In this document: one piece after another, positions 1 to 64,000 of the stretch
Layout of the letters: the number at the start of each line of letters is the position of its first letter
Numbering within the stretch: position 1 is the stretch's first letter
Assembly: GCA_964593355.1 (NCBI GenBank)
Contig: CAZQHM010000021.1
Span: 1,565-65,564, forward strand
Source: an uncultured Myxococcales bacterium
GTDB taxonomy: Bacteria > Myxococcota_A > UBA9042 > CAIXZC01
Length of the DNA stretch: 64,000 nucleotides
Direction of reading: 5' to 3'
The notes under the pieces: model-generated
Databases searched by the model: none
Told to the model about the DNA's origin: nothing
The model's input: the letters and a program-made list of their open reading frames with translations, nothing else
Position numbers and translations under genes: made by a program

Positions 1-1455
1 CAGTGTAAGGACAACAATGCTCTGACCTTGGATTTATGTGACGCGCCGACGTTGACATGCAAAAACGAGCCTATAGATACGAATTGTGTCGATGATGGCG
101 ACTGTGCAGACGGCTCGAAATGCATCAACTTCAATTGCGTCGCCGATGGCCTTCAGCCTCAGAAAGATTGCGACAACCAACTCGACTGCGTTGCTGCTTT
201 CGGCCCTTGCGGCGATCAGGATTTTGGAGCGATCTGCGTTGATGGCAAGTGTGACCTGTCTGCTGCCCACGGTTGCTGTGACAAAGGGCTCAGGATTGTG
301 CTGGCGGAGGAGACACTAAAACCGAAGTTGGACTGGCAGCTACAGAGGCTGGCTAACGACTGGCGCGCTGAGGGAGCCTGTGCTGCGGTGTTTTATGTCA
401 ACGAGGAGACTGCGCCGGCAACTATACAGAAACGGCTTCGGGCATACCTCGAGTATGCACGCAGCAAGCCGGGTTTGGTGGGAATTGCTGGACTGTTCTT
501 GGTGGGCAGGATTCGCCCGTTCGCCGTAGAAGTAACTAATGGCAGTGGTGAAACCAATTGGGCTATGACAGACCAAGTATATATGGCGCCTGAAGGTCCA
601 TGGAAAGAGGTTACTTCATCTAGAAGGAGTTGGACCCTTAGTTACTTGACTAAGGATGCAACAGATAAGTATCCATTGGCTGTTGGGCGCATATTGGTGC
701 CAAAGAACATTGGAGGGGAGATAGCTGTTCTGTCTCAATATTTTAGTAAATTACATGCATTTCGGTATGGTGGCAAGGCTGAGTGGAAAAGCGGAAATGG
801 TCGTGCAGTTCTGTTTTCGCCGTATGACTACGCGTATTGGCAAGATCAGCTAGCTGGTATGAAGGCCTTGTTTGGTATTACCACCGTCAATGATCAAGCG
901 GTCTGCTTCGGTACTGGGTCCATTGAGAATATAGATATTGTGCAGGCGCCTGCATCTACAAAGGCTAAACTATTTAACGTGCTGGCACAGCCCTATTATT
1001 GGATGACGGTGGAGAGCCACCTTAATGTTAAGGAATGGGATCTTGCAATTGGAACAGTGACGGCTGAGGAGGTCAAGAGCAGCGCACAGGTGGGTCCAAA
1101 CTTCTTCTGGCATCAGACCTGCCATTCTGGTGAAATTGCCAGGCTGAACCAGGAAGGATACTGGGAGTGGGAAGACGATGCCTATGCGCTGAGGCTTTTG
1201 GGGGTTGGAGCCAACAGGGGCCTTGCGGTTGTGGCAAGGGGTTCGACTGGCCGCGATAGTTGTCACCATGATGTGTTTTACAAGGCATTAGCGAATGGCA
1301 AATCAATCGGGGATGCTCTACGTGAGAAATTACATGTTACGGTAAGAAAGCTGCGTCTGAATGAATTTGACAAGTGTGATATATTTAAGTATTTCGGCTT
1401 TACGACGATTTTATTCGGGGATCCGTTCCTGGTCCCTGGTTCGGTGGAGGAATAA
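1..1455 (+). CDS. 5'-partial Cys-rich secreted protein with possible clan-CD (caspase/legumain/gingipain-like) cysteine-peptidase-like C-terminal domain
   Basis: Frame is open from nt 1, so the gene continues upstream of the window. The N-terminus has CTxDxC / CxDDGDC-type Cys-rich repeats like the N-terminal repeats of the giant gene. The C-terminal part has 'LFLVGRIRPF...TDQVYMA' (resembles C25 'LLVGDHKDIP...SDQVYG') and 'NFFWHQTCHSG' (hydrophobic strand-C-x-S-G, resembles the legumain/caspase catalytic Cys motif). The peptidase call rests on weak motif similarity only. Confidence 0.4.
   Translation, partial: QCKDNNALTLDLCDAPTLTCKNEPIDTNCVDDGDCADGSKCINFNCVADGLQPQKDCDNQLDCVAAFGPCGDQDFGAICVDGKCDLSAAHGCCDKGLRIVLAEETLKPKLDWQLQRLANDWRAEGACAAVFYVNEETAPATIQKRLRAYLEYARSKPGLVGIAGLFLVGRIRPFAVEVTNGSGETNWAMTDQVYMAPEGPWKEVTSSRRSWTLSYLTKDATDKYPLAVGRILVPKNIGGEIAVLSQYFSKLHAFRYGGKAEWKSGNGRAVLFSPYDYAYWQDQLAGMKALFGITTVNDQAVCFGTGSIENIDIVQAPASTKAKLFNVLAQPYYWMTVESHLNVKEWDLAIGTVTAEEVKSSAQVGPNFFWHQTCHSGEIARLNQEGYWEWEDDAYALRLLGVGANRGLAVVARGSTGRDSCHHDVFYKALANGKSIGDALREKLHVTVRKLRLNEFDKCDIFKYFGFTTILFGDPFLVPGSVEE
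1274..1371 (+). repeat. Direct repeat copy A (3' end of gene 1..1455); about 93% identical to 2859..2952
   Basis: 'ttttacaaggcattagcgaatggcaaatcaat.gg.gatgctct.cgtgagaaatt.catgttacggt.agaaagctgcgtctgaat' is shared. Copy A encodes 'VFYKALANGKSIGDALREKLHVTVRKLRL'. Confidence 0.75.
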
Positions 1456-1456
1456 C

Positions 1457-2791
1457 ATGGGAAGCAGGCAACAAGCTTGGTGTGTTTTCGCTGTGCTGGG
1501 CTCTGTGTTGTTCAGTGCTTCCTGCGGGAGTGCCGGCAATATCGTAGCTGCGGACGCTGTGGATCTTGTGAGCAAGGATGGGGTTGAGGTCACTCCGCCC
1601 GTTGATTCCCGGGATGAACACGACCTTGCAGACCCATGCAAGGGCCCGTGCGGAGACTTCGAGTGCGGTGCGGATCCGCTGGGATGTGGGGTCTCTTGTG
1701 GAGTTTGCGAGGTTGGGGAGTGCTCAAACGGGTACTGCACATGTACAGGTAGTTTTACTGTTTGTGGTGACAGTTGCTGTGCCCCAGGTGAAAAGTGCAT
1801 AAGCCAGGGGCATTGCTGCCGGCCTAACTGCTTGGGAAAGTCGTGCGGTGGTGATGGTTGCGGGGGAACCTGCGGCAGTTGTGACGGTCCCGGTACCTGC
1901 ACAGCCGCAGGCGTCTGCGATTCAGTCACATGCGGTGGTGTCGTCTGCCCGATGCACCCGCAGAAGGATTTTGTGGTGTTCTGTAACTCTCGGGACTACT
2001 GCGAGTACCTTTCGTTCTCTGGGGACGAGACTCAGAGTGAGATCTTCGTCCCACCAGGCAGCTTTGAAATGGGGCTCAGGGCTGGAGACTGCATGTTCGA
2101 AGAACTGGTTGACATCACCACGATTTGTACTTACGCACAGCCATCACATGTTGTTACGTTTGCCAAGGGGTATTTTGTTGGCAAATATGAGGTCACAATA
2201 GCGAGATACAGGCAATGCATTCTTGGCGGGTTATGCGCAGAGTTCGATGAATCGGGTTCGATTTGTTTTGATTCGTGGGACGATAATATGCAGCCAATCT
2301 ACATTTACGATGTTCTTCCGGCAGACGCCCCGGCAGTGTGCACCGGGCGGGAAGCGGCAGCGGACTTCTGTTTCTCAATCGGTGCCAGACTGCCGTCGGA
2401 GGCAGAGTGGGAGATGGCGCTCAGGGGTCCGGAGTACAACGCGTACTTTCCCGGGCTGGACTTGGAGCATCCATGCGGGCAGATAGCTTGCTGCGAATGC
2501 GGGGACGGGAGACTCCTGCCCGCTGGCGCAAGTCCGGGCGACGTCTCTGCAACCGGTGCCCGAGACATGATTGGGAATGCAACGGAGAGAGTTCTTGATT
2601 GTTGGCACGATGGGTACTCTGGAGCACCCTCGGATGGGACACCGTTCGACTGGGATTGTGAGAGCGGTTGGCTGGTCGGGCGGGGGGGGGCGGTTGTCAC
2701 TCCGGCGGACCGATTGTACCCGTTCATGCGTGGAGTAAGGTCCTCCTCCGCCCACGGTGGGGTGGGGTTTCGGTGTGTTCGCGAACTGTGA
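1457..2791 (+). CDS. Lipoprotein with Cys-rich N-terminal region and C-terminal formylglycine-generating-enzyme (FGE/SUMF1)-sulfatase-type domain
   Basis: ATG at 1457 lies 2 nt after the stop of the upstream gene, with GGAGG 9 nt upstream. The signal and lipobox are '...VLFSASC'. FGE-domain motifs present: 'GYFVGKYEVT', 'RLPSEAEWEMALRG', 'GNATERVLDCWHDGY', 'RGGAV', 'GVGFRCVREL'. The N-terminal region contains 'CLGKSCGGDGCGGTCGSCDGPGTC'. Confidence 0.75.
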   Translation: MGSRQQAWCVFAVLGSVLFSASCGSAGNIVAADAVDLVSKDGVEVTPPVDSRDEHDLADPCKGPCGDFECGADPLGCGVSCGVCEVGECSNGYCTCTGSFTVCGDSCCAPGEKCISQGHCCRPNCLGKSCGGDGCGGTCGSCDGPGTCTAAGVCDSVTCGGVVCPMHPQKDFVVFCNSRDYCEYLSFSGDETQSEIFVPPGSFEMGLRAGDCMFEELVDITTICTYAQPSHVVTFAKGYFVGKYEVTIARYRQCILGGLCAEFDESGSICFDSWDDNMQPIYIYDVLPADAPAVCTGREAAADFCFSIGARLPSEAEWEMALRGPEYNAYFPGLDLEHPCGQIACCECGDGRLLPAGASPGDVSATGARDMIGNATERVLDCWHDGYSGAPSDGTPFDWDCESGWLVGRGGAVVTPADRLYPFMRGVRSSSAHGGVGFRCVREL

Positions 2792-2823
2792 GAGGTTCCG
2801 GAGCCGGGGGAGCGTTTCGGGGA

Positions 2824-2952
2824 CATTCGGCGTGCAGGCACCCGCATCTACAGAGGTCTTTTACAAGGCATTAGCGAATGGCAAATCAATTGGTGATGCT
2901 CTGCGTGAGAAATTTCATGTTACGGTTAGAAAGCTGCGTCTGAATAGATCTG
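2824..2952 (+). pseudogene. Internally deleted remnant of a paralog of gene 1..1455 (direct repeat copy B)
   Basis: 2859-2952 matches 1274-1371 (~93% nt identity) and encodes 'VFYKALANGKSIGDALREKFHVTVRKLRL'. The preceding 2824-2848 ('gtgcaggcacccgcatctacagagg', VQAPAST) matches 940-964 of gene 1. About 330 nt of the gene-1 interior are missing between the two blocks. No plausible start or full-length frame exists. Confidence 0.5.
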
Positions 2953-3098
2953 ACATTTAGGGGAAGAAAACCTGGGGACGGAGGACGATGACTCATTTGA
3001 CAGATGATTGCTTGTCAGCCGTAACCAAGTCCCACTCGACCTGAGAGAACCGCCCCCATCGGCTTCACCTCTCACCAAAATGAGGCCACGGTTTTCGG

Positions 3099-3743
3099 CT
3101 ATATGGAGCTGACCGCAGTGAAGGTCTTCCCGCTGCCCGTCGCCATCTGAACCAAGGAACGGGGGTGCCCGGCCGCAAGCGACTGTTCAAGATTTGTGAT
3201 GGCCTCGAACTGGCAGTCACGCAGGTTGGACTTCTCAAGCGGAGGCAGGTGGGCAAGTCGGCCCCTCAGAGTCGCACCCTGCGCAAGCCAATCCCGCAAG
3301 GTCTCGGGTCGATGGAACGAGAAAACCCGCCGAGACCGAGGTTCCGGGTCACGTAGGTCTCGGAAGAAGGTCTCGATTCCGGTGCTCTCGTAGCAGAAAG
3401 GGAGAGGAAACTGGGCGTGGGGGATGTGGGAGGGCAGCCCCGTGACATACAGCCCCGATTGCTCGGCAACGCCGGAGAGAGTTGCCCCAACCTTCTTGGC
3501 CTCCACAACACCAACGGCGGCCCGGTCCACAAACAGCAGGTAGTCTGCAGTGCCTCCCTTGACCGGAAACTCTCGCACCGCTACTCCAAGGCTGGCCCCG
3601 AGGTTGACCGAAGCGTAGTCCTGGACAGCCCAGCCGGATAGCTGAAGCTGCCTGTCGATCTGGATGCGTGCTTCCTGCTCAGGAGTCATGCGTAATACTC
3701 CACGTAGATGTCGGACGGTAGCAGGGCATGGGCGGGAGTGCAA
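3099..3743 (-). pseudogene. hsdR: Truncated type I restriction enzyme R subunit (HsdR) N-terminal fragment, ending just after helicase motif I
   Basis: 'MTPEQEARIQIDRQLQLSGW' matches the HsdR N-terminal family. 'ADYLLFVDRAAVGVVEAKK' is the nuclease-like core. 'QMATGSGKTF' is the Walker A / motif I, followed immediately by a stop after 214 aa (full length is expected near 1000 aa). No continuation is found in other frames. Confidence 0.6.
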
Positions 3744-3769
3744 GGATGGAATGTGAAGTCCAGTTTGAC

Positions 3770-3815
3770 CCTACACGGCCGCTGGGTTGATCGAGATATC
3801 TGAGCGGCCGTGTAG
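3770..3815. repeat. Palindromic element copy 1: 13-bp inverted arms around a 19-nt loop containing GATCGAGATAT
   Basis: 'CTACACGGCCGCT gggttgatcgagatatctg AGCGGCCGTGTAG'; a second copy is at ~15614 with compensatory stem changes. Confidence 0.6.
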
Positions 3816-4485
3816 GAATGCAAAGGGGGCCGTCGCTGCATCGGACACGACGCTGTACCGTCTCTTGCTGACGCTGCTCCACACGAACTTCGCTAAGAAG
3901 AGGCTCGGGCCAAAGCGAGAGGTCTCATACACCGTCTTCGATGAGGCCAACCGGCACTTCGTCTCCAACCTCCCCCTCGACCCGCTTGTTTCCGCCTCCG
4001 CTGCGGACTCTCGGCCCCAAGGCCTTCCACACGGCCAACACGGCTTTCTGCCCCAACAAACCCCAAACCCACAATCTGCCCCCTCCTCAGGAGTTGGGCA
4101 AAGCCTAGCCCTAACACGGCGGGTCCCTGGTCCTTCCCCCCGCCCAAGACAGCCTGGAGCATACATCCCCGATATTGGAGTTAACTACCCTGGTGCTCCA
4201 GGAACCTATTGTTATAGATTCTATATTATGGTTAGCGTGTGTGATGTAAATGGAGGCAATTGCACGTCGGACTATGAGTATGGCTATTTTGTCATGGATT
4301 GGGTGGTGTAGGGCCGACGAAGCAGACACATCGGCTTGTCGCTCAACCACTGGGAATTCAGCCGACCGGGACATCGTCATTGGAGAAGGACCATGGGAAT
4401 CGATTTAAGAGCCTCGAACCGACTACTTGGGTTCTGCTCTTGCATTTCAGGTTCTAACTGCGTAGCATCGGTGTCGCCTTAGGCA

Positions 4486-7017
4486 GTGTTCGAGGTCATG
4501 GGGGCTGTTATGAAATGTCAATGCTCGACTAAGCCACGGACTATGTGTCGCATTTGTGGTGTTTGGCGATTCGGTTTACGTTGGCGACAGTTGATGGGGC
4601 TTCTTCCTCTGCTGCTCGGCTCGGCAACGTTGGAGGGTTGTCCCTCCTCCTCTGAGACCACGTCATGGGATGTTCTCGAAGCCAGGGGGCAAGGGGACCA
4701 ATGGGACGTTGGGCTTGATGGGACCTTAAGGGAATCCACAAGGGAATCCACCGTCGCTGACACCCTGGAGATGCTGAGCGAGCTTGACTCTCCCCCTGAT
4801 CTTCTCCCCGACCACCTTGACGACGTACCGGTGCCAGATGTCCAACCTCCTGTGGGAGAGTGCTGCATGTCCGACGGAGATTGCGGCGCCAAGGGCCGGT
4901 GTGTCGGCCCTTATCCCGGTGGCGCAGCGGCTCATGGAGTATGCGCCGAAGTGCCTGGTTCACCACGGTGCTATGCTGACTCCGATTGTCCCACCGGTGC
5001 TGCCTGCGAAGGTGCCAACTGGTGTCAGTGCGGCCAGCATTGCGATCCTCCGGCCCTGCCTGGCTGGTGCGTTTCGCCGGATGCGGGATGCTGCGGCTCA
5101 GACGACGATTGCATCGGGACTGGCGACTGCATTCTGGGCCACTGCCTGGGGGTGAGCTTTGTGGGTGGTGGATTCTGCTGGCACGATGCGAATTGCGAGA
5201 GCAACGAGGAGTGTGTTGGTGAGTTCGTGTGCCCCTGTGGATACAGCTGTCCGGTGGATTCAGCTTTGGGGACTTGTCATGCGTTGGGGCCTGACTGCTG
5301 TGAAACTGATGAAGACTGTGACGGCCAGATATGTCTCCGCAAGACCCCTGCCAGCCCCGGTGTCTGCGGTCCCGAACTTGCGCCGGGCTCGTGCTATTCA
5401 AGCCACGATTGTGCGCCAGGGAACGTATGCAACGGTGCTATGATATGTCAATGCTCCGACAACTGTGCGCCGGCCATGGGCTCTTGTGGCGCCTGTTGCA
5501 CGGACAACAGTTCGTGTGAGGAGGGGTATGTGTGCGTGTTGGGGTCGTGCCGGTTGGCCTCACAGGTGCCTCGGTGTTGGCAAGTGAGTGACTGTACACA
5601 CGATCCCAGTTGCAGTGGCGACGGATGTGCAACGCAGTTCGATTGCCAAGGGGAGGTAATCTGCCAGTGCGGTACCACCTGTGCTCACCAGGAAGTCATG
5701 GGCTGGTGCCTACCGCTTGACGTTCAGGGACCAAATTGCTGTGTGGCTGACAGCGACTGCTGGGAAGGAACGGTCTGCGTACAGGGCAAGTGCCTCATTT
5801 CGCCAGCGGGCGGAGCATGCTGGGAGTCCTCCGGCTGCACTGCGGGCGAAGAATGCATCGGTGCCGAAGTGGAACCCTGTGGTCAACACCTGTGGCCCGA
5901 TTTCCTCCCTAAGATTGGCTGGTGCGGCGGAGCAGCCAAATGCTGCGGCACAGATGCCGAGTGTCCAGCGCCATTGGTTTGTGCCGGCCTTGACTCGGGC
6001 GCCGGCCTGTTGGGCCAATGCAGAGCACCGACCGAAGCGACCAATGACTGCTGGACCGACTCCGAATGTGCACAAGGATTCGAGTGCGTCGGAGTGCTTG
6101 CTTGCGGTTGCGACCCACTGTGCGACAAGGAGCAGGTGGGCTTCTGCGAGAAGACCACCTTTGTGCCGTGCTGTGGTAGCGACGCCGGGTGCCAGGACGA
6201 AGAGCGCTGTGTTGGTAACTTGCCGAACAAGCAAAACGGCCGATGCGTGCCGACGCAGGTGGCAGGCCAGTGCTACGAGGACTCGGATTGCGGAAGTGGT
6301 CAATGTGTTGGGGAAACCACTTGCAGCTGTGAATTGGAATGCTCACCTGTGGCAGGTACGTGCACGGCGCAGCCGCAGTGCTGCGAAACCGACGAGGAGT
6401 GCGAAGACGCTGGCGACGTCTGCGCAGCGGGAAGATGTAAAGCGGTCCCACCATACGGAGCCTGCTGGAGTGACCAGGATTGCCCCGCCCCGGGGATTCT
6501 TGAGTGCCTTGGGGCCTTCGTTTGCCCCTGCAACGAATCCTGCAACCAAAACGATCATGCGGGCGTTTGCATGAGTTCCACAGAGACCTGCTGCGGGACA
6601 GCGGCCCAATGCGGTGAAGGTGATTTGTGTCTCCACACCGGGGCCCCCAATTTGCAGGGCCGTTGCTACAGGCCTGCGGAGTACCCAGAATGCTGGAGTT
6701 CCAGTGATTGCGAGGAGGGAGCAACGTGTTGGGATGCAAATGTGTGCGCTTGTGAAGAAGTCGGCTGTGTTCCGAACATGGGAATGTGCCTGACATTTGA
6801 AGCCTGCTGCGAAGGAGATCAGGATTGTCTGAACACCGAAGTCTGTGTGCATCCAGAAGGGCAACCAACGGCCGACGGCACCTGCAAGTCTCTGGTACAG
6901 CCGGGAAGCTGCTGGAATAGCCAGAGTTGCCCAGCAGGTCAAACTTGCCAAGGGGCCAAAGTGTGTCCGTGCGGCGCCCTCTGTCTGGTTGCCGACCAAC
7001 TCGGAACGTGCCAGTAG
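4486..7017 (+). CDS. Secreted Cys-rich repeat protein (~18 repeats of ~45 aa, 'CCxxDxDC...GxCxxGxC' type)
   Basis: An 843-aa ORF. The hydrophobic N-terminus 'LMGLLPLLLGSATLEGC' suggests a signal peptide, so the true start is probably one of the downstream Met codons (about 4543-4594). Repeats include 'CCGSDDDCIGTGDCILGHCL', 'CCVADSDCWEGTVCVQGKCL', 'CCETDEECEDAGDVCAAGRC', 'CCEGDQDCLNTEVCV'. No catalytic domain is recognised. Confidence 0.7.
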   Translation: MFEVMGAVMKCQCSTKPRTMCRICGVWRFGLRWRQLMGLLPLLLGSATLEGCPSSSETTSWDVLEARGQGDQWDVGLDGTLRESTRESTVADTLEMLSELDSPPDLLPDHLDDVPVPDVQPPVGECCMSDGDCGAKGRCVGPYPGGAAAHGVCAEVPGSPRCYADSDCPTGAACEGANWCQCGQHCDPPALPGWCVSPDAGCCGSDDDCIGTGDCILGHCLGVSFVGGGFCWHDANCESNEECVGEFVCPCGYSCPVDSALGTCHALGPDCCETDEDCDGQICLRKTPASPGVCGPELAPGSCYSSHDCAPGNVCNGAMICQCSDNCAPAMGSCGACCTDNSSCEEGYVCVLGSCRLASQVPRCWQVSDCTHDPSCSGDGCATQFDCQGEVICQCGTTCAHQEVMGWCLPLDVQGPNCCVADSDCWEGTVCVQGKCLISPAGGACWESSGCTAGEECIGAEVEPCGQHLWPDFLPKIGWCGGAAKCCGTDAECPAPLVCAGLDSGAGLLGQCRAPTEATNDCWTDSECAQGFECVGVLACGCDPLCDKEQVGFCEKTTFVPCCGSDAGCQDEERCVGNLPNKQNGRCVPTQVAGQCYEDSDCGSGQCVGETTCSCELECSPVAGTCTAQPQCCETDEECEDAGDVCAAGRCKAVPPYGACWSDQDCPAPGILECLGAFVCPCNESCNQNDHAGVCMSSTETCCGTAAQCGEGDLCLHTGAPNLQGRCYRPAEYPECWSSSDCEEGATCWDANVCACEEVGCVPNMGMCLTFEACCEGDQDCLNTEVCVHPEGQPTADGTCKSLVQPGSCWNSQSCPAGQTCQGAKVCPCGALCLVADQLGTCQ

Positions 7018-7026
7018 CGATCGGAA

Positions 7027-7311
7027 TTATCCAACCAGATGCGCTATGAAGCCCGTCTGCCCGCCGCTGCGCACCACCTCCATTCTCCTTGAGTGGCGGG
7101 CCACTATCTCGTCCACGATGGAGAGACCGAGGCCCGTGCCGTGGTCCTTCCTGGTGAAGAATGGTTCGAACAGCTTCGACACGTCATCTTGGGCAATTCC
7201 CGGGCCGTTGTCCCACACAGCCAGAAATGCCTCCCCAGGTCTGCTCTCCACGACCACCCGCACAAGGCCCCCGTGGGAACCCGTGCACATCCTGAATGCG
7301 GGCAGGAACAC
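7027..7311 (-). pseudogene. Histidine-kinase HATPase_c C-terminal fragment (94 aa)
   Basis: 'FLAVWDNGPGIAQDDVSKLFEPFFTRKDHGTGLGLSIVDEIVARH' covers the G1/G2 boxes of a histidine-kinase ATPase domain. No HisKA or sensor region exists upstream in any frame, so this is a remnant. Confidence 0.5.
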
Positions 7312-7397
7312 CGTCTCGTTTGACTTCCTTTAATGCGTTGACAAAACCACCTCCGGTTTTCACAATCCGCGGGCTTGGTCTGCGGGAGGCGTGGTCT

Positions 7398-8804
7398 ATG
7401 GAGTTGACCCTTGACTGGCTGTTGGACAAGAGAGTTCACCTGCTTGGTATCGGCGGCATCGGTGTGAGCGGCGTTGCTCGTCTGCTTGCCGCCCGAGGTG
7501 TGGCCGTCTCTGGGTGCGACGTGCGTGAGTCGTCCATCATCGATGCGCTTCGCTCCGAAGGTATCGATGTGGCAATAGGGCATCGCCCCGAGCATGTGGA
7601 CCAGAGCGATGTGCTGGTCTACTCCACGGCGGTTCCCGGAGTGAATCCGGAGCTTGCATACGCCCGGGAGAAGGGCCATCCACTCTATCACCGGTCGCAT
7701 CTCCTGGGGGCCCTCTCTCTGGCCCACCTGCGCTCGGTGGGCATCACGGGCACCAACGGAAAAGGGACGGTCTGTGCCATGCTCACCCATATTCTCAGGG
7801 TGGCAGGCCTCAACCCGTCGTTCTTCGTTGGAGCGTTGTGCCCCAACCTGGGTACCAATGCACTGGCTGGCTCTGGAGACCTCTTCGTGGCCGAACTCGA
7901 TGAGTCCGATGGTTCCCTGGTGAACATCCGGCCCGACTTCGCCCTGGTCAATAACCTGGAGCTGGACCATCTCAACTATTACCGGGACCTGGACCACACC
8001 ATAGAGACGCTGGTCACCTTCATCGACCAGATGCCGCAACAGGGCGTTCTCTTCCTCAATGGGGATGACCAGGGCACGTTGGCCCTGGCGGCCCGGCTCA
8101 AGGGGCGCAGTTGCGTCCTCTTCGGCACCGGAGAGAACTGCAGCGTTCGTTGTGTGCCAGTAGCGGTCAGTGACGCAGGGACGGATTTCTCCGTCACGCT
8201 CGCCCGCCCCAATGGCCCGCAAGACCTGGGCATCTTCAGGCTCAACGTCCCCGGGCTCTACAACCTCGAGAACGCAGCGGGCGCACTGGCAGTGGCCCTC
8301 CACCTTGGAGTGGACCCCGCCGCTGCCAAGGAAGCGCTGGCCAGCTTCAAAGGGCTGCTGAACCGATATACCCTGGTCGAAGCCGCAGGGCGGAAGCTGG
8401 TCAAGGATTATATGTCGCACCCTACGGGGATACGGAAAGTGCTCCAGACGGCTCGTGTTGGCACCTCCGGGCGCCTCATCGCAGTGTTCAAGCCATACAG
8501 ATACACCATGATCAACTACCATGCGGAGAATTACGCCGCTGCCTTCGCCAACGCTGACGAAGTGGTCATCACCCGCATGTGGGAGGCTGGAGAGGACCCC
8601 ATCCCAGGTGTGGATACCCCATGGCTTGCCGACCAGATAGCCAAGGCCGGCGTCAAGGTTACATACATAGATCAGATGGATTCTATCACGGACCATCTGC
8701 TTGCAACTCAGCAACCAGGCGACTGCGCCGTCTTCTTTGGCGGCAATGACATGTTCGAACTTGTGGACGAACTGGCATCCAGGTATCAGTCGCTGACACA
8801 ATAG
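7398..8804 (+). CDS. murC: UDP-N-acetylmuramate--L-alanine ligase (MurC; Mpl-type ligase not excluded)
   Basis: N-terminal Rossmann 'HLLGIGGIGVSGVARLLAARG'; Mur ligase P-loop 'GITGTNGKGT'; 469 aa. Confidence 0.85.
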   Translation: MELTLDWLLDKRVHLLGIGGIGVSGVARLLAARGVAVSGCDVRESSIIDALRSEGIDVAIGHRPEHVDQSDVLVYSTAVPGVNPELAYAREKGHPLYHRSHLLGALSLAHLRSVGITGTNGKGTVCAMLTHILRVAGLNPSFFVGALCPNLGTNALAGSGDLFVAELDESDGSLVNIRPDFALVNNLELDHLNYYRDLDHTIETLVTFIDQMPQQGVLFLNGDDQGTLALAARLKGRSCVLFGTGENCSVRCVPVAVSDAGTDFSVTLARPNGPQDLGIFRLNVPGLYNLENAAGALAVALHLGVDPAAAKEALASFKGLLNRYTLVEAAGRKLVKDYMSHPTGIRKVLQTARVGTSGRLIAVFKPYRYTMINYHAENYAAAFANADEVVITRMWEAGEDPIPGVDTPWLADQIAKAGVKVTYIDQMDSITDHLLATQQPGDCAVFFGGNDMFELVDELASRYQSLTQ

Positions 8805-8812
8805 GCAATCAT

Positions 8813-10159
8813 ATGTACTCAGTGGAAGGCAAGTCGTTCAGCGTGCTGGGTCTGGCCCGGTCGGGCCTGGCTGCGGCCAACTATCTGGCCCGAAACGGGG
8901 CCGATGTCTTCGTCAGCGACCGGGCTCCTGCCCAGAAGCTGCCCTTGGACAAGCTTGACCCTCGGGTGACCGTTTGCGCCGGCGAGGAGAAGGTGCGCCA
9001 GGGAGACGTGGTCGTCATCAGCCCAGGAATCAAGCCTGGAACCCCCGCTCACTCCATGGCACACGAGCTTGGTAGCGAGGTCATCTCGGATATTGAACTG
9101 TTCTATCGGCTCTCTCCGGCTCCCGTACTTGCGGTGACCGGGACCGATGGCAAGTCGACCACAACGGCCCTGCTTGGCGAGCTGTGCGCCGCTGCGGGAT
9201 TCCCGGTCTTTGTGGGAGGCAACATCGGTGTGGCCTGCATGGATGGCCTGAAGCAGCTTTCCAAAGAAGGCCTGGCGGTTCTGGAAGTGAGCTGCTTCCA
9301 GTTGACCCACTGCTACCAGCTGAGACCCAGGGTGGCCTTGGTGACAAACATAGCCGAAGACCACGTGGAGTATCACGGCAGCTTCGAAGAGTATGTTGAG
9401 GCGAAGCGGAGGATTTTCCAGAGCATGGGGGCCGGCGATACCCTGGTGCTCAACGGAGACGATGAACTGCTGGCAACCTGGCAAACCCCCGCCGGCTGCC
9501 GACGAAGAACCTTCGGATGGAGTCAGGGCGGCGAGGCCTGGTGCGACGGCCAGAGCATATTCTTGAAGCGCGATGGCGAGTACCGCCGGCTTGTGGATCT
9601 TGATCGGCTGAAGCTGGTTGGGCGACATAACGCCGAGAACGTCATGGCGGCGCTGCTCTGCATCGATGGCCTGTTTGCCGATGCTTTTGACCTGGTGGAA
9701 GCCATCAAGGCCTTTCCGGGTCTTGAACACCGCATGGAATTCGTTGCCAAGGTGAACGGGGTGGACTTCTACAACGACAGCAAGGCAACAAACCCCCACG
9801 CCGCCATGGCCGTGGTCAACTCGTTCCCCGGGAACTTCGTCGTGCTGGCCGGCGGGTACGAAAAAGGCAGCGATTTCGGCGAGTTGGGGCGCCTCATTGC
9901 CGTGAAGACAAGGGCAGCGGTTCTCTATGGTGCCACCCGTGAGCGGCTGGCAGCGGTGATTCCTCAGGGCCACCCGGTCTTCCTCGTGGAGACGCTGCAG
10001 CAGGCTATTGCCAAGAGCCTCGAGCTGGCGCTGCCCGGTGATAGCGTGGTGCTGGCCCCGGCCTGTGCCTCTTTTGACCAGTTTTCGGATTTTGAAGAGC
10101 GTGGAAGGAAATTCAAGGATTGGGTTCGCCAATTGAACAATGGCGGGGAGAACAAATAG
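8813..10159 (+). CDS. murD: UDP-N-acetylmuramoylalanine--D-glutamate ligase (MurD)
   Basis: 'VLGLARSGLAAANYLARNGADVFVSD' N-terminal fold; 'VTGTDGKSTTTALLGEL' P-loop; 448 aa. Confidence 0.85.
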   Translation: MYSVEGKSFSVLGLARSGLAAANYLARNGADVFVSDRAPAQKLPLDKLDPRVTVCAGEEKVRQGDVVVISPGIKPGTPAHSMAHELGSEVISDIELFYRLSPAPVLAVTGTDGKSTTTALLGELCAAAGFPVFVGGNIGVACMDGLKQLSKEGLAVLEVSCFQLTHCYQLRPRVALVTNIAEDHVEYHGSFEEYVEAKRRIFQSMGAGDTLVLNGDDELLATWQTPAGCRRRTFGWSQGGEAWCDGQSIFLKRDGEYRRLVDLDRLKLVGRHNAENVMAALLCIDGLFADAFDLVEAIKAFPGLEHRMEFVAKVNGVDFYNDSKATNPHAAMAVVNSFPGNFVVLAGGYEKGSDFGELGRLIAVKTRAAVLYGATRERLAAVIPQGHPVFLVETLQQAIAKSLELALPGDSVVLAPACASFDQFSDFEERGRKFKDWVRQLNNGGENK

Positions 10160-11182
10160 ATGAACGAAGTGATTGATGAACTCAGGGACAAAGCGGAACG
10201 TGAACTGGCGCTTGTCCACGATGAAGGGGCCCTGCGCCTGGTGGAGATAACATACCTGGGCAAGAAGGGCTCGGTGCAGGGGCTTATGACCCAGATGAAG
10301 GCCCTCTCCCCCGAGCAGAGGCCGGCCTTCGGCAAAGAGGTCAACGAGCTGAAAGACTTTCTTGAGGAGCGGGTTGATACCCTGCGAGCGCAAATGCGCG
10401 AGCGTGAACTTCTCAAGGAGGTGATGGACCCCTACCTCGACCCAACGCTGCCCGGCATAAAGCCCTCACTGGGTGGGCTTCACCCGGTGACGGTTATCCA
10501 GCGCAAGGTTGAGGCGGTGTTCAGGTCTATGGGATTCATCATCCCAGACTACCCCGAGGCGGAATCGGAGTACTTCAATTTCGAGGCCCTGAACATTCCG
10601 TCGGACCACCCGGCCCGAGACATGCAGGATACCTTCTGGCTGACCGACGGCCATCTGCTCAGGACTCACACATCTCCGGGGCAGGTGCGGGCCATTAGAA
10701 CCTTCAAGCCGCCAGTCAGGGTGCTGCTTCCCGGCAAGGTCTACCGTTACGAGGCCGTGGACGCCTCCCACGAGCACACCTTTCACCAGGTGGAGGGGCT
10801 GCTCATCGACCGGGATGTCTCGGTGGCTCATCTGATTCACTCCATGAAGACGCTGGTGAGGGAGGTCTTTGAAAGGGACGTTACAATCAGGCTGAGGCCC
10901 GGCTACTTCCCCTTCGTAGAGCCCGGCTTCGAACTGGACATGGTCTGTTCGGTTTGCGGGGGCAAGGGGTGTTCGGTGTGCAAAGGCAGCGGATGGGTGG
11001 AGGTTCTTCCTTGCGGTCTGGTGCACCCCAACGTGATCAGGGCCGGCGGACTGGATCCAAACGAGTGGCACGGGTGGGCCTTTGGCCTTGGCCTGAGCCG
11101 CCTGACCATGATGCGCTACAAGATCTCTGGCATCAGAAATCTTATGGCCGGAGACTTGAGATTCTTGGGTCAGTTCATCTAA
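10160..11182 (+). CDS. pheS: Phenylalanine--tRNA ligase alpha subunit
   Basis: 'FNFEALNIPSDHPARDMQDTFW', 'GLLIDRDVSVAHL', 'AFGLGLSRLTMMRY' are class II aaRS PheS motifs; 340 aa. Starts 1 nt after the murD stop. Confidence 0.95.
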   Translation: MNEVIDELRDKAERELALVHDEGALRLVEITYLGKKGSVQGLMTQMKALSPEQRPAFGKEVNELKDFLEERVDTLRAQMRERELLKEVMDPYLDPTLPGIKPSLGGLHPVTVIQRKVEAVFRSMGFIIPDYPEAESEYFNFEALNIPSDHPARDMQDTFWLTDGHLLRTHTSPGQVRAIRTFKPPVRVLLPGKVYRYEAVDASHEHTFHQVEGLLIDRDVSVAHLIHSMKTLVREVFERDVTIRLRPGYFPFVEPGFELDMVCSVCGGKGCSVCKGSGWVEVLPCGLVHPNVIRAGGLDPNEWHGWAFGLGLSRLTMMRYKISGIRNLMAGDLRFLGQFI

Positions 11183-11206
11183 TCTCGAATATGTGAGGCA
11201 TATGCC

Positions 11207-13603
11207 GTGAAGATATCTTGGAATTGGTTGAATAGACATGTGGATTTATCGGGTCTGGACCCTCACGAAATCGCTCATCGCTTCACCATGTCGGTGGCGG
11301 AGTTGGATGGGGTTGAGGAGTTTGGCCGAAGCTACAATGAGGCGGTGGTTGCCAGGGTGCTGGAGATCGACGTTCATCCTCACGCCAGCCAGGTTCGCAT
11401 AGTGAAGCTGGACACGGGGCGGGGCACGGTGTCGTTGGTCTCGGGGGCGCCAAACCTGAGGGTTGGTATGCATCTGCCCTACGCTCCTCCTGGCGTTCAG
11501 TTGGAGGGGCTTGACGGCAAGCCTTTGGTCTCAGTGGTGACAATCCGGGGTGTCGAGAGCCCCGGCGTGGTCTGTTCTGAGAGGGAGCTGGGCATCTCGG
11601 ACAATCACGATGGGGTGATGGATATTCCGGAGGGGGTGCCCGTTGGCACGCCTCTGGCCGAATGGGCGCCGCTGCACGACTTCGTCCTCGAGTTGGACAA
11701 TACGTCCATAACCCACAGGCCTGACCTGTGGGGTCACAGAGGCATAGCCCGGGAGATTGCTGCGCTTGTGGGTCGCACCCTGCGGCCCTTCTCCATGGAG
11801 ATACCCCAGGGGGTTCAGGACCCGCTGGTGGTGACGGTTGAGGATCCTGATCTCTGCCCCAGGTATACGGCTTTGGTGTTCGACAACATCAAGGTAGCGG
11901 AGAGCCCGGTCTGGCTCAAGTGCATGTTGAGCATGGTAGGCGTGCGGCCTATCAACAACGTGGTAGACCTGACCAACTTCGTGATGCTCGATGTGGCCAA
12001 TCCCACCCACGCCTTCGACGCTCGGTTCATTGCCGGCCCCAGCATCAACGTTCGCAGCGCGCAGCCGGGCGAGGAGTTGACCACGCTGGATGGTCAGGAG
12101 CGGACTCTGGTGCTCTCCGACGTGGTCATTGCCGATGCGGAGAAGGGCATTGGGCTTGGTGGGATAATGGGGGGCGAGAACAGCCAGATTCTGCCTGACA
12201 CCAGCAGGGTGGTGCTGGAATCGGCCTCGTTCAATCCCTCGGCAATCCGTCGCACCTCGTCCAGGTTGGGTCTGAGAACCGATGCTTCTGTGCGCTTCGA
12301 GAAGGCACTGGAGCGTGAGATGCCCTTGCAGGCCACGGCTCTGTTTGCCCGTCTGCTGCCCGAGCTGGCCCCCGGGGCAGTGGTGGCCAGCCGCCTCTAC
12401 GATGTGGCGGCGCCTGCCCCGGCGCCCGTGGTGCTGGACGTCAAGCCGTCCTGGATTCGCAGGAAGCTGGGCGTTGACCTTGACGATGGGACCATGGCCG
12501 GGATGCTCGAGAAGATCGAGTTTGTGGTTGAGCGTTCCCACGACCGCTTCTTGATTCACGTTCCGCCCTTCCGGGCCACGCGGGATGTAACAATTCCCGA
12601 GGATATAGTAGAAGAAATCGGCCGTCTCTATGGTTACGACAACATTGTGCCCGTGCCCATCCTGGCTCCTGTTGAGCCGCCACCTCGCATAGCGGCCAAC
12701 GAACTCTCACCCGTTGTGGCGGACACCCTTGTGGGCATCGGCTATCAGGAGATCCTGTCGTACAGCTTCGACTCGGCGCAGTTCGCTGCCACCATGGGTT
12801 ACGACCTGTCCGAGGCCCCAGAGCTTCGCAACCCCATCTCGGCGGATATGCCCGTCATGCGCCGCTCGTTGCTTCCCAACATGCTTCTTGCGGCAGGCCG
12901 AAACGCCTTGGAATGGGACCAGTTCCGGCTCTTCGAGATGGGGCGCGTCTTCTTCACTGATATGGAGGGCGAGATTCCGTACCAGGAGAGGCGCGTAGCA
13001 GGCGTTCTTTACGGGCGCCACGAAGACAACTTCGACATCTATCGGAAGCTTCGGGGGGATGTAGAGCTTCTGCTTGGCAGGCTACACCGGGGCGCCCCCA
13101 AGTTTGTCGTGCCCGATGCCATGGCCAACATGCCCTGGACCGTGCCAGACAAGGCCAGGTCCATCGAGGTGGCAGGCAAGCTGGTTGGCTACGTCTCGCT
13201 GCTCAACCCTCTGGTTAGAGACAAGATGAAGGTTCGTGGCGCCATGGCCCTCTTCGAACTCAACCTCGAGGAGTTGTTCGAACTGCCCGAGGTGGTCCCG
13301 GTCTTCCAGCCGCTTCCACGGTTCCCCTCCATCGAGCAGGACATCAGCGTCATCGTGGAGTGCGAGATGCCCTTCGATGAAGTTGAGAGGGCCATTACCC
13401 GGCGCGGGACCGAACTGCTCAACGGATGTGCCCTCGTGGCTGTCTTCAAGGGGGCGCCAATCCCCGATGGGAAGAAGAGCCTCTCGTTCAGACTTGAGTT
13501 CCGCAGCCCCGAACGCACCCTCACCGATGACGACGTACAGCCGGTAATGTCCGACATTCTCGCCGGGCTGAGGGCCGACGTGGGCGGCGACATCCGCAGT
13601 TGA
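11207..13603 (+). CDS. pheT: Phenylalanine--tRNA ligase beta subunit
   Basis: 798 aa. N-terminal tRNA-binding 'MKISWNWLNRHVDL'; B3/4 and B5 regions; C-terminal FDX-ACB 'EQDISVIVECEMPFDEV'. Confidence 0.95.
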   Translation: MKISWNWLNRHVDLSGLDPHEIAHRFTMSVAELDGVEEFGRSYNEAVVARVLEIDVHPHASQVRIVKLDTGRGTVSLVSGAPNLRVGMHLPYAPPGVQLEGLDGKPLVSVVTIRGVESPGVVCSERELGISDNHDGVMDIPEGVPVGTPLAEWAPLHDFVLELDNTSITHRPDLWGHRGIAREIAALVGRTLRPFSMEIPQGVQDPLVVTVEDPDLCPRYTALVFDNIKVAESPVWLKCMLSMVGVRPINNVVDLTNFVMLDVANPTHAFDARFIAGPSINVRSAQPGEELTTLDGQERTLVLSDVVIADAEKGIGLGGIMGGENSQILPDTSRVVLESASFNPSAIRRTSSRLGLRTDASVRFEKALEREMPLQATALFARLLPELAPGAVVASRLYDVAAPAPAPVVLDVKPSWIRRKLGVDLDDGTMAGMLEKIEFVVERSHDRFLIHVPPFRATRDVTIPEDIVEEIGRLYGYDNIVPVPILAPVEPPPRIAANELSPVVADTLVGIGYQEILSYSFDSAQFAATMGYDLSEAPELRNPISADMPVMRRSLLPNMLLAAGRNALEWDQFRLFEMGRVFFTDMEGEIPYQERRVAGVLYGRHEDNFDIYRKLRGDVELLLGRLHRGAPKFVVPDAMANMPWTVPDKARSIEVAGKLVGYVSLLNPLVRDKMKVRGAMALFELNLEELFELPEVVPVFQPLPRFPSIEQDISVIVECEMPFDEVERAITRRGTELLNGCALVAVFKGAPIPDGKKSLSFRLEFRSPERTLTDDDVQPVMSDILAGLRADVGGDIRS

Positions 13604-14841
13604 ACGACGCCGGCGCTCACTTGAGAGGCAGCATGAGGCAGTGGCCAGAAGCAGTACTCTTCATAAGTAAACCCATGGTCCCGCCCTGGAACGACAGCGG
13701 CAAGAACCTGGCCAGGGATCTGGCTGGGGCTTTGAAGTGGCAGAGAGTTCACGTCATGGGAGTGCAAGGGGAGGTTGGTGGCCCGGCAGTTCCAGGCACC
13801 CTTGGTGTGGCAGCGGCAAAGCAGGCCGAGCTTGGGCAGATGGGCCCCAACGTCGTGTATGAACCGGTCTACTCTGGAACCGGCAGTTTTGGTGCGGGAA
13901 TCAGACAGAATCTGGCTCCGCTCAGGCGCCTGCTAACCCCCGATGATATTCCTCTATACCACTTCTTTTTCGCTCCAAACCCCAGAACGTCGCTTGTTGC
14001 ACGCTCACTGCTAACCATCAAGCGCCGAGCGACGGTGCATACCATGCTCAGTGCACCGGCTTCGTATGAACGGGCCAGTCGACTCCTCTTCGCCGACCGG
14101 ACCGTGGCCCTGAGTCATCACACCAAGGCCATGCTGGAGCAGCAGGGAGTGCAAGGCGTCGTAGTCATTCCTCCGTGCGTACCAACCAGGCCCGCCGTTT
14201 CTCAGGAGCGGAAACTCGGGGTGATGCAGAGGTTGGGCTTGACCACGGGGCGACCCTTTGTTCTCTTTGCCGGCGACTACGAGTACTCCTCGGCAGCATC
14301 AACATGCTCGCAGGCCCTGGAATCCATAACCGGTGAGGGTGGGGCTGACTTCGTCTTCGCCTGTCGAATGAAGAAAGGGCATATTGGAAAGGCTCTGGAG
14401 ACCAGCATTAGAGAGGGAATCTGCAATAGCCGCTGCGCTGCCCGGGTCTTCTTCTTCAACGAAGTGGACGACATGGATGCACTCATCGCAGCGGCCACCG
14501 TGCAGGTGATGCCGGCAGACTCTCTCTATGCCAAGATGGACATCCCTCTGGTGCTGTTGGAGTCGCTGCGAGAGGGTGTACCTGTGGTGGTGGCGGACCA
14601 CGGCCCTCTTCCGGAGCTTCTGCGCCGCCCCGTGGGCAGTGTCGTGCCCGTGAAGGACCCGGGGGCTCTGGCGGCCGCCGTGAACAGGCTGCTGGGGGAC
14701 CCGGAGATGCGGGCTTCCATGGGGCGAGAGGGCCAGGCCCTGGTAGATGAGGAGTACTCACCTGCCGCTATGGCCTCCAAGTACAGAGAGTTATATAAGG
14801 AACTTCTTGATAGTAAGGGGATTAAGTATGAGAAAAGATAA
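13600..14841 (+). CDS. Glycosyltransferase, GT4/GT1-fold (Glycos_transf_1 C-terminal domain)
   Basis: 'LLESLREGVPVVVADHGPLPELL...GDPEMRASMGREGQALVDEEYS' is a typical GT-B C-terminal motif. The start is uncertain: a TTG at 13600 overlaps the pheT stop, and an ATG at 13633 is an alternative. Confidence 0.65.
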   Translation: MNDAGAHLRGSMRQWPEAVLFISKPMVPPWNDSGKNLARDLAGALKWQRVHVMGVQGEVGGPAVPGTLGVAAAKQAELGQMGPNVVYEPVYSGTGSFGAGIRQNLAPLRRLLTPDDIPLYHFFFAPNPRTSLVARSLLTIKRRATVHTMLSAPASYERASRLLFADRTVALSHHTKAMLEQQGVQGVVVIPPCVPTRPAVSQERKLGVMQRLGLTTGRPFVLFAGDYEYSSAASTCSQALESITGEGGADFVFACRMKKGHIGKALETSIREGICNSRCAARVFFFNEVDDMDALIAAATVQVMPADSLYAKMDIPLVLLESLREGVPVVVADHGPLPELLRRPVGSVVPVKDPGALAAAVNRLLGDPEMRASMGREGQALVDEEYSPAAMASKYRELYKELLDSKGIKYEKR

Positions 14842-15541
14842 TAAAACATACTACGATGAGTTTTCGCAGGGATATGAAAAAGAGCGTTTCAAGCGCTATC
14901 ATCGGTTCCTGGACGAGAGCGAGCTGAGCATTGCCAGGCCCTACTGCGAGGGCAAACGGGTGCTTGAGGTTGGCTGTGGCACCGGTCTGCTTCTAGCGCC
15001 GCTGGCCGAGGTCGCCGAGTCTGCCGTGGGTATCGATTTGAGCGAAGGAATGCTGGCGAAGGCCAAGGAGCGGGGGCTTACGGTGAAGCAGGCGTCGGCC
15101 ACGTCGTTGCCCTTCTCGGACAGCTCCTTCGACACGGTGGTCTCGTTCAAGGTGCTTGCCCACGTGGAGGAGATTCAGAAGGCCCTGCACGAGGCCGTGC
15201 GGGTCACGCGCCCCGGGGGCCATCTTGTGCTGGAGTTCTACAACAAGCACTCTGTTCGCTCTCTGGTCAAACTGCTGAAGCCGGCCCATTCCGTCGCCGA
15301 TTCCACCACCGATGAGCAGGTCTACACACGGTTCGATTCGTTGTCGGACATAGCCTCTTATCTTCCGTCGGGGGCACAGATAGTGAAGGTTGCAGGCATC
15401 CGCGTGCTGGCCCCCACCTATCATTTCTATAACGCTCCGCTGCTTGGCACAGCCACCGTTGCTCTGGAACGAAGGCTCCAGAACTCTGCCCTGGCCAGAC
15501 TTGGCGGATTCCTCGTTGTGGTTGTTCAGAAGGCAGGCTAG
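14828..15541 (+). CDS. Class I SAM-dependent methyltransferase
   Basis: 'VLEVGCGTGLLLAPLAE' is motif I; 'LPFSDSSFDTVVSFKVLAHV' and 'LHEAVRVTRPGGHLVLE' follow. ATG at 14828, overlapping the upstream gene by 14 nt. Confidence 0.8.
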   Translation: MRKDNKTYYDEFSQGYEKERFKRYHRFLDESELSIARPYCEGKRVLEVGCGTGLLLAPLAEVAESAVGIDLSEGMLAKAKERGLTVKQASATSLPFSDSSFDTVVSFKVLAHVEEIQKALHEAVRVTRPGGHLVLEFYNKHSVRSLVKLLKPAHSVADSTTDEQVYTRFDSLSDIASYLPSGAQIVKVAGIRVLAPTYHFYNAPLLGTATVALERRLQNSALARLGGFLVVVVQKAG

Positions 15542-15613
15542 GGCTTGGGCCGGAGGTAAACCACTGCTCGCCATTCTCGTCCCCCCTTCGACTCGTCCCT
15601 GGCCTCGCTCAGG

Positions 15614-15658
15614 GTACACGGCTGCTGGGGGGATCGAGATATGTGAGCAGCCGTGTAC
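15614..15658. repeat. Palindromic element copy 2
   Basis: 'GTACACGGCTGCT ggggggatcgagatatgtg AGCAGCCGTGTAC'. It has the same loop core as copy 1, and the stem differs by compensatory changes (c/g->g/c outer pair, c-g->t-a inner pair). Confidence 0.6.
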
Positions 15659-15808
15659 TTCTGCCCGTGAGGCGTGGTGGCACTCAGGGCTGCGTCGCTT
15701 GAGCCCTATAGGGCTGGACGCATCATCGGCGTCGGCGATTCCCTTGACTTCCACAGGCGTTTTTGGCTTCCTTGCATGGTTTGGGTCCCTTTGAGCTGGA
15801 GGTTGCTT

Positions 15809-18406
15809 ATGAGAATCAGTGTGCTGTTATTCCTGTCGATGGTGGTGGCATGGTCATGCGGAAGCGACTCCAAGCAGGAGGCCCCTGATACCGGCCTTGA
15901 CGTGGTCTCGGAGGTGCAGGTCGATTCTCAGCCGGAACTTGCGGCAGACCTGGAGCCCGAAGAGTTGCCGCCAGTGGAGGATATCGAGGACGTCGCCCCG
16001 GAAATTGAGGATGTCGTCGAGGTCGAGGAGCTGGTACCCGAGGTCGTGGAGGTTGTCGAGGAGGTTGACACCCTGACCTGGGACTACCCCGACCCCGCCA
16101 TTGTCAACAAGATGGAGGCCCAGCCCCTGGTTAGCGCTGCCAGCACCTTCGTGGCCGATGAAACGGTGCAGTATCGCTGCCCGGACCACCTCCCTGGAAC
16201 GGCGGCCAGGGCGGTGAAGTGGGTTTCGGGTACCCTTTGGGTTGGCACCGACGCCGGGCTGTTCAAGTATCTTCCGGAGACAGATGCTTTCGAGCTTGTA
16301 CCAATTACAGAAAATAAATCGATTGTTGATATTGCTGGTAACATGAGTACTAATGGGCTCTTCTTCGTTGCCGCAACCGACGCAATAATCTGGTTCCAGC
16401 CTGCCGGCGCCCTGACGGGCACCCTGCCACTGCCTGACGACGCTGTGGAGTTCACCAGCGTGGCAGTTCAGGGTACCGATGTGGTGGCCGGGACGAAGGG
16501 GCTGGGCCTCATTCGAGTAATTCTCAACACGCCGGCGGACTACCTGCCGGCAGGCAGCGCAGGAGGCCCACTTGCGCCTGCGGTGAGGGATGTGGCCTAT
16601 GGACCGTCGGGTACGATCTGGGTGGCAACGTCAGAAGGCATCCTGGTGTTGGCCGGCGACGAGATTTCCAGAAAGAACGCTGCCAACGGCGACCTGCCCG
16701 ACGACGATGTCCGTGCTCTCTTTGTGGACTCGGCCAACTTCATCTGGGCCATAACCCCAACCTCAGTGGTCAGAATCAAGGGAGCGGAAACCAAGATTCT
16801 TACTGCGGGCGTGGGGATGCTGCCCACGGAGGCTCATCTCAGCATTGCGGTGGGACAGGAGATGCTGGTGCTGGGTCACGAAGTTGGGGCAACGGTGGTT
16901 GAGGAGCCCTTGAAGGGCGATCTTCTGTTCAAGCGGTTTGACCACTACCACTCCAAGCGTTTCTTGCCGGGCAACAGCGTCTACGCCGTTGCCATTGATG
17001 GAGATGGCAACGTCTGGATGGCCACCTCCGGCGGTGTTGCCAAGAGGCAGCTGCTGCAAATGACCTATGAAGAAAAGGAGGCGTTCTTCCATGAGATGCT
17101 GGAGCGCCAGTTCTGGCGCATGGATGGCTTCGTCTCCTCCGACGCCATCCTGGAGCACCCGGACCAGTACTACCAGGACGTAGACTGGCTGCGCTGGGAC
17201 AAAGACAATGATGGGCTATGGACACAGATGCAGATTGGGGCCTTCTGCTATGCATACGCCGTAACAAAAGACGAGAAGTATTATGAGGCGGCCAGGAAGG
17301 CCATGAAAAATATGTTTATGCTCGTAGATCTCCCTGCAGTGACCTTCGGAAAACGGGGCTTCATTGCCAGATCAATCGTGAGGGATGATGAGGGGGAAGT
17401 TTTCAATACGAAGATGGAGAGGGATAATTGGCACGAGGTGGAATGGGAGGGGAAGACATACTATTGGAAAGATGATACATCATCAGATGAAATCGATGGT
17501 CATTTTTACGGCTTCCCGTTATATTATGATTTATGTGCCAAGACAGAGGAGGAGAAGCAGGAAGTAGCCAAATATGCATCAGAAGTGCTTGACTACATCC
17601 TGGATAATGGTTACCTCCTGATAGACCTTGACGGTGAGAAGACAACCCACGGCCATTGGGGCCCGGATACAATTGGTTCTGCAGGAATAGGGCTCAATGA
17701 GTGTATGGCAGCGGCTAAGGGGAAGCCGAATATGGTTGATTTGGTGGCATGGTGTGTGGATTCATACTATGGTGGCGGATGGCTGAATGGAAACGAAATA
17801 GTAGGTGCGCTGCTTGCTACATATCACATGACCGGAGACAAGAAGTATTATGATGCATATGAGATACTTATTCAGGTTCATGGATATGATAACTTGCTGG
17901 TTCCTCACCAGGACACGCTGACAGTCACTAATCCAAGCATAATGAACCACTCCGACCATGAGCTTGCGATGTTGGCTTATCAGACAGTGCTAAGATATGA
18001 GCCGAATCCTGAAAGAAGGCAGAAGTGGATAGATGGGTTTAAGTTTTTCTATGATTATGAAGTTGTAGAGCGAAATCCCCTCTGGGCAGCATATGCGGCC
18101 CTGGCTATGGAGACCGACCCAAATCAGGTAGCCGAGACCCTGGTCAGCCTCCAGGAGATTCCAAGGGACCTCAGAGAGTGGGCCATTGATCAATCCCATC
18201 GCAAGGACTCATTGCCCTGGCCCCTGGACCGCTTCGACAAGCCCCAGACCGAGAACGTCTACCCATACGACGAAATCAGGACCATCTGGTGGAACGGCAA
18301 CTTGCACGTTGTGACCAGCGGCGGCGATGGGCGAAACGTGAACGGGCCGCTGGCGTGGCTGCTTCCTTATTGGGCCTTCCGATATGCCGGCATAATCTCC
18401 GAATGA
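15809..18406 (+). CDS. Secreted/lipoprotein with acidic linker, Reg_prop-like beta-propeller repeats and a low-GC C-terminal domain of unknown function
   Basis: ATG at 15809 has GGAGG 7 nt upstream; the ORF track start at 15674 is probably too long. Signal 'MRISVLLFLSMVVAWSCGS'. Acidic tract 'EDIEDVAPEIEDVVEVEELVPEVVEVVEEV'. Propeller-like repeats 'GTLWVGTDAGLFKY', 'GTIWVATSEGILVL', 'NFIWAITPTSVVRI', 'GNVWMATSGGVAKR'. The C-terminal ~270 aa (17270-18070) has markedly lower GC. Confidence 0.55.
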   Translation: MRISVLLFLSMVVAWSCGSDSKQEAPDTGLDVVSEVQVDSQPELAADLEPEELPPVEDIEDVAPEIEDVVEVEELVPEVVEVVEEVDTLTWDYPDPAIVNKMEAQPLVSAASTFVADETVQYRCPDHLPGTAARAVKWVSGTLWVGTDAGLFKYLPETDAFELVPITENKSIVDIAGNMSTNGLFFVAATDAIIWFQPAGALTGTLPLPDDAVEFTSVAVQGTDVVAGTKGLGLIRVILNTPADYLPAGSAGGPLAPAVRDVAYGPSGTIWVATSEGILVLAGDEISRKNAANGDLPDDDVRALFVDSANFIWAITPTSVVRIKGAETKILTAGVGMLPTEAHLSIAVGQEMLVLGHEVGATVVEEPLKGDLLFKRFDHYHSKRFLPGNSVYAVAIDGDGNVWMATSGGVAKRQLLQMTYEEKEAFFHEMLERQFWRMDGFVSSDAILEHPDQYYQDVDWLRWDKDNDGLWTQMQIGAFCYAYAVTKDEKYYEAARKAMKNMFMLVDLPAVTFGKRGFIARSIVRDDEGEVFNTKMERDNWHEVEWEGKTYYWKDDTSSDEIDGHFYGFPLYYDLCAKTEEEKQEVAKYASEVLDYILDNGYLLIDLDGEKTTHGHWGPDTIGSAGIGLNECMAAAKGKPNMVDLVAWCVDSYYGGGWLNGNEIVGALLATYHMTGDKKYYDAYEILIQVHGYDNLLVPHQDTLTVTNPSIMNHSDHELAMLAYQTVLRYEPNPERRQKWIDGFKFFYDYEVVERNPLWAAYAALAMETDPNQVAETLVSLQEIPRDLREWAIDQSHRKDSLPWPLDRFDKPQTENVYPYDEIRTIWWNGNLHVVTSGGDGRNVNGPLAWLLPYWAFRYAGIISE

Positions 18407-18503
18407 GCTATCCGATGCTCCCCAGAGGCTAAGGTGATGGCAAGTGCGACGGCATCGTTCGACTATCGTTCATTGGACCGTTTCGTGACCATGGAGGCAG
18501 AGG

Positions 18504-19760
18504 TTGAGACTGCTGGTTAGAAACATAGGTCAGCTGTTGACCATGAGCGGGCCTGCGTGGGGAGAGGGCATCGAGCCGCTGGGGCTGGTGAGCCGGGCAG
18601 CGCTTGTGGCTGTGGAGGGGCGAGTGGTGTGGAGGGGGGCGGAACTGGATCTGCCAGCGGAGTACAGCGGGTTTCCCGCAATGGATGCCCAAGGTGCGGT
18701 GGTGATGCCGGGATTGGTAGAGTGTCACACCCATCTTCTCTTTGCTGGTGACCGCTCCCACGAATTTGAGCTGAGGTGCCTCGGGGCATCCTACGAGCGC
18801 ATCGCCGAGGCCGGGGGAGGGATTCTGAACACCATGAAGGCAACCCGCTCAGCTTCCAAAGCGGAGTTGGTTGGTTTAGGTGTTGAGAGGCTTGGCCGTT
18901 TCCTGGGCTATGGAGTCACCACGGTGGAGGCCAAGACCGGTTACGGTCTGGAGCGTGAGACTGAATTCAGGATGCTGGAGGCGGCCAGGGAGTTGAACAG
19001 TCACAGCGAATTCGAGGTGGTATCAACCTTCCTGGCTGCGCACACGGTGCCGCCGGAGTTCAAGGCGAACCGAGGGGAGTATGTTCGGCTTGTATGTCAA
19101 GAATGGATCCCAGAGGTGGCCCGCCTAGGGCTGGCAGAGTTCGTGGATGTCTTCAGCGAGGCGGGGGCTTTCACCCTGGCGGAGACCGAGCAGGTCTTCC
19201 AGTCCGCACGGGCTGCGGGGCTTCGGCTGAAGATTCACTCGGAGCAGTTGACCCACTCCGGAGCGACCAGGCTTGGTGCCAGTTATGGCTGCGTCAGTGC
19301 CGATCACCTGGAGTTCATTGATGAAGAGGACGCGCAGGCCCTTGCGGCAAGCAGCACGATAGCTGTGCTGCTTCCTGGTGCCACGGCCTTTCTGGGCAAG
19401 AAGAACTATGCACCGGCGCATCTGCTCAGGAAGCACGGGGTCACTGTGGCGGTCTCCACGGACTTCAACCCTGGCAGCAGCCACACCATGAACATGTGGC
19501 TCATGGGCACGCTGGGGTGCGCTTATTACGGTATGACACCGGCGCAGATGCTCAACGCTATGACCCGCGGTGCGGCCCTGGCACTCTGCCGAGAGGATCT
19601 TGGTACGCTGGATTCAGGAAGCCAGGCGGACTTTGTTTTGTTGCGTCATGGTGACTGGAACCGGGCCCTTTATGAGTTCGGAGAGAATCCTGTGGCCAGC
19701 GTCTTCAAGCGGGGCCGGCCGGTTGTGGTCGAGAATTCGCAGCAACCCTTGACACTTTGA
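18504..19760 (+). CDS. hutI: Imidazolonepropionase (HutI)
   Basis: 'MPGLVECHTHLLFAGDRSHEFELRCLGASYERIAEAGGGILNTMKATRSAS' aligns with the HutI metal-binding HxH and catalytic region; 418 aa amidohydrolase fold. Confidence 0.85.
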   Translation: MRLLVRNIGQLLTMSGPAWGEGIEPLGLVSRAALVAVEGRVVWRGAELDLPAEYSGFPAMDAQGAVVMPGLVECHTHLLFAGDRSHEFELRCLGASYERIAEAGGGILNTMKATRSASKAELVGLGVERLGRFLGYGVTTVEAKTGYGLERETEFRMLEAARELNSHSEFEVVSTFLAAHTVPPEFKANRGEYVRLVCQEWIPEVARLGLAEFVDVFSEAGAFTLAETEQVFQSARAAGLRLKIHSEQLTHSGATRLGASYGCVSADHLEFIDEEDAQALAASSTIAVLLPGATAFLGKKNYAPAHLLRKHGVTVAVSTDFNPGSSHTMNMWLMGTLGCAYYGMTPAQMLNAMTRGAALALCREDLGTLDSGSQADFVLLRHGDWNRALYEFGENPVASVFKRGRPVVVENSQQPLTL

Positions 19761-19800
19761 GCCGGTGGTCTACGCTACTAGCCGTCAATCCTCTTTCTGA

Positions 19801-22800
19801 GTGGCAGGCAAGATGGGGTTTTGGGAACTGCTGGTGCGCATAGATTACCTGATTTTCCTAGCCCTCATAGCTGTCGGCTTCATGCTCGTTCGTCTGCTTT
19901 TTCGCCGACGCATCGAGGAGTTCCGCTCTGAGTGCAAAAAATACGCTGGAACGATGCAGCGGCTATTCAGCCAGCTATATTGGACTGCCGTCGGCATCGT
20001 GCTGGTTGGCGGCTGGGCTGTGGTTGCTTGGCTGGGCCCACCTGATGTCGAGTTGTCACCCACCTCGTCCCAGGCCATCTTCATGGGGCTCCGGTTCATG
20101 GTCATGGGGGCAACGGCTCTCCTCATCCTTGCGCTTTCGGGCTTCTACCTGTGGCTCAGGAGGCTGACCCTCTACAAGGCCAAGGTGCGGGTCGTGGAGG
20201 GGCAGCTTGCTGGGCAGGTCGCCATGCGCGAGGCGCTGGTGAACGGGGGCAGCTATCTGATTATGGTGGTTGACGATCAGGGTCGCATCGAAATGATCAA
20301 CCGGGCGGCGCAGAGGGCCTTGGGCTACTCGGAACAAGAGGCCGTTGGGCGCCTGGAATTGCTCACTCTCCTGGACCATCAGCAGGTCGAAGGATACGCT
20401 GCCTTTGTGTCGGCCCAATTGGAGCGGACGGTAGACCCCGGTTTTGGGGCCATCAGAGAGTTGGTCGCATCGGGGACCGTGGTTGAGAGGGATTGGCTTG
20501 CCGTGGCCAAGGATGGCCGCCGCTTCTGGCTCAGTCTTGCCATCTCACCTATGAGGGCGGACCAGGATTCCAGGGGTTCCTATCTCGTCGTGGGCAGCGA
20601 TGTAAGCGGCAGAAAGGCCGTGGAGACAGCGGTTACATCCAGGGACCGGCTGCTCCAGGCCGTGGCCAAGAGCGCAGCGGGGATGCTGGGTCTAACCAGC
20701 GCCTCCAATGCCATGGAACGAACCATAAGGGAGTTGGGGCTGGGCGTTGGCGTTGACCGAGTGCAGGCTTTCGAAATAGTGGCTGCTTCAGATGGCACTG
20801 GCCCCGTAGCCGCCCGAAGAGCAGTGTGGGTGCGTTCGGGGGTCTCCCCGGCGGCTCACGCAGCGGGCAGCACCGGCACTACGGGCGATGAGTGGCCCGT
20901 TCACTGGTTCTCCCTCCTGCGAGAGGGTCGCCCCATACTCACCGGTGTGGATGGTGATATCCCCGGGCTTCATGCAGTGGTTGAGCAGAGAGAACTCAAG
21001 AGCCTGATGCTCATCCCGGTGCCAGCGGAGGAGTCGTTCTGGGGCTTCCTATCCTTCGAATGTGTGGACAAAGAGCGCTTCTTTGACGATGCGGAGGTGG
21101 CAATCCTCTGCTCTGCCGGTACTGCCCTCGGGGCCACGCTCCACAGGCTGGACGTGGAGCGTTCGTTGTTCGTTAGCGAGCAACGCTTTCGTGATGTCTC
21201 CCTTGCCCTGGCAGACTGGGTCTGGGAGAGCGACAGCGCTGGACGATATGTCTACTGCTCAGAGAGGGTCCAGGACTCACTTGGGTATCGGCCCGAGGAG
21301 TTTGTGGGGCGCCCCTTGCTGGAGTTCGTGCACCAGGAGGACCGGGCCCGTGTAGCGGGAGTGATAACCCGCATGATCTCCGAGGGTGCTCCTATCCAGA
21401 ATGTCATCTGGCGAGCCCACACAAGGGATGGACGCCTCATAGTGTTTTCCGTAAGCGCTGTGGCCGTCCGGGACGAACGTGGGAACTACCTGGGACACCG
21501 TGGTGTGCACCAGGATGTCACCGAGGCTCGGATGCAAGAGGAGGCCCTCAGGGCCAGTGAGTCGCAAGTTAGAACCCTCATTCTGGCGATGCCCGACTGG
21601 ATGCTGGTCACGGACCCCGAGCATCAGATTCTGGACTGCATCAACATGCCCGGCGATGCTCTCCCGCTCAACGCAGCGGCCATGATTGGTCGGCCCATAA
21701 GCAGTGTCTTCCCCGAGGAGTCCACTCTGCAACTCGTGAAGGCCCATAACCGGGTGCGAGACCTTGGGCAGACACAGACCACGGAGTTTGTGCTCTCTGT
21801 GAAGGGGGAGCAGCGCCACTTCGAGGCTCGCTGTACGCTTTTTGATGCAGATAGGGTGCTCACCATAACCCGCGATATTACCGACCGCCGGCTGGCAGAA
21901 GAGGAGATGCGAAGGGCTAGAGCCGCTGCCGAAGCAGCTAGCAGAGCAAAGAGTCAGTTCCTGGCCAACACCAGCCACGAGATAAGAACGCCAATGAACG
22001 GCATCATCGGCATGGCGGAGCTGGCGCTGGATACGGACCTGACTCAGGAGCAGCGCGGCTACCTCGAAACGGTGCGGCGTTCTGCCGAGACCCTCCTCTC
22101 TATCATTAACGATGTGCTGGACCTCTCGAAGATCGAGGCAAGGAAGCTGGAACTGGAGAGGATTCCGTTCCGGCTGTCCGAGACCCTTGAAGAATCCATC
22201 CGTAACAATGCCCCCCGAGCCTTCGGCAAGGGGCTCGATCTCCTTGTCGATATCGATGAGAATACTCAAGAAGAATTTTTGGGTGATCCGCTTCGATTGC
22301 GTCAGGTTATATCAAATCTTCTATCAAATGCCATAAAATTCACATCGGAGGGTCAGGTTCGGCTTGTTGTAAGTGCTGAGGAGACCTTTGGGCAGACGGT
22401 CAAAGTGCATTTTGAGGTTAGGGATACGGGCATAGGAATCGCGCCAGAACACACAGAACGGGTCTTCGAGGCGTTCGTCCAGGCTGATGGCGGTACCACC
22501 AGAAAATACGGAGGAACCGGGCTGGGCCTGGCCATTACGCGGCAGCTTGTGCAGCTGATGGGGGGTAGGATCTGGGTGGAGAGCGAACTGGGAGGAGGCA
22601 GCTCATTCCATGTGACGCTGCCTCTGGAGACAATCTCTGATGCAAAAGCAGGGGCGGGTCTGTTGGACATGCCGGCGCTGAGCGTTCTGGTGGCCCACAG
22701 CGAGAGCGAGGCCAGGGAGATTCTGCTGCGCGACCTTCGTTTCCTGGGGCTCTTCGCTTTTGGAGTCTCCACGGGCGATGAGGCTCTAGATGAGTTGCTG

Positions 22801-24024
22801 CAGGCCCAGAATGAAGGTCGTCCCTTTGAATTGGCCATCGTGGACTCCGATGTGCAGGGGTTGGGCTTCTACGATCTTGCGGCCCGGATGAACGAAGACC
22901 CAAGGAACCGCACGGTCATGATCCCAATGCTCTCTCCCGACAGCGTCGTCACGGATGCTGACAGGTGCCGGGCTTTGGGTGCGCCATCGTATCTTCTCAA
23001 GCCTGCGATGCGGTTCGCCATAAGACATGCGGTCCGGGTGGCTATTGGGCTGGAATCTGCGCAAACTCGTCGCAACGAGAGCAAGAGCCCGCAATCTGGA
23101 GGCCAGGTGGTACCAGCGCTGGTGAGGGGCGAGGGGCTCAAGGTGCTTGTGGCGGAGGACAACCCAACGAATCTGGCGCTTGCCTGGGCCATGCTGAATC
23201 GTGGCGGCTGCAACGTGGTAGTTGCCAACGATGGTCGTGAGGCTGTGGAGAAATGGAAAGCGGAGGCCTTCGACCTGGTCCTCATGGATGTCCAGATGCC
23301 CGAGATGGATGGTGTTGAGGCAACGAGGGCCATACGACAGCTTGAGTTGGGCACGCCTTATCATGTCCCCATTGTCGCGATGACAGCACACGCTATGAAG
23401 GGGGATCGTGAGCGCTTCTTGAGGTCCGGCATGGACGGGTATGTGGCCAAGCCCGTGCGGGCTGCGGATCTGTGGCAGGAGATTGGAGCTGTCCGAGGTA
23501 GGCTGGCCGGTACCCCCGCCCACGCTCACTATTCTCCCCTCATCGTCGATATGGATTCAAGACAGATACCCGTGGCTGCGCTTGCCGACACTGCGTGGGG
23601 TGGACCCGGGGGGCCGGGTTCTCTGGAAGTGCCGCCCCTGGCTTCTGAGTCCGATTTGGCCAATTCGCTCCCGGTGTTTGATCTAAGAGCCACTTGTGAG
23701 CAGTTGGGATTGGAGCGTAGCGTTGTAGTCAGGCTGCTCTCCTTCTACCTGACTGATCTGCCGCGACATGTTCAGGCCATTGAGCAGTCCATGGAGGCTG
23801 GCGACCACGAGCGAATTCGACGCCACGCTCACAGCCTTAAGGGCAGTTCAGCCAACCTGGGTGTTCGATCGATCAGTGCTATGGCACGGGAGATCGAAGA
23901 TAGCGCCATAAGTGGAGATCTTGAAGCGGCGGTGGATGTGGTTCGAGATCTTCCACTCGCGGCCAAAGCACTTAGAGAGGCTCTGCGGATGGAAGCGCCG
24001 GAAGCTTTGGAGGAGCAGCAATGA
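19801..24024 (+). CDS. Hybrid sensor histidine kinase: TM-PAS/GAF multi-sensor, HisKA-HATPase, pseudo-receiver, receiver, Hpt
   Basis: N-terminal TM segments are present. HisKA 'SHEIRTPMNGIIGMAELALDT'. HATPase 'GTGLGLAITRQLVQLMGGRIWVESELGGGSSFHVTLP'. The first REC-like segment lacks the acidic pocket. REC 'KVLVAEDNPTNLALAWAMLNRGGCNVVVANDG...LVLMDVQMPEMDGVEATRAIR'. Hpt 'HAHSLKGSSANLG'. Confidence 0.9.
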   Translation: MAGKMGFWELLVRIDYLIFLALIAVGFMLVRLLFRRRIEEFRSECKKYAGTMQRLFSQLYWTAVGIVLVGGWAVVAWLGPPDVELSPTSSQAIFMGLRFMVMGATALLILALSGFYLWLRRLTLYKAKVRVVEGQLAGQVAMREALVNGGSYLIMVVDDQGRIEMINRAAQRALGYSEQEAVGRLELLTLLDHQQVEGYAAFVSAQLERTVDPGFGAIRELVASGTVVERDWLAVAKDGRRFWLSLAISPMRADQDSRGSYLVVGSDVSGRKAVETAVTSRDRLLQAVAKSAAGMLGLTSASNAMERTIRELGLGVGVDRVQAFEIVAASDGTGPVAARRAVWVRSGVSPAAHAAGSTGTTGDEWPVHWFSLLREGRPILTGVDGDIPGLHAVVEQRELKSLMLIPVPAEESFWGFLSFECVDKERFFDDAEVAILCSAGTALGATLHRLDVERSLFVSEQRFRDVSLALADWVWESDSAGRYVYCSERVQDSLGYRPEEFVGRPLLEFVHQEDRARVAGVITRMISEGAPIQNVIWRAHTRDGRLIVFSVSAVAVRDERGNYLGHRGVHQDVTEARMQEEALRASESQVRTLILAMPDWMLVTDPEHQILDCINMPGDALPLNAAAMIGRPISSVFPEESTLQLVKAHNRVRDLGQTQTTEFVLSVKGEQRHFEARCTLFDADRVLTITRDITDRRLAEEEMRRARAAAEAASRAKSQFLANTSHEIRTPMNGIIGMAELALDTDLTQEQRGYLETVRRSAETLLSIINDVLDLSKIEARKLELERIPFRLSETLEESIRNNAPRAFGKGLDLLVDIDENTQEEFLGDPLRLRQVISNLLSNAIKFTSEGQVRLVVSAEETFGQTVKVHFEVRDTGIGIAPEHTERVFEAFVQADGGTTRKYGGTGLGLAITRQLVQLMGGRIWVESELGGGSSFHVTLPLETISDAKAGAGLLDMPALSVLVAHSESEAREILLRDLRFLGLFAFGVSTGDEALDELLQAQNEGRPFELAIVDSDVQGLGFYDLAARMNEDPRNRTVMIPMLSPDSVVTDADRCRALGAPSYLLKPAMRFAIRHAVRVAIGLESAQTRRNESKSPQSGGQVVPALVRGEGLKVLVAEDNPTNLALAWAMLNRGGCNVVVANDGREAVEKWKAEAFDLVLMDVQMPEMDGVEATRAIRQLELGTPYHVPIVAMTAHAMKGDRERFLRSGMDGYVAKPVRAADLWQEIGAVRGRLAGTPAHAHYSPLIVDMDSRQIPVAALADTAWGGPGGPGSLEVPPLASESDLANSLPVFDLRATCEQLGLERSVVVRLLSFYLTDLPRHVQAIEQSMEAGDHERIRRHAHSLKGSSANLGVRSISAMAREIEDSAISGDLEAAVDVVRDLPLAAKALREALRMEAPEALEEQQ

Positions 24025-24941
24025 GGATACTGCTGGCCGAAGACGACCCTGTCTCCCTGCAGATGCTGAGGCTCATGCTTGAGAAGTCGGGCCACGAGCT
24101 CACGTGCGTTTCCGATGGAGACGAAGCATGGCAAGTGCTCCAGCGGCCGGATGCGCCCCCGTTGGCCATTCTGGACTGGATGATGCCCGGTATCGACGGT
24201 CCTGACCTGTGCCGGCGGGTGCGGGCAATGAACAGGGTGAGCTATACTTATATGATTCTGCTCACCGCAAGATCCGCCGGAGGAGATCTCATTGAGGGGC
24301 TGAATTCTGGCGCCGACGACTTCGTTGCCAAACCATTCCGGCACGATGAGCTTCACGCAAGAATCAGAACCGCCGCAAGAATCCTGGACCTGCAGGAACA
24401 GTTGCTGGCCTCCAACAAAGAACTGGAGCGACGAGCAACCCACGACGGGCTGACCGGGGTCTACAACAGAACGGCGATTATCGAGTTTCTTGGCAAGGAA
24501 CTCACCAGATCCACTCGCCGTGGCAACTACTCGGTGGCGGCCATATTGCTGGACATTGACTTCTTCAAGAGGATCAACGACGGCTTTGGCCACCAGGTGG
24601 GCGATACGGTGCTCTGCGAGGTCACCAGGCGAATCATGGATGGCCTGAGGCCGTACGACGTCCTGGGCCGATATGGCGGTGAGGAGTTCCTGGTGGTCCT
24701 CTCTGATTGCGACGTGGACCAGGGGCTCACCGTGGCCGAGAGAATCAGGCTCTCATGCGGCTCAACTCCTATTGTTGTTGGCCCCCACTCGCTCTGGGTT
24801 ACTGTAAGTCTCGGTGTTGCAGTGGCCGACTCAACAGAAACCAGTGTCGATGAGCTAATCTTCCGTGCCGATATGGTGCTCTACAAAGCTAAAGCCGAGG
24901 GGCGTAACCAAGCCAAAGTGTGGGAAGCAGACAAAGCCTGA
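24021..24941 (+). CDS. Response regulator with GGDEF diguanylate cyclase domain (REC-GGDEF)
   Basis: REC 'MRILLAEDDPVSLQMLRLMLEKSGHELTCVSDG...LDWMMPGIDGPDLCRRVRA'. GGDEF 'RYGGEEFLVVL' plus 'DFFKRINDGFGHQVGD'. The start overlaps the kinase stop (ATGA), consistent with an operon. Confidence 0.9.
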   Translation: MRILLAEDDPVSLQMLRLMLEKSGHELTCVSDGDEAWQVLQRPDAPPLAILDWMMPGIDGPDLCRRVRAMNRVSYTYMILLTARSAGGDLIEGLNSGADDFVAKPFRHDELHARIRTAARILDLQEQLLASNKELERRATHDGLTGVYNRTAIIEFLGKELTRSTRRGNYSVAAILLDIDFFKRINDGFGHQVGDTVLCEVTRRIMDGLRPYDVLGRYGGEEFLVVLSDCDVDQGLTVAERIRLSCGSTPIVVGPHSLWVTVSLGVAVADSTETSVDELIFRADMVLYKAKAEGRNQAKVWEADKA

Positions 24942-25165
24942 GCCCAATATCCCCTGTATCCATTTAGGCATATGTAAATATCTCCCGATTACTTATGGAT
25001 TGTCCGGTTAGAGAGGCCGGGACAGCAGCGTGGGAGCCTTCATGGCCAAGGTCTCCGTCGATGCATTGAGGTGGGCTGCGATCCATGACCGCAAGTGGTT
25101 GGGTACCCTGCGCCGGAAGGGGCGGGCGGGGGGTGACACCGCTGTCTTGCCCCCCGTGACGATTT

Positions 25166-28100
25166 CTACGGGTTCTGGAACAGATAGATGTCCAGGATGT
25201 AGTTCGCCGTCGCTTCCGAGGGATGAACGGTGGAATAGGATCCGAAGTTCTGGTCAACGATGATGAAGTACCAGCCTGGCACCAGCCGCATTTTCTGGTA
25301 GGTGTCTGAGCCGGGAGTCCAGGAGTCCGGGTAGGCGCCGTAGTCGGCCACAAGCCCGTCACCGTCGGTGCAGACGTACTTGTCTGTGCCAACCTGGTCC
25401 ATAGCCGTGCCTGAGATCAGGTGCAGCCTTGGGCCTCGCCCGGAACTCCACGCGCCGCTCTTCTCCAGCCTGATCCAGACGTAAGATTCGTGCAGCAGCT
25501 GGAACGAGTAGAAGTGGTCCACACCGTCGGCATAGGTGGCTGACCCCACAGGCTTGTTGCACTCAACCGTGGTATAGCCGCTGGATGTCCTCCAGTCGTC
25601 GCGGGCACCACCAAGGTTGGTCCCCGTTCCCGACCAGGTCCCCATGACCGCCAAGTGGCACATGGTCCCCGACTCGCAGTTCTGGTGAGGATCCAGGACG
25701 CTGGCGTTTCCGGCGAAGTCTCTGGGGCTTCTGCAATCCACAGGGTTGGACCCTGCAGACTCGGTTGAGATCTGAGAAGCAGGCTGCATCCAGACCAGTC
25801 CGTCCACTACCTCCCCGTAGGCCGGTCCGCTGCACTGGCAGTCGCCGCACATGCGGTAGTAGGTCATGGAGAGGTTGAAGTCACCCTTGGTTCCGCTGGT
25901 TCCGTCAACTATCACGAAGTAGTTGCGATTCTTCTCGGCGAAGAAGCTCACGGTGCAGCCATCGGCGTCTCCGCAGTGGATGCTGGAGCCCACCACTGCA
26001 CCTCCACAACCATCCTGCCTGACTACCAGCGATGGGTACCACTGGATTGTCTGGTAGGTCAGTGTGGCATGGACCAGCGCCCCCTCGTCGGAGTTGACGT
26101 TGAAGCGGAAGACCCTCTCGGGCTCTGTCAAGCCGTAGGTGTTGCCGCCAGAGAGGAAGCTGTGTGTGCTGGCCGGCGCTCCGAAAGTTGAACCGGCGTA
26201 AGACCTCGTGACGCCACGGTCGGTGCCTACCTCAAGCTGGATTGGGTTGGTGCAAGCGCCACCACAGCACGGTGTTGCCCCCGGCGGGCACGGAGAGGTC
26301 GTCTCGCACCCCTGGCACGCTGTCCCGGCGGCCATGCAGATGTTCTCAGAACAGCAGTTCGAATCGCTGCCGCAGGAGGTTCTGCACAGGGCACCGTCAC
26401 AAACGTAGGGACAACAACTGTACTCCGCCTGAGCGATGCACGCCCCCAATCCGTTACAGATGTTGGGAGGTCTCACGGTGCTGCCCAGGCAAGCTTGGCT
26501 GGTGCACAGCGTGCCGTGAGCCCACAAAGCGCAAGAATAGCCGCTGCCCGAGCAGGAGCCGTTGGTGCCGCAGGTGCCCGGATCAGAAGTTGCACATTCG
26601 TCCATGTAGTCCTGATTGGCAGGAACAAGCATGCAGAGCCCTGAACCGTCACACATACCACATGTGCCACAGTTGTTGTCAGGATCTGTATTTATCACCG
26701 AGAATGAGCAGGTACCTTCCGCACCTACAAGGTTGCACTGCTGGCAATTGCCAGTGCATGCAGTATTGCAGCAGTACCCGTCCACACAGAAGTCCGAGAG
26801 GCACTGGTTGGCACCAGTACAGGTGCTGCCCGTAGGCTTCTTGGGCACGCAGGCGTTGCTGGAGCAGTAGTGCCCCGCTGCGCAGCCGGTGTCGTCAAGG
26901 CAACTGACAGCACAAGAGGCCCCGCTGCAAACATACGGAGAGCAGGTGGCAGTTCCCGAGTCAACGCAGTTTCCTGCCCCATCGCAGAGGTCGCTGGGGT
27001 GCAGCGTAGTACCAGAGCAGGTCTGGGTCACGCACACCGTCCCCGCCACGAAGTTCTGGCATGTGCTGGAACCGCTGCACGTTGCGCAGGAACCGCATTC
27101 GTTCTCGGGGTCGAACCCGGCCCCGATGGGGGTGCAGGTTCCATCGCCAGAGACGTTGCACACCTCGCAAGTGCCGTTGCATGCAGTGGAGCAGCAGACG
27201 CCGTCTACACAATTGCCCGAGAGGCACTGCCCGGCGCTTGTGCAGGTCTCGCCGCCTGCCCTCTTGTTCACGCACACAGAGCCGTTGCACCACGCCGTGG
27301 GGCAGCAGTCCGTGGCCTGAGTGGCCACGGTGCAACTGGTCCGGCAAGCGTTGGTGCCGCACATGTATGGGCAGCAGGAGGAGGTTCCGGCATCGGAACA
27401 TGACCCGGACCCGCTGCAGAAGTCCGCAGGATAGTACGTAGAGCCGCCTGCAGGGCAGCTGGCGGGAGCACACTGGGTTGTTGTGCTCCAGAAGCGGCAA
27501 GCGCCGGCCCCATCGCAGGAGCCGTCGGTTCCGCAGGGGGCCTGGGCGGCGCACTGCTCTTTGGGATCCTGGCCGTCGGTGGCGAACTTGCACGCTCCAG
27601 CACCGTCACAGACCGAGCAGAGCGGGCAGTCACCGTATGAATCTTCGTTGTTTGGCACGAAGTCGCAGGTGCCTTCTTTGCCTGCTACGTCGCAAGCTTT
27701 GCAGTTGCCCTCACAAGAGTTGTTACAGCATACACCGTCTACGCAGAACCCGGAGAGGCACTCGTTGGAGCCGCCGCAGGTTGCCCCGAGGCTCTTCTTG
27801 GCCACGCAGTTGGGGGTGTTGCACCAGAAGCCGCCGGCGCAGTGGGCGTCGTCGCTGCAGTTGGTGGCGCAGGCGCCACCCATGCAAACATAAGGCGAGC
27901 ACTCCACGGTACCCATGTCGACGCAGGTTCCGCCGCCGTCGCACTCATCGGGGACGTAGAGCGTGGAGCCACTGCACGAGGCAGTGGTGCACTCCGTTCC
28001 CGCTGTTGGCAGCCTGCACGCACCGCTCCCGTCGCAGAGCCCGTCGTTGAGGCAGCCGTCGGGCTCGCACTCAGACTCTGGGTCAGTGCCTGCGAGGGCA

Positions 28101-31100
28101 GGGGCGCAAGCGTGCGCAGCGTTGCAGAGCATACAGATGCCACACTCGTTGTCGGGGTCGCTGTCCGGGGCATGCTTGCTGCACGTACCCAGAAGTCCAG
28201 GCAGCGCACACGACTCGCAAGAGCCGTCGCAGGCCGTGGCGCAGCAGTAGCCGTCGACACAGTAGCCGGTGGCGCACTCCTCGTCAGCGGAACAGGTGGT
28301 CCCCGTGGGCTTGTCGTTGAGGCATGCACCGCTTTGGCAATAGGCGCTGGAGCAGCACTGCTCGTGTCCGGTGCAGGCGGTACCGCAGGCATCGCCACTG
28401 CACAGGTAGGGGCAGCAGCTCACGCTGCCTGCGTCAACGCAAGTACCAGCTCCGGAACAGCGTTGGGGGTCGAAGAGTGTGTCCGCCACGCAGCGTTGCG
28501 GACCGCACAGGACGTCTGCCGCCCAGAACTCGCAGGCGCCTGCCACGCACTCTCCAGTGGTGCCGCAGCTCTCTGGGGCCTCCACCGCGCAGTCATTGCC
28601 CGGGTCGGTGCCGTCGGGTGCCACAGTGCAGTAGCCAATGCCGTTGCACGCCTGGCAGAGCCCGCACTCGTTATACGGATCGGTTCCGGAGGCAAACGAG
28701 GTACAGGTTCCTTCACTGCCAGGCTCAGCGCAGCCACGGCATCCACCGGTGCACGACGAGTTGCAGCAGAACCCGTCCACGCAGAACCCCGAGGCACACT
28801 CGCCTGCCCCGGAGCAGGTAAGGCCGTCGGCCTTCTTGGGCACGCAGCTTCCTGACTGGCAGTAGTTGCCGGAGCAACAGTTGGAGTGTGCCGAGCAGGT
28901 AGTGCGGCAGGCGCCGCCGATGTCCGCACAGGTGTAAGGACAGCAACTGCTGTTCGTGCTGCAGCAGACAACCTGGGCCACGGAGGCCCTGGCGGTGCAC
29001 TGCAACGGTACGCTGCCCAAGTTATCCGGATTGGCAGGGCCGGTGTAGTAGCTATCCTCTCCGCACTCGGAGAGCGTCCAGACCCTCTGGGCGTCGATTC
29101 CGCATCCGGCTCCCTGGGCCTCTCGGTTGTTGACCTCGGCCCAGGTGCAGAGCCTTGCATTACGGCTCTCGCAGAGCGCCTTGGCTTCCGAGAAGGAGAT
29201 TGCCACGCCGCAGGGGTCGGCCTCGCTGCACGTTGCGTCGCTTCCTGCCCCGGCATCCCATCCAAGGGTTTCGCAAGAGCTGAGAGCGCCGACGCAGGTG
29301 CCGTCGCCGTCGCAGTACTTCGATGAGCTGAAGGTAGAGCCTGCGCACGAGGGAGAGGAGCAGGAGGTTCCACCGGCCCATAGTCGGCAGGCTCCCTTAC
29401 CGTTGCACTGGCCATCTCTTCCGCAGGTGGATGGAAGCTGTGCCCCGCACTGATTCTTGGGGTCACTTCCTTCGGCTGCGAAGGTGCAGGTGCCAGTTCC
29501 GTTGCAGACCTGGCAGGTGCCGCACTCGCCATCGGGGTCGGAGGTATTGGGAACGAAGGAGCAAGTGCCCAGTTGGCCCGCGAGGGCGCAGGTACGGCAG
29601 GTGCCGGTGCAGCCGCTGTCGCAGCAGACCCCGTCCACGCAGTATCCAGTCTGACACTGGTTAGCCGCCCCGCACGGTGTTCCCAAGGGTTCTTTGGGCA
29701 GGCAGACAGTCCCGGCGCAGTAGTTGCCTGTTGCGCAGTCCGAGTCCAGGGAGCAGGCGGTGAGGCATGCCAACCCTTCAGTGTTGCACCGGTAGGGTTG
29801 GCAAGTCTGAGTGCCGGAGTCGATGCACGAACCGGTTCCGTTGCACATGTCTGCGTTGTAGAGCAGGTCACCCACACACACTTCGGATACGCAGACAGTT
29901 CCGGCGGAGAAGAGCGAGCAAGCGCCTGCCCCATCGCATTCGCCCGAGAAGCCGCACGTTGCCGGGCCCTGCTGCACGCAGTCGTTGAGCGGGTCTGTGC
30001 CCGCGGCAACGGCTTGGCAAGCCCCCGCCCCGTCACAGGCCCGGCAGAGGCCGCACTCATTACCGGGGTCGCTGGCGGCCGGGATGGCGCTGCAAGTGCC
30101 AAGAGCACCGGCCACGGCGCAGGAGAGACAGGTTCCGGCGCAGGCTGAGTCGCAGCAGACGCCATCCACGCAGTAGCCGCTTTCGCACTCAGCCGAGGAG
30201 GAGCAGGTCTCGCCAAGGGCCGCAATGCGCAGGCACTTACCGGCCTCGCAGCGATAACCGTCGCAGCAGTCCGATGCCGAGGCACACATGGTCAAGCAGC
30301 CGCTTCCACCACACTTGTAGGGGCAGCAGCTATCGGCGAAGGCGCAGCATCGGGCATAAGCAAGCCCGGTATTGGCGGTGCACTGCAGGGGCACTGCTCC
30401 GGAGAAGGCAGTGGAGCCTGCCAGAGTGTAGTGGGAATCCTCGCCGCACTCGGAGAGGGCCCACACCCGCTTGTCGTCATAGCCGCACCCGCTGCCCGCT
30501 GCCTCGTTGGCCGAGAGTTCTCCCCAACTGCAGAGTCGAGCGTTCTGGGAAGCGCAGAAGGAGAGGGCTTGTTCAAAGGTGACGAGGCCCGAGCATGGGT
30601 CGGACTCGGAGCAGACCCAGAGGTACCCGGGGGTTCTTTGCCATGCCGAGGTCTCGCAGCCCAGGGTTTCAGCGATACAGGTGCCGTTGCCGTCGCAGTA
30701 GCGAGGCTCGCTGATGGTGTCGCCGGTGCAGGCGTAGCTGGAGCAGAGTGTGCCGGCAGGCCATTGGCGGCATGCGCCCTTGCCGTTGCAGACGCCATCC
30801 AGGCCGCAAGTCGAGGGGTGCTCCGGGGCGCAGTCATTCTTGGGATCCTGGCCCTCGGCGGCGTTGACGCAGGAGCCCATACCGTTGCAGGTTGCGCATG
30901 CGCCACACTCACCAGCGGGGTCAAGACCAGAGCCGATGTTGGTACAGGTTCCGGCACTGCCCGGCATGTTGCAGGCCCGGCACGAGCCCGCGCAGGCGCT
31001 GTTGCAGCAGTAGCCGTCGATGCAATTCCCCGAGACGCACTGCTGTGCCTCGGAACAGGTTGCCCCGTTGGTGAGTTTGGGGACGCAACTGCTGCCGGAG

Positions 31101-34100
31101 CAGAAATTGCCCGCCGAGCAGTGGCTGTGTTCAGAGCACGAGGTTAGGCAACTGGAAGCGCCGCATGAGTAGGGTGCGCAGCTTGCCGAGCCCGAATCGG
31201 TGCAGCTCCCCGAACCGTTGCAAATATCCGCCGGGTAGTAGGTAGAGCCAACGCACGACTCGGCCAGGCACACCGTTGTGGCGTTGAAATTGGCGCAGGC
31301 GCCAGCGCCGTCGCAGGTGCCGTCGAAGAGGCATGTGGCCGGCGCCATGGCGGTGCACTGGTTCTTCGGGTCGGTGCCGGCAGTAGCGGCTTTGCAAGAA
31401 CCGGCACCATTGCAGACTCGGCAGTGGCCGCACTCGTTGCCCGGATCACTGTTATTGGGCGTGAGTGAACAGGTTCCCTCAGAGCCCGATGCGTTGCACG
31501 ACTGGCAAAGCCCGTCGCAAGCCGTTGCGCAGCAGACGCCGTCGGCGCAGAAGCTGGATTGACACTCGAAACCCGCCACGCAGGGAGAGCCCAGTGTCCT
31601 TGGTGCTTCACAGATTCCCGAACCGTTGCAGAAGAAGCCGGGCAAGCAGTCGTCGTCACTGCCGCACACGGTCAGGCAGTCGTCGCCGGCGGCGTTGCAC
31701 TCGTATGGAGAGCACGAGGTGACTCCGCCGTCGGTGCAAACCCCGGGGGCCGTGCAAAGGTCCTGGAGGTAGAGGGTGCCGGCGGAGCAGATCCTGGGAG
31801 CACACTGCGTTCCCACCGAATAGTATCTGCAGGCTCCCGCCCCGTTGCACTCACCATCCAGGCCGCAAGAGGCGGCAGTGCCGGCGAGGCAATCGGCCTT
31901 GGGATCGGTTCCGTCGTCGGCAGCGACGCACAGTGGTCCAGAACCGCTGCAGGCCATACAAAGGCCGCAGTTGTTCTCAGGATCTGTTCCCGCGGGCGCG
32001 GGCGAGCAATTGCCAGGTACGGCGGAGCATGACTCGCACGGGCCGTCGCATGCACTATCGCAGCAGTAGCCGTCGACGCACAGGCCGGAAGCGCACTGTT
32101 GGCCCTCGATGCAGGTCTCGCCCAAGGCCTTTTTGGCAAGGCAGCTGCCCGACGAACAGTAGTTTCCGTCGCAACAATCGGCGCTGTTGGCGCAGTGGGT
32201 AGTACAAGCGCTTCCCGAGCCGTTGCATCGGTACGGGCAGCAGTCTTGCGTCCCGCCGTCGATGCAACTGCCGCTACCGTTACACTCATCGGCAAAGGTC
32301 ATGGTCGTGCCCGAGCACGACCCCGTGGCGCAAACCGTCTCTGAAGGCCAGTAGGCGCAGGCTCCCGAGCCGTTGCAAGAGCCGTTGAGGCCGCAGGAGA
32401 GCGGGTCCGCCTGAGCGCACTGGCTCTTGGGGTCGCTTCCTGCCGACGCTGCGATGCAGGTTCCAAAACCGCTGCAAATGCGACAGAGGCCGCATTCCGC
32501 CTGGGGATCGACGCCGGCGGGGAACGCTGTACAAGTGCCCTCGAAGCCGGGCAGGCCGCAGGAGCGGCAAGAACCGGTGCAGGCTTCGTTACAGCAATAG
32601 CCGTCGACACAGAAGCCCGTGGCGCAGTCCGAGTTCACCGAGCAGGTGGTTCCACCGCTCTGCTTGGCCACGCAGGCGTTGCCAAGACATGTGTAACCCG
32701 TGCAGCAGTCGGCCTCGACGTCGCAGTAGGTTCGGCAGCCCGAGGCGCCGCACTGGTAGGGGCAGCAGGAGCTGGCGTAAGCGCAGCACCGCACCATGGC
32801 CGTACCAGTGGAGGGGGTACAGGCCACGGGAATGGAGCCCAGATTGGCCGGGTCGCCGGCACCCGTGAAGAAAGAGTCCTCGCTGCACTCGGTGAGCGAC
32901 CAAACTCTCTCGTTTTCGTAGCCGCAGCCACTTCCCACGGTTTCGCCAAAGGCGATTTCGTCCCAGCTGCAGAGCCGCCCTCCCAAAGCAGAGCAAATCG
33001 CCACCGCCTCGGTATGGGTCACGGCGCCTGAGCAGGGCTCGGACTGGGCGCAGACCAACTGGCTTCCAGGGTTGACGTCCCAACCCAGCAGGGAGCAGTT
33101 CCCTGTTGGGGCAAGGCAGTTGCCCGAGCCATCGCACACATGTTTGCCCTGGAAATCACTGCCCGTGCAGGCAGCGGCCACGCACTCGGTGCCGCCCTCC
33201 CAGAGCCTGCAATCGCCCTTTCCGTTGCAGACGCCGTCGGGGCCGCAGGTGCTCTTGTCTTCTTGTTCGCACTGCGACTTGAGATCCTGGCCCTCCAACT
33301 GGGCGACGCAGGAGCCTGAGCCGTTGCATGTGTTGCACGTTCCGCACTCGTCGGCCGGGTCATTGTTGAGACCGTAGAAGGTGCAGGTGCCTTCGTACCC
33401 GGAGAGGTTGCAGGTCTGACAGGTGCCCGAGCAGGCGGTGTTGCAGCAGACCCCGTCGACGCACTGCCCGGAGAGGCAGTCGACGCCCACGAGACAGGCG
33501 GCCCCGTTCACCAGCTTGGGCACGCAAAGGTTGCTCAAGCAACGGTGTGATGGAGCACAGCCGCTGTTGTCCGTGCAGGAGGTAGCGCAATTGACCCCGT
33601 CGCCGTCACAGCTGTACGGAGCGCAGGATGTCACTGTTGGTGCGGAGCATACTCCGCTGCCGTCGCACATACGGGCGGAGTAGATGTTACCCGAGAGGCA
33701 GTAGGGTGACATGCACTGGGTCACGGTATCCCACAGTCTGCAGCCGCCGGTGCCGTCGCACTCGCCGTCGAGGCCGCAACTGGATTCCGGTGAAGGGATG
33801 CAGTCATTGGTGGGGTCAAGCCCATTGGGCACTGCCACGCAGGTGTAGTTGCCGTTGCAGACTCTGCAGTTTCCGCACTCGTTGAAGGGGTCGGTATTCA
33901 CCACAAGGGCGCTGCACGTTCCCGGATTCAAGCTGCACGAGGCGCAGGTCTGAGTGCAATCGGTGTTGCAGCAGAAGCCGTCCACGCAATAGCCCGACCA
34001 GCACTCACTGCCTTCGATGCATGTCTGCCCGTTGGGAAGCTTGGGCTGGCACTGCTGAGAGCGGCAGTAGTGGTCTGCAGCGCAGTCAGCATCGGTGTTG

Positions 34101-37100
34101 CAAGCGCCAAGACATCCCGTTCCGCTGCCGTTGCAGACGTAAGGAGAACAATCGATGGTGCCGCTGTCGCTGCAGGTTCCGCTGCCGTTGCAGAGATCTG
34201 GAGCCTCGAAGATCTGGCCGGTGCAAGAGCCCGCTGCACAGATGGTGGAGGGGCCCCAGTAACGGCAGGTTCCGGAACCATCGCAGGTGCCGTCTTGACC
34301 GCAGGTGCCGGGCATGCTCGAGGAGCACTCGAACTTCACGTCGCTACCGGCGCTCTGGGGAGCACATGAGCCAGCTCCATCGCAAGCATTGCACAGAGCG
34401 CATTCGCTCTCAGGATCGCTGTTGGCGGCATAAGGAGAGCACTGGCCCAACTTGCCCGTGAGCCTGCATGAGGAGCAGGTTCCGGCGCATTCGCTGTCGC
34501 AGCAGTAGCCGTCGACGCAGTAGCCCGAGGTGCACTGCTGAGCCGACGAGCAGGTCTGACCGTTGGCCCTCTTGGCCACGCAGCTGGAACCCCAGCAGAA
34601 GTAGCCGGTCACGCAGTGTGCCGAGTCAACGCAGGTGGTCCTGCAATCGAGACCGTCGGCCCTGCAAACGTACGGGTCGCAACTGGTGCTGCCGCCTTCC
34701 ACACACTCGCCCGAGCCGTCGCAGATGTCCGAATTGTTGCGTGTAGAGCCCACGCAACTCTGGGGGGCGCAGAGGCTGGTACTGCTCCAATAGCCACAAC
34801 CGCCCAGGCCGTTGCACTGGCCGTTGAGCCCGCAGGTGGACTCTGCCGACCAGGGGCACTCGTCCATGGGGTCTGTGCCTGCCGTGGCGGCCTTGCACGC
34901 ACCGGCGCCGTTGCACACTCGGCACAGCGAGCAGTCGTTCTCCGGATCCTGGTTGTTTGGCGTGAAGCGGCAGATGCCTTCATAGCCCGGCACGCCGCAC
35001 GAGCGGCACTCGCCAAGGCAGGCAGACTCGCAGCAAACGCCGTCGGCGCAAGCCCCGGTGGTGCACTCACCATCCAGCAGACATGGGGTTCCCGGCGCCT
35101 TGAGAGGCTGGCAAACGCCCAGGTTGCAGTAGTAGCCGCCAGCACACTGAGTGTTATCGATGCAGCTTGTGACGCAATCGGTGCCCACGGCGTTGCATGT
35201 GTAGGGCACGCACGAGACCGTTCCGCCATCCACGCAGGTGCCGAGGCCATCGCAGATATCGGTCTGGTAGCGCGTAGTTCCGGAGCAGTAAGAATTGTTG
35301 CAGGTGACGCCAACGGCGAACAGTCGGCAGTTCCCAGCCCCGTCACAGGCGCCGTCCTTGTTACAAGAGGTGACCGGATCAAGGTCGCAATTGCTCTTGG
35401 GGTCAAGGCCGTTGGCTATCATCTGGCAACCGCCCGCCCCGTTGCAGGCTTTGCAGTGGCCGCAGTTGTTCTCTGGGTCTGTGCCGGCAGGCCAGAAGTT
35501 GCACTGGCCGGGAACGGCGGAGCAGTTCTGGCAGCTGCCGCTGCAAGCTGTTACGCAGCAGTAGCCATCAACGCAGTAACCAGATGCACACTCGCCAGCA
35601 GTTGAGCATGTAGCGCCGTTCGGCTTCGTGGCGACGCAAACGTTGCCGACGCAGGAGAAGCCGGGGGCGCAGTGGGTGTTGGCCGTACAACCGGTTCTGC
35701 ACTCGACCCCTGCGGCATCGCAAGAGTATGGAGAGCAAGACGTGGAGCCCGAATCGGCGCACGAGCCCGACCCATCGCACTGGTCGGGATGGTACTTGGT
35801 GAAGCCGGAGCAAGTCTGAGGAATGCAGATGGTGCCCAAGGACCAGACCTCGCAGCCACCGGTGCCGTCGCATTCTCCCGTGCTGCCGCAAGTCGACGCA
35901 CTTTGGATGTCGCACTCGCTCTTGGGGTCGGTTCCGGCGGTAACGGGTGCGCAGGCCCCATCTTCGCAGACGAGGCAGGTTCCGCAGTCGGTTTCTGGGT
36001 CGGTTCCGTTGGGGAACTCAACGCAGAGACCCTTGCTAGCCGGCAGGCCGCAGGAGCGGCATGGGCCCGTGCAGGCGCTCTGGCAGCAGTAGCCGTCCAC
36101 GCAGAATCCGGACTGGCACTCAGCGCCCGCCATGCATGTTGAGCCGTCGGGCTTGGCGGCCACGCACTTGTTGGCGCTGTTGCAGTAGTTCCCTGTGGTG
36201 CAGTGGGCGTTGGTGGTGCAGAAGGTCCTGCAAAGGGTGCCCACGGTGTTGCAGACATAGGGGTCGCAGGCTACGGCGAAGCCGGTGATGCAGGTGCCCG
36301 AACCGTTGCACACCGACGCCATGGTGCGGGTGGAGTCGGTGCAGTTGGTGGGCACGCACACGGTGCCAGCGGTGTAGAGGCGGCAAGAACCGGCTCCGTT
36401 GCAGGTGCCGTCCTGGCCGCAGGTGGCCACGTCATCCTGCTGGCACTGGGCTTTGGGGTCCAGGCCGGCGGCAACGTTTGTGCACGAGCCTGCTCCGTTG
36501 CAGACCATGCAGTGGCCGCACTTGTTCTGAGGATCCTGGCCTGCGGGCGAGAGGATGCATGTGCCCTCGCTGCCTGGCTGGCCACACGAAGCGCACAGTC
36601 CGTCGCAGGGTGAGCTGCAGCAGAATCCTTCGACGCAGTAGGAGGACTCGCACTGTTCGGCCTCGCTGCACGGTGAGCCCACGGTTAGCTTCGGCTGGCA
36701 CTCACTAAGCGCATTGCAGAAGTGAGTGGAGACGCAGTCGGCGTGGGTATTGCAGGAGGCAAGGCAGCTATCGCCTGCCGGGTGGCAGACGTAGGGTTCG
36801 CAAGAGACCGAGCCGCTGACGACGCAACTGCCGCTACCGTCGCAGTAGTCGTCGAGGGTCAGCGTTGTTCCCGAGCATGTCCTGGCGTTGCAGACTGAAC
36901 CCGGAAGGTAGGTTCGACAAGCCCCGGTGCCGTCGCACGTGCCATCGAGGCCGCAGGTTGAGACCCCGGCATCTTCGCAATCGTCGGCTGGGTCAACTCC
37001 TGTGGGCACAAGCTGGCAACCGCCGGCCCCGTCGCAACCCCAACATGTGGGGCAGTCGTCTTCGGGATCCATGTTGATTGCTTCGGGGGTGCAGAGGCCC

Positions 37101-40100
37101 GGGGTTACGCCGCAAGATTGGCAGGGTCCGTCACAGGCCGATTCGCAGCAGTATCCATCGACGCAGTAGGTGGAGGCGCACTCGCCATTGGTCAGGCACG
37201 AGTCACCGTTGGCCTTCTTCGGCAGGCACTGGAATCCGCCACAGTAGTAGCCTATGGCGCAGTCGCCGTCGCTGCTGCAAGTGGTGGAGCAGTCGGTGCC
37301 GAGGCTGTTGCACATGTACGGGTCGCAGGAGGCGATACCCCCTTCGACGCAGGTGCCGGTGCCGTCGCACTCATAGGCTTCGAAGAGGGTTGTGCCGACG
37401 CAGAAGGCCGGCAGGCAGACGGTGCCGGGAATCCAGAGTCTGCAACCACCGTTTCCATCGCACTGTCCGTCGAAGCCGCAGGTAGTTTGCGGGTCGCTGG
37501 CGCAATCGAATTTCGGATCGCTTCCCGACGATGTGAAGCCGCAGCTTCCGGCTCCGTTGCAGGCCTGGCAGAATCCGCACTCAGCCTCGGGATCATTGTC
37601 CACGGGATATGGTGAGCAGGTTCCGGGATTGATGGCGCAGCTCTCGCAGGTGCCGTCGCATGCCGATTCGCAGCAGTATCCGTCAACGCAGTAGCCGCTG
37701 ATGCATTCGCTGGCAGCGGTACAGGCAAGGCCATTGGGGCGCCCTGCCTGGCACTCGCCGCTGTTGCACCACGAGTCGGGGGCGCACTGGTCGTCGGAGT
37801 TGCACACGGTGAAGCAGCCGAACGTCGAGTCGCAGAGATAGGGGTGGCAGGGTGAGAAGCCGTTGTCGATGCAGGTTCCCAAGCCGTCGCAGGTGTCGGC
37901 GTTGGTTTGGATTCCGGCGGCGCAAGACTGGTCTACGCACACGGTGCCGGAGATCCAGTATCGGCATTGTCCGGTTCCGTTACAGGTTCCGTCCAGACCG
38001 CAGCTGCTCTGGTCCGTGGCGCCGCATTCGTCGAGGGGGTCTTCGCCTGCGGTAACTGCCTTGCACGCTCCAAGACCGTTGCAAGTGTTGCACAGGGCGC
38101 ACTCGTCATCGGGGTCGCTGTTGTTGGCGAACGGGGTGCACGTGCCTACGCTTCCCGCTGCATCACAAGAGCGGCAGGCTCCGGAGCAGGCGGTGTTGCA
38201 GCATACGCCATCGGCGCAGAAGCCACTCTGGCATACGTCGCCGGTGGAGCAGGGCTGTCCGTTGGCCCGTTTGGGGATGCAGATTCCAAGCAGGCAGGCA
38301 TGGCCTGGGGCGCAGTGGGCACCCACGATGCACAGTACTCTGCAGGCGTCACCGTCGGCGTTGCATGCGTAGGGGGCGCAGGACTGTGCTGCCTCGGTCT
38401 CGCAGAGGCCACCGCCCGAGCAGAACCTCTCGGGGGTCAGCATATGGCCGACGCACACCGGTTCATGGCAGGAGGTAGAGTCGCTCCAGAGGCGGCAAGC
38501 GCCAGTTCCGTTGCATGTACCGTCCTGCTGGCAGCTATCCTGGGAGAAGGAGGCGCAGTCATCAAGCGGGTCATCGCCTGCCGGCACGTCTCCGCAGCCG
38601 TCGACGCCGTTGCACATGGCGCAAACGGGGCAATCGTCTTCGGGGTCGGTGGCGCCGGGGTACTGAGAGCAGGCACCAAGCAGTCCGGGCAGGGCGCAAG
38701 ATTCGCAGTCGCCATCGCAAGCCGAGTCGCAGCAGACCGAGTCGACGCACATATCCGAGAGGCAGTCCGATGTCTCATCACATGCCTCGCCGAGGGGCAG
38801 CTTGGGCAGGCAGACGTCGTCGCAGCGGGCCAGGGCGTCGCACTCCGAGTCAAGCACGCAAGAGATGGGGCACTGGGTCAGCGGTTGATTCTGAGTGCCG
38901 GTGCAGTAGATGTCTTTGTAGTCTCCGCACCCGTCAGAGAGCAAGTCGGGCGTGCAGGCCGAGTCGTCGGCCACTTCGGCGGAACCGCAGGAGAAGCTCT
39001 CACAGACGGCATCCACTCTTGAGCCCTGGCAAGAGCCTGGGGTGTGGCATACAGGGGATTCCCAGTGGTCCCATGGGCAATGTCCAGGGATGTTGCAGCA
39101 GTCGCCCGAGTCACAACAGAAGCTGTTCTGGCAGTGGCCCGAGAGGCAGTCTGTGGGCTCGTCGCACATGGCGCCGTTGGGGTAGTCCGCAACGCAAATC
39201 TCGTCTTCGCAGTGGGCATTAGCGTCGCAATCTGCATGGACGATGCAGCGTTCCAGGCACACGGGTTCACCCTGCTCTTCTGCGCCGTTACAGTACTGGT
39301 CCAGATAGAGGCCGCAGGGCTTCGCCAGGGTCGATTCGTCGCAGGCGCTGTCATCTTCTATGGCGATGCTATGGCAGATGTTGCCCAGACAGGCCGCTTC
39401 GCCCCTCTGTCCCTGGCACAGCTCCGTGAGGTCGCACTGAGGAGGCAGGGTGTAAGCGGCCAGGCAGGCCGACTCATTGTCGCAGCAGTCGCCGGAGTCG
39501 CAGCAGAAGCCGTTCTGGCAGTGGTCAGACTGGCAGTCGGAGTTTTCGTCGCAGGGATAACCGTTTTCGAGGTCCGGGATGCAGATGGTATCGCAGTGGT
39601 TTCCGTTGTCGCAGTGGTCGTCCAGGGTGCAGGTCTCGGGGCAGACAGGCGGTTCCTGGATCTCATCGCCATTGCATCGCACGGGTTTGAAGAACCCGCA
39701 CTCGTCGGCGATGGTGTCAAAGTTGCAGCCTGAGTCATCGGCGTAGGGCACGGAGCTGCACATGTTGTTCCAGCAGAGCGGGCCGGCACGATGTCCCTGG
39801 CAGGTGCCCGGGTTATCGCACACGGGCGGGAGCTGATACCCGGGGCCGCAGTCCGTGGGCACCAGGCAGCACTCGCCCAGATCACAGCAGATGCCGTCGT
39901 TGCAGTTGCCCGAGAGGCAGTCGTCGTCTTCAAGGCAGACTTCACCCGGTCCCAGGTCCTCAACGCAGACGCCATCTTCGCAGTGTGCCAGGGGGTCGCA
40001 CTGGGCGTCGCCGACGCACGAGGTCGGGCATGCGGGGGGAGACTGGTTGGAGGAACCGGTGCAGATGATGTCGGCGAAGGCGTCGCACTGGTCGGCTGTC

Positions 40101-43100
40101 TCGCCGGAGCAGCCCGAGTCGTCGTCCACCTCGATGGTGCCGCACTCGTTGTCCACGCAGGTAGCATCTCTACGGCGTCCCTGGCAGGTCTCGGGGTCGA
40201 AGCATCCCGACGGCGAGCTGAAGGCAGCGGGACAGTCTGACGCCACAGAACAGCAGGAACCGAAGGCACAGCAGTAGCCGTTGGAGCAGTAGTTGGAGAT
40301 GCAGACCAGGTCTGACTCGCACTCAGCGCCGTTGGGCTTCAGCTCAGTGAAAGTTGTGGTCAGCTTGTACCAGCCACCGGAGTTCTTCGCCCCATCGACC
40401 ACGAGGTAGTACGTGCCGGGCACCACCAACTTGTGATTGACCGATTCGTCGCACTCTCCGGCGAGGCACGAGTCGGCGCAGGCAACGGACCACGGTGCGC
40501 AGCCCGATGCGTCGGAGTTCTTCAAGTAGAGGATGCCGTCCCAGTCCGTGGATTCCAGTTGAGCCGAAACGGCCATGGGTTGGGTTGTTGTGAACTTGTA
40601 GATTCTGTCTCCGGCGAAGCCGCCGCCGCAAGAACCTGAGGCGTCGTTGCCAGCGCACCTGGTCTCGCCGAAGTACTCTGCCGTCCCTGCCGTGGAGGGA
40701 ATGTCGAAGGCTGTGGCGCAGGTCTCTCCGCCCTCGAAGGGGGTCTCAGTTCCTACGACGTAGATTCCCCACGAGAGCATGCGTCCGACGCCGAAGTCGC
40801 CGAGGTCGCAGACCCGAAGTGTCCAGACGCCGTTAGCATTCTCGCCTCTGAGCGAGCAGAGTTTACCGTTGTCGTAGAAGGAGGTGCTGAAGGTGTTCCG
40901 GAAGTTGTCGTTATCGCCGCCCTGGCGGTCCCACAGGTAGACCTGGGTGCCGTCGGGGGAGGTCAATCGGGCCCAGGTCTCACCCAGGTAGGCGTGATCG
41001 AACTCCATCTTCACATCGATGGTCGCAATATAGGTCTTGGCCGAGTCGATGGTGATTGTTCGGACGTAGCAGGAGGCCTTGTTCACGTCACCCTGTGACG
41101 GGTTGTGGACGTGGACGCAGTCCGGATGAGTGCAGAGGGGCACGCAGACGCCCTTGCCCGGGCCCCCGGTGCCGCCAACGCAGGCGTCATCGTAGCCACA
41201 GTCATCATCGCCAGCATCGAAGCTATGTGAGCCCCCGCAATTGTTCTCGCAGTGCTGCACCCTGGCGGAGAAGTCGCAGCCTCCCATGCCGTCGTCGAGT
41301 TCCCAGTTGCACTGGTCGATGGTGCATGGGTTGTTGTCGTCGCACTCGGGTACCTCGCCGGCCACGCATCCAACGTTGGCATCGCAGTAGGACGTACCGT
41401 TGCAGAACTGGCCATCTTCGCAGAGCTCATTTCTAGGCTCGTGCACCACGGCCTGAAGTACCTCGTCACAGTAATCCAGGGTGCAGTCCACGCCGTCGGA
41501 GAGGCCCATGGGGGCCGCCGAGATGCAGCCTAGCACCTCATCGCAGCGTTCGAATCCGTTGCAGAAGTAGCCGTCGTCGCAGAAGCCGTCCTGGGCAACG
41601 TGTATGACGCCAAGTTCCGGGTCGCACAGGTCGATGGTGCAGTCCAGAGAGTCGCCCACCACGGGTGGCTCGCCGGGCAGGCAGCCCTGGGTGGCATGGC
41701 AGTATTCTATGCCATCGCAAACGTTATCATTAGAGCAAACTGTATGATTTGGGACATGTTTAATAGTGTCGGTAAGCTCGTCACATAAATCTTGTGTGCA
41801 GGCCACACCGTCATCGGTGGAGGGTGAGGACCCGGCTCTACAGCCCACGACGGTATCGCAGACTTCCAGGCCATTGCACCACTTGCCGTCATTGCAGGCA
41901 GCGTGGTTGGGCACGTGGATCACTGCTCTGAGGGTTTCATCGCAGGAGTCAATGGTGCAGGCCAAGCCGTCGGAGATTGGCACTGCCGAGCCGCCAATGC
42001 AGCCGGCCAGGGCGTCACAGCTCTCTGTGCCGTTGCAGAAGATCCCGTCATCGCACAACAGGTCATTGATGGCGTGGACCACCTTGTCGGTGGTCTCATC
42101 ACAGTAGTCGATGGTACAGGGCACGCCGTCATCGACCAGGGGTGGGGTGCCGGGTGAGCAGGCTCCAGTGACGGGGTCGCACTGCTCTGCGCCGTTGCAG
42201 AAGAGTCCGTCATCGCAGGCCGATACGGTGCCGACGCACTGACCGGCGCCGGAGCAGCGGTCTTCGAAGGTGCAGACATTGGAGTCATCGCAGGCGACAC
42301 CGGCCAAAGCGTTCACCAGTTGGCACGCCCCGGTTGCTGCCTGACAGCGGAAGACCTTGCACTGGGTAGTGGAGGCGGGGCAGACCACGACGGTGTCGGG
42401 GTCCACGACGCATTGGCCGGCGACGCATATGAGGTTGCCGTTGCATAGGTTGCCATCATCGGGGCAGTGGGAGTCTTGTGTGCAGCCGTTGCATGCGGGG
42501 ATGGGGTTGACGCCGGCACCAACGCATACGCCATTGGAGCACGTATCGCCGATGGTACAGAGTTCACCGTCGGAGCATGGGCCCGGCATGGGTTCGTAGA
42601 CGCAGCCCGTTCCCGGGACGCACTTGTCGAGGGTGCAGACGTTGGAGTCGCTGCAGAGGTATCCTTGGGGGGTGTGGACCACGACGTCGTTGAGTTCGTC
42701 GCAGACGTCCGACGTGCAGGAGACGCCATCGGAGAGCAGCGGTGCGGCTCCAGGCTGGCAGTCGGCTGCTGGGTCACAGTACTCGGTGCCATTGCAGAAA
42801 AGGCCATCGTCGCAACCGGAGTCATCGGCGGTGCGGAGAATCTCTCGGGATGCCTCGATGCACACCTCAACGGTACAGTCCACGCCGTCGTCGAGGCCCG
42901 GCATGGGGACGGTGATGCAGCCCACGGAGAGATTACAGGCCTCGGGGCCGTTGCAGTAAACGCCATCGCTGCAGACCGAGTGGTCTGCGAGGTGGCGGAT
43001 GATGTCCAGCGCCTCATCGCAGGTGTCCTCAGTGCAATCCAGGCCGTCGTCGAGGGTTGGGATATTGCCGCTGGTGCAGCCAATGTTGTTATCGCACACC

Positions 43101-46100
43101 TCAAGGCCATTGCAGAAGAGTCCATCGTTGCAGAACTGGTGATCGGGGATATGTTCGACGACGTTGGAGACCTCATTACAGTTGTCTTTGGTGCAGGGGA
43201 TGCCGTCATCGAAGCTGGGGATATCGCCAGGCAGGCAGCCGTAGAAGGAGTCGCAGAACTCTTTGCCGTTGCAGTAGAACCCATCGTCGCAGAGTTCGTC
43301 GTCGGTGACGATGACCACTTGCCTGAGATCTTCGTTGCATAACTGAGTGGTGCAGTCGATTTCGTCATCCTGGACCTGTGGCGTTCCAGCTACGCAGCCA
43401 GCGGCGAAGTGGCACCATTCGAGGCCGTTGCACCAGTTACCGTCGTCGCAGAGGGCGTCCACGGGCTCATGAGAGATGAATCTGGTGGCCTCGTCGCACA
43501 TATCCACGGTGCAGGGGTTACCGTCGTCAAGTCCGGCAAGAGGGGTATTGATGCAGCCGACTCCTTCAGCGCAGGATTCCGAACCGTTGCAGTAGAGGCC
43601 GTCGGAGCAGTTCCGCGGCTTGCCGCCGGAGCAGCTTCCGGCCATACACTGGTCGTCCACGGTACAGAAGAGGCCGTCGTCGCAGTATTGTCCGTTAGGC
43701 ACGGGGGCCATGGCACAGAGGCCCGTGGAGGGGACGCAGGTGTTCTTCATGCACTGGGAGTCGCCTCCTGTGGGGCATGCCACCACTGAGCCGGCTTTGA
43801 TGACGCACTTTCCGCCAACGCACTGGAGGGTTCCGTTGCAGAGGTTGCCGTCATCGTCGCAGCCTGCATCGGAGACGCAGACGCACAAGGGATCCGGTCC
43901 ACCGCCCACGCAGACGCCTGCCACGCACTGGTCGTCCATGGTGCAGACTTCGCCGTCGTCGCAGGGCGCCGTGTTGAAGGCGTGCGTGCACCCTGTAGCG
44001 GTGCAGATGTCGTCGGTGCAGGGGTTGTTATCGCTGCAGACGTCGTTGATGGGCTGGTGCACCACCAAGTCGTGGGTCTCGTCGCACCAGTCGAGGGTGC
44101 ACAGGACGCTGTCCTCGGTCTGCGGGGGAACCCCAGGCATGCATCCCATGAGGGGGTGGCAGGTTTCGGCCCCATTGCAGAAGATGCCATCGTCACAGAA
44201 GGCGTGGTTCGGCGTGTGGGTTATCTGGCCCGTGAGGGGGTCGCACAGGTCCAGGGTGCAGGCCACGAAGTCGTCCAGGGGCAAGGGCTCGCCGGGCAGG
44301 CAACCATCACTGATGCTGCAGAGTTCGTAACCATTGCAGGCGTCTCCGTCCTGGCACTGCAAGGGGTTGGGAACGTGGCTGATGGTGTTGGAGATCTCGT
44401 CGCATATGTCCATAGTGCAGGGGTTGCCGTCGTCCAGCGCCTCCAGGGGTTGACTGACGCAGCCGCTGCCTACTACGCAGGCCTCTACGCCGTTGCAGAA
44501 CTGGCCGTCGTCGCACAGGGCGTTGCGGGGCATGTGGAGCACCGAGTCCATGACTTCGTCGCAGAAGTCCAGGGTGCAGGCGATGCCGTCGTCCAGGGAG
44601 GGAGGCACGCCGTCGGTGCAACCCACCATGATGTCGCACAGCTCTTCTCCGTTGCAGAACTCACCGTCAGTGCAGAACGAATGTATGGGATTGTTAAGAA
44701 CTGTATCGGTGTCTTCATCACATACATCAGCAGTACACGGTATTCCGTCGTCAACCAGGGGTGGTGTTCCCGGGAGACAGCCCAGGGTTGGAGAGCAGCT
44801 CTCGGTGCCGTTGCAGAAGAGGCCGTCGTCGCAGGCTCGTGGGGCCTCGACGCAAGTACCGGCGTTATCGCAGAGGCCGTTTACGGTGCAGAGGTTGCCG
44901 TCGTCGCAGGGGGTTCCAGCGGGTGCAGAAGAGTAGGCGCAGAGCCCCGTTGCGGGGTTGCAGGTGGAGAGGACGCAGCCTCCGTTGGCCTCCGGTGGAC
45001 AGACCACGGCTGTGGCCGGGTTCAGGGTGCACTTCCCGTCGACGCAGAGCCAACTGCCGTTGCAGAGGTTGTTGTCTTCGGGGCAGTCGGCAACGGTTGT
45101 GCATGCGCAGGTTGGAGAGAGGGGGCCCGGCACGCATTGACCGGCAGCGCAGATGTCGCCTACGGTGCAGACGTTGTCGTCGTCGCAGGGAAGCGCATTG
45201 GGGGAGTTAACGCAGCCGACTCCGGCCTGGCACACGTCATCGGTGCAGGGGTTGTCGTCGTCGCAGGCGCCGGGGATTAGCTGGTGGACAATCTGTCCCG
45301 TGGCCTCATCGCAGAAGTCCAGAGTGCAGTCTGCTCCGTCGGAGATAGTGGGCAGCAGTCCGGAGATGCAGCCCTTGTTGACATGACAATACTCCGGGCC
45401 GTTGCAGTAGAGCCCGTCATCACAGAGGGCGTCTTCGGGCATGTGCACGATGACTTTCTGGTCTTCATCGCAGAGTTCGACCGTGCAGTGGATGCCGTCG
45501 TCCAGCGTTGGCGGCGTGCCGGGGAGACAACCTGCTGTGTGGTCGCACATCTCGACGCCGTTGCAGAAGATGCCATCGGTGCAGTCGGCGTCCATGGCCA
45601 CGTGGACGACGTTTCTAATCTCTTCGTCGCAGATATCCAGGGTACAGTCGACGCCGTCATCAGTCTCAACGGGGAGGCCGTCGACGCAGCCCACTTCTGC
45701 CACGCAGCTCTCCTGGCCGTTGCAGTAGAACCAGTCGTTACAGGCTTCGTCCACGGGCGTGTGAACCATCATCTGGTTCGCTTCGTCGCAGTAGTCCGCC
45801 GTGCATGCGATGTAGTCGGTCACAACGGGGGGCAAGCCCTGGATGCAGCCAACGCCGCTGTCGCAAGTCTCTTCTCCGTTGCAGAAGAGACCGTCGTCAC
45901 AGACCAGGTCGGAGCGATAGCAGGCCCGTGCACCGCCCTGCACTTTGCAGATGTCGATGGTGCAAGCGTCGCCGTCCTCGCAGTCGGAGTCCGTCTCACA
46001 CTCGACCACGGTCAGGAAGAGAATCCACTTCAGGATTCGTCCCTGGTCGCCCACGCTTGTGTCTTGTACGTCAAGCTGCCACTTCCCGAAGGAGACAAGG

Positions 46101-49100
46101 CCGTCAAAGAGGCTCAACGAAGCCGGGGAGGCCGACGAATCGAAGTCATAGACCGCAAACAGGTCATCAATTGGGCCGCCGGTTCTGTCGTGGAGCAGCA
46201 CCTCTCTGCTGCCTTTGCTGAATCTCACAAGGAGGTCGCCCTTGGAGGGGTGGTCAATCATCAGCTTGACGTAGACGTCTTTCACTATTACTTGGCTTGT
46301 GATGTCGACGACGGAGGTGAGACCGAAGGACTCGCCGTCGGGGATCACGATGGGGAACTCGTCCGAGGTTAGGAAGGGGAGGCCTGGGACGGGCAGGCAG
46401 GTTCCTGAGACCGAGTCGCAGTAGTCGTACATCCCGCACTCTTTGTGTGAGGTGCAGGTGCCCGGGCAGTGCTCGGGATAGTCGTTGATGCATTCGCCCG
46501 TTACCGTGTCGCAGCTGTCAAGGGTGCAAAGGATGCCATCGTTGCAGTTCTTCTGAGCATATTGGCAACCTGTGACCGGATTGCATGTGTCAGTAGTGCA
46601 GAGGTTGGGCGCTCCATCTTCGTAGTCTGTGCAATCTCTTTCGCTGAACAGACACCAATTATAATAGCAAGTATCGACAGTGCATGCGTTTGCATCATTG
46701 CACTCAGCGTCAATTTCGCAATCCGAGGTTGATACGAATATGGCCCATTGCACCAGGGCACCGCCATCGAATCCGGGTTTGGTGTCTTCCACGGTGAGCA
46801 CCCAGTCGCCGGCCAGGGGCTGCCCGATTATGGAGTCCAGGGAGCCGGGGCCCGATGCAGCCAGGCCGAAGGTCCAGGTGTTCTCGACGTTGGTGGTTGT
46901 GTCGGCGGGAGATGGCTGTTTCAGGACGACGCTCTTGCCGGCGTGTTGGAGTGTAAGCCTGAGGTCGCCACGATAGGCGTGCTGGATCTCGACCTTAACG
47001 TGGAGGCTGAGCACTGTCCCGGGGTCGCTCAAGGTCAGGGTGCTGGTGATTGTGCTGTTTCCAGCGCCGGTGTCCACCAGCTTGGGGGTGTCGGTAGAGG
47101 GGTATCGGTCGCCGGGGATCAGTTTGCAGAACTCGTCGGCAACGACGCAGGCTTGATTGGTGCCGCAAGGTTCATCGTTCTCGCACTCGATGCAACCGGG
47201 AACGGGGGTATGGGTGCACTGCTCATCGACGCAGGCGTCGGTGGTGCAGATTCGGCTGTCGTTGCAGTAGTCATCGCCGGTGCAGATGGGGTAGCCGTTT
47301 GACAGGAAGTTGAGGTAACGGTCGAAGAGGGCGTCTCTGGAGGCGCCGGCTTCGAGGGCCGCCAGCGGGACCGATGCTGCCACGGTGCGGTAGAGCATGG
47401 TGGCGTCTTCATAGGCCACGGCCGTTGCCCAATTCTGAACATCACTGAAGCCCAGGGGAATGGCAGCACCGCGTCTCTTGAGGCCGTCGAGGAAGTTGTT
47501 GGCCATGTAGCTGCTGGAGATGGGCAGATTGAGGCCGTAGGCCAGATGGCGCCCGAATTGGCCGCCTGTGGTGGTCTGAGGACCGTCGGAGATGGGGGTC
47601 AATGAGAAGAAGGGATGAAGCATGGTCTGAGGGTCTTTGAACCAGGTGTCTCCGCCCTCCAAGTAGAGCCTGCCGCCGCCGCCGAGGTATTGGGCCAGCC
47701 GGGCCGCTTCCTGCGACGAGAGTTCATGCTTTCGTCCATAGACGCCCAGCAGCGCAACGACGCCCTCAAACTTACGAAGGTCTGGCACCGCCAGAATGTC
47801 CGTGGCCACCTGCGCTGCTCTTCCAGCGGCGGTGATGGCGTTCAGCACGGCGGTCTCATGGCTTAGGTGGACCTCGGATGGACGCCAGACAAGCCAGCCA
47901 CCATCCATGAAGACGATGCCCTTGACCGTGGCCCTGTCGATGAGGCAGCCGTCGGAGACTCTCACTACAACTTCGAAGGGGCCCGCATCCTGGGGGCCCT
48001 TGGGAGTGACTTTCAGGAGGGCGAAGTAGGCGCCCATGCCGTAAGAATATGCTTGAGAGCCCACGGTGACAAAGCTGGGACCCGACTCGATTGTGATGGT
48101 CAGGTCGTCCATTGAGTCGGCATCCACAGCCAGGAATCGTGGGCTTGGGCGCTCGGTCCAGTGGATGTTGATTTCCTCGGGAATCTCGGTGAACCGTGGA
48201 GGAACGCCGGGACAGACCCTGAAGTTGTCAACTTCAAACGAGGTAATGTTGTATGTTGACGAGGAGTTGACCCCAATACCAAACTTAACGCCTTCGTTCA
48301 GGAAGGCTGCGGGTACTGTGAAATCAAGAAGCTCACTTGTGAAGCCCGCATCGAAGGTGTCAACCCACATAGTAGTGGCCACTGAAAAATCATCCGTATT
48401 TGTAATTACGAGCGAGAGATCAGTTGTGGAATCATAAGGGGTGAAGTGCTGATCCATCTGGACGGTGACGGCAGCGTGGCCGCCCATGGAGAGCCATGGC
48501 GTTGCGAGGTAGCTGTTGACGCCGTCGGTTTCGGGTAGCCAGTGGAACTTCATGAAGCCGTCGGGGCCAAGCGACCCAGCGGTGGCGCAGCGCCAGTTTG
48601 AAGAGGCGGGGTTGCCCAGGTCAACCACGGACCAGCCCAGGGAGGTGGCGCCGGTGCAACTGGCGAAGTTCTGGTGATAGGGGATTGACTGGAAGCATGG
48701 AGAGATGGGCACGAATTTGCAGACACCGGCGATGCACTTCTCTTCGGTGCAGTCGTCGCCATCGCTTCCGCAGTCGGCGTCCACCTGGCAGCAGGTAGCT
48801 GGGAGCCCGGCGCTTGGGGGTGCCTGGTCGGCGGGGATATTACGGCAGATTCCGTAGACGCAGGTGTCCCAGGTGCACGGGTTGTTGTCGTTGCACAGTG
48901 TGGGGGCCGTAGCGGCGGTGCAGCAGTTGGCAATGTCGGTGTTGTAGCAGCGGTAGTCCAGGCAGATGTCGTTGGTGCAGGGCTTGCCGTCGTAGCAGTC
49001 CTGAACCGAGGAGCAGCAGACGGGGTTCAGGGTGTTCAGGTCGAATGTGCATTGGAAGGTTACCGTGTTGCAGCTGCCGATCCAGCACTCATTTCCCGTG

Positions 49101-51271
49101 GCGCAATCGTTGTCGTTCTCGCAGCAGCCCGAGATGGCCACATGACGGCACTGTTTGGCCACGCACATGTCGAGGGTGCAGGGGTCGCCGTCGGAGCAAT
49201 CGCCGTCAGCGGTGCAGCAGTCAGGAATCTCCGTGAAGACGCATGTTCTTGTGTTTGTATTACATTTATCATTTGTGCATTGCTCAGAATCGTTGCAGTC
49301 CGTATCTTTTATGCAGCATCCAGGGATTTTTGTGTGCATACATTTCCCGGTGCTGAGCTCGCACGTGTCTATGGTGCATAAGTTCTGATCATTGCATGAT
49401 GTATTATTGGCATCGCAGAATGTCGGGTCTTCTATGTGTTGACATGTGCATGATACGCATCGGTCGATTGTGTAGGCGTTGGTGTCGTCGCAGTCAAGGT
49501 CTGAGAAGCAGCACTCTTCGTTGAGGAGCACATGGAGGCATGTCTTGTCTTCCAGGCAGACGTCGTAGGTGCAGTCGCAGGTGTCGACGCACTCGGCGTC
49601 GCTGTTGCAGCAGTTGGGTTTCTTGGGGTCTGGGCCATAGCGGCAGGTGTGGTTGACGCAGACGTCAAGGTTGCAGAGGTCGCCGTCATCGCAATCCTTG
49701 TCCTCGTTGCAGCAGTCGGTTTTGGGGAAGAAGCTGCACGTGCCGGTGATCCCAGCCATGACGCAGAGGTTCTGGGTGCAGTAGTCGTCGTCCTGGCAGT
49801 CTTCCGAGGTAGTGCAGCAATTCTGGGTATTGAGGTGTTTGCAGGTGAACTCTTCACAGACATCCACGGTGCAGGGGTTTTCGTCGGGGAGGCATGGGAA
49901 GAGACCCGATTCGTCGCAGTAGTCGGGTCGCAGGAGGTGCTGGCACTGGAAGTTCTGGCACCAGTCCAGGGTGGCGGGGTTACCGTCTTCGCAGTCGGTG
50001 GCGATGAGGCAGCAGACGGGGTTGGATGTGTCGATGCCGTTGACGCACTGGTTGCCGAGGCACTGGTCGATGGTGCAGTCATTGCCGTCGAAGCACTGGG
50101 AGACGTCGTCACAGCAGTTGGGTACGGCGTAGTTGGGGGCGTAGCGGCACTCGTGGACGACGCAGACGTCTGTGGTGCAGAAGAGGCCGTCGTCACAAGC
50201 CGGGTCTCCCTCGCCTTCGCAGCAGAGGGGGTCAGCGCTGGGGACGTAGAAGCAGTAGTTGGTGGAGAGCGAGCACATGTCGGTAGTGCAGTATTTGCCG
50301 TCGTTGCAGTCCTCGTTGCTGATGCAGCATTCAGGCAGCTTGTCGTGGACGCAGAGGCCCTGGACGCAGCTGTCTATGGTGCAGAAGCTGCCATCGTCAC
50401 ACTCACCGTCGGTGGCGCATTGGGTGCACTGGCTGTTGGTGCAGGTCCAGCCCGGGGCGCACTCCCACGAGGAGACGCAGCAGCCGGTGTGGGCGAAGCT
50501 GGCGTACTGGCACTGGAACTGGCCGTTACCGATGAAGACGCAGGCCTGGATGGAGCAGGGGTTGCCGTCGTCGCACGATTCGTCGTCGTAGTTCACGCAG
50601 GACTTCTGCACCCTGAGTTCCAGAGTGGCTCTTGCCGAGGGATTATCCAGGGGCTCCAGTCCGGCGCCTTCGTTACGGTAGAGCACGATGGAGACTCGGT
50701 GTGCGCCAAAAGGAACGTCGTCAAGAGTGACCGTTGTTCCGGCAAAGATCTCCTTCTGGAACACCCCGTCGAGATATACACGAACGCTGTGATTGGGGTC
50801 GGGGAAGATGAAGTTTGTGACCGAGAACGTAACTACGACGGGCGTGACCGGGATGCCCAGGGGGATGTAATCGTAAGGGGTGGGGTCCAGAATCTTGACC
50901 GTGGGGTCCGTAGAGGCCGCAAGCCCGTCGCTGACGGCCAGGAAGTCCCCGAAATCCACCACGAGGTCAGTCCAACTGAAGTCGGCAGCGAGTTGGTCCT
51001 GCTGACGCTCCTCCACGGATGGGGTGCAGGAGGCCGCCATAAGGGCCAAAGAGAGCAGAGCCCCACTCCCCCACGCCGGCAACACGTTCCACCAAGGCCA
51101 GCGCCCTATCGTCCCACGATCTGTGCTGCAAAGCGTCGTTGTTCCGTTGCCGAAATGGTCGGTTCTCATATGAGCCTCCAAGAAGGAGAACAGGGCGTCG
51201 AATACAGCGGGACGCCATGTGGTTCTCTTCGCGTCTGCGAAAAAGGGTCGTCGCTTGCATGAGCGTAGCAC
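25166..51271 (-). CDS. Giant (8,701-aa ORF) Cys-rich modular surface lipoprotein; putative adhesin / extracellular-matrix protein
   Basis: A single uninterrupted 26,106-nt ORF. The likely true start is the ATG at ~51169 (Met35 of the ORF), with GGAGG 5 nt upstream. Signal '...GSGALLSLALMAASC' is followed by the module series itemised below. No peptidase S8, NRPS/PKS, heme CxxCH or toxin motifs are seen. Confidence 0.9.
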   Translation of the reverse strand: MLRSCKRRPFFADAKRTTWRPAVFDALFSFLEAHMRTDHFGNGTTTLCSTDRGTIGRWPWWNVLPAWGSGALLSLALMAASCTPSVEERQQDQLAADFSWTDLVVDFGDFLAVSDGLAASTDPTVKILDPTPYDYIPLGIPVTPVVVTFSVTNFIFPDPNHSVRVYLDGVFQKEIFAGTTVTLDDVPFGAHRVSIVLYRNEGAGLEPLDNPSARATLELRVQKSCVNYDDESCDDGNPCSIQACVFIGNGQFQCQYASFAHTGCCVSSWECAPGWTCTNSQCTQCATDGECDDGSFCTIDSCVQGLCVHDKLPECCISNEDCNDGKYCTTDMCSLSTNYCFYVPSADPLCCEGEGDPACDDGLFCTTDVCVVHECRYAPNYAVPNCCDDVSQCFDGNDCTIDQCLGNQCVNGIDTSNPVCCLIATDCEDGNPATLDWCQNFQCQHLLRPDYCDESGLFPCLPDENPCTVDVCEEFTCKHLNTQNCCTTSEDCQDDDYCTQNLCVMAGITGTCSFFPKTDCCNEDKDCDDGDLCNLDVCVNHTCRYGPDPKKPNCCNSDAECVDTCDCTYDVCLEDKTCLHVLLNEECCFSDLDCDDTNAYTIDRCVSCTCQHIEDPTFCDANNTSCNDQNLCTIDTCELSTGKCMHTKIPGCCIKDTDCNDSEQCTNDKCNTNTRTCVFTEIPDCCTADGDCSDGDPCTLDMCVAKQCRHVAISGCCENDNDCATGNECWIGSCNTVTFQCTFDLNTLNPVCCSSVQDCYDGKPCTNDICLDYRCYNTDIANCCTAATAPTLCNDNNPCTWDTCVYGICRNIPADQAPPSAGLPATCCQVDADCGSDGDDCTEEKCIAGVCKFVPISPCFQSIPYHQNFASCTGATSLGWSVVDLGNPASSNWRCATAGSLGPDGFMKFHWLPETDGVNSYLATPWLSMGGHAAVTVQMDQHFTPYDSTTDLSLVITNTDDFSVATTMWVDTFDAGFTSELLDFTVPAAFLNEGVKFGIGVNSSSTYNITSFEVDNFRVCPGVPPRFTEIPEEINIHWTERPSPRFLAVDADSMDDLTITIESGPSFVTVGSQAYSYGMGAYFALLKVTPKGPQDAGPFEVVVRVSDGCLIDRATVKGIVFMDGGWLVWRPSEVHLSHETAVLNAITAAGRAAQVATDILAVPDLRKFEGVVALLGVYGRKHELSSQEAARLAQYLGGGGRLYLEGGDTWFKDPQTMLHPFFSLTPISDGPQTTTGGQFGRHLAYGLNLPISSSYMANNFLDGLKRRGAAIPLGFSDVQNWATAVAYEDATMLYRTVAASVPLAALEAGASRDALFDRYLNFLSNGYPICTGDDYCNDSRICTTDACVDEQCTHTPVPGCIECENDEPCGTNQACVVADEFCKLIPGDRYPSTDTPKLVDTGAGNSTITSTLTLSDPGTVLSLHVKVEIQHAYRGDLRLTLQHAGKSVVLKQPSPADTTTNVENTWTFGLAASGPGSLDSIIGQPLAGDWVLTVEDTKPGFDGGALVQWAIFVSTSDCEIDAECNDANACTVDTCYYNWCLFSERDCTDYEDGAPNLCTTDTCNPVTGCQYAQKNCNDGILCTLDSCDTVTGECINDYPEHCPGTCTSHKECGMYDYCDSVSGTCLPVPGLPFLTSDEFPIVIPDGESFGLTSVVDITSQVIVKDVYVKLMIDHPSKGDLLVRFSKGSREVLLHDRTGGPIDDLFAVYDFDSSASPASLSLFDGLVSFGKWQLDVQDTSVGDQGRILKWILFLTVVECETDSDCEDGDACTIDICKVQGGARACYRSDLVCDDGLFCNGEETCDSGVGCIQGLPPVVTDYIACTADYCDEANQMMVHTPVDEACNDWFYCNGQESCVAEVGCVDGLPVETDDGVDCTLDICDEEIRNVVHVAMDADCTDGIFCNGVEMCDHTAGCLPGTPPTLDDGIHCTVELCDEDQKVIVHMPEDALCDDGLYCNGPEYCHVNKGCISGLLPTISDGADCTLDFCDEATGQIVHQLIPGACDDDNPCTDDVCQAGVGCVNSPNALPCDDDNVCTVGDICAAGQCVPGPLSPTCACTTVADCPEDNNLCNGSWLCVDGKCTLNPATAVVCPPEANGGCVLSTCNPATGLCAYSSAPAGTPCDDGNLCTVNGLCDNAGTCVEAPRACDDGLFCNGTESCSPTLGCLPGTPPLVDDGIPCTADVCDEDTDTVLNNPIHSFCTDGEFCNGEELCDIMVGCTDGVPPSLDDGIACTLDFCDEVMDSVLHMPRNALCDDGQFCNGVEACVVGSGCVSQPLEALDDGNPCTMDICDEISNTISHVPNPLQCQDGDACNGYELCSISDGCLPGEPLPLDDFVACTLDLCDPLTGQITHTPNHAFCDDGIFCNGAETCHPLMGCMPGVPPQTEDSVLCTLDWCDETHDLVVHQPINDVCSDNNPCTDDICTATGCTHAFNTAPCDDGEVCTMDDQCVAGVCVGGGPDPLCVCVSDAGCDDDGNLCNGTLQCVGGKCVIKAGSVVACPTGGDSQCMKNTCVPSTGLCAMAPVPNGQYCDDGLFCTVDDQCMAGSCSGGKPRNCSDGLYCNGSESCAEGVGCINTPLAGLDDGNPCTVDMCDEATRFISHEPVDALCDDGNWCNGLEWCHFAAGCVAGTPQVQDDEIDCTTQLCNEDLRQVVIVTDDELCDDGFYCNGKEFCDSFYGCLPGDIPSFDDGIPCTKDNCNEVSNVVEHIPDHQFCNDGLFCNGLEVCDNNIGCTSGNIPTLDDGLDCTEDTCDEALDIIRHLADHSVCSDGVYCNGPEACNLSVGCITVPMPGLDDGVDCTVEVCIEASREILRTADDSGCDDGLFCNGTEYCDPAADCQPGAAPLLSDGVSCTSDVCDELNDVVVHTPQGYLCSDSNVCTLDKCVPGTGCVYEPMPGPCSDGELCTIGDTCSNGVCVGAGVNPIPACNGCTQDSHCPDDGNLCNGNLICVAGQCVVDPDTVVVCPASTTQCKVFRCQAATGACQLVNALAGVACDDSNVCTFEDRCSGAGQCVGTVSACDDGLFCNGAEQCDPVTGACSPGTPPLVDDGVPCTIDYCDETTDKVVHAINDLLCDDGIFCNGTESCDALAGCIGGSAVPISDGLACTIDSCDETLRAVIHVPNHAACNDGKWCNGLEVCDTVVGCRAGSSPSTDDGVACTQDLCDELTDTIKHVPNHTVCSNDNVCDGIEYCHATQGCLPGEPPVVGDSLDCTIDLCDPELGVIHVAQDGFCDDGYFCNGFERCDEVLGCISAAPMGLSDGVDCTLDYCDEVLQAVVHEPRNELCEDGQFCNGTSYCDANVGCVAGEVPECDDNNPCTIDQCNWELDDGMGGCDFSARVQHCENNCGGSHSFDAGDDDCGYDDACVGGTGGPGKGVCVPLCTHPDCVHVHNPSQGDVNKASCYVRTITIDSAKTYIATIDVKMEFDHAYLGETWARLTSPDGTQVYLWDRQGGDNDNFRNTFSTSFYDNGKLCSLRGENANGVWTLRVCDLGDFGVGRMLSWGIYVVGTETPFEGGETCATAFDIPSTAGTAEYFGETRCAGNDASGSCGGGFAGDRIYKFTTTQPMAVSAQLESTDWDGILYLKNSDASGCAPWSVACADSCLAGECDESVNHKLVVPGTYYLVVDGAKNSGGWYKLTTTFTELKPNGAECESDLVCISNYCSNGYCCAFGSCCSVASDCPAAFSSPSGCFDPETCQGRRRDATCVDNECGTIEVDDDSGCSGETADQCDAFADIICTGSSNQSPPACPTSCVGDAQCDPLAHCEDGVCVEDLGPGEVCLEDDDCLSGNCNDGICCDLGECCLVPTDCGPGYQLPPVCDNPGTCQGHRAGPLCWNNMCSSVPYADDSGCNFDTIADECGFFKPVRCNGDEIQEPPVCPETCTLDDHCDNGNHCDTICIPDLENGYPCDENSDCQSDHCQNGFCCDSGDCCDNESACLAAYTLPPQCDLTELCQGQRGEAACLGNICHSIAIEDDSACDESTLAKPCGLYLDQYCNGAEEQGEPVCLERCIVHADCDANAHCEDEICVADYPNGAMCDEPTDCLSGHCQNSFCCDSGDCCNIPGHCPWDHWESPVCHTPGSCQGSRVDAVCESFSCGSAEVADDSACTPDLLSDGCGDYKDIYCTGTQNQPLTQCPISCVLDSECDALARCDDVCLPKLPLGEACDETSDCLSDMCVDSVCCDSACDGDCESCALPGLLGACSQYPGATDPEDDCPVCAMCNGVDGCGDVPAGDDPLDDCASFSQDSCQQDGTCNGTGACRLWSDSTSCHEPVCVGHMLTPERFCSGGGLCETEAAQSCAPYACNADGDACRVLCIVGAHCAPGHACLLGICIPKRANGQPCSTGDVCQSGFCADGVCCNTACSGACRSCDAAGSVGTCTPFANNSDPDDECALCNTCNGLGACKAVTAGEDPLDECGATDQSSCGLDGTCNGTGQCRYWISGTVCVDQSCAAGIQTNADTCDGLGTCIDNGFSPCHPYLCDSTFGCFTVCNSDDQCAPDSWCNSGECQAGRPNGLACTAASECISGYCVDGYCCESACDGTCESCAINPGTCSPYPVDNDPEAECGFCQACNGAGSCGFTSSGSDPKFDCASDPQTTCGFDGQCDGNGGCRLWIPGTVCLPAFCVGTTLFEAYECDGTGTCVEGGIASCDPYMCNSLGTDCSTTCSSDGDCAIGYYCGGFQCLPKKANGDSCLTNGECASTYCVDGYCCESACDGPCQSCGVTPGLCTPEAINMDPEDDCPTCWGCDGAGGCQLVPTGVDPADDCEDAGVSTCGLDGTCDGTGACRTYLPGSVCNARTCSGTTLTLDDYCDGSGSCVVSGSVSCEPYVCHPAGDSCLASCNTHADCVSTHFCNALSECQPKLTVGSPCSEAEQCESSYCVEGFCCSSPCDGLCASCGQPGSEGTCILSPAGQDPQNKCGHCMVCNGAGSCTNVAAGLDPKAQCQQDDVATCGQDGTCNGAGSCRLYTAGTVCVPTNCTDSTRTMASVCNGSGTCITGFAVACDPYVCNTVGTLCRTFCTTNAHCTTGNYCNSANKCVAAKPDGSTCMAGAECQSGFCVDGYCCQSACTGPCRSCGLPASKGLCVEFPNGTDPETDCGTCLVCEDGACAPVTAGTDPKSECDIQSASTCGSTGECDGTGGCEVWSLGTICIPQTCSGFTKYHPDQCDGSGSCADSGSTSCSPYSCDAAGVECRTGCTANTHCAPGFSCVGNVCVATKPNGATCSTAGECASGYCVDGYCCVTACSGSCQNCSAVPGQCNFWPAGTDPENNCGHCKACNGAGGCQMIANGLDPKSNCDLDPVTSCNKDGACDGAGNCRLFAVGVTCNNSYCSGTTRYQTDICDGLGTCVDGGTVSCVPYTCNAVGTDCVTSCIDNTQCAGGYYCNLGVCQPLKAPGTPCLLDGECTTGACADGVCCESACLGECRSCGVPGYEGICRFTPNNQDPENDCSLCRVCNGAGACKAATAGTDPMDECPWSAESTCGLNGQCNGLGGCGYWSSTSLCAPQSCVGSTRNNSDICDGSGECVEGGSTSCDPYVCRADGLDCRTTCVDSAHCVTGYFCWGSSCVAKRANGQTCSSAQQCTSGYCVDGYCCDSECAGTCSSCRLTGKLGQCSPYAANSDPESECALCNACDGAGSCAPQSAGSDVKFECSSSMPGTCGQDGTCDGSGTCRYWGPSTICAAGSCTGQIFEAPDLCNGSGTCSDSGTIDCSPYVCNGSGTGCLGACNTDADCAADHYCRSQQCQPKLPNGQTCIEGSECWSGYCVDGFCCNTDCTQTCASCSLNPGTCSALVVNTDPFNECGNCRVCNGNYTCVAVPNGLDPTNDCIPSPESSCGLDGECDGTGGCRLWDTVTQCMSPYCLSGNIYSARMCDGSGVCSAPTVTSCAPYSCDGDGVNCATSCTDNSGCAPSHRCLSNLCVPKLVNGAACLVGVDCLSGQCVDGVCCNTACSGTCQTCNLSGYEGTCTFYGLNNDPADECGTCNTCNGSGSCVAQLEGQDLKSQCEQEDKSTCGPDGVCNGKGDCRLWEGGTECVAAACTGSDFQGKHVCDGSGNCLAPTGNCSLLGWDVNPGSQLVCAQSEPCSGAVTHTEAVAICSALGGRLCSWDEIAFGETVGSGCGYENERVWSLTECSEDSFFTGAGDPANLGSIPVACTPSTGTAMVRCCAYASSCCPYQCGASGCRTYCDVEADCCTGYTCLGNACVAKQSGGTTCSVNSDCATGFCVDGYCCNEACTGSCRSCGLPGFEGTCTAFPAGVDPQAECGLCRICSGFGTCIAASAGSDPKSQCAQADPLSCGLNGSCNGSGACAYWPSETVCATGSCSGTTMTFADECNGSGSCIDGGTQDCCPYRCNGSGSACTTHCANSADCCDGNYCSSGSCLAKKALGETCIEGQQCASGLCVDGYCCDSACDGPCESCSAVPGNCSPAPAGTDPENNCGLCMACSGSGPLCVAADDGTDPKADCLAGTAASCGLDGECNGAGACRYYSVGTQCAPRICSAGTLYLQDLCTAPGVCTDGGVTSCSPYECNAAGDDCLTVCGSDDDCLPGFFCNGSGICEAPRTLGSPCVAGFECQSSFCADGVCCATACDGLCQSCNASGSEGTCSLTPNNSDPGNECGHCRVCNGAGSCKAATAGTDPKNQCTAMAPATCLFDGTCDGAGACANFNATTVCLAESCVGSTYYPADICNGSGSCTDSGSASCAPYSCGASSCLTSCSEHSHCSAGNFCSGSSCVPKLTNGATCSEAQQCVSGNCIDGYCCNSACAGSCRACNMPGSAGTCTNIGSGLDPAGECGACATCNGMGSCVNAAEGQDPKNDCAPEHPSTCGLDGVCNGKGACRQWPAGTLCSSYACTGDTISEPRYCDGNGTCIAETLGCETSAWQRTPGYLWVCSESDPCSGLVTFEQALSFCASQNARLCSWGELSANEAAGSGCGYDDKRVWALSECGEDSHYTLAGSTAFSGAVPLQCTANTGLAYARCCAFADSCCPYKCGGSGCLTMCASASDCCDGYRCEAGKCLRIAALGETCSSSAECESGYCVDGVCCDSACAGTCLSCAVAGALGTCSAIPAASDPGNECGLCRACDGAGACQAVAAGTDPLNDCVQQGPATCGFSGECDGAGACSLFSAGTVCVSEVCVGDLLYNADMCNGTGSCIDSGTQTCQPYRCNTEGLACLTACSLDSDCATGNYCAGTVCLPKEPLGTPCGAANQCQTGYCVDGVCCDSGCTGTCRTCALAGQLGTCSFVPNTSDPDGECGTCQVCNGTGTCTFAAEGSDPKNQCGAQLPSTCGRDGQCNGKGACRLWAGGTSCSSPSCAGSTFSSSKYCDGDGTCVGALSSCETLGWDAGAGSDATCSEADPCGVAISFSEAKALCESRNARLCTWAEVNNREAQGAGCGIDAQRVWTLSECGEDSYYTGPANPDNLGSVPLQCTARASVAQVVCCSTNSSCCPYTCADIGGACRTTCSAHSNCCSGNYCQSGSCVPKKADGLTCSGAGECASGFCVDGFCCNSSCTGGCRGCAEPGSEGTCTSFASGTDPYNECGLCQACNGIGYCTVAPDGTDPGNDCAVEAPESCGTTGECVAGACEFWAADVLCGPQRCVADTLFDPQRCSGAGTCVDAGSVSCCPYLCSGDACGTACTGHEQCCSSAYCQSGACLNDKPTGTTCSADEECATGYCVDGYCCATACDGSCESCALPGLLGTCSKHAPDSDPDNECGICMLCNAAHACAPALAGTDPESECEPDGCLNDGLCDGSGACRLPTAGTECTTASCSGSTLYVPDECDGGGTCVDMGTVECSPYVCMGGACATNCSDDAHCAGGFWCNTPNCVAKKSLGATCGGSNECLSGFCVDGVCCNNSCEGNCKACDVAGKEGTCDFVPNNEDSYGDCPLCSVCDGAGACKFATDGQDPKEQCAAQAPCGTDGSCDGAGACRFWSTTTQCAPASCPAGGSTYYPADFCSGSGSCSDAGTSSCCPYMCGTNACRTSCTVATQATDCCPTAWCNGSVCVNKRAGGETCTSAGQCLSGNCVDGVCCSTACNGTCEVCNVSGDGTCTPIGAGFDPENECGSCATCSGSSTCQNFVAGTVCVTQTCSGTTLHPSDLCDGAGNCVDSGTATCSPYVCSGASCAVSCLDDTGCAAGHYCSSNACVPKKPTGSTCTGANQCLSDFCVDGYCCNTACTGNCQQCNLVGAEGTCSFSVINTDPDNNCGTCGMCDGSGLCMLVPANQDYMDECATSDPGTCGTNGSCSGSGYSCALWAHGTLCTSQACLGSTVRPPNICNGLGACIAQAEYSCCPYVCDGALCRTSCGSDSNCCSENICMAAGTACQGCETTSPCPPGATPCCGGACTNPIQLEVGTDRGVTRSYAGSTFGAPASTHSFLSGGNTYGLTEPERVFRFNVNSDEGALVHATLTYQTIQWYPSLVVRQDGCGGAVVGSSIHCGDADGCTVSFFAEKNRNYFVIVDGTSGTKGDFNLSMTYYRMCGDCQCSGPAYGEVVDGLVWMQPASQISTESAGSNPVDCRSPRDFAGNASVLDPHQNCESGTMCHLAVMGTWSGTGTNLGGARDDWRTSSGYTTVECNKPVGSATYADGVDHFYSFQLLHESYVWIRLEKSGAWSSGRGPRLHLISGTAMDQVGTDKYVCTDGDGLVADYGAYPDSWTPGSDTYQKMRLVPGWYFIIVDQNFGSYSTVHPSEATANYILDIYLFQNP
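25169..26200 (-). other. Giant gene: two C-terminal PPC-like beta-sandwich domains
   Basis: 'RVFRFNVNSDEGALVHATLTYQTIQWYPSLVV...NRNYFVIVDGTSGTKGDFNLSMTY' and 'GVDHFYSFQLLHESYVWIRLEKSG...GWYFIIVDQNFGS...YILDIYLFQNP'. Confidence 0.5.
28990..29330 (-). other. Giant gene: embedded C-type-lectin/FGE-like module 3
   Basis: 'LGWDAGAGSDATCSEADPCGVAISFSEAKALCESRNARLCTWAEVNNREAQGAGCGIDAQRVWTLSECGEDSYY'. Confidence 0.45.
30330..30680 (-). other. Giant gene: embedded C-type-lectin/FGE-like module 2
   Basis: 'SAWQRTPGYLWVCSESDPCSGLVTFEQALSFCASQNARLCSWGELSANEAAGSGCGYDDKRVWALSECGEDSHY'. Confidence 0.45.
32750..33100 (-). other. Giant gene: embedded C-type-lectin/FGE-like module 1
   Basis: 'LLGWDVNPGSQLVCAQSEPCSGAVTHTEAVAICSALGGRLCSWDEIAFGETVGSGCGYENERVWSLTECSEDSFF'. 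The 'A..C...G.RLCxWxE' core resembles the CTLD / FGE 'RLPTEAEWE' region. Confidence 0.45.
38770..40330 (-). repeat. Giant gene: 4 x ~130-aa repeats with 'CxxGxCCDxGxCC' signature
   Basis: 'CISNYCSNGYCCAFGSCCSV', 'CLSGNCNDGICCDLGECCLV', 'CQSDHCQNGFCCDSGDCCDN', 'CLSGHCQNSFCCDSGDCCNI', each followed by 'C.G.R....C....C....DDS.C'. Confidence 0.65.
40340..40740 (-). other. Giant gene: PPC (pre-peptidase C-terminal)-like beta-sandwich domain
   Basis: 'DRIYKFTTTQPMAVSAQLESTDWDGILYLKNSDASG...GTYYLVVDGAKNSGGWYKLTTTF' follows the PPC pattern (DxYxFxxxxxxxxxxL...DLxLxLxxxxG...GxYYxxVxG). Confidence 0.55.
40760..41080 (-). other. Giant gene: P-domain 3
   Basis: 'IDVKMEFDHAYLGETWARLTSPDGTQVYLWDRQGG...ANGVWTLRVCDLGDFGVGRMLSWGIYV'. 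Confidence 0.6.
41290..45960 (-). repeat. Giant gene: about 22 x ~45-aa 'DDGxxCTxDxCDE...CDDGxFCNGxExC' repeats in 3-4 super-repeats separated by ~190-aa interludes
   Basis: Examples: 'CDDGLFCNGEETC', 'CTDGIFCNGVEMC', 'CDDGQFCNGVEAC', 'CDDGFYCNGKEFC'. The interlude 'CDDDNPCTDDVC...CPEDNNLCNGSWLCVDGKCTL...CDDGNLCTVNGLC' recurs three times. This is reminiscent of, but not identical to, the Myxococcus cysteine-rich repeat. Confidence 0.7.
46010..46300 (-). other. Giant gene: P-domain 2
   Basis: 'VKLMIDHPSKGDLLVRFSKGSREVLLHDRTGG...GKWQLDVQDTSVGDQGRILKWILFL'. Confidence 0.6.
46720..47040 (-). other. Giant gene: P-domain 1 (proprotein convertase P-domain-like)
   Basis: 'VKVEIQHAYRGDLRLTLQHAGKSVVLKQP...GDWVLTVEDTKPGFDGGALVQWAIFV' matches the P-domain core pattern (xHxxxGDLxIxLxSPxGTxxxL ... 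W.L.V.D....G.L..W.L). Confidence 0.6.
48690..50620 (-). repeat. Giant gene: about 18 N-terminal ~35-aa repeats 'CCxxxxDCxDGxxCTxDxCxxxxC'
   Basis: Examples: 'CCISNEDCNDGKYCTTDMCSLSTNYC', 'CCNEDKDCDDGDLCNLDVCVNHTC', 'CCTADGDCSDGDPCTLDMCVAKQC'. This is the same repeat class as in genes 1..1455 and 4486..7017. Confidence 0.7.
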
Positions 51272-51509
51272 GCGCCGCGTACGCGCTCAAACTTTAAAGG
51301 CGCTGGCCCCCGGATAGGGCCACCATCACCGTCCGAACCAGACAAGCTGGCTGGAGCTGTCGGTAAACAGAATGGCCCGGGGAGCGCAAGCAAACTCCGT
51401 GCCGCAGGCACTATGGCCCATATTCAGGTCAAGGCGGCTTTGCCACTCTCTCGAATCCGGGCAGGTCAAGCCGCATGGCCAGAGCGTAATCGAACGAAAT
51501 CCTTGAAAT

Positions 51510-51536
51510 AACTCCCGCTTGTGGCAGCGGGGAGTT
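51510..51536. terminator. Imperfect hairpin between marR stop and giant-gene start (candidate terminator/attenuator)
   Basis: 'AACTCCCGC ttgtggca GCGGGGAGTT': a 9-bp stem with one bulge. The minus-strand RNA is followed by 'auuucaagg'. It lies ~95 nt after the marR stop and ~240 nt before the giant-gene start. Confidence 0.3.
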
Positions 51537-51631
51537 CTCCCGTCTTTCAGCAGAATCTGCCTGACGCTACGTGGCAATGCGTGGAGCAGCTCAGAAATTT
51601 TTTCGTAATGCGAAATGTCGGACGGAAAATA

Positions 51632-52120
51632 TCAGTTGTTGGAATGGTACCCAGGGTCGCTCTCGCCTCCCGCCACAGCGCCAGGTCGCCTCAAAGCCTG
51701 GGCCAGATGCCCAAGGCTCTCAACCAGACGCACCATGGACTCGTCGGAGTAGCTCGCTAAGCGGCTGCTCAGGGCCCTGGCACGCACCTGATTGAATTCA
51801 GCCAAGGCCCTTGCCCCATCAGGCGTAAGCTTGAAGTTGGATTTTCGCCGGTCCCTGTGCGGCTCCCTTGTTATCAGACCTCGCTGCACAAGTCGGTCGG
51901 TCAACTCGCTCACCGAGCTCTGTACCCGTCCCAGAAGCACACACAACTGGCTGTTGCTAAGGAGAACTTTCCCAGACAAGCACTCAAGCAGCTGTCTCTG
52001 GGTCTCCGTGAGCCCCACCAGGGCCCCGGCCCTCTCGTCGATCTCGTGGAAACCAACGTGCAGCAGGGGCAAAACGTCTGCCAACTGCTCAAGGGGCGGC
52101 CCATTGCCGGTGCTGGTCAT
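51632..52120 (-). CDS. MarR-family transcriptional regulator
   Basis: The winged-HTH core 'LTETQRQLLECLSGKVLLSNSQLCVLLGRVQSSVSELTDRLVQRGLITREPHRDRRKSNFKLTPDGARAL' is typical MarR. The ATG at 52120 has GGGGGAGAAAG upstream. It is co-directional with, and immediately upstream of, the giant gene. Confidence 0.8.
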   Translation of the reverse strand: MTSTGNGPPLEQLADVLPLLHVGFHEIDERAGALVGLTETQRQLLECLSGKVLLSNSQLCVLLGRVQSSVSELTDRLVQRGLITREPHRDRRKSNFKLTPDGARALAEFNQVRARALSSRLASYSDESMVRLVESLGHLAQALRRPGAVAGGESDPGYHSNN

Positions 52121-52128
52121 CTTTCTCC

Positions 52129-52154
52129 CCCCCACAGAAGAAGTGGACGTGGGG
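52129..52154. promoter_or_regulatory. Palindrome CCCCAC-N13-GTGGGG between efp stop and marR start (efp terminator hairpin or MarR operator candidate)
   Basis: 'ccccacagaagaagtggacgtgggg' lies directly 5' of the marR start and overlaps its ribosome-binding region. Confidence 0.25.
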
Positions 52155-52192
52155 ATTTTAGGCCAAGGCGAGGGATGAGCAAAAAATGGAGC

Positions 52193-52768
52193 CTACTTGC
52201 CCACCTTCACACGCTCAACATATCGCCCTTCGCTGGTGTCGACCCGAACAGTATCGCCCACTGAAATGAAGAGAGGAACCTGTATCTGAAGACCACTCTC
52301 AGTAGTGGCCTGTTTTGTTACATTATTGACAGTATCGCCCTTAACGCCCATCTCACATTCTGCGATTACCATATCCATTGCCTTGGGTAATTCTATGGAT
52401 ACGGGTCTACCATTAAAGAACATCAGCCGAATCTGCATCTCCTCAACGAGATAGTCCGACGTCCCTGCCAGTGCCTCATTGTCCAGAGTGAACTGTTCAA
52501 AGGACTCAACGTCCATGAAATTGAAGTTCTCTCCGTCATTATATAAATACTGGACTTTCTTAAAATCTATATCTGGATCCTCAAGCCTTTCCCCTGCCTT
52601 GAACACGAAAGACTTGAGCTGCCCGCTCAGAAGGTCCCGAGCCTTGGCCTTCACCAGGGTAGCCCCACCTCGGGCCGATGGTGACTGAAATGTGACGTCA
52701 TAAACCTGGTATGGGACTCCCTCATCCAGAAACCGTACGCCTCTCTTCAAATCTGAAGTACTGGGCAT
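52193..52768 (-). CDS. efp: Elongation factor P
   Basis: 192 aa; 'RGVRFLDEGVPYQVYDVTFQSPSARGGATLVKAKARDLLSGQ' is the KOW-like domain I. The loop tip carries Arg ('SPSARGGA') rather than the E. coli K34 context. The C-terminal OB domains are 'GDTVNNVTKQATTESGLQIQVPLFISVGDTVRVDTSEGRYVERV'. Confidence 0.9.
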   Translation of the reverse strand: MPSTSDLKRGVRFLDEGVPYQVYDVTFQSPSARGGATLVKAKARDLLSGQLKSFVFKAGERLEDPDIDFKKVQYLYNDGENFNFMDVESFEQFTLDNEALAGTSDYLVEEMQIRLMFFNGRPVSIELPKAMDMVIAECEMGVKGDTVNNVTKQATTESGLQIQVPLFISVGDTVRVDTSEGRYVERVKVGK

Positions 52769-52896
52769 CGTAACCTCCCGTAACTGCCTGCAACATATCT
52801 CGATGCCCCTCGGTCTCCGCAGGAGCATCGGGGCAGCGCAGACGACTGAACTGCAATATCGACACAGTCCCTCGAACCGGCCTGCTGAGGGCTTCC

Positions 52897-55383
52897 GTGG
52901 AAGGCGGCGAACACCGCTTCAACAGAGTTCGAGACGCATCGGGCGCCGTGTACCACGAAACACCCTCTCTGATCAAGCTGGGCGTTCGCTTTGAGCCCAA
53001 AGAGGCCACTTTGGGTTTGGTCCGCAAAATCTCCTTGCGGCTAAACGCCCCAGGCCATAGGATGCGGGGGTTCCCATTGCAGGAGTCTCCATTGCATCCC
53101 TCGTCAAGTGGGCCCTCTGGACCCCACATGAATGCAGTAACAACACACAGCGCGGTTTCCAGCGTGCTCGAAATATCCAGCGAACCGGCCTTCACTTGCG
53201 ATGTAACCGGATGCGTTCTGTGCGCCAACGGGCCCGCCGTGGCACTGCTCGCGCGATCCGGGGGAAGCATCGTTGGTCATCCAATCAGGGATCTTCTGGG
53301 CCAGGAGGCCCACGAAGCGGTTCTTCGTGCGCTCGCCCAGAGCCTCGATGGACCACTCACTGTAACGCTTCCTCCGTTACGGTCCGACGTTGCAACATCC
53401 CCTTTGACGCTTGCCGTAAGGGGCCTGGGCGACATGGCCGCCTGCTTCTTGAGGCATACCAGGGCCGGGGAATCCCACAACGAGGCCTACGAGCGGCTCT
53501 CGCTGTTGGCAGAACTGGCCGACAACCTGGTCTCCGGGATGGTCTATCAGATAGTACGCTACCCCGAGGGTCGCAGAAGGTTTACTTACCTCGGTGCAGC
53601 AGTCTCCAGACTCTATGGCATTACCCCTGAACAGGGCATGGCAGACTCCTCCCTGGTCTATGGCAGAGTACACCGGGACGACAGCGACCGACTTGTGGCT
53701 GAGGAAGAGGCCGCACTGGAGACCATGTCGGTGTTCAGATGCGAAGCCAGGGTCTTCAACCCCGACGGCTCTCTACGCTGGTCAAGTTGGGTCAGTGTCC
53801 CCACTCTCCTGTGTGACGGCTCCGTGAGGTGGGATGGTGTAGAATTCGATGTCACCGAACGACGTAGGCTTATTGACGAACTGTCCCAATACAAAAGTAT
53901 GTTAGATTTGTCGCCTTCTGGTGCCGCAATATTCGATCGGGCTGGATATATTGTCTATGCCAACGAGGCCTTTGCATCGGCGCATGGATATATTATTGAT
54001 GATTTGACCGGAAAGCACTTCTCGATTTTGCATGCCCCAGAGCAGCTGGCCGAGGTGCAGCGGCTCACGGCGAAGCTCCTCCAGGATGGCGTCCTTGGCA
54101 TTACTGAGGTGGCCCATGTTCGTCGGGACGGTAAGCCCTTCACCATGCTCACTGTGGGAAATGTCATTTCGGATCCGTCAGGGCGTCCGAGGTGGGTGAC
54201 GTGCACTGCCATGGATGTCAGTGATCGCAAGGCACTGGAGATGCAGCTTCACAGAGCGCGGAGGCTTGAGTCTGTGGGACGCCTGGCCGGGGGCCTTGCC
54301 CACGACTTCAACAACGTTGTAAGCGTTGTCATGGGCCAGGCTGAGCTGGCTTCCGGTCTTGCCGACGACCCCGATGCAGTGAAGGAGGCCATGGCCGAGA
54401 TCATGGTCGTGGCCGAAAAGGCAGCTTCGCTTACGAGGCAATTGTTGACCTTCGCCAGCCGGACCCCCTCTTCCCCGGAACCCGTGGACCTGAACCGGGT
54501 TGTGGAAGGAATGCTCTCTATTCTCAAACGCCTCATTGGCGAGCAGGTTAGCCTCGACTGGCTTCCGGGCGCGGGGCCTTCCCTGGCAGCGGTTGACCCG
54601 GGTCAGGTGGACCAGATACTGGCGAACCTCTGCCTTAATGCCAGAGACTCCATCGCAGGCGCCGGCCGGATCACAATCGAGACTGGAGAGGCTGTGTTCG
54701 ATGAGGCTTGGTGCTCTACCCATTCTGGATTCCGAACGGGAGAGTACGTTTGGATCTCAGTATCCGACAACGGCAGCGGCATGGACGCCGACACTCAGGC
54801 GCAGATCTTCGAGCCTTTCTTCACCACCAAGGAGGCCGGCAAGGGCACCGGCCTTGGTCTCTCCACGGTGCATGGTATCGTAAGTCAACACGGCGGTTTC
54901 GTGAAGGTCTACAGTGAGTTGGGCATGGGCACTGCCTTCAAGATATTCTTCCCAAGGTACGGTGCCCCAGTCTCCCTTGCAGAGGCCGTTGAAGCCGAAA
55001 TGGCTCCTCTTCACGCTGCCTCGGTGCTGCTTGTGGAGGATGAGCCGGCCATCCTTACCATGGCGCGCACCATGCTGGAGAATGCCGGATTCATGGTTGC
55101 TGCAGCGCAATCGCCATCGGAGGCACTGGGTCTGGCTGCGGAGTTGGCTTTCTGCCCCGATGTTGTGGTCTCGGACCTCGTCATGCCGGGGCTGAATGGC
55201 TCAGAGCTGGCCTGGGAGCTTAGACGGTTGTTCCCGGCCCTTAAGGTCGTCTTCATCTCGGGCTATTCACCCGGTGCGGCTGCCCAGCATGTCCATGTCG
55301 ATTTTTCAGACGCCGTGTTTCTCCAGAAGCCGTTCTATGCCAAGGATTTGGTGGCAGCGGTGCACAAGGCATTGAGGGGCTGA
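52897..55383 (+). CDS. Hybrid sensor histidine kinase (PAS x2-3, HisKA, HATPase, C-terminal receiver)
   Basis: HisKA 'RLESVGRLAGGLAHDFNNVVSVVMGQAELA'. HATPase 'GTGLGLSTVHGIVSQHGGFVKVYSELGMGTAFKIFFP'. REC 'SVLLVEDEPAILTMARTMLENAGFMVAAAQSP...VVVSDLVMPGLNGSELAWELRRLFPALKVVFISGY'. The ORF-track start is a GTG at 52897; ATGs at 53062 or 53128 are more likely. Confidence 0.85.
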   Translation: MEGGEHRFNRVRDASGAVYHETPSLIKLGVRFEPKEATLGLVRKISLRLNAPGHRMRGFPLQESPLHPSSSGPSGPHMNAVTTHSAVSSVLEISSEPAFTCDVTGCVLCANGPAVALLARSGGSIVGHPIRDLLGQEAHEAVLRALAQSLDGPLTVTLPPLRSDVATSPLTLAVRGLGDMAACFLRHTRAGESHNEAYERLSLLAELADNLVSGMVYQIVRYPEGRRRFTYLGAAVSRLYGITPEQGMADSSLVYGRVHRDDSDRLVAEEEAALETMSVFRCEARVFNPDGSLRWSSWVSVPTLLCDGSVRWDGVEFDVTERRRLIDELSQYKSMLDLSPSGAAIFDRAGYIVYANEAFASAHGYIIDDLTGKHFSILHAPEQLAEVQRLTAKLLQDGVLGITEVAHVRRDGKPFTMLTVGNVISDPSGRPRWVTCTAMDVSDRKALEMQLHRARRLESVGRLAGGLAHDFNNVVSVVMGQAELASGLADDPDAVKEAMAEIMVVAEKAASLTRQLLTFASRTPSSPEPVDLNRVVEGMLSILKRLIGEQVSLDWLPGAGPSLAAVDPGQVDQILANLCLNARDSIAGAGRITIETGEAVFDEAWCSTHSGFRTGEYVWISVSDNGSGMDADTQAQIFEPFFTTKEAGKGTGLGLSTVHGIVSQHGGFVKVYSELGMGTAFKIFFPRYGAPVSLAEAVEAEMAPLHAASVLLVEDEPAILTMARTMLENAGFMVAAAQSPSEALGLAAELAFCPDVVVSDLVMPGLNGSELAWELRRLFPALKVVFISGYSPGAAAQHVHVDFSDAVFLQKPFYAKDLVAAVHKALRG

Positions 55384-55508
55384 CAGGCCATCCCAACCCG
55401 TTTCTTGTGCCCCAACAGGGCCGCCGAAACCAGCGCCCTCGATGCACCACAGCAGATTGACAAGGGCGATGCCCTGAATCATTGTTTGTGCGTTGTAAGG
55501 AGGCTGGA

Positions 55509-57158
55509 ATGAAAGGAACACGCTTCGGGCTGATCACTCTTTTGCTGGCAAGCCACCTGGTGGCCTGCGGCGCCCTCGACAAGGTTTTGGACTTGGACAT
55601 CGCTGCCGACGCCGATGGGACATCGGCAGACCTGTGGCAGGTAGCCGACGGCACGACGGAGGGCATGGGTTCTGATATTGCACAGGAGGACTGGGCCAGC
55701 CCTGGCGATGGAATCGAGCATGATGCCCTGCCCGAGGACCTCCTCTCGGAGATCGAAGAGATCATTCCTGTTGATGCACCGGGGCCGGACCAGGCCGACG
55801 TGGTCCAAGTCGCCGAGGTGTCAATCACCGTAGCCCAACAGTGGCAGCGAGGCCCCGTGAGCGTGATGCTCTCGTTGGATGGTGTGCCAGAAGGTGCCGA
55901 GGTTGCCCTGTTCTGGGGGCAGGCAGAGCCAACGGCCCCCGCAACATCGCTGCAGGGATATGGCTCAGAACCGGGAGTTCTCGGCGACGGCACATACAGG
56001 ATGGTCTGGGACTCCATGGCAGACTCTCAGGCCGATTCGGCAGTGACGCTGGCCGCCAGGGTCTCCCTGGGGGGCAACCTGATTGCTGCTTCCGAACCGG
56101 TCACGCTGGAACTGAGAAACGACCCCGAACGAGATAGAGCGGCCCTGGTCACTAACGGCATCAACGGAGCAAACAGGGTTCGCCCGTTGAAATACTCACT
56201 GACCCAGGGATTCTCCTACGATGGCACAGTATTTGAGGTTGGCAACCGGCCAATATCCGCAGTCTTCCACCCGGGTGGTATCTCGGCGGTGACTTCGGAC
56301 ATCGATTCCGACCAGCTCACGTTCTACAGAGTGAGTGCCGATGGTCGCATAGAGGTCGCCCAGACCGTTGCTACCGACGGCCTCTATTTCGAGGATTTGG
56401 CCTGGTCACAGGACGGAGCGACGCTCTTCCTGCTGAACTACAACCCCACCCCCGAGGGGGGCGTCTACGCCCTTGACCTGGACCCCTTCACAGGCCTGCC
56501 ACCCGAAGAGTCGCAGTTCGTGTTCCTCTCGCACCACTACGCCGGTTCCAGGATGGCCCTCCTGCCCGCCAATGCGGGTTATGTGGTGCTGGAAGGGGTG
56601 GAGGCTGACCCAGGCAGCGGTCTTACGGTGACGCTGGCAGATGTGAATGGGTCGATCCTGAACCAGTACCCGGTTCCCGGGGATGGAAGCATAGCGTCGG
56701 CTGTTGCGGTTTCGCCCGACGGCACCAGAATGCTTGCTTCTTATTATAATCTATTTGGAGCTGGCGACAAGGTTATGCTGTTTGATGTTGGCGCAGGTGG
56801 TACACTGGAGTATGCTGCCGATGTGGACGTCTACGATCCGGCCGACCTGCAGTGGAGTGAGAACGGTGCCTTCGCACTGGCTCTGGAGGCCGAGGGCAAC
56901 AAGGCTCGGCTGTTGAAGGTATCACCCCAGGATCTGAGCATAGCGGGAACGGGATCCACGGGCCTGCCATTGGAAATCGCCTCGATGAAATGGGGCTCCA
57001 TGGCCGACCTCTTCATCGTAACCACAGTCTCGGCCTCCACAGGTGTATCGGGCCTGCGAATGTACATCGAGGATGCCGGGCAGCTCAAGGAGCACTCCTT
57101 CTTCGGGATGGGCGACGGCCTGGATGTGCTGATCGACTCTGTGGCCATCCAGCCCTGA
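55509..57158 (+). CDS. Lipoprotein with acidic linker and probable lactonase-like beta-propeller
   Basis: ATG at 55509 has AGGAGG 6 nt upstream. Signal and lipobox 'LITLLLASHLVAC'. The acidic low-complexity N-terminus is 'DLDIAADADGTSADLW...EDLLSEIEEIIPVD'. Repeated strand motifs 'TFYRVSADGRIE', 'LYFEDLAWSQDGATLFLLNYN', 'GGVYALDLDPFTG' suggest a 7-bladed propeller. Confidence 0.5.
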   Translation: MKGTRFGLITLLLASHLVACGALDKVLDLDIAADADGTSADLWQVADGTTEGMGSDIAQEDWASPGDGIEHDALPEDLLSEIEEIIPVDAPGPDQADVVQVAEVSITVAQQWQRGPVSVMLSLDGVPEGAEVALFWGQAEPTAPATSLQGYGSEPGVLGDGTYRMVWDSMADSQADSAVTLAARVSLGGNLIAASEPVTLELRNDPERDRAALVTNGINGANRVRPLKYSLTQGFSYDGTVFEVGNRPISAVFHPGGISAVTSDIDSDQLTFYRVSADGRIEVAQTVATDGLYFEDLAWSQDGATLFLLNYNPTPEGGVYALDLDPFTGLPPEESQFVFLSHHYAGSRMALLPANAGYVVLEGVEADPGSGLTVTLADVNGSILNQYPVPGDGSIASAVAVSPDGTRMLASYYNLFGAGDKVMLFDVGAGGTLEYAADVDVYDPADLQWSENGAFALALEAEGNKARLLKVSPQDLSIAGTGSTGLPLEIASMKWGSMADLFIVTTVSASTGVSGLRMYIEDAGQLKEHSFFGMGDGLDVLIDSVAIQP

Positions 57159-57280
57159 TACCCCCGGTCCTCAATGTACACCACTGTGGTATACTCAACG
57201 CATACGTTGATACAGGGCAACGACTTATTGAACACTCACTGCGTGTGGTTGTAAAGCAAGAGGTGGCGGGAAGGAGATGA

Positions 57281-60049
57281 CTATCTGCCGAACCAGGCGG
57301 GCATCTTGCTCCTGCCGTCGGTGGTCAGCACCTTGAGCTTCTTCTCGTTTACATTTACCGATGCCAGATTGGGACCCTTGGCCCCCTGAACCGTAACAAC
57401 AATGTGGGTTGCGTCCAGCGACCAGTCGAACTGGTCCGGAATCAGGCCCGAGAGGTTCCCTGGGGTGGCGTCCAGAGTTGCAATTTCACCTTCGGCATCG
57501 GCCCCCAGCAGCACAATCTTGTCACCTTGAAGGGACGCCAGGAAGTAGAGCGGCGAGACCGCAATCTTAGAAGTCTCGGTCTGGCCCTCCCAGATGAACT
57601 CCTTCTGGGTCTTGTCCAGCCTGTTGATGCTGTATACGCCCACCAACTGCGGTGCGGACTTGTACGAGGCCACCAACTCTTCCCCGGAAGGCAAGAAGCC
57701 CAGGGCACCGACGGCATCTTCGTCGGAATCAAACACCGGCGTCACCTCGCCGGTGTTCATTTGGGCTGAGTAGGTTCTGACCAGAGTCTCCTTCAAGAAG
57801 AAGATGGCGTTGGAACCAGCCGGGGCCCAGTGAATGGGACCAATCTCCGGCGTCCCTTCGGATTTGCCAACCACACCGGTGAGAGTCACCACATCACCCT
57901 TGGCTCCATCGTAATCGGCCGTGGCGACAACGGAGAGACCGTTGGCAGTGCCGCGAAAGATGAGCCTGCCTGTACCCGCCGGTGCCTCGATGGTGAACTC
58001 TCCACCTTGGCCGGTCTGAGCCGTCAGCATAGTGCCCTCAACGGCCACCGTGGCGTTGGCAACAGGGGCCGCTATGGCGCCCTGGCCGAAGCGGAAGCTG
58101 CCTTGAACCGTAAGCGTGTCAGCGGTGGTCTTGATGCGTTTGCTGTCTATGTCCGGCGTTACCTGGTAGCATTTGGAACCATCAGAGGAAACAACAAAGA
58201 TGTTGTAGCGGGCCTCATTGAAGGCCAGCCGATAATCGGAGGCGAAGGCAATGTAGTCTCTCTCTGGCGACCAGGTGGGATAGTAGACATTGACCGCTGG
58301 GTCCTCGAAGCGGGTCAGTGGTCTCTGGTCCGAGCCATCGGGGGCCATGGTGTAGAGGTCGCTTCCTCCGGTCTCCGACTCTCGCACGAACACTATTCGG
58401 TTATTGGAGTTAGCCTTTCTCTGGCCTGAACCGGTGAAGTTGGCCGGCTGCTCGCCTTCCAGAAGGAGGCATCGGAACTCTTCGGGCTGTATGGTGCTAT
58501 CTTCTTCAGTGCCGGAGGTGTCTTTCTCCGGGGCGGGGGCCACCTCTTCGCAGACCGTTTGGGTCGTCTCACTTCCGCAAGCGACGGTCCCCAGTGAGAC
58601 CAGGGCAAGGGCAAGAAATGCCGTGCGCCTGGCTCGACGCAGGGCAACCAGGATGAGCAACGCACCGGTCAGCATCAGCGCTGCGGCGGGTCGGCCATGG
58701 GTTGTGGAACTGCAGCCTTCGCTCTTCTTGACCTCTTTGCAGTTGGCACCACCGGTGTCTTCGTCACCGGGAATGATCCCGCCCCAGACGTCGGTTTCGC
58801 CGGGGGCCGAGTTCTCGCCAACGGGTTTGTCGTCGCCAAAGGTTCCAAACATGTGTCCCCAGGTCCAGACGTCGCTTACGATATCCTCGCCGCCGCCCTC
58901 GGGGTTTCCATCGGGGTTGGTGATGCTGCCTGCGCAGCCGCCACCGTTGGAGTACTTCACAATCAGACCCCAATCACCCACAACCCACCCGGCATTTTCG
59001 CAGGGGAAGACTATGTCGAAGTAGCCGCCCTGCTGCTCGGCTTCGGGCACGAACTCCCAGGTTACGCCGCCATCGAAGGACTCGATGACCACGGCCTTGT
59101 TACCGTATCCGCCGTCGGGGTTTCCCACAGAGCCTGCGGCGATGGCGTGGATTGGGGTGAGCATGAGGGCACGCGTCAGGAAGACCCACTCACCGGCAGG
59201 GTGGGTTGGCAGAGTGATGTCGCTCCAGCTTTTGCCTCCGTCCGTGGTTCGCTTGATGAAATACTTTTTGTTGTTGTTACCCGCAGCCGCAAGACCTACA
59301 TTGGCGTCGAACATATGAATGGAGCGGAAGATATCCGGGCTGTTTATAAGCCTCGGCTCAAAGGTGCGGCCACCGTCGGAGCTGTACATGACTATTCCTT
59401 CGGGTTTGATATCGTACCCGACGACCTTCTCCTGGCCAGGTGAGTATGGGTCCTCTTCGGTTATCTCTTCCTGGCGGCCGCCCACAGCCCAGCCCCGCAG
59501 GTTGTCGACGAAGAAGATGGCCTGCAACTCCTGCCCAATAGCCAAGTCCGTCGTGGACCAGTTCAATCCCCCATTCCCCGTGTATATAACCTTGCTGCCT
59601 GATATTGCATATATGTAGTTGGTGTTTACGGCATGGACATCCATCAGTTGGTCGAATCCACCGACGCCCGGCACAGCGAGGGCGTTCCATGACTTTCCGC
59701 CATCCTTGGACTGGTACATCCCGAGTCCCACGCCGTAGGCCGTGAGTGTGTCTGCGAAGCTAAGTTGAAACATGAAGGGTGGTATAATACCACCACCAGT
59801 GCCCGTAATGCTTCCGGCGGTCCACATGTCGCCGCCGTTTGCGGTCCACCAGGCCGCTCCCTTGTCTCCCTGGCCCGAGTTGGACTTCCCGACGGCAGCG
59901 GCGGTGGTATCGTCGAAGGCGCCAACGCCGTAGGCACCGTTGCCGTCGCCGGCCAGGGAGAACTGCTTGACCCACTCGGCCTGGGCCGTTGAGGTGAAGA
60001 GAAGAGCCAAAACCAGAGAGAGGCGGCCAATCGTTCCAGAAGAGAGCAT
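57281..60049 (-). CDS. Secreted BNR/Asp-box (Ycf48/sialidase-like) propeller fused in frame to a TolB-like PD40 propeller, with an internal MYXO-CTERM-like sorting-tag segment
   Basis: ATG at ~60049 has GGAGG 5 nt upstream; signal 'MLSSGTIGRLSLVLALLFTSTAQA'. BNR motifs 'SKDGGKSWNAL', 'NGGLNWST', 'SDGGRTFEP', 'TDGGKSWSD', 'FDGGVTWEF'. At aa ~456-486 'EGCSSTTHGRPAAALMLTGALLILVALRRARR' (Cys, hydrophobic helix, basic cluster) resembles a C-terminal MYXO-CTERM/PEP-CTERM-type anchor. It is followed immediately by 'TAFLALALVSLGTVACGSE', a second lipoprotein-signal-like segment, then PD40 repeats 'RIVFVRESETGGSDLYTMAPDGSDQRPLT', 'PTWSPERDYIAFASDY'. Confidence 0.6.
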   Translation of the reverse strand: MLSSGTIGRLSLVLALLFTSTAQAEWVKQFSLAGDGNGAYGVGAFDDTTAAAVGKSNSGQGDKGAAWWTANGGDMWTAGSITGTGGGIIPPFMFQLSFADTLTAYGVGLGMYQSKDGGKSWNALAVPGVGGFDQLMDVHAVNTNYIYAISGSKVIYTGNGGLNWSTTDLAIGQELQAIFFVDNLRGWAVGGRQEEITEEDPYSPGQEKVVGYDIKPEGIVMYSSDGGRTFEPRLINSPDIFRSIHMFDANVGLAAAGNNNKKYFIKRTTDGGKSWSDITLPTHPAGEWVFLTRALMLTPIHAIAAGSVGNPDGGYGNKAVVIESFDGGVTWEFVPEAEQQGGYFDIVFPCENAGWVVGDWGLIVKYSNGGGCAGSITNPDGNPEGGGEDIVSDVWTWGHMFGTFGDDKPVGENSAPGETDVWGGIIPGDEDTGGANCKEVKKSEGCSSTTHGRPAAALMLTGALLILVALRRARRTAFLALALVSLGTVACGSETTQTVCEEVAPAPEKDTSGTEEDSTIQPEEFRCLLLEGEQPANFTGSGQRKANSNNRIVFVRESETGGSDLYTMAPDGSDQRPLTRFEDPAVNVYYPTWSPERDYIAFASDYRLAFNEARYNIFVVSSDGSKCYQVTPDIDSKRIKTTADTLTVQGSFRFGQGAIAAPVANATVAVEGTMLTAQTGQGGEFTIEAPAGTGRLIFRGTANGLSVVATADYDGAKGDVVTLTGVVGKSEGTPEIGPIHWAPAGSNAIFFLKETLVRTYSAQMNTGEVTPVFDSDEDAVGALGFLPSGEELVASYKSAPQLVGVYSINRLDKTQKEFIWEGQTETSKIAVSPLYFLASLQGDKIVLLGADAEGEIATLDATPGNLSGLIPDQFDWSLDATHIVVTVQGAKGPNLASVNVNEKKLKVLTTDGRSKMPAWFGR

Positions 60050-60208
60050 GATTACCTCCAAACCAGAGCCCCGTGGGGCCACAATGTGGCGGATTCTGCC
60101 TCATTGGGTTGGCCAAATCAAGGCTGGGGGAGGGGGTTCGCCGTAATCACTTGAATTCCGCGGGGGACTCTGAAAATATCATGTAATCTTGTGGCCTTGG
60201 AGGTCTTC

Positions 60209-61288
60209 ATGGGGCGACTCCTCTCTCTGGTCCTCCCCGTAGTAATGGTTGCGCTGGCAGCGTGCGGTGAGACGGTTATCATCAAGTCGGGCAAAAGCAA
60301 GTGCGAGGCTGACTGTGCCGGGAAGCAATGCGGCAACGACGGTTGCGGTGGCACCTGCGGCAGTTGCGGCATTGGCCTCTACTGCTTGAACTGGCAGTGC
60401 ATCGTGGGCACGGGGCCGGAAGACCTCCATGGGCTCTTGCCTCTTGGCGATACTACGGCCCCCGACGACGACATCTCTCCCATAGCCGACCTCGGGACCG
60501 ACGAATCGCTGCCCGATACCTCGGTGGCGCCGGACACGAGCAAGCCCGAGGATGTGGAGCAGGACAAGGGGCCGTCAGTGCCGGGCAAGTGCTTCTTTGT
60601 GTACGATGATGCCGACGACGACGGCTTCGGGGCTCTGGCGACGAAGGAGGAGTTTTGCGGTTATGATTACGTGCCTGCGGGAAAGTCGCTGAAATACGGC
60701 GACTGCAACGACTCGGACAGTCTGGTGAATCCCGGAATTCCAGAGTCGTGCGACGACCGTGACAACGACTGCGATGGGGTGGTTGACAACGGATGCGATG
60801 TGGATGGTGATGGCTACTGCACCGACAAACTCCCCATATTCGGGGTGCCGGCGGTCTGTACGAAGGGGCTCAACGACTGCAACGATTTCTCGGCTTCCGT
60901 CTTCCCCGGCAACTTCGAACTGCCCGGTGATGGTCTGGACAACGACTGCGACGGCGAGGTGGACGAAACGGTGCAGTGCCCAGGAACGTGCACGGGCCAG
61001 ACCGTGGATGCCTTCCTGTGCGCCATAGAGATTTGCTCGGGCCAATACCAGAATGCCAGTTTCTCGTCTCCCACCGGTGACAACATCTCCTCGGCATGGG
61101 CAGCGGTGAACCACTTCGGCAGCGTCAATAACGACCTGGCACCGCTGGCTCCGCCCTCATACTCACTCTTTGCCACGGGGCCAGCGCAGGGCACCAGCCA
61201 CTCAACAGATCTTTCAGGGGAGGAACGGCCACGGACAGCTTCTCCGGAGACACGATGTACGATGCCGTGGAGTTCGTCGTCACTCTGA
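60209..61288 (+). CDS. Lipoprotein with MopE-like putative metal-binding Cys/Asp repeats (N-terminal part of a frameshifted gene)
   Basis: ATG at 60209 has GGAGG 6 nt upstream. Lipobox 'VVMVALAAC'. 'CAGKQCGNDGCGGTCGSC'. MopE-type motifs 'CDDRDNDCDGVVDNGCDVDGDGYC' and 'CNDFSASVFPGNFELPGDGLDNDCDGEVDE'. The reading frame degenerates after ~61215. Confidence 0.6.
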   Translation: MGRLLSLVLPVVMVALAACGETVIIKSGKSKCEADCAGKQCGNDGCGGTCGSCGIGLYCLNWQCIVGTGPEDLHGLLPLGDTTAPDDDISPIADLGTDESLPDTSVAPDTSKPEDVEQDKGPSVPGKCFFVYDDADDDGFGALATKEEFCGYDYVPAGKSLKYGDCNDSDSLVNPGIPESCDDRDNDCDGVVDNGCDVDGDGYCTDKLPIFGVPAVCTKGLNDCNDFSASVFPGNFELPGDGLDNDCDGEVDETVQCPGTCTGQTVDAFLCAIEICSGQYQNASFSSPTGDNISSAWAAVNHFGSVNNDLAPLAPPSYSLFATGPAQGTSHSTDLSGEERPRTASPETRCTMPWSSSSL

Positions 61289-61779
61289 CGGCCCCCGCTG
61301 CGGCAACGGGCTTCTCGTTGGACTATGTGTTTATGTCGGAAGAGTACGAAGAATTTATTGGGACGCAGTTTAATGACAAGTTTTATATACTGCTGAAGGC
61401 TCCGCAGACCACTCAAAACAAGTGGACTATTATTAATTACACGGATTGCAGAGACCCGTCAGATTACCATGATTTTATTGACCCTGTTACTCAAAAGAAG
61501 CAGTGCTATCTGGCCATCAACACGGCCCTTAGCGAGCCGTGTAGTAACGTCAAGACAAACATATCTGGTACGGGATTTGAGTGCGGCTTCGGCGGAGCTG
61601 CCAATGGCTCATCGACTGGGTGGCTATACACGAACTGGTCGATAAACGGTGGCGAGACATTCCAGATCAAGTTCCATATACACGATACATCCGACGGTAT
61701 CTACGACTCTCTGGTAATACTGGACAACTTTCACTGGCTTACGGGCGAGTTTACGCAGGGAACGGCCTCACACAACTGA
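61216..61779 (+). CDS. C-terminal continuation of 60209 gene in the +1-shifted frame (low-GC domain, unknown function)
   Basis: The frame is open from ~61141 ('...GGTATDSFSGDTMYDAVEFVVTLTAPAAATGFSLDYVFMSEEYEEFIGTQFNDKFYILL...'). The switch point coincides with a GGGG run at 61217-61220. This part has ~47% GC against ~65% for the 5' part. Confidence 0.5.
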   Translation, partial: RGGTATDSFSGDTMYDAVEFVVTLTAPAAATGFSLDYVFMSEEYEEFIGTQFNDKFYILLKAPQTTQNKWTIINYTDCRDPSDYHDFIDPVTQKKQCYLAINTALSEPCSNVKTNISGTGFECGFGGAANGSSTGWLYTNWSINGGETFQIKFHIHDTSDGIYDSLVILDNFHWLTGEFTQGTASHN

Positions 61780-61796
61780 ACCAGACAACGGTCTGT

Positions 61797-63563
61797 TTAC
61801 GTCAGCTTAAGGCCCACTTCGGTCAACTGTGCGGGGTCTACGGAGGATGGACATCCAGACATCAGGCAGGAGCCGCTGGTGGTTTTCGGGAAGGCGATGA
61901 CGTCCCTGATGGAGGAGCAGCCCGTGAGCAGCATCACGATTCTATCCAGGCCCAGGGCCAGGCCGCCGTGGGGCGGGGCACCGTACTTGAGGGCATCCAG
62001 GAGGAAGCCGAACTTCTCCTTGGCACTCTCTTCGCCGATTTTGAGGGCGTTGAAGACTCTCTGTTGAAGCTCGGGGGTGTGTATTCGAATGGAGCCGCCG
62101 CCCAACTCTGTGCCGTTCATCACCACGTCGTAAGCACGGGCCCTCATCTTGGTGGGCTCTGTCTCCAGCAGGTGTGCGTCGCCGGGATGAGGCTGCGTGA
62201 AGGGGTGGTGCATGGCCACGGGGCGCTGAGCCTCCTCGTCCCAGTCGAACATGGGGAAGTCCACAACCCACAGCAGGGCAAAGTCTTTCATTCTCTCGGG
62301 GAAGACCTCTGGTCCAAGGATGAGCCGAAGCTGACCCAAGACGTGGAGCACCACCTTGGCGGGGCCGGCAACCATGAGGATTAGGTCTCCCACCTTGGCG
62401 TCCATCTGGTTCACGATGCGGTCGCCTTCCCAGTCCTTCAGATACTTCGCAACGGGGCCGCTGATGCCCTCGGCTTCAACCTTAGTCCAACTGAGCCCCT
62501 TGGCGCCGAACCCCTTGGCCTTCTCGTTTAGCTCGTCAAGCTCCTTGCGGGATTTCTTGGCCCCCAGGGGGACTCTGATTGCTCTCACAGTGCCGCCGCC
62601 CGCTATAATCTCACGATAGACGCCAAACTCGGCCCCCGAGAAGATCGCCGAGAGGTCTGTGATGGGCATCTCGAAGCGAAGGTCGGGCTTGTCCGACCCG
62701 TAGAGGCTCATGGCCCGTTCGTAAGGAAGCCGTGGGAAGGGGCGAACGGGCTCAACGCCGATCAATTCCTTCATTATTGCCGCCAACAGACCCTCGACCA
62801 TGTCCATGACGTCCTGCTCACATACGAATGACATCTCCATGTCTATCTGAGTAAACTCAGGTTGCCTGTCGGCACGCAGGTCTTCGTCACGGAAACACTT
62901 GGCAATTTGATAGTAGCGGTCATATCCGGCCACCATGGTGATCTGTTTGAAGAGCTGGGGCGACTGCGGAAGCGCGTAGAAACCACCCTTCTGCAGCCTT
63001 GATGGGACCAGGAAGTCTCTGGCCCCCTCGGGTGTACTCTTCATAAATATCGGGGTCTCAATCTCCACGAACCCCTGGCCATCCAAATAGCGATGCGTCA
63101 CCGCAGAAGCCGCTGCCCGCTTCAACAGCCTCTCCTGCATTATTGGCCTGCGCAGGTCCAGATATCGGTATCGAAGCCGCAGATCCTCGTGGGCATCCAC
63201 ATCGTCACGAATGGAGAAAGGCACAGTCTCCGCTCGGTTCAGAACCTCGAGCTTCTCCACCACAATCTCCACCTCGCCCGTGGGCATAGAAGAGTTGATG
63301 TTGCCCTCGCCACGCCCGGCAACCACACCCAATGCCCCCACAACCCACTCGGTCCTGAGAGAGGCCGCAACCTCGTACAGCGGCGAGTCCTTGGCGACGA
63401 AGAGCTGGGTGATGCCGGTGCGGTCTCTCAAAGCCAGGAATATCTGTCCCCCCAGGTTCCTCACCTGGTGCACCCAACCCATGAGCACCACCCGCTTGCC
63501 GATGTCCCCACCGCGCAAGGCACCACACATATGTGTTCTTCTGATTTGTTCTACAAACTCCAT
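61797..63563 (-). CDS. aspS: Aspartate--tRNA ligase
   Basis: '[50 protein letters not shown]' is the N-terminal anticodon-binding OB. Class II motifs '[23 protein letters not shown]' and 'GGGSIRIH...[12 protein letters not shown]' are present. The start is revised to the ATG at 63563; the ORF track extends further upstream. Confidence 0.9.
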
Positions 63564-63786
63564 GGAAGCCCCCAGATGATGCGTAACGTGCCCAACGCAC
63601 GAAGCTGGCCCATTGAATGAAAACCCGCCGCCGAAGGCCACAAAGCGCCCGGAGGCGGGCCAGAAAGTAGCGCACTTCGCTCCATATTTCAACATTCATG
63701 CAGAGCGATGAGCGTCGCAGGGGATTCTCTGGGCCCGGTCCAGCCCCTATGGCAATCGCTTAGTGCTTATGTGAGTAGGGCGCCGA

Positions 63787-63984
63787 TCAGGTAAACGGAC
63801 TGAGCCCACCCTCTCGCTTCACTCCCAGGAAGGTTGCAGCAATGTCGCCAAGTCGCTTCCTCTGGTCGGGGGCACCCGTTCGTTTCTCGTAGTCCAGCTC
63901 AATGGCCGACAGGATGGTGTTGAGTGTCTCGATGTCCAGCAGCAGGCCCGCTGGAAGCTCACTGAGCATGCCCTCCAGGTTCAT
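63787..63984 (-). CDS. Small hypothetical protein (65 aa) upstream of aspS
   Basis: An ORF only, with no recognisable motif. It is co-directional with aspS. Confidence 0.2.
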   Translation of the reverse strand: MNLEGMLSELPAGLLLDIETLNTILSAIELDYEKRTGAPDQRKRLGDIAATFLGVKREGGLSPFT

Positions 63985-64000
63985 AGGGCAGCAGTCGCGC

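Follow-up and report, generated by a model that had tools for sequence, protein, structure and literature searches.

The window (the whole 64,000-nucleotide stretch of DNA from an uncultured Myxococcales bacterium) carries a giant ORF on its minus strand (25166–51271; all features below lie on this strand) that encodes three P-domains and no detectable subtilisin-type (S8) protease domain. These three P-domain jelly-rolls are probably non-catalytic modules, acting as binding or structural nodes in an adhesin- or matrix-like surface protein that would be lipid-anchored and disulfide-rich. Non-catalytic reuse is the best reading because no S8 domain was found, the modelled copy (P3) has the P-domain fold, and the one Cys-free block with room for a catalytic domain resolves into other domains. 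The original prediction had suggested that a jelly-roll was reused as a structural or binding module; reuse is supported by these observations and by the resolution of aa 896–1329, and binding is predicted.

The three segments are genuine P-domains. Each scored above the gathering threshold of P_proprotein (PF01483; 21 bits): P1 (aa 1383–1517; 46721–47125; HAYRGDLRLTLQHAG ... GDWVLTVEDT) with 50.8 bits (E 1.8e-13), P2 (aa 1626–1757; 46001–46396; HPSKGDLLVRFSKGS ... GKWQLDVQDT) with 32.6 bits (E 8.5e-08), and P3 (aa 3389–3509; 40745–41107; HAYLGETWARLTSPDG ... GVWTLRVCDL) with 55.7 bits (E 5.3e-15). A three-copy profile found exactly three copies in the ORF (aa 1383–1517, 1626/1627–1757, and 3389/3397–3509), in agreement with the number first claimed. 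The peptides quoted in that claim start at aa 1435, 1678, and 3430 (window positions 46937–46969, 46208–46240, and 40949–40984), and the span given for the domains, 40760–47040, clips approximately 28 residues from the start of P1 and 5 from the end of P3. The three-copy alignment contained the hallmark motifs H-x(3)-GDL-x-[IV]-x-L and G-x-W-x-L-x-[IV]-x-D...G-x-L-x-x-W, with H, G, W, L, V, D, G, and W invariant across the copies; P1 retains RGDL, and GE replaces GD in P3.

P-domains are established members of the galactose-binding-domain-like superfamily. Structural prediction was performed for P3, and the AF2 model, built from a 3-sequence alignment with moderate confidence (pLDDT 71), was closest to furin and Kex2 P-domains, which made up almost all of the top 20 Foldseek matches in the PDB (probability 1.00, TMq 0.5–0.65). 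The three-copy profile matched the P-domain of the kexin-like Aeromonas sobria protease (ASP; PDB ID: 3hjr) with an E-value of 3e-6, and single-sequence phmmer searches against the PDB were marginal (P1 to furin, E 0.64; P3 to a xylanase CBM, E 0.47).

Counted from its first GTG, the ORF encodes 8,701 aa, including 1,113 Cys residues (12.8%); the public gene call is shorter (8,667 aa), starting at M35 (window position 51169). A probable lipoprotein signal peptide (aa 35–82; 51026–51169) ends in ...LLSLALMAAS|C82, matching the lipobox pattern [LVI..][ASTG][AGS]-C, and the same hydrophobic stretch followed by [AGS]-C was present in 12 of 12 relatives. The giant is probably a lipobox-anchored bacterial lipoprotein. 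A Cys-free N-terminal domain (aa 83–224; 50600–51025), also found in relatives P0019 and P0034, precedes Cys-repeat zone 1 (aa 225–895; 48587–50599), which has a period of ~34 aa. Domain A (aa 896–1023; 48203–48586; Cys-free), domain B (aa 1024–1110; 47942–48202), and domain C (aa 1111–1329; 47285–47941) follow, A and B both being kept across the family; by eye only, the fold of domain B looks Ig/cadherin-like. P1 is preceded by domain C and a 53-aa Cys linker, and P2 and P3 by Cys repeats, namely a P1–P2 linker (aa 1518–1625; 46397–46720) whose length of ~110 aa is kept across the family and Cys-repeat zone 2 (aa 1758–3388; 41108–46000). All three copies are therefore embedded in a Cys-repeat scaffold, as originally described.

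Zone 2 consists of ~30 copies of a 53-aa unit (CDDGxFCNGxExC...DDGxxCTxDxCDE) and is 2–4 times as long as the corresponding spacer of the relatives. Zones 1 and 2 showed Dicty_CTDC matches, all falling within aa 1–3500 in Pfam, and zone 3 (aa 3626–8340; 26252–40396), a super-repeat of ~177 aa in ~27 copies, showed only weak matches to DUF7107. A post-P3 domain (aa 3510–3625; 40397–40744) adjoins P3 in eight relatives too. Cys-poor C-terminal domains (aa 8341–8701; 25169–26251), the first of which also occurs in P0014, gave no Pfam family match at E ≤10. A PPC-like look of the post-P3 and C-terminal domains is a visual impression, which neither Pfam (E ≤10) nor significant mutual similarity bore out. 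NCBIfam gave zero matches to all ORF pieces. Tandem Repeats Finder detected no DNA-level repeats, and recent repeat amplification or an assembly artefact was rejected on this basis.

Peptidase_S8 and its prodomain Inhibitor_I9 were absent (Pfam, E ≤0.01) from ten overlapping pieces spanning the whole ORF, and neither appeared in the Cys-poor islands even at E ≤10. A custom S8 HMM, which recovered nine of ten Pfam-positive controls, was also negative for the giant. An S8 domain elsewhere in the ORF would have overturned the original prediction, and its statement that no subtilisin catalytic domain is present agrees with both searches. Its further statement that the catalytic motifs are missing was correct for GTS[MA]A, absent from the whole ORF, and incorrect for DTG (aa 1400 and 8127) and HGT (aa 8252), tripeptides that occur singly, by chance, and away from any S8 context. 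The sole Cys-free block long enough for a catalytic domain, aa 896–1329, splits into domains A, B, and C; at 128 and 87 aa, neither A nor B is long enough for S8, and a degenerate subtilase or peptidase as domain C was rejected because of its GATase1/GIFT-like fold, the lack of Cys, and the lack of an invariant His. At the Pfam level, neither a subtilase nor any other recognisable catalytic domain was detected in the giant, and S8 was not found in relatives P0034, P0075, P0080, P0143, P0053, P0014, and P0019.

The predicted structure of domain C (pLDDT 78, pTM 0.82) resembled a flavodoxin-like α/β fold of the GATase1/GIFT type. Foldseek matched this model to the N-terminal domain of IFT52 (PDB ID: 5fms; E 8e-6) and to PabA and the GATase of GMP synthase (E ~1e-4), the structural matches overall ranging from E 8e-6 to 1e-3 with TM of 0.5–0.6. 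No sequence-level match to GATase, ABC_transp_aux/GldG, or IFT52 was obtained; Pfam (E ≤10) and NCBIfam were empty for aa 880–1390; and neither the family profile of the domain C region nor phmmer with A-B-C matched the PDB. Zero Cys residues lie within aa 1110–1329, so a Cys-His-Glu triad is impossible, and a 10-sequence family alignment contained no invariant His. The motif Y-x-E-G-G-D-x-W is invariant in the domain C family, which occurs in at least 511 metagenome loci and also in T9SS- and dockerin-tagged secreted proteins; P0153 combines domain C with a papain-family peptidase.

At least 15 giant Cys-rich lipoproteins, this one included, make up a family that shares the cassette A–B–GIFT-like–P1–P2…P3–β-domain; the order of this cassette was kept in nine database proteins and five metagenome loci. 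Their chassis runs from the lipobox through an N-terminal domain and Cys repeats to [A – B – C – P1 – ~110-aa Cys linker – P2], then through a Cys-repeat spacer of variable length to [P3 – β-domain], a long Cys-repeat stalk, and C-terminal domains. Exactly three P copies were present in 11 of 11 members with enough sequence. P-domain identity was ~36% at the same position and ~25% between positions (23–27% within one protein); judged from these values, the three copies are positional orthologues, with an apparently ancient triplication and each copy separately conserved. A sister clade of giants (L088, L090–L098) keeps A-B-C and replaces the P-domains with another β-domain and MopE-type repeats; because these modules are swapped, the P-domains are modular.

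In the proposed mechanism, the Cys repeats would form a rigid disulfide-bonded stalk, along which the P-domains would act as ligand-binding nodes (for protein or glycan) or as rigid structural nodes. Such nodes may serve cell-surface adhesion or matrix interactions, and the P-domains would not be partners of a protease domain. Like fibrillar adhesin-like proteins, the giant has a long repeat stalk (~6,900 aa of Cys repeats over the three zones) and a cell anchor, the N-terminal lipobox. Adhesive domains are usually located at the distal tip. With the anchor at the N-terminus, the P-domains lie within the membrane-proximal 40% of the chain and not at the tip, and a structural or lateral-binding role is therefore favoured over tip adhesion. 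A bolder proposal, which we consider tentative and rather doubtful, is that A–B–C–P1–P2…P3 forms a lineage-specific ligand-recognition unit of an undescribed Myxococcota family of giant lipoproteins, with three anciently diverged P-domains each having its own specificity, and that domain C founds a new extracellular GIFT-like family and may bind glycan or metal.

The constant adjacency of C, P1, and P2, with their short Cys linkers kept throughout the P-bearing clade (15 members), could indicate that the P-domains are intramolecular folding or stabilising partners of domain C, as in furin and kexin. This is unlikely, however, since domain C occurs without P-domains both in the sister clade and in the tagged secreted proteins, P3 is 400–1,630 aa away from domain C, and Cys-repeat linkers of 53 and ~110 aa argue against furin-like tight packing. 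It is also quite improbable that the P-domains dock or activate secreted peptidases in trans, forming a surface degradative scaffold like the proposed 'planctosome'; P-domains are not known to bind proteases in trans. Such a role has been proposed for an anchoring protein with a Lamin Tail Domain (LTD) and multiple P-domains (PMC6461901), relatives P0075 and P0080 likewise begin with an LTD, and P0153 carries both domain C and a peptidase. However, a scan of 20 flanking ORFs in the window gave no match to a peptidase, cohesin, or dockerin family, and the published planctosome model is itself hypothetical (PMC6461901).

P-domains follow S8 in eukaryotic convertases and in some bacterial subtilases, and the three copies might be functionless relics of an ancestral subtilase-plus-P-domain protein that lost its catalytic domain. 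We regard this as very improbable: the copies occupy fixed positions in all 11 complete members, their higher same-position conservation points to selection on each copy, and an S8 remnant was not found in the members searched. Nothing other than the unusual composition of this Cys-rich ORF speaks for chance or compositional matches, or for an ORF that is not a real gene. The matches lie in Cys-free islands, 12–35 bits over the Pfam cutoff, and the fold agrees with them; a 26-kb open frame cannot be chance; and two assemblies contain both the response-regulator gene that flanks the giant ORF and the start of that ORF, with the architecture recurring across many metagenomes. Scores, fold, frame, and recurrence effectively refute an artefact, the probability of which is negligible.

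Compared with known systems, the non-catalytic P-domains of the giant share PF01483, the hallmark motifs, and the β-jelly-roll with those of the kexin/furin type (furin, 1p8j/5jmo; Kex2, 1ot5/2id4; ASP, 3hjr). In contrast to these proprotein convertases (MEROPS S8B), the giant lacks an S8 triad domain, a P-domain packed behind it, and an I9 prodomain, and has three copies split by Cys repeats instead of one packed on a catalytic domain. The planctosome anchoring protein (2,210 aa) comprises a signal peptide, an LTD, multiple P-domains with TSP3 repeats between them, and a cohesin (PMC6461901). The giant, as a predicted surface protein, shares with it the build of a large secreted or surface scaffold with several S8-less P-domains split by small repeats, and the LTD recurs at the N-terminus of P0075 and P0080; the giant differs in its phylum, in having Cys-repeat instead of TSP3 spacers, a lipobox anchor, no cohesin, and the GIFT-like domain C, and in being four times larger. 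Domain C resembles GIFT and class I glutamine amidotransferase domains (IFT52, PabA, GMP synthase) in its predicted fold, but has no sequence match to the family, no Cys, and its own Y-x-E-G-G-D-x-W motif. Matches of Myxococcota proteins to eukaryote-type Cys-rich repeats have been noted (10.64898/2026.06.07.730663), and the giant resembles such repeat proteins in its Dicty_CTDC-type repeats; it differs in scale (1,113 Cys), in a globular cassette at fixed positions, and in the lack of an NCBIfam match.

The original prediction had treated P-domains without a catalytic domain as unusual, a premise that was not upheld. The three-copy profile matched 16,979 cluster representatives, the best 150 of which all had 2–16 P copies. 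S8 was present in 10 of 59 (Pfam) and 18 of 150 (custom HMM) of these best-matching multi-P-domain proteins and absent from 49 of 59 and 132 of 150 (83–88%). Like the giant, the S8-less proteins among the best matches have several P copies; they are extracellular mosaics that combine these with PKD, Big_9, TSP3, SLH, CBMs, and T9SS tails. Unlike the giant, they are mostly Cys-poor (at least 6% Cys in only 15 of the 150 best matches), and the A-B-C cassette was seen only in the giant's family. A planctomycete S8-less multi-P-domain anchoring protein has already been published (PMC6461901), and fibrillar adhesin-like proteins have been reported to contain a fold resembling the P-domain (PMC9210967). 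Judging from these matches, bacteria commonly carry P-domains without a protease, and the giant's case is fairly ordinary.

The understanding of P-domains is unchanged, since most copies among the closest bacterial relatives come without S8; protease-less P-domains were already known, and what is new is the context, namely the family, the cassette, and the positional orthology. The analysis puts on record that giant Cys-rich lipoproteins of an uncultured Myxococcota lineage form a coherent family, and it draws attention to an unannotated extracellular domain, GIFT-like in its predicted fold, that could be converted into a new domain model. The lesson is chiefly one of annotation: P-domain matches alone mislead pipelines toward "subtilisin-like proprotein convertase family protein", the JGI label of P0014 and P0019, neither of which has a detectable protease domain. 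Related proteins are named 'cysteine-rich repeat protein' by JGI. A word-indexed homologue search returned nothing for the three P-domains and only two partial matches for aa 896–1517. A search of genome contigs with aa 896–1517 found no relative, and the lineage is therefore absent from GTDB representatives; PheS was just 60–66% identical to that of Myxococcota and Bradymonadia MAGs.

The minus-strand ORF at 25166..51271 of the window was single and uninterrupted and encoded a Cys-rich giant protein of 8,701 aa, counted from the first GTG, with 1,113 Cys residues (12.8%). The public gene call (ENA ERZ27257504, contig k141_80660, 65.9 kb) comprises 8,667 aa and starts at M35, and a Logan contig from run SRR8476232 likewise covers the beginning of the giant ORF and its neighbouring response-regulator gene. 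A Pfam scan of ten overlapping pieces, together covering the whole ORF, matched no families other than P_proprotein (PF01483), Dicty_CTDC (aa 1–3500), and, below threshold, DUF7107 (aa 3500–8700). When the three Cys-free islands were scanned singly, the P-domains P1 (aa 1383–1517), P2 (aa 1626–1757), and P3 (aa 3389–3509) scored 50.8, 32.6, and 55.7 bits, respectively (E = 1.8e-13, 8.5e-08, and 5.3e-15), all above the PF01483 gathering score of 21 bits. A three-copy HMM returned exactly the same three domains (aa 1383–1517, 1627–1757, and 3397–3509) and no cryptic fourth P-domain in the ORF. The three copies were 27–29% identical in pairs and shared the hallmark columns H…G(D/E)…G-W-L-V-D…G…W, and the three-copy profile also matched the kexin-like protease of Aeromonas sobria (3hjr) at its P-domain, residues 452–557 (E = 3e-6). 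P-domain matches due to chance were excluded. The AF2 model of P3 was all-β (pLDDT 71) with furin and Kex2 as the best PDB matches (probability 1.00, TMq 0.55–0.65). The original prediction of three P-domains was confirmed. The three peptides that it quoted lay at aa 1435, 1678, and 3430, and the region that it gave for the three domains (40760–47040) clipped the edges of P1 and P3.

The original prediction had also claimed that no subtilisin catalytic domain (S8) accompanies these P-domains. Neither Peptidase_S8 nor Inhibitor_I9 was found by the Pfam scan of the whole ORF, and an S8 HMM of our own, described below, was likewise negative; the giant has no recognisable protease domain. The accompanying statement that D-T-G and H-G-T motifs are absent throughout was incorrect, as DTG occurs at aa 1400 and 8127 and HGT at aa 8252, but these are isolated chance tripeptides. 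Apart from the three P-domains, Cys-free stretches of at least 50 aa were found at aa 83–224, aa 896–1329 (interrupted by single Cys residues at 1020 and 1109), and aa 8341–8701 at the C-terminus. Of these, only aa 896–1329 was large enough for an S8 domain, and because it also lies directly upstream of P1, we inspected it closely. Sequence searches of this stretch against Pfam, NCBIfam, and the PDB gave no match, and homologues divided it into three domains, A (aa 896–1023), B (aa 1024–1110), and C (aa 1111–1329; window 47285–47941, minus strand).

Domain C was the best-conserved part of the family (32–42% identity), with the invariant features W, LGV(Y/H)G, Y-x-E-G-G-D-x-W, and YRT..SS. Its AF2 model from a 7-sequence alignment (pLDDT 78, pTM 0.82) showed a flavodoxin-like α/β fold that best matched the N-terminal (GIFT) domain of IFT52 (E = 8e-6), followed by the class I glutamine amidotransferase (GATase) subunits PabA and GMP synthase (E ~1e-4). 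Since domain C contains no Cys and no invariant His, a GATase or Cys-peptidase triad was excluded. Domain C also occurred without P-domains in small secreted proteins tagged with T9SS or dockerin signals, and in the protein P0153 it was located at aa 440–625, downstream of a separate papain domain (aa 92–292). The signature Y[MLI]EGGD[TFS]W was confirmed at 511 JGI metagenome loci, mostly in T9SS- or dockerin-tagged secreted proteins. Domain C is a candidate new GIFT-like extracellular domain family with a sharp EGGD motif and without a Pfam or NCBIfam model.

S8-less P-domains are not unusual, contrary to the rarity that had been implied. When 1.84 billion cluster representatives were searched exhaustively with HMMER using the three-copy profile, 16,979 matched at E ≤ 1e-3, and each of the best 150 carried 2–16 P-domain copies (150/150). 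In a Pfam scan limited to the 59 of these proteins with at most 1,100 aa, P_proprotein was found in all 59 and Peptidase_S8 in only 10; other partner domains included Peptidase_M6, Peptidase_C1, TGase_elicitor, PKD, Big_9, TSP_3, SLH, CBMs, and Por_Secre_tail. Our S8 HMM, built from the S8-bearing matches, recovered 9 of the 10 Pfam-positive proteins and detected S8 in 18 of the best 150, but not in the giant or its relatives P0014 and P0019. S8-less multi-copy P-domains therefore predominate among the closest bacterial relatives, and such proteins have already been published: a planctomycete surface "anchoring" protein of 2,210 aa that lacks S8 carries a Lamin Tail Domain (LTD) and multiple P-domains with TSP3 repeats between them (PMC6461901). 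One of the candidate functional domains met in a survey of fibrillar adhesins had a P-domain-like fold (PMC9210967). Myxococcota are known to carry many genes of very large size (10.1101/2023.11.21.568195). The giant is one more giant mosaic bacterial surface protein with protease-less P-domains, a kind already known. The JGI/IMG name of P0014, P0019, and P0040, "subtilisin-like proprotein convertase family protein", looks like a recurrent misnomer driven by P-domain matches; our HMM detected no S8 in any of them.

Cys made up at least 6% of 15 of the best 150 matches, and BLAST of the Cys-poor islands of the giant against these 15 proteins showed that the domains keep one order, A–B–C–P1–P2…P3–post-P3 domain, in P0014 (7,059 aa), P0019 (5,094 aa), P0034, P0075, P0080, P0081, P0086, P0109, and P0143. 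The same order was present at five independent metagenome loci (L083–L087), and the number of P-domains was exactly three in all 11 family members with long enough sequence. At corresponding positions, the proteins were on average 36% identical, whether at P1, P2, or P3, versus 25% between positions and 23–27% within one protein, indicating that the triplication is older than the family and that the copies have been conserved separately. Pfam did not find S8 in P0034, P0075, P0080, P0143, or P0053. The N-terminal LTD (PF00932) of P0075 and P0080 gives them the same LTD and multi-P-domain combination as the planctomycete anchoring protein, and the N-terminal domain of the giant (aa 83–224) had no family match. 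In the giant and 11 relatives, the mature protein follows a hydrophobic stretch that terminates in [AGS]-C, which marks them as probable lipoproteins. A more distant sister clade of Cys-rich giants (L088 and L090–L098; 8–9% Cys) kept the lipobox and A–B–C, with P-domains absent from at least the next 2,000 aa; the ORF piece of L092 (aa 922–2100) continues after domain C with another β-rich domain and extended arrays of MopE-type "putative metal-binding motif" repeats. The P-domains are thus exchangeable accessories on a common chassis. The giant and its relatives form an undescribed, coherent family of giant Cys-rich lipoproteins in Myxococcota.

The Cys-repeat scaffold of the giant comprised three zones: aa 225–895 with a period of ~34 aa; aa 1758–3388 with ~30 copies of a 53-aa unit, CDDGxFCNGxExC…DDGxxCTxDxCDE (27% identity at lag 53); and aa 3626–8340 (window 26252–40396, minus strand) with ~27 copies of a ~177-aa super-repeat, which span ~4,700 aa and match only DUF7107, below threshold. 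Tandem Repeats Finder detected no DNA-level repeats, which indicates that the Cys repeats are old and diverged and rules out an assembly artefact or a recent expansion as their origin. The Cys linker from P1 to P2 was constant across the family (~110 aa), whereas the P2–P3 spacer ranged from ~400 aa to ~1,630 aa and was longest in the giant (aa 1758–3388; window 41108–46000, minus strand) compared with ~400–820 aa in relatives. The lineage of the giant has enlarged this zone two- to four-fold, without a DNA-level repeat signal.

The genuine P-domains, the lack of a protease domain, and the conserved cassette, all established for the giant together with a lipoprotein-type signal, support the proposal that a jelly-roll domain has been re-used as a non-catalytic module. 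That the P-domains are relics of a lost subtilase is contradicted by the position-specific conservation of the copies and by the absence of an S8 remnant from all family members. Stabilization of the adjacent domain C is weakened as an explanation by the wide occurrence of domain C without P-domains. The P-domains could alternatively serve as docking sites for peptidases in trans, as in the model of the planctosome, a proposed planctomycete cell-surface degradative scaffold; this remains a rival reading, although no peptidase was present among the flanking ORFs scanned and the planctosome model is itself hypothetical.

In the reading that we consider most likely, the giant would be exported and lipid-anchored by Cys82, the anchored chain would extend a disulfide-stabilized stalk, and the globular modules (A, B, GIFT-like C, P1–P3, and the terminal domains) would serve in binding or make the structure rigid, in the manner of giant proteins of the adhesin or matrix type. 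P-domains belong to the galactose-binding-domain-like superfamily, which is compatible with a ligand-binding role. Because the P-domains occupy the proximal 40% of a chain anchored at its N-terminus, they are more likely to have a structural or lateral-binding role than to mediate tip adhesion.

The genes flanking the giant (PheS/PheT, EF-P, AspS, Mur ligases, hybrid histidine kinases, a GGDEF response regulator, and a MarR regulator) pointed to an ordinary bacterial chromosome. Among GTDB species representatives, PheS was at best 60–66% identical to those of Myxococcota, Bradymonadia, and "Myxococcales" MAGs, indicating an uncultured Myxococcota lineage without a close reference. On one side of the giant gene (window 19801–24941, plus strand), a 1,407-aa PAS/HisKA/REC/Hpt hybrid kinase was translationally coupled to a REC-GGDEF regulator, and the other side (window 52897–55383, plus strand) encoded the MarR regulator, EF-P, and a second hybrid kinase. 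The G+C content of the giant gene (window 26001–40000) was 62–65% versus 52–61% in the flanks, which may reflect codon and amino-acid composition (Cys, Gly, Asp, and Ala) rather than foreign origin. Two sizeable plus-strand ORFs, at 28–1455 (475 aa) and 4486–7017 (843 aa), had no Pfam match at E ≤ 1e-3. Another Cys-rich protein of secreted type, the second in this region, is encoded close to the giant gene by a 365-aa plus-strand ORF at 60191–61288, which carries Cu-binding_MopE "putative metal-binding motif" repeats (E = 1.6e-21).

Follow-up and report, generated by a model that had tools for sequence, protein, structure and literature searches.

A conserved in-frame fusion of two secreted propellers across an internal MYXO-CTERM-like tag and lipoprotein-type signal in uncultured Myxococcota

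Here we report a genuine and ancient gene fusion from uncultured Myxococcota, in which two secreted propeller proteins are joined in frame across a membrane hairpin made up of a MYXO-CTERM-like sorting tag and a lipoprotein-type signal. The ORF list of the window, by which we mean the whole stretch of 64,000 nucleotides that was analysed, holds a single frame of 933 aa at 57281..60082 on the minus strand, with a GTG start at 60082. The true start is likely the ATG at 60049, which is preceded 5 nt upstream by GGAGG and gives a protein of 922 aa; on the basis of the ORF list, the GGAGG sequence and the full-length orthologues we place the whole CDS of the fused protein at 57281..60049 (minus strand, as for all of its features below). 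Residue numbers follow the 933-aa frame from GTG 60082, not the 922-aa version. The gene encodes, in order, a signal peptide, a Ycf48/BNR-like propeller, the hairpin, an acidic tether and a TolB-like propeller. The junction (aa 448-513, DNA ~58544-58741) reads ...CKEVKKSEGCSSTTHGRPAAALMLTGALLILVALRRARRTAFLALALVSLGTVACGSETTQTVCEE..., identical to the segment quoted in a first-pass annotation of this DNA, and reading of the 57281..60082 frame revealed no stop codon across it. The hairpin follows the pattern C-x8-GC, TM1, RRARR, and TM2 closing with a lipobox-like GTVA-C, after which comes C-x8-C. The central claim of the first-pass annotation, that two secreted propellers are joined in frame via a MYXO-CTERM-like tag and a lipoprotein-signal-like segment, is confirmed, and the orthologues are built in the same way.

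A lost stop codon or sequencing error had been proposed as one explanation for the continuous frame, and this concern was reasonable because an adjacent gene carries an apparent frameshift. The divergent neighbour at 60191..61779 on the plus strand, a lipoprotein identified by Pfam with MopE-type metal-binding repeats and a choice-of-anchor-L-like C-terminal part (PF11617, E = 1.6e-21), is split into two frames in the window at ~61217-61220, where a GGGG run appears to break the frame by 1 nt, showing that indels do occur in the window sequence; it is a single ORF beside the fused gene in loci L001, L002, L004, L006 and L010. Furthermore, a tag followed by a signal is the expected read-through product of two adjacent genes. 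Against this, the Cys-TM-basic-TM-Cys layout is present, in frame and within a single fused gene, in 19/19 members with a readable junction, which derive from independent assemblies, projects and samples. The family includes five full-length orthologues with 39-63% identity, three further loci (L002-L004; L001 is the same as P0003) with continuous ORFs over the junction, and eight more distant members, recovered in a library-wide profile search, whose identity to the window protein is 26-33%. The hairpin ranges from 60 to >123 residues in length yet the frame is kept in every case, more than one sample yielded an identical assembly of P0004, and the same is true of P0005, and among 1.84 billion representative proteins neither half has a close relative that is unfused. 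Three relatives that appear split are artefacts of scaffold gaps or contig ends: P0085/L005 and P0207/L010 are interrupted by runs of N, and P0086 is a 334-aa fragment on a 1.2-kb contig. A regular expression describing the layout gave no matches in 331 non-family propeller proteins (317,210 residues). Independent orthologues, distant relatives and identical multi-sample assemblies have a continuous frame over the junction without exception, which makes the fusion real and excludes a lost stop or sequencing error as its explanation; that a private lost stop, indel or misassembly merged two neighbouring genes in the window genome has, in our judgement, a negligible probability.

The N-terminal half opens with a type I signal peptide, MLSSGTIGRLSLVLALLFTSTAQA (aa 12-35; 59978..60049), recognised by its hydropathy peak and conservation. 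By eye and hydropathy, cleavage is predicted before EW, where an A-x-A motif precedes the invariant EW, and A35-E36-W37 is unchanged throughout alignment A1. Pfam searches place a Ycf48/BNR/Sortilin-Vps10-like beta-propeller at aa 36-385 (58928..59977), with 36.3 bits for PF14870 (PSII_BNR/Ycf48; cut-off 27) and 34.5 bits for PF15902 (Sortilin-Vps10; cut-off 33); the AF2 model of this half is of low confidence. It is not the photosystem II Ycf48 equivalog, because NF010237 scores only 39 bits against 326. The propeller is followed in alignment A1 by a conserved linker (aa 386-447; 58742..58927) with the motif W-x-WG-x-x-FG...NSAPG and 46% mean pairwise identity.

On the other side of the hairpin, an acidic, Pro-rich variable tether (aa 512-537; 58472..58549), with 32% mean pairwise identity and pLDDT <50, ends immediately ahead of the invariant C538. 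AF2 and Foldseek analysis of the remainder (aa 538-933; 57284..58471) identified a TolB/PD40-like beta-propeller with a CarboxypepD_reg-like insert, closed by a conserved MPAWFGR. The TolB/PD40 propeller of the first-pass annotation therefore holds good at the level of fold, since TolB propellers are the best solved structures retrieved by Foldseek (1c5k, E 2e-9, TM 0.49 target-normalised; pLDDT of this half 70-90), whereas in sequence there are only weak TolB/PD40 matches and few PD40-type blades. Assignment of this half as a true TolB is rejected: the NCBIfam TolB model (TIGR02800) gives a partial match of 36-39 bits, far under the equivalog cut-off of 343, and the fold similarity is at the level of a generic propeller. 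The C-terminal half is TolB-like in fold, but it is not TolB.

The MYXO-CTERM-like tag (aa 456-486; 58625..58717) was recognised from profile scores and hydropathy, and consists of the GC motif, a spacer, TM1 (aa 465-481; 58640..58690; Kyte-Doolittle peak 2.63) and the basic cluster RRARR (aa 482-486; 58625..58639). When excised it covers two MYXO-CTERM profiles end to end, with a borderline 20.4 bits for TIGR03901 (cut-off 20) and 18.6 bits for TIGR03382 (cut-off 15.85), and of the anchor types originally proposed, MYXO-CTERM or PEP-CTERM, these scores retain the former and not the latter. The tag scores only in excised form, as an NCBIfam search with the full-length window protein reports no MYXO-CTERM match; the MYXO-CTERM profiles likewise find nothing in the reversed tag, the TM2 segments or the N-terminal signal peptide. 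Across the family 11/19 tags reach the TIGR03901 or TIGR03382 cut-off and the remaining 8/19 are below it or unmatched, while the succession of signature Cys, TM and Arg cluster is seen in 19/19 and most members, even at 26% identity, preserve the GC motif itself. The N-terminal signal peptide expected of a MYXO-CTERM protein is present (by eye and hydropathy), the closest loci are from MAGs labelled Myxococcales or Deltaproteobacteria, and a terminal MYXO-CTERM protein adjoins the orthologue in L010. The window protein departs from the extreme C-terminal location expected of MYXO-CTERM, with 447 residues in frame beyond the Arg cluster, and the tag is internal in all other family members too. 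The large ORFs annotated in the 64-kb window include no myxosortase/CPBP protease, Lgt, LspA or type II secretion gene.

The tag runs directly into the lipoprotein-type signal (aa 487-502; 58577..58624), with RRARR doubling as the n-region, followed by the h-region TAFLALALVSLGTVA and then by Cys502 at the end of the lipobox-like sequence G-T-V-A-C. The core pattern of PROSITE PS51257 is {DERK}(6)-[LIVMFWSTAG](2)-[LIVMFYSTAGCQ]-[AGS]-C; in this form it is fitted by LALVSLGTVAC of the window protein and matches at the lipobox Cys in all 10 close orthologues. Position -1 is A/G/S in 19/19 members, and in all 19 the last basic residue lies 11-18 residues ahead of the lipobox Cys, with a span of only ~11-12 residues in P0005, L005 and L003. 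Lys at +2, an inner-membrane retention signal in M. xanthus (PMC3222651), is absent from all 19 junctions. Excised TM2 segments give only weak matches, every one of them to the N-terminal signal regions of lipoprotein families. The lipoprotein-signal-like start described in the first-pass annotation stands as a pattern match but needs correction at position -3, which is T in the window rather than the classical L (or V/I), with Leu found there in about 9/19 members. Its Cys is residue 502 of 933, compared with residues ~15-35 under the PROSITE rule.

Each end of the hairpin is continued by a segment bounded by two Cys residues. Stalk segment 1, C448-x8-C457 (CKEVKKSEGC; 58712..58741), has both Cys invariant, C457 being the Cys of the GC signature motif, and in stalk segment 2, C502-x8-C511 (CGSETTQTVC; 58550..58579), residues C502, E505, T507, V510 and C511 are unchanged in alignment A1. 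The lengths of the two segments (n1,n2) are (8,8) in 13 members, (9,9) in two, and (6,7), (5,6), (11,10) and (10,11) in one each, giving a Spearman's rho of 0.997 (permutation p ~1e-5) for 18 script-parsed members; P0004, also (8,8), was read by eye and is outside these 18. This length covariation is a new finding, and because of it we suggest that the two segments pair. In two AF2 models the only strands nearby are 448-455 and 504-511, both with low pLDDT. The segments probably form an antiparallel ribbon with C448 facing C511, and a paired stalk would mean that two products of the precursor stay associated, possibly disulfide-linked, and do not separate.

The helices of the hairpin have diverged like targeting signals, at the pace of the N-terminal signal peptide: mean pairwise identity is 28% for TM1, 24% for TM2 and 25% for the signal peptide, compared with 50% for the domains. 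The cytoplasmic loop has been enlarged by in-frame tandem repeats in L003/L004 (13-aa unit) and L010 (11-aa unit), expansions of 45 to >60 residues in which each hydrophobic segment retains its own basic cluster. From hydropathy and the positive-inside rule we infer that both propellers lie outside the cytoplasmic membrane, with the basic loop of the TM1/TM2 hairpin in the cytoplasm. A genuine fusion with an internal membrane hairpin, another of the explanations offered originally, is supported by hydropathy and by the layout in 19/19 junctions, and an internal signal used for processing, the last of them, would on sequence grounds be the best-supported mechanism.

We give an even chance to a model in which the precursor is cut by myxosortase and Lgt/LspA into two lipid-anchored, still associated propellers. 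The hairpin would be disposable: the Cys457 tag would be lipidated and the CPBP protease myxosortase (MrtX) would cut after it, while Lgt would diacylglycerylate Cys502 and LspA would cut ahead of that residue. One translation product would in this way give rise to two lipid-anchored propellers in a 1:1 ratio, with the halves held together by the paired stalk segments C448-x8-C457 and C502-x8-C511. The model is weakened by the non-canonical position of both signals (a tag 447 residues from the C-terminus, and a lipobox Cys at 502), by the borderline MYXO-CTERM score of the window tag and the 8/19 tags that are below cut-off or unmatched, and by the lack of Leu at lipobox -3 in about half of the family.

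The main rival, which we consider possible though on the unlikely side, is that the hairpin is never cut and that the whole protein resides in the inner membrane, anchored by TM1 and TM2 as a permanent hairpin with both propellers periplasmic. Disulfides C448-C511 and C457-C502 would then staple a two-stranded stalk, and the resemblances to sorting signals would be relics of the ancestral genes. The covariation of the Cys-bounded segments and the four invariant Cys residues fit an uncut, disulfide-stapled hairpin equally well and so count against processing, and with a C457-C502 disulfide neither Cys could be lipidated. Two equal strands beside two helices, as predicted by AF2, would suit such an anchor, as would the placement of both signals outside their canonical positions and the 8/19 tags that fall short of the MYXO-CTERM cut-offs. 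However, stable membrane helices are as a rule longer than these hydrophobic segments (11-18 residues from the last basic residue to Cys in TM2), which, at 24-28% identity, have no conserved helix packing motif. The small residue at lipobox -1 in 19/19 members and the GC motif in most would be needless for a mere anchor, and the repeat expansions of the loop, with a basic cluster for each segment, also argue against it.

Processing at both sites could also take a more elaborate form. The Cys residues at the two ends of the hairpin lie in opposite chain orientation, C457 being MYXO-CTERM-like and C502 lipobox-like, and the hairpin might constitute a self-contained double-lipidation cassette in which both are lipidated (possibly both by Lgt), MrtX and LspA excise the hairpin, and the propellers remain joined via the paired stalk and a C448-C511 disulfide; we regard this version as doubtful. 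Cleavage at one site only is improbable. Here either LspA would act alone, freeing the C-terminal half as a lipoprotein and leaving the N-terminal half in the inner membrane, held by TM1 and the orphaned signal peptide, or myxosortase would act alone and TM2 would go on anchoring the C-terminal half in the manner of an uncleaved signal-anchor. Lgt and LspA occur universally, and lipobox features are found in 19/19 members compared with 11/19 for MYXO-CTERM scores, but all members have kept the GC-TM-Arg layout, MYXO-CTERM reportedly occurs in all Myxococcota (PMC11980579), and there is the terminal MYXO-CTERM protein beside the L010 orthologue. An internal translation start in TM1, yielding the C-terminal half separately as an ordinary lipoprotein besides or instead of the fusion, is highly improbable: TM1 of the window protein holds an in-frame ATG (M470) and TTG (L474), yet neither codon has a Shine-Dalgarno-like sequence 5' of it, M470 is not conserved among the orthologues, the n-region would be a hydrophobic stretch, and any membrane segment can be expected to hold in-frame Leu/Val codons by chance.

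The lipoprotein signals recognised by Lgt, LspA and Lnt share with the internal signal a basic n-region, an h-region of 11-18 residues, A/G/S at -1, Cys at +1 and the absence of Lys at +2, and in the window protein the Cys is followed by a disordered acidic tether. The internal signal differs in having its Cys at 502 and not at 15-35, in often lacking Leu at -3, and in an n-region that continues from a membrane helix and, before this, an exported domain of 450 residues. For a C-terminal-type tripartite sorting signal in mid-protein there is a parallel in HVO_0405 of Haloferax volcanii, whose internal PGF-CTERM-like tripartite structure is reportedly processed by the archaeosortase ArtA (Abdul Halim et al. 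2017, reference 46 of PMC11980579), although domain of life, tag and enzyme are all different. We know of no second export signal after the tag of HVO_0405.

MYXO-CTERM was linked to its protease only in 2025, when the myxosortase MrtX was shown to cleave it in a Cys-dependent manner; Lgt is the leading candidate for the enzyme that lipidates the MYXO-CTERM Cys (Guo, Haft & Wall, mBio 2025, PMC11980579). The window protein resembles MrtX substrates in its Gly-Cys signature, hydrophobic helix, Arg cluster, N-terminal signal peptide and Myxococcota lineage, and its excised segment is above both NCBIfam cut-offs, but its tag is internal with 447 residues beyond, and it has a second Cys 9 residues upstream and a partner Cys across the hairpin. 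An internal MYXO-CTERM already has a precedent in M. xanthus MXAN_5598, in which the genes for an adhesin and for an OM beta-barrel/OmpA part are presumed to have fused, and whose N-terminal part is proposed to be still processed and surface-anchored (PMC11980579); the same paper cites evidence (its references 45, 46) that internal sorting tags can function. Both proteins carry a MYXO-CTERM in mid-protein that, by the description in that paper for MXAN_5598, is thought to stem from the fusion of adjacent genes, although adhesin and barrel are unrelated to the propellers found here. Unlike MXAN_5598 as described, the window protein has a lipoprotein-type signal with its lipobox Cys at the start of the downstream part, and an entire conserved family, its Cys stalks co-varying, is characterised by the arrangement. 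What sort of gene pair might give rise to such a fusion is illustrated by the M. xanthus surface receptor TraA, a MYXO-CTERM protein, and its OM partner TraB, which are encoded by overlapping ORFs (PMC11980579). There too a MYXO-CTERM protein lies directly upstream of a cooperating envelope protein, but these are two separate genes with unrelated domains, and any functional link between the two propellers of the window protein is presumptive.

On a practical level, C-terminal sorting tags and lipoprotein signals can be functional candidates even when internal. They will be missed or misjudged by pipelines that inspect only the termini and by anyone inclined to assume a lost stop codon. In the family described here a single short hairpin has a MYXO-CTERM Cys at one end and, a few residues away, a classical lipobox Cys at the other, and this arrangement, with its length-matched Cys stalks, persists down to 26% identity to the window protein. 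If the hairpin is uncut, this would be an envelope protein of the ordinary bitopic-hairpin type whose evolutionary origin is of interest. If it is excised, the family would represent a bacterial envelope precursor that two intramembrane proteases of different kinds split into a pair of lipid-anchored partners at a fixed 1:1 ratio, and would provide a ready-made substrate with which to ask whether Lgt accepts an inverted topology. Were the double-lipidation cassette to prove true, nature would have supplied a substrate in which lipidation of the MYXO-CTERM Cys takes place beside the classical reaction.

The fused gene lies at positions 57281..60082 of the minus strand as a single open frame of 933 aa, and the window DNA reads through the junction without a stop (...CKEVKKSEGCSSTTHGRPAAALMLTGALLILVALRRARRTAFLALALVSLGTVACGSETTQTVCEE...), just as the first-pass annotation had quoted it. 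An ATG at 60049, with GGAGG 5 nt upstream, is more likely to be the start than the first codon of the ORF, and would give the N-terminus MLSSGTIGRLSLVLALLFTSTAQA/EW. Hydropathy analysis identified three hydrophobic regions: the N-terminal signal and, next to each other, ∼465-481 (TM1) and ∼487-501 (TM2). The BNR-type and TolB/PD40 propellers originally proposed for the two halves were both borne out: the N half matches Ycf48/BNR/Sortilin-type propeller models in Pfam (PF14870, 36.3 bits, cut-off 27; PF15902, 34.5 bits, cut-off 33), and the C half, which gave only partial PD40/TolB-type matches in sequence searches, yielded an acceptable AF2 model (pLDDT 70-90) whose closest solved structures are TolB propellers. 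The N half of the same full-length model was unusable (mean pLDDT 49.5 overall), and neither this model nor that of a sub-construct limited to the Cys-bounded stalk segments and hairpin (mean pLDDT 51.6) made contacts or topology apparent.

The fusion is almost certainly real. A protein search recovered five full-length relatives from different sources (39-63% identity, 917-946 aa), all five of them fused, and scanning a single genome for each species gave four loci, in metagenome-assembled genomes labelled Myxococcales or Deltaproteobacteria, where the junction is crossed by a single continuous frame in every case. Eight more distant members with an unchanged layout, at 26-33% identity to the window protein, emerged from a profile search of 1.84 billion representative proteins, and two of the relatives (P0004 and P0005) were each recovered identically by assembly of more than one sample. 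In total the junction is visible in 19 distinct sequences, which are fused in 19/19 and split at the hairpin in none, and the frame is kept throughout although the hairpin varies from 60 to >123 residues. The lost stop or sequencing error raised as an alternative by the first-pass annotation is therefore excluded for the family, and its question of whether orthologues encode one gene or two is answered as one gene in all 19, apparent splits being scaffold gaps filled with Ns or short fragments. Two putative stand-alone C halves, P0085 (520 aa) and P0207 (395 aa), were rejected as artefacts of this kind, as their contigs carry N runs just upstream, beyond which the N half resumes in another frame; in each protein the hairpin is internal. 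P0086 (from a 1.2 kb contig), P0210, P0214 and P0218 were likewise rejected as split relatives, all being short fragments; P0214 (301 aa) joins N-propeller residues directly to the last ∼130 residues of the C half, leaving out both the hairpin and the bulk of that half, and is more suggestive of a chimeric or collapsed assembly than of a naturally short protein. Neither a search with the C half alone nor one with the full-length profile against the 1.84 billion representatives found an unfused relative, and matches outside the family were confined to generic BNR or PD40 repeat proteins; a regular expression for the layout had no match in 331 unrelated propeller proteins (317,210 residues).

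When excised, the first half of the hairpin in the window protein, from before C448 to the RRARR loop (482-486), aligns over the full length of the NCBIfam MYXO-CTERM models, scoring 20.4 bits against TIGR03901 (cut-off 20) and 18.6 bits against TIGR03382 (cut-off 15.85). Excised tags pass either cut-off in 11 of the 19 members, give a close sub-threshold match (∼18 bits) in two, and a weak match (10 bits) or none in six; three TM2 segments, the N-terminal signal peptide and a reversed tag, used as controls, gave no MYXO-CTERM match. Of the MYXO-CTERM/PEP-CTERM-type anchor first suggested, only the MYXO-CTERM part stands: PEP_CTERM scores fall under cut-off, and a GC motif occupies the place of the PEP motif. 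The internal tag of one distant member, P0209, scores higher against JDVT-CTERM (38.3 bits, cut-off 27) than against MYXO-CTERM (32.7 bits); the former tag belongs to the related MrtJ sorting system and, according to PMC11980579, is never found in Myxococcota. The window has neither a further internal hairpin nor a convincing terminal MYXO-CTERM protein. At orthologous locus L010, a gene convergent with the fused orthologue (7220-9478, minus strand) has a textbook MYXO-CTERM at its C-terminal end (...SSGCSHAGPSPAAAWLLLALLALLGRVARSRRSQG), so that at least this related organism employs the tag at its usual place.

The second half resembles a lipoprotein signal, in keeping with the lipoprotein-like start originally noted after the tag. 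An Arg cluster forms its n-region and is followed by a hydrophobic stretch of 11-18 residues and a Cys (Cys502 in the window protein), with A, G or S directly before it in 19/19 members; the PROSITE lipoprotein core pattern is matched in 10/10 close orthologues. Excised TM2 segments gave weak matches only, all of them to N-terminal signal regions of lipoprotein families, including LptM, VirB7, Lpp/OprI, TrbK and TraV. At position +2 the members have G, S, A or E but never Lys, the residue that marks inner-membrane lipoproteins in M. xanthus (PMC3222651), and the tether that follows is acidic, Pro-rich and poorly conserved, like that of many lipoproteins. Membership of the NF058595 “lipo-invert” tail domain was rejected (weak matches, E = 0.61 and 0.084; cut-off 37 bits). 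The junction segment has the defining residues and scores of both a MYXO-CTERM and a lipoprotein signal but lies at the expected position of neither, and we therefore describe it as working like both and as a canonical member of neither. Internal sorting tags have precedent, since M. xanthus MXAN_5598 shares with this family an internal MYXO-CTERM, ascribed to a two-gene fusion and proposed to be still processed (PMC11980579), and the same paper refers to studies of internal signals of the LPXTG and PGF-CTERM types. Our literature searches found no description of a MYXO-CTERM directly preceding a lipoprotein-type signal, of a conserved family founded on such a junction or of length-matched Cys stalks, and nothing relevant on internal lipoprotein signals or lipoprotein polyproteins.

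Each side of the hairpin carries a second invariant Cys, so that TM1 is preceded by C448-x8-C457 and TM2 is followed by C502-x8-C511. Across the family these spacings covary (Spearman's rho 0.997, permutation p ∼1e-5, for 18 script-parsed members and with no correction for phylogeny). Spacings before TM1 and after TM2 are 8 and 8 in 13 members and 9 and 9 in two members of different subfamilies, with single members at 6 and 7, 5 and 6, 11 and 10, and 10 and 11; P0004 (8 and 8) was counted by eye, outside the 18 parsed members. Because the chain approaches the membrane through the first segment and leaves it through the second, segments of equal length place C448 opposite C511, and C457 opposite C502. 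The sole local strands in both AF2 models, at low confidence, are 448-455 and 504-511, that is, the two Cys-bounded segments, and we infer that these pair as a short ribbon.

Mean pairwise identity over nine full-length members is 50% for the two propellers and 53-58% for the Cys-bounded segments, and falls to 28% for TM1, 24% for TM2 and 25% for the N-terminal signal peptide; TM1 and TM2 keep their composition and not their sequence, like targeting signals. The cytoplasmic loop has acquired in-frame tandem repeats of unrelated units in two lineages, with two to three copies of a 13-aa unit (TGTTVAPAxxPxx) at loci L003 (∼1830-2010) and L004 (∼9370-9560) and at least six copies of an 11-aa unit (RWLPAGILPRY) at L010 (∼5560-5860), where a 100-N assembly gap falls inside the repeats. 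An unusual sequence rich in Ser and Tyr (SYLSYASYMSYSSY) is also present in L003 and L004, just ahead of the lipobox h-region. In all three repeat-bearing loops a basic cluster still follows TM1 and a separate one precedes TM2 (KRR, or in L010 an Arg of the last repeat unit), a pattern that, on sequence grounds, would be expected of two independent back-to-back signals.

The fused gene thus has one conserved frame, two extracytoplasmic-type domains, and tag-like and signal-like elements with their hallmark residues. By the positive-inside rule, both propellers very probably lie outside the cytoplasmic membrane with the loop in the cytoplasm. From known pathways, we give roughly even chances to a hairpin that would be processed at both sites: Lgt and LspA, the lipoprotein lipidation and cleavage enzymes, would act at Cys502, Cys457 would be lipidated and then cut by myxosortase, as proposed for MYXO-CTERM in PMC11980579, and the hairpin peptide would be discarded. 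Alternatively, the hairpin may be an uncut, stapled anchor, a possibility that we regard as rather unlikely: it is compatible with ribbon pairing, which fits a disulfide-stapled permanent hairpin equally with cleaved products held together via C448-C511, but the expanded repeat loops and separate basic clusters argue against a tightly packed structural hairpin. Processing at a single site only seems improbable.

The window is ordinary chromosomal DNA (G+C ∼60%, measured over 54-64 kb) that also encodes Mur ligases, PheRS alpha and beta, EF-P, sensor kinases, a GGDEF response regulator and, as read from translation, AspRS; no myxosortase or type II secretion gene was found among the window ORFs examined. 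An 8701-aa ORF (25166-51271, minus strand) carries, close to the N-terminus, a lipoprotein-type signal (...LSLALMAASC), matches a Dicty_CTDC repeat within its first 1000 residues, is mostly without Pfam matches in the two 1000-residue samples scanned, and appears to encode a giant envelope or surface lipoprotein. The convergent downstream neighbour of the fused gene (55482-57158, plus strand) encodes a predicted lipoprotein of 558 aa (...LLLASHLVAC) that weakly matches a Lactonase-type 7-bladed propeller, and among the loci examined recurs beside the fused gene only in L001 (50% identity). The divergent neighbour, a lipoprotein that combines MopE-type metal-binding repeats with a C-terminal choice-of-anchor-L-like part, adjoins the fused gene both in the window and at L001, L002, L004, L006 and L010. 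Its window copy (60191-61779, plus strand) consists of two overlapping ORFs of 365 aa and 174 aa, which together match the single 500-579 aa protein of those five loci; the frame break at ∼61217-61220 falls at a GGGG run and so reflects either an indel error or a pseudogene. This conserved divergent lipoprotein offers one contextual clue to the role of the two propellers.
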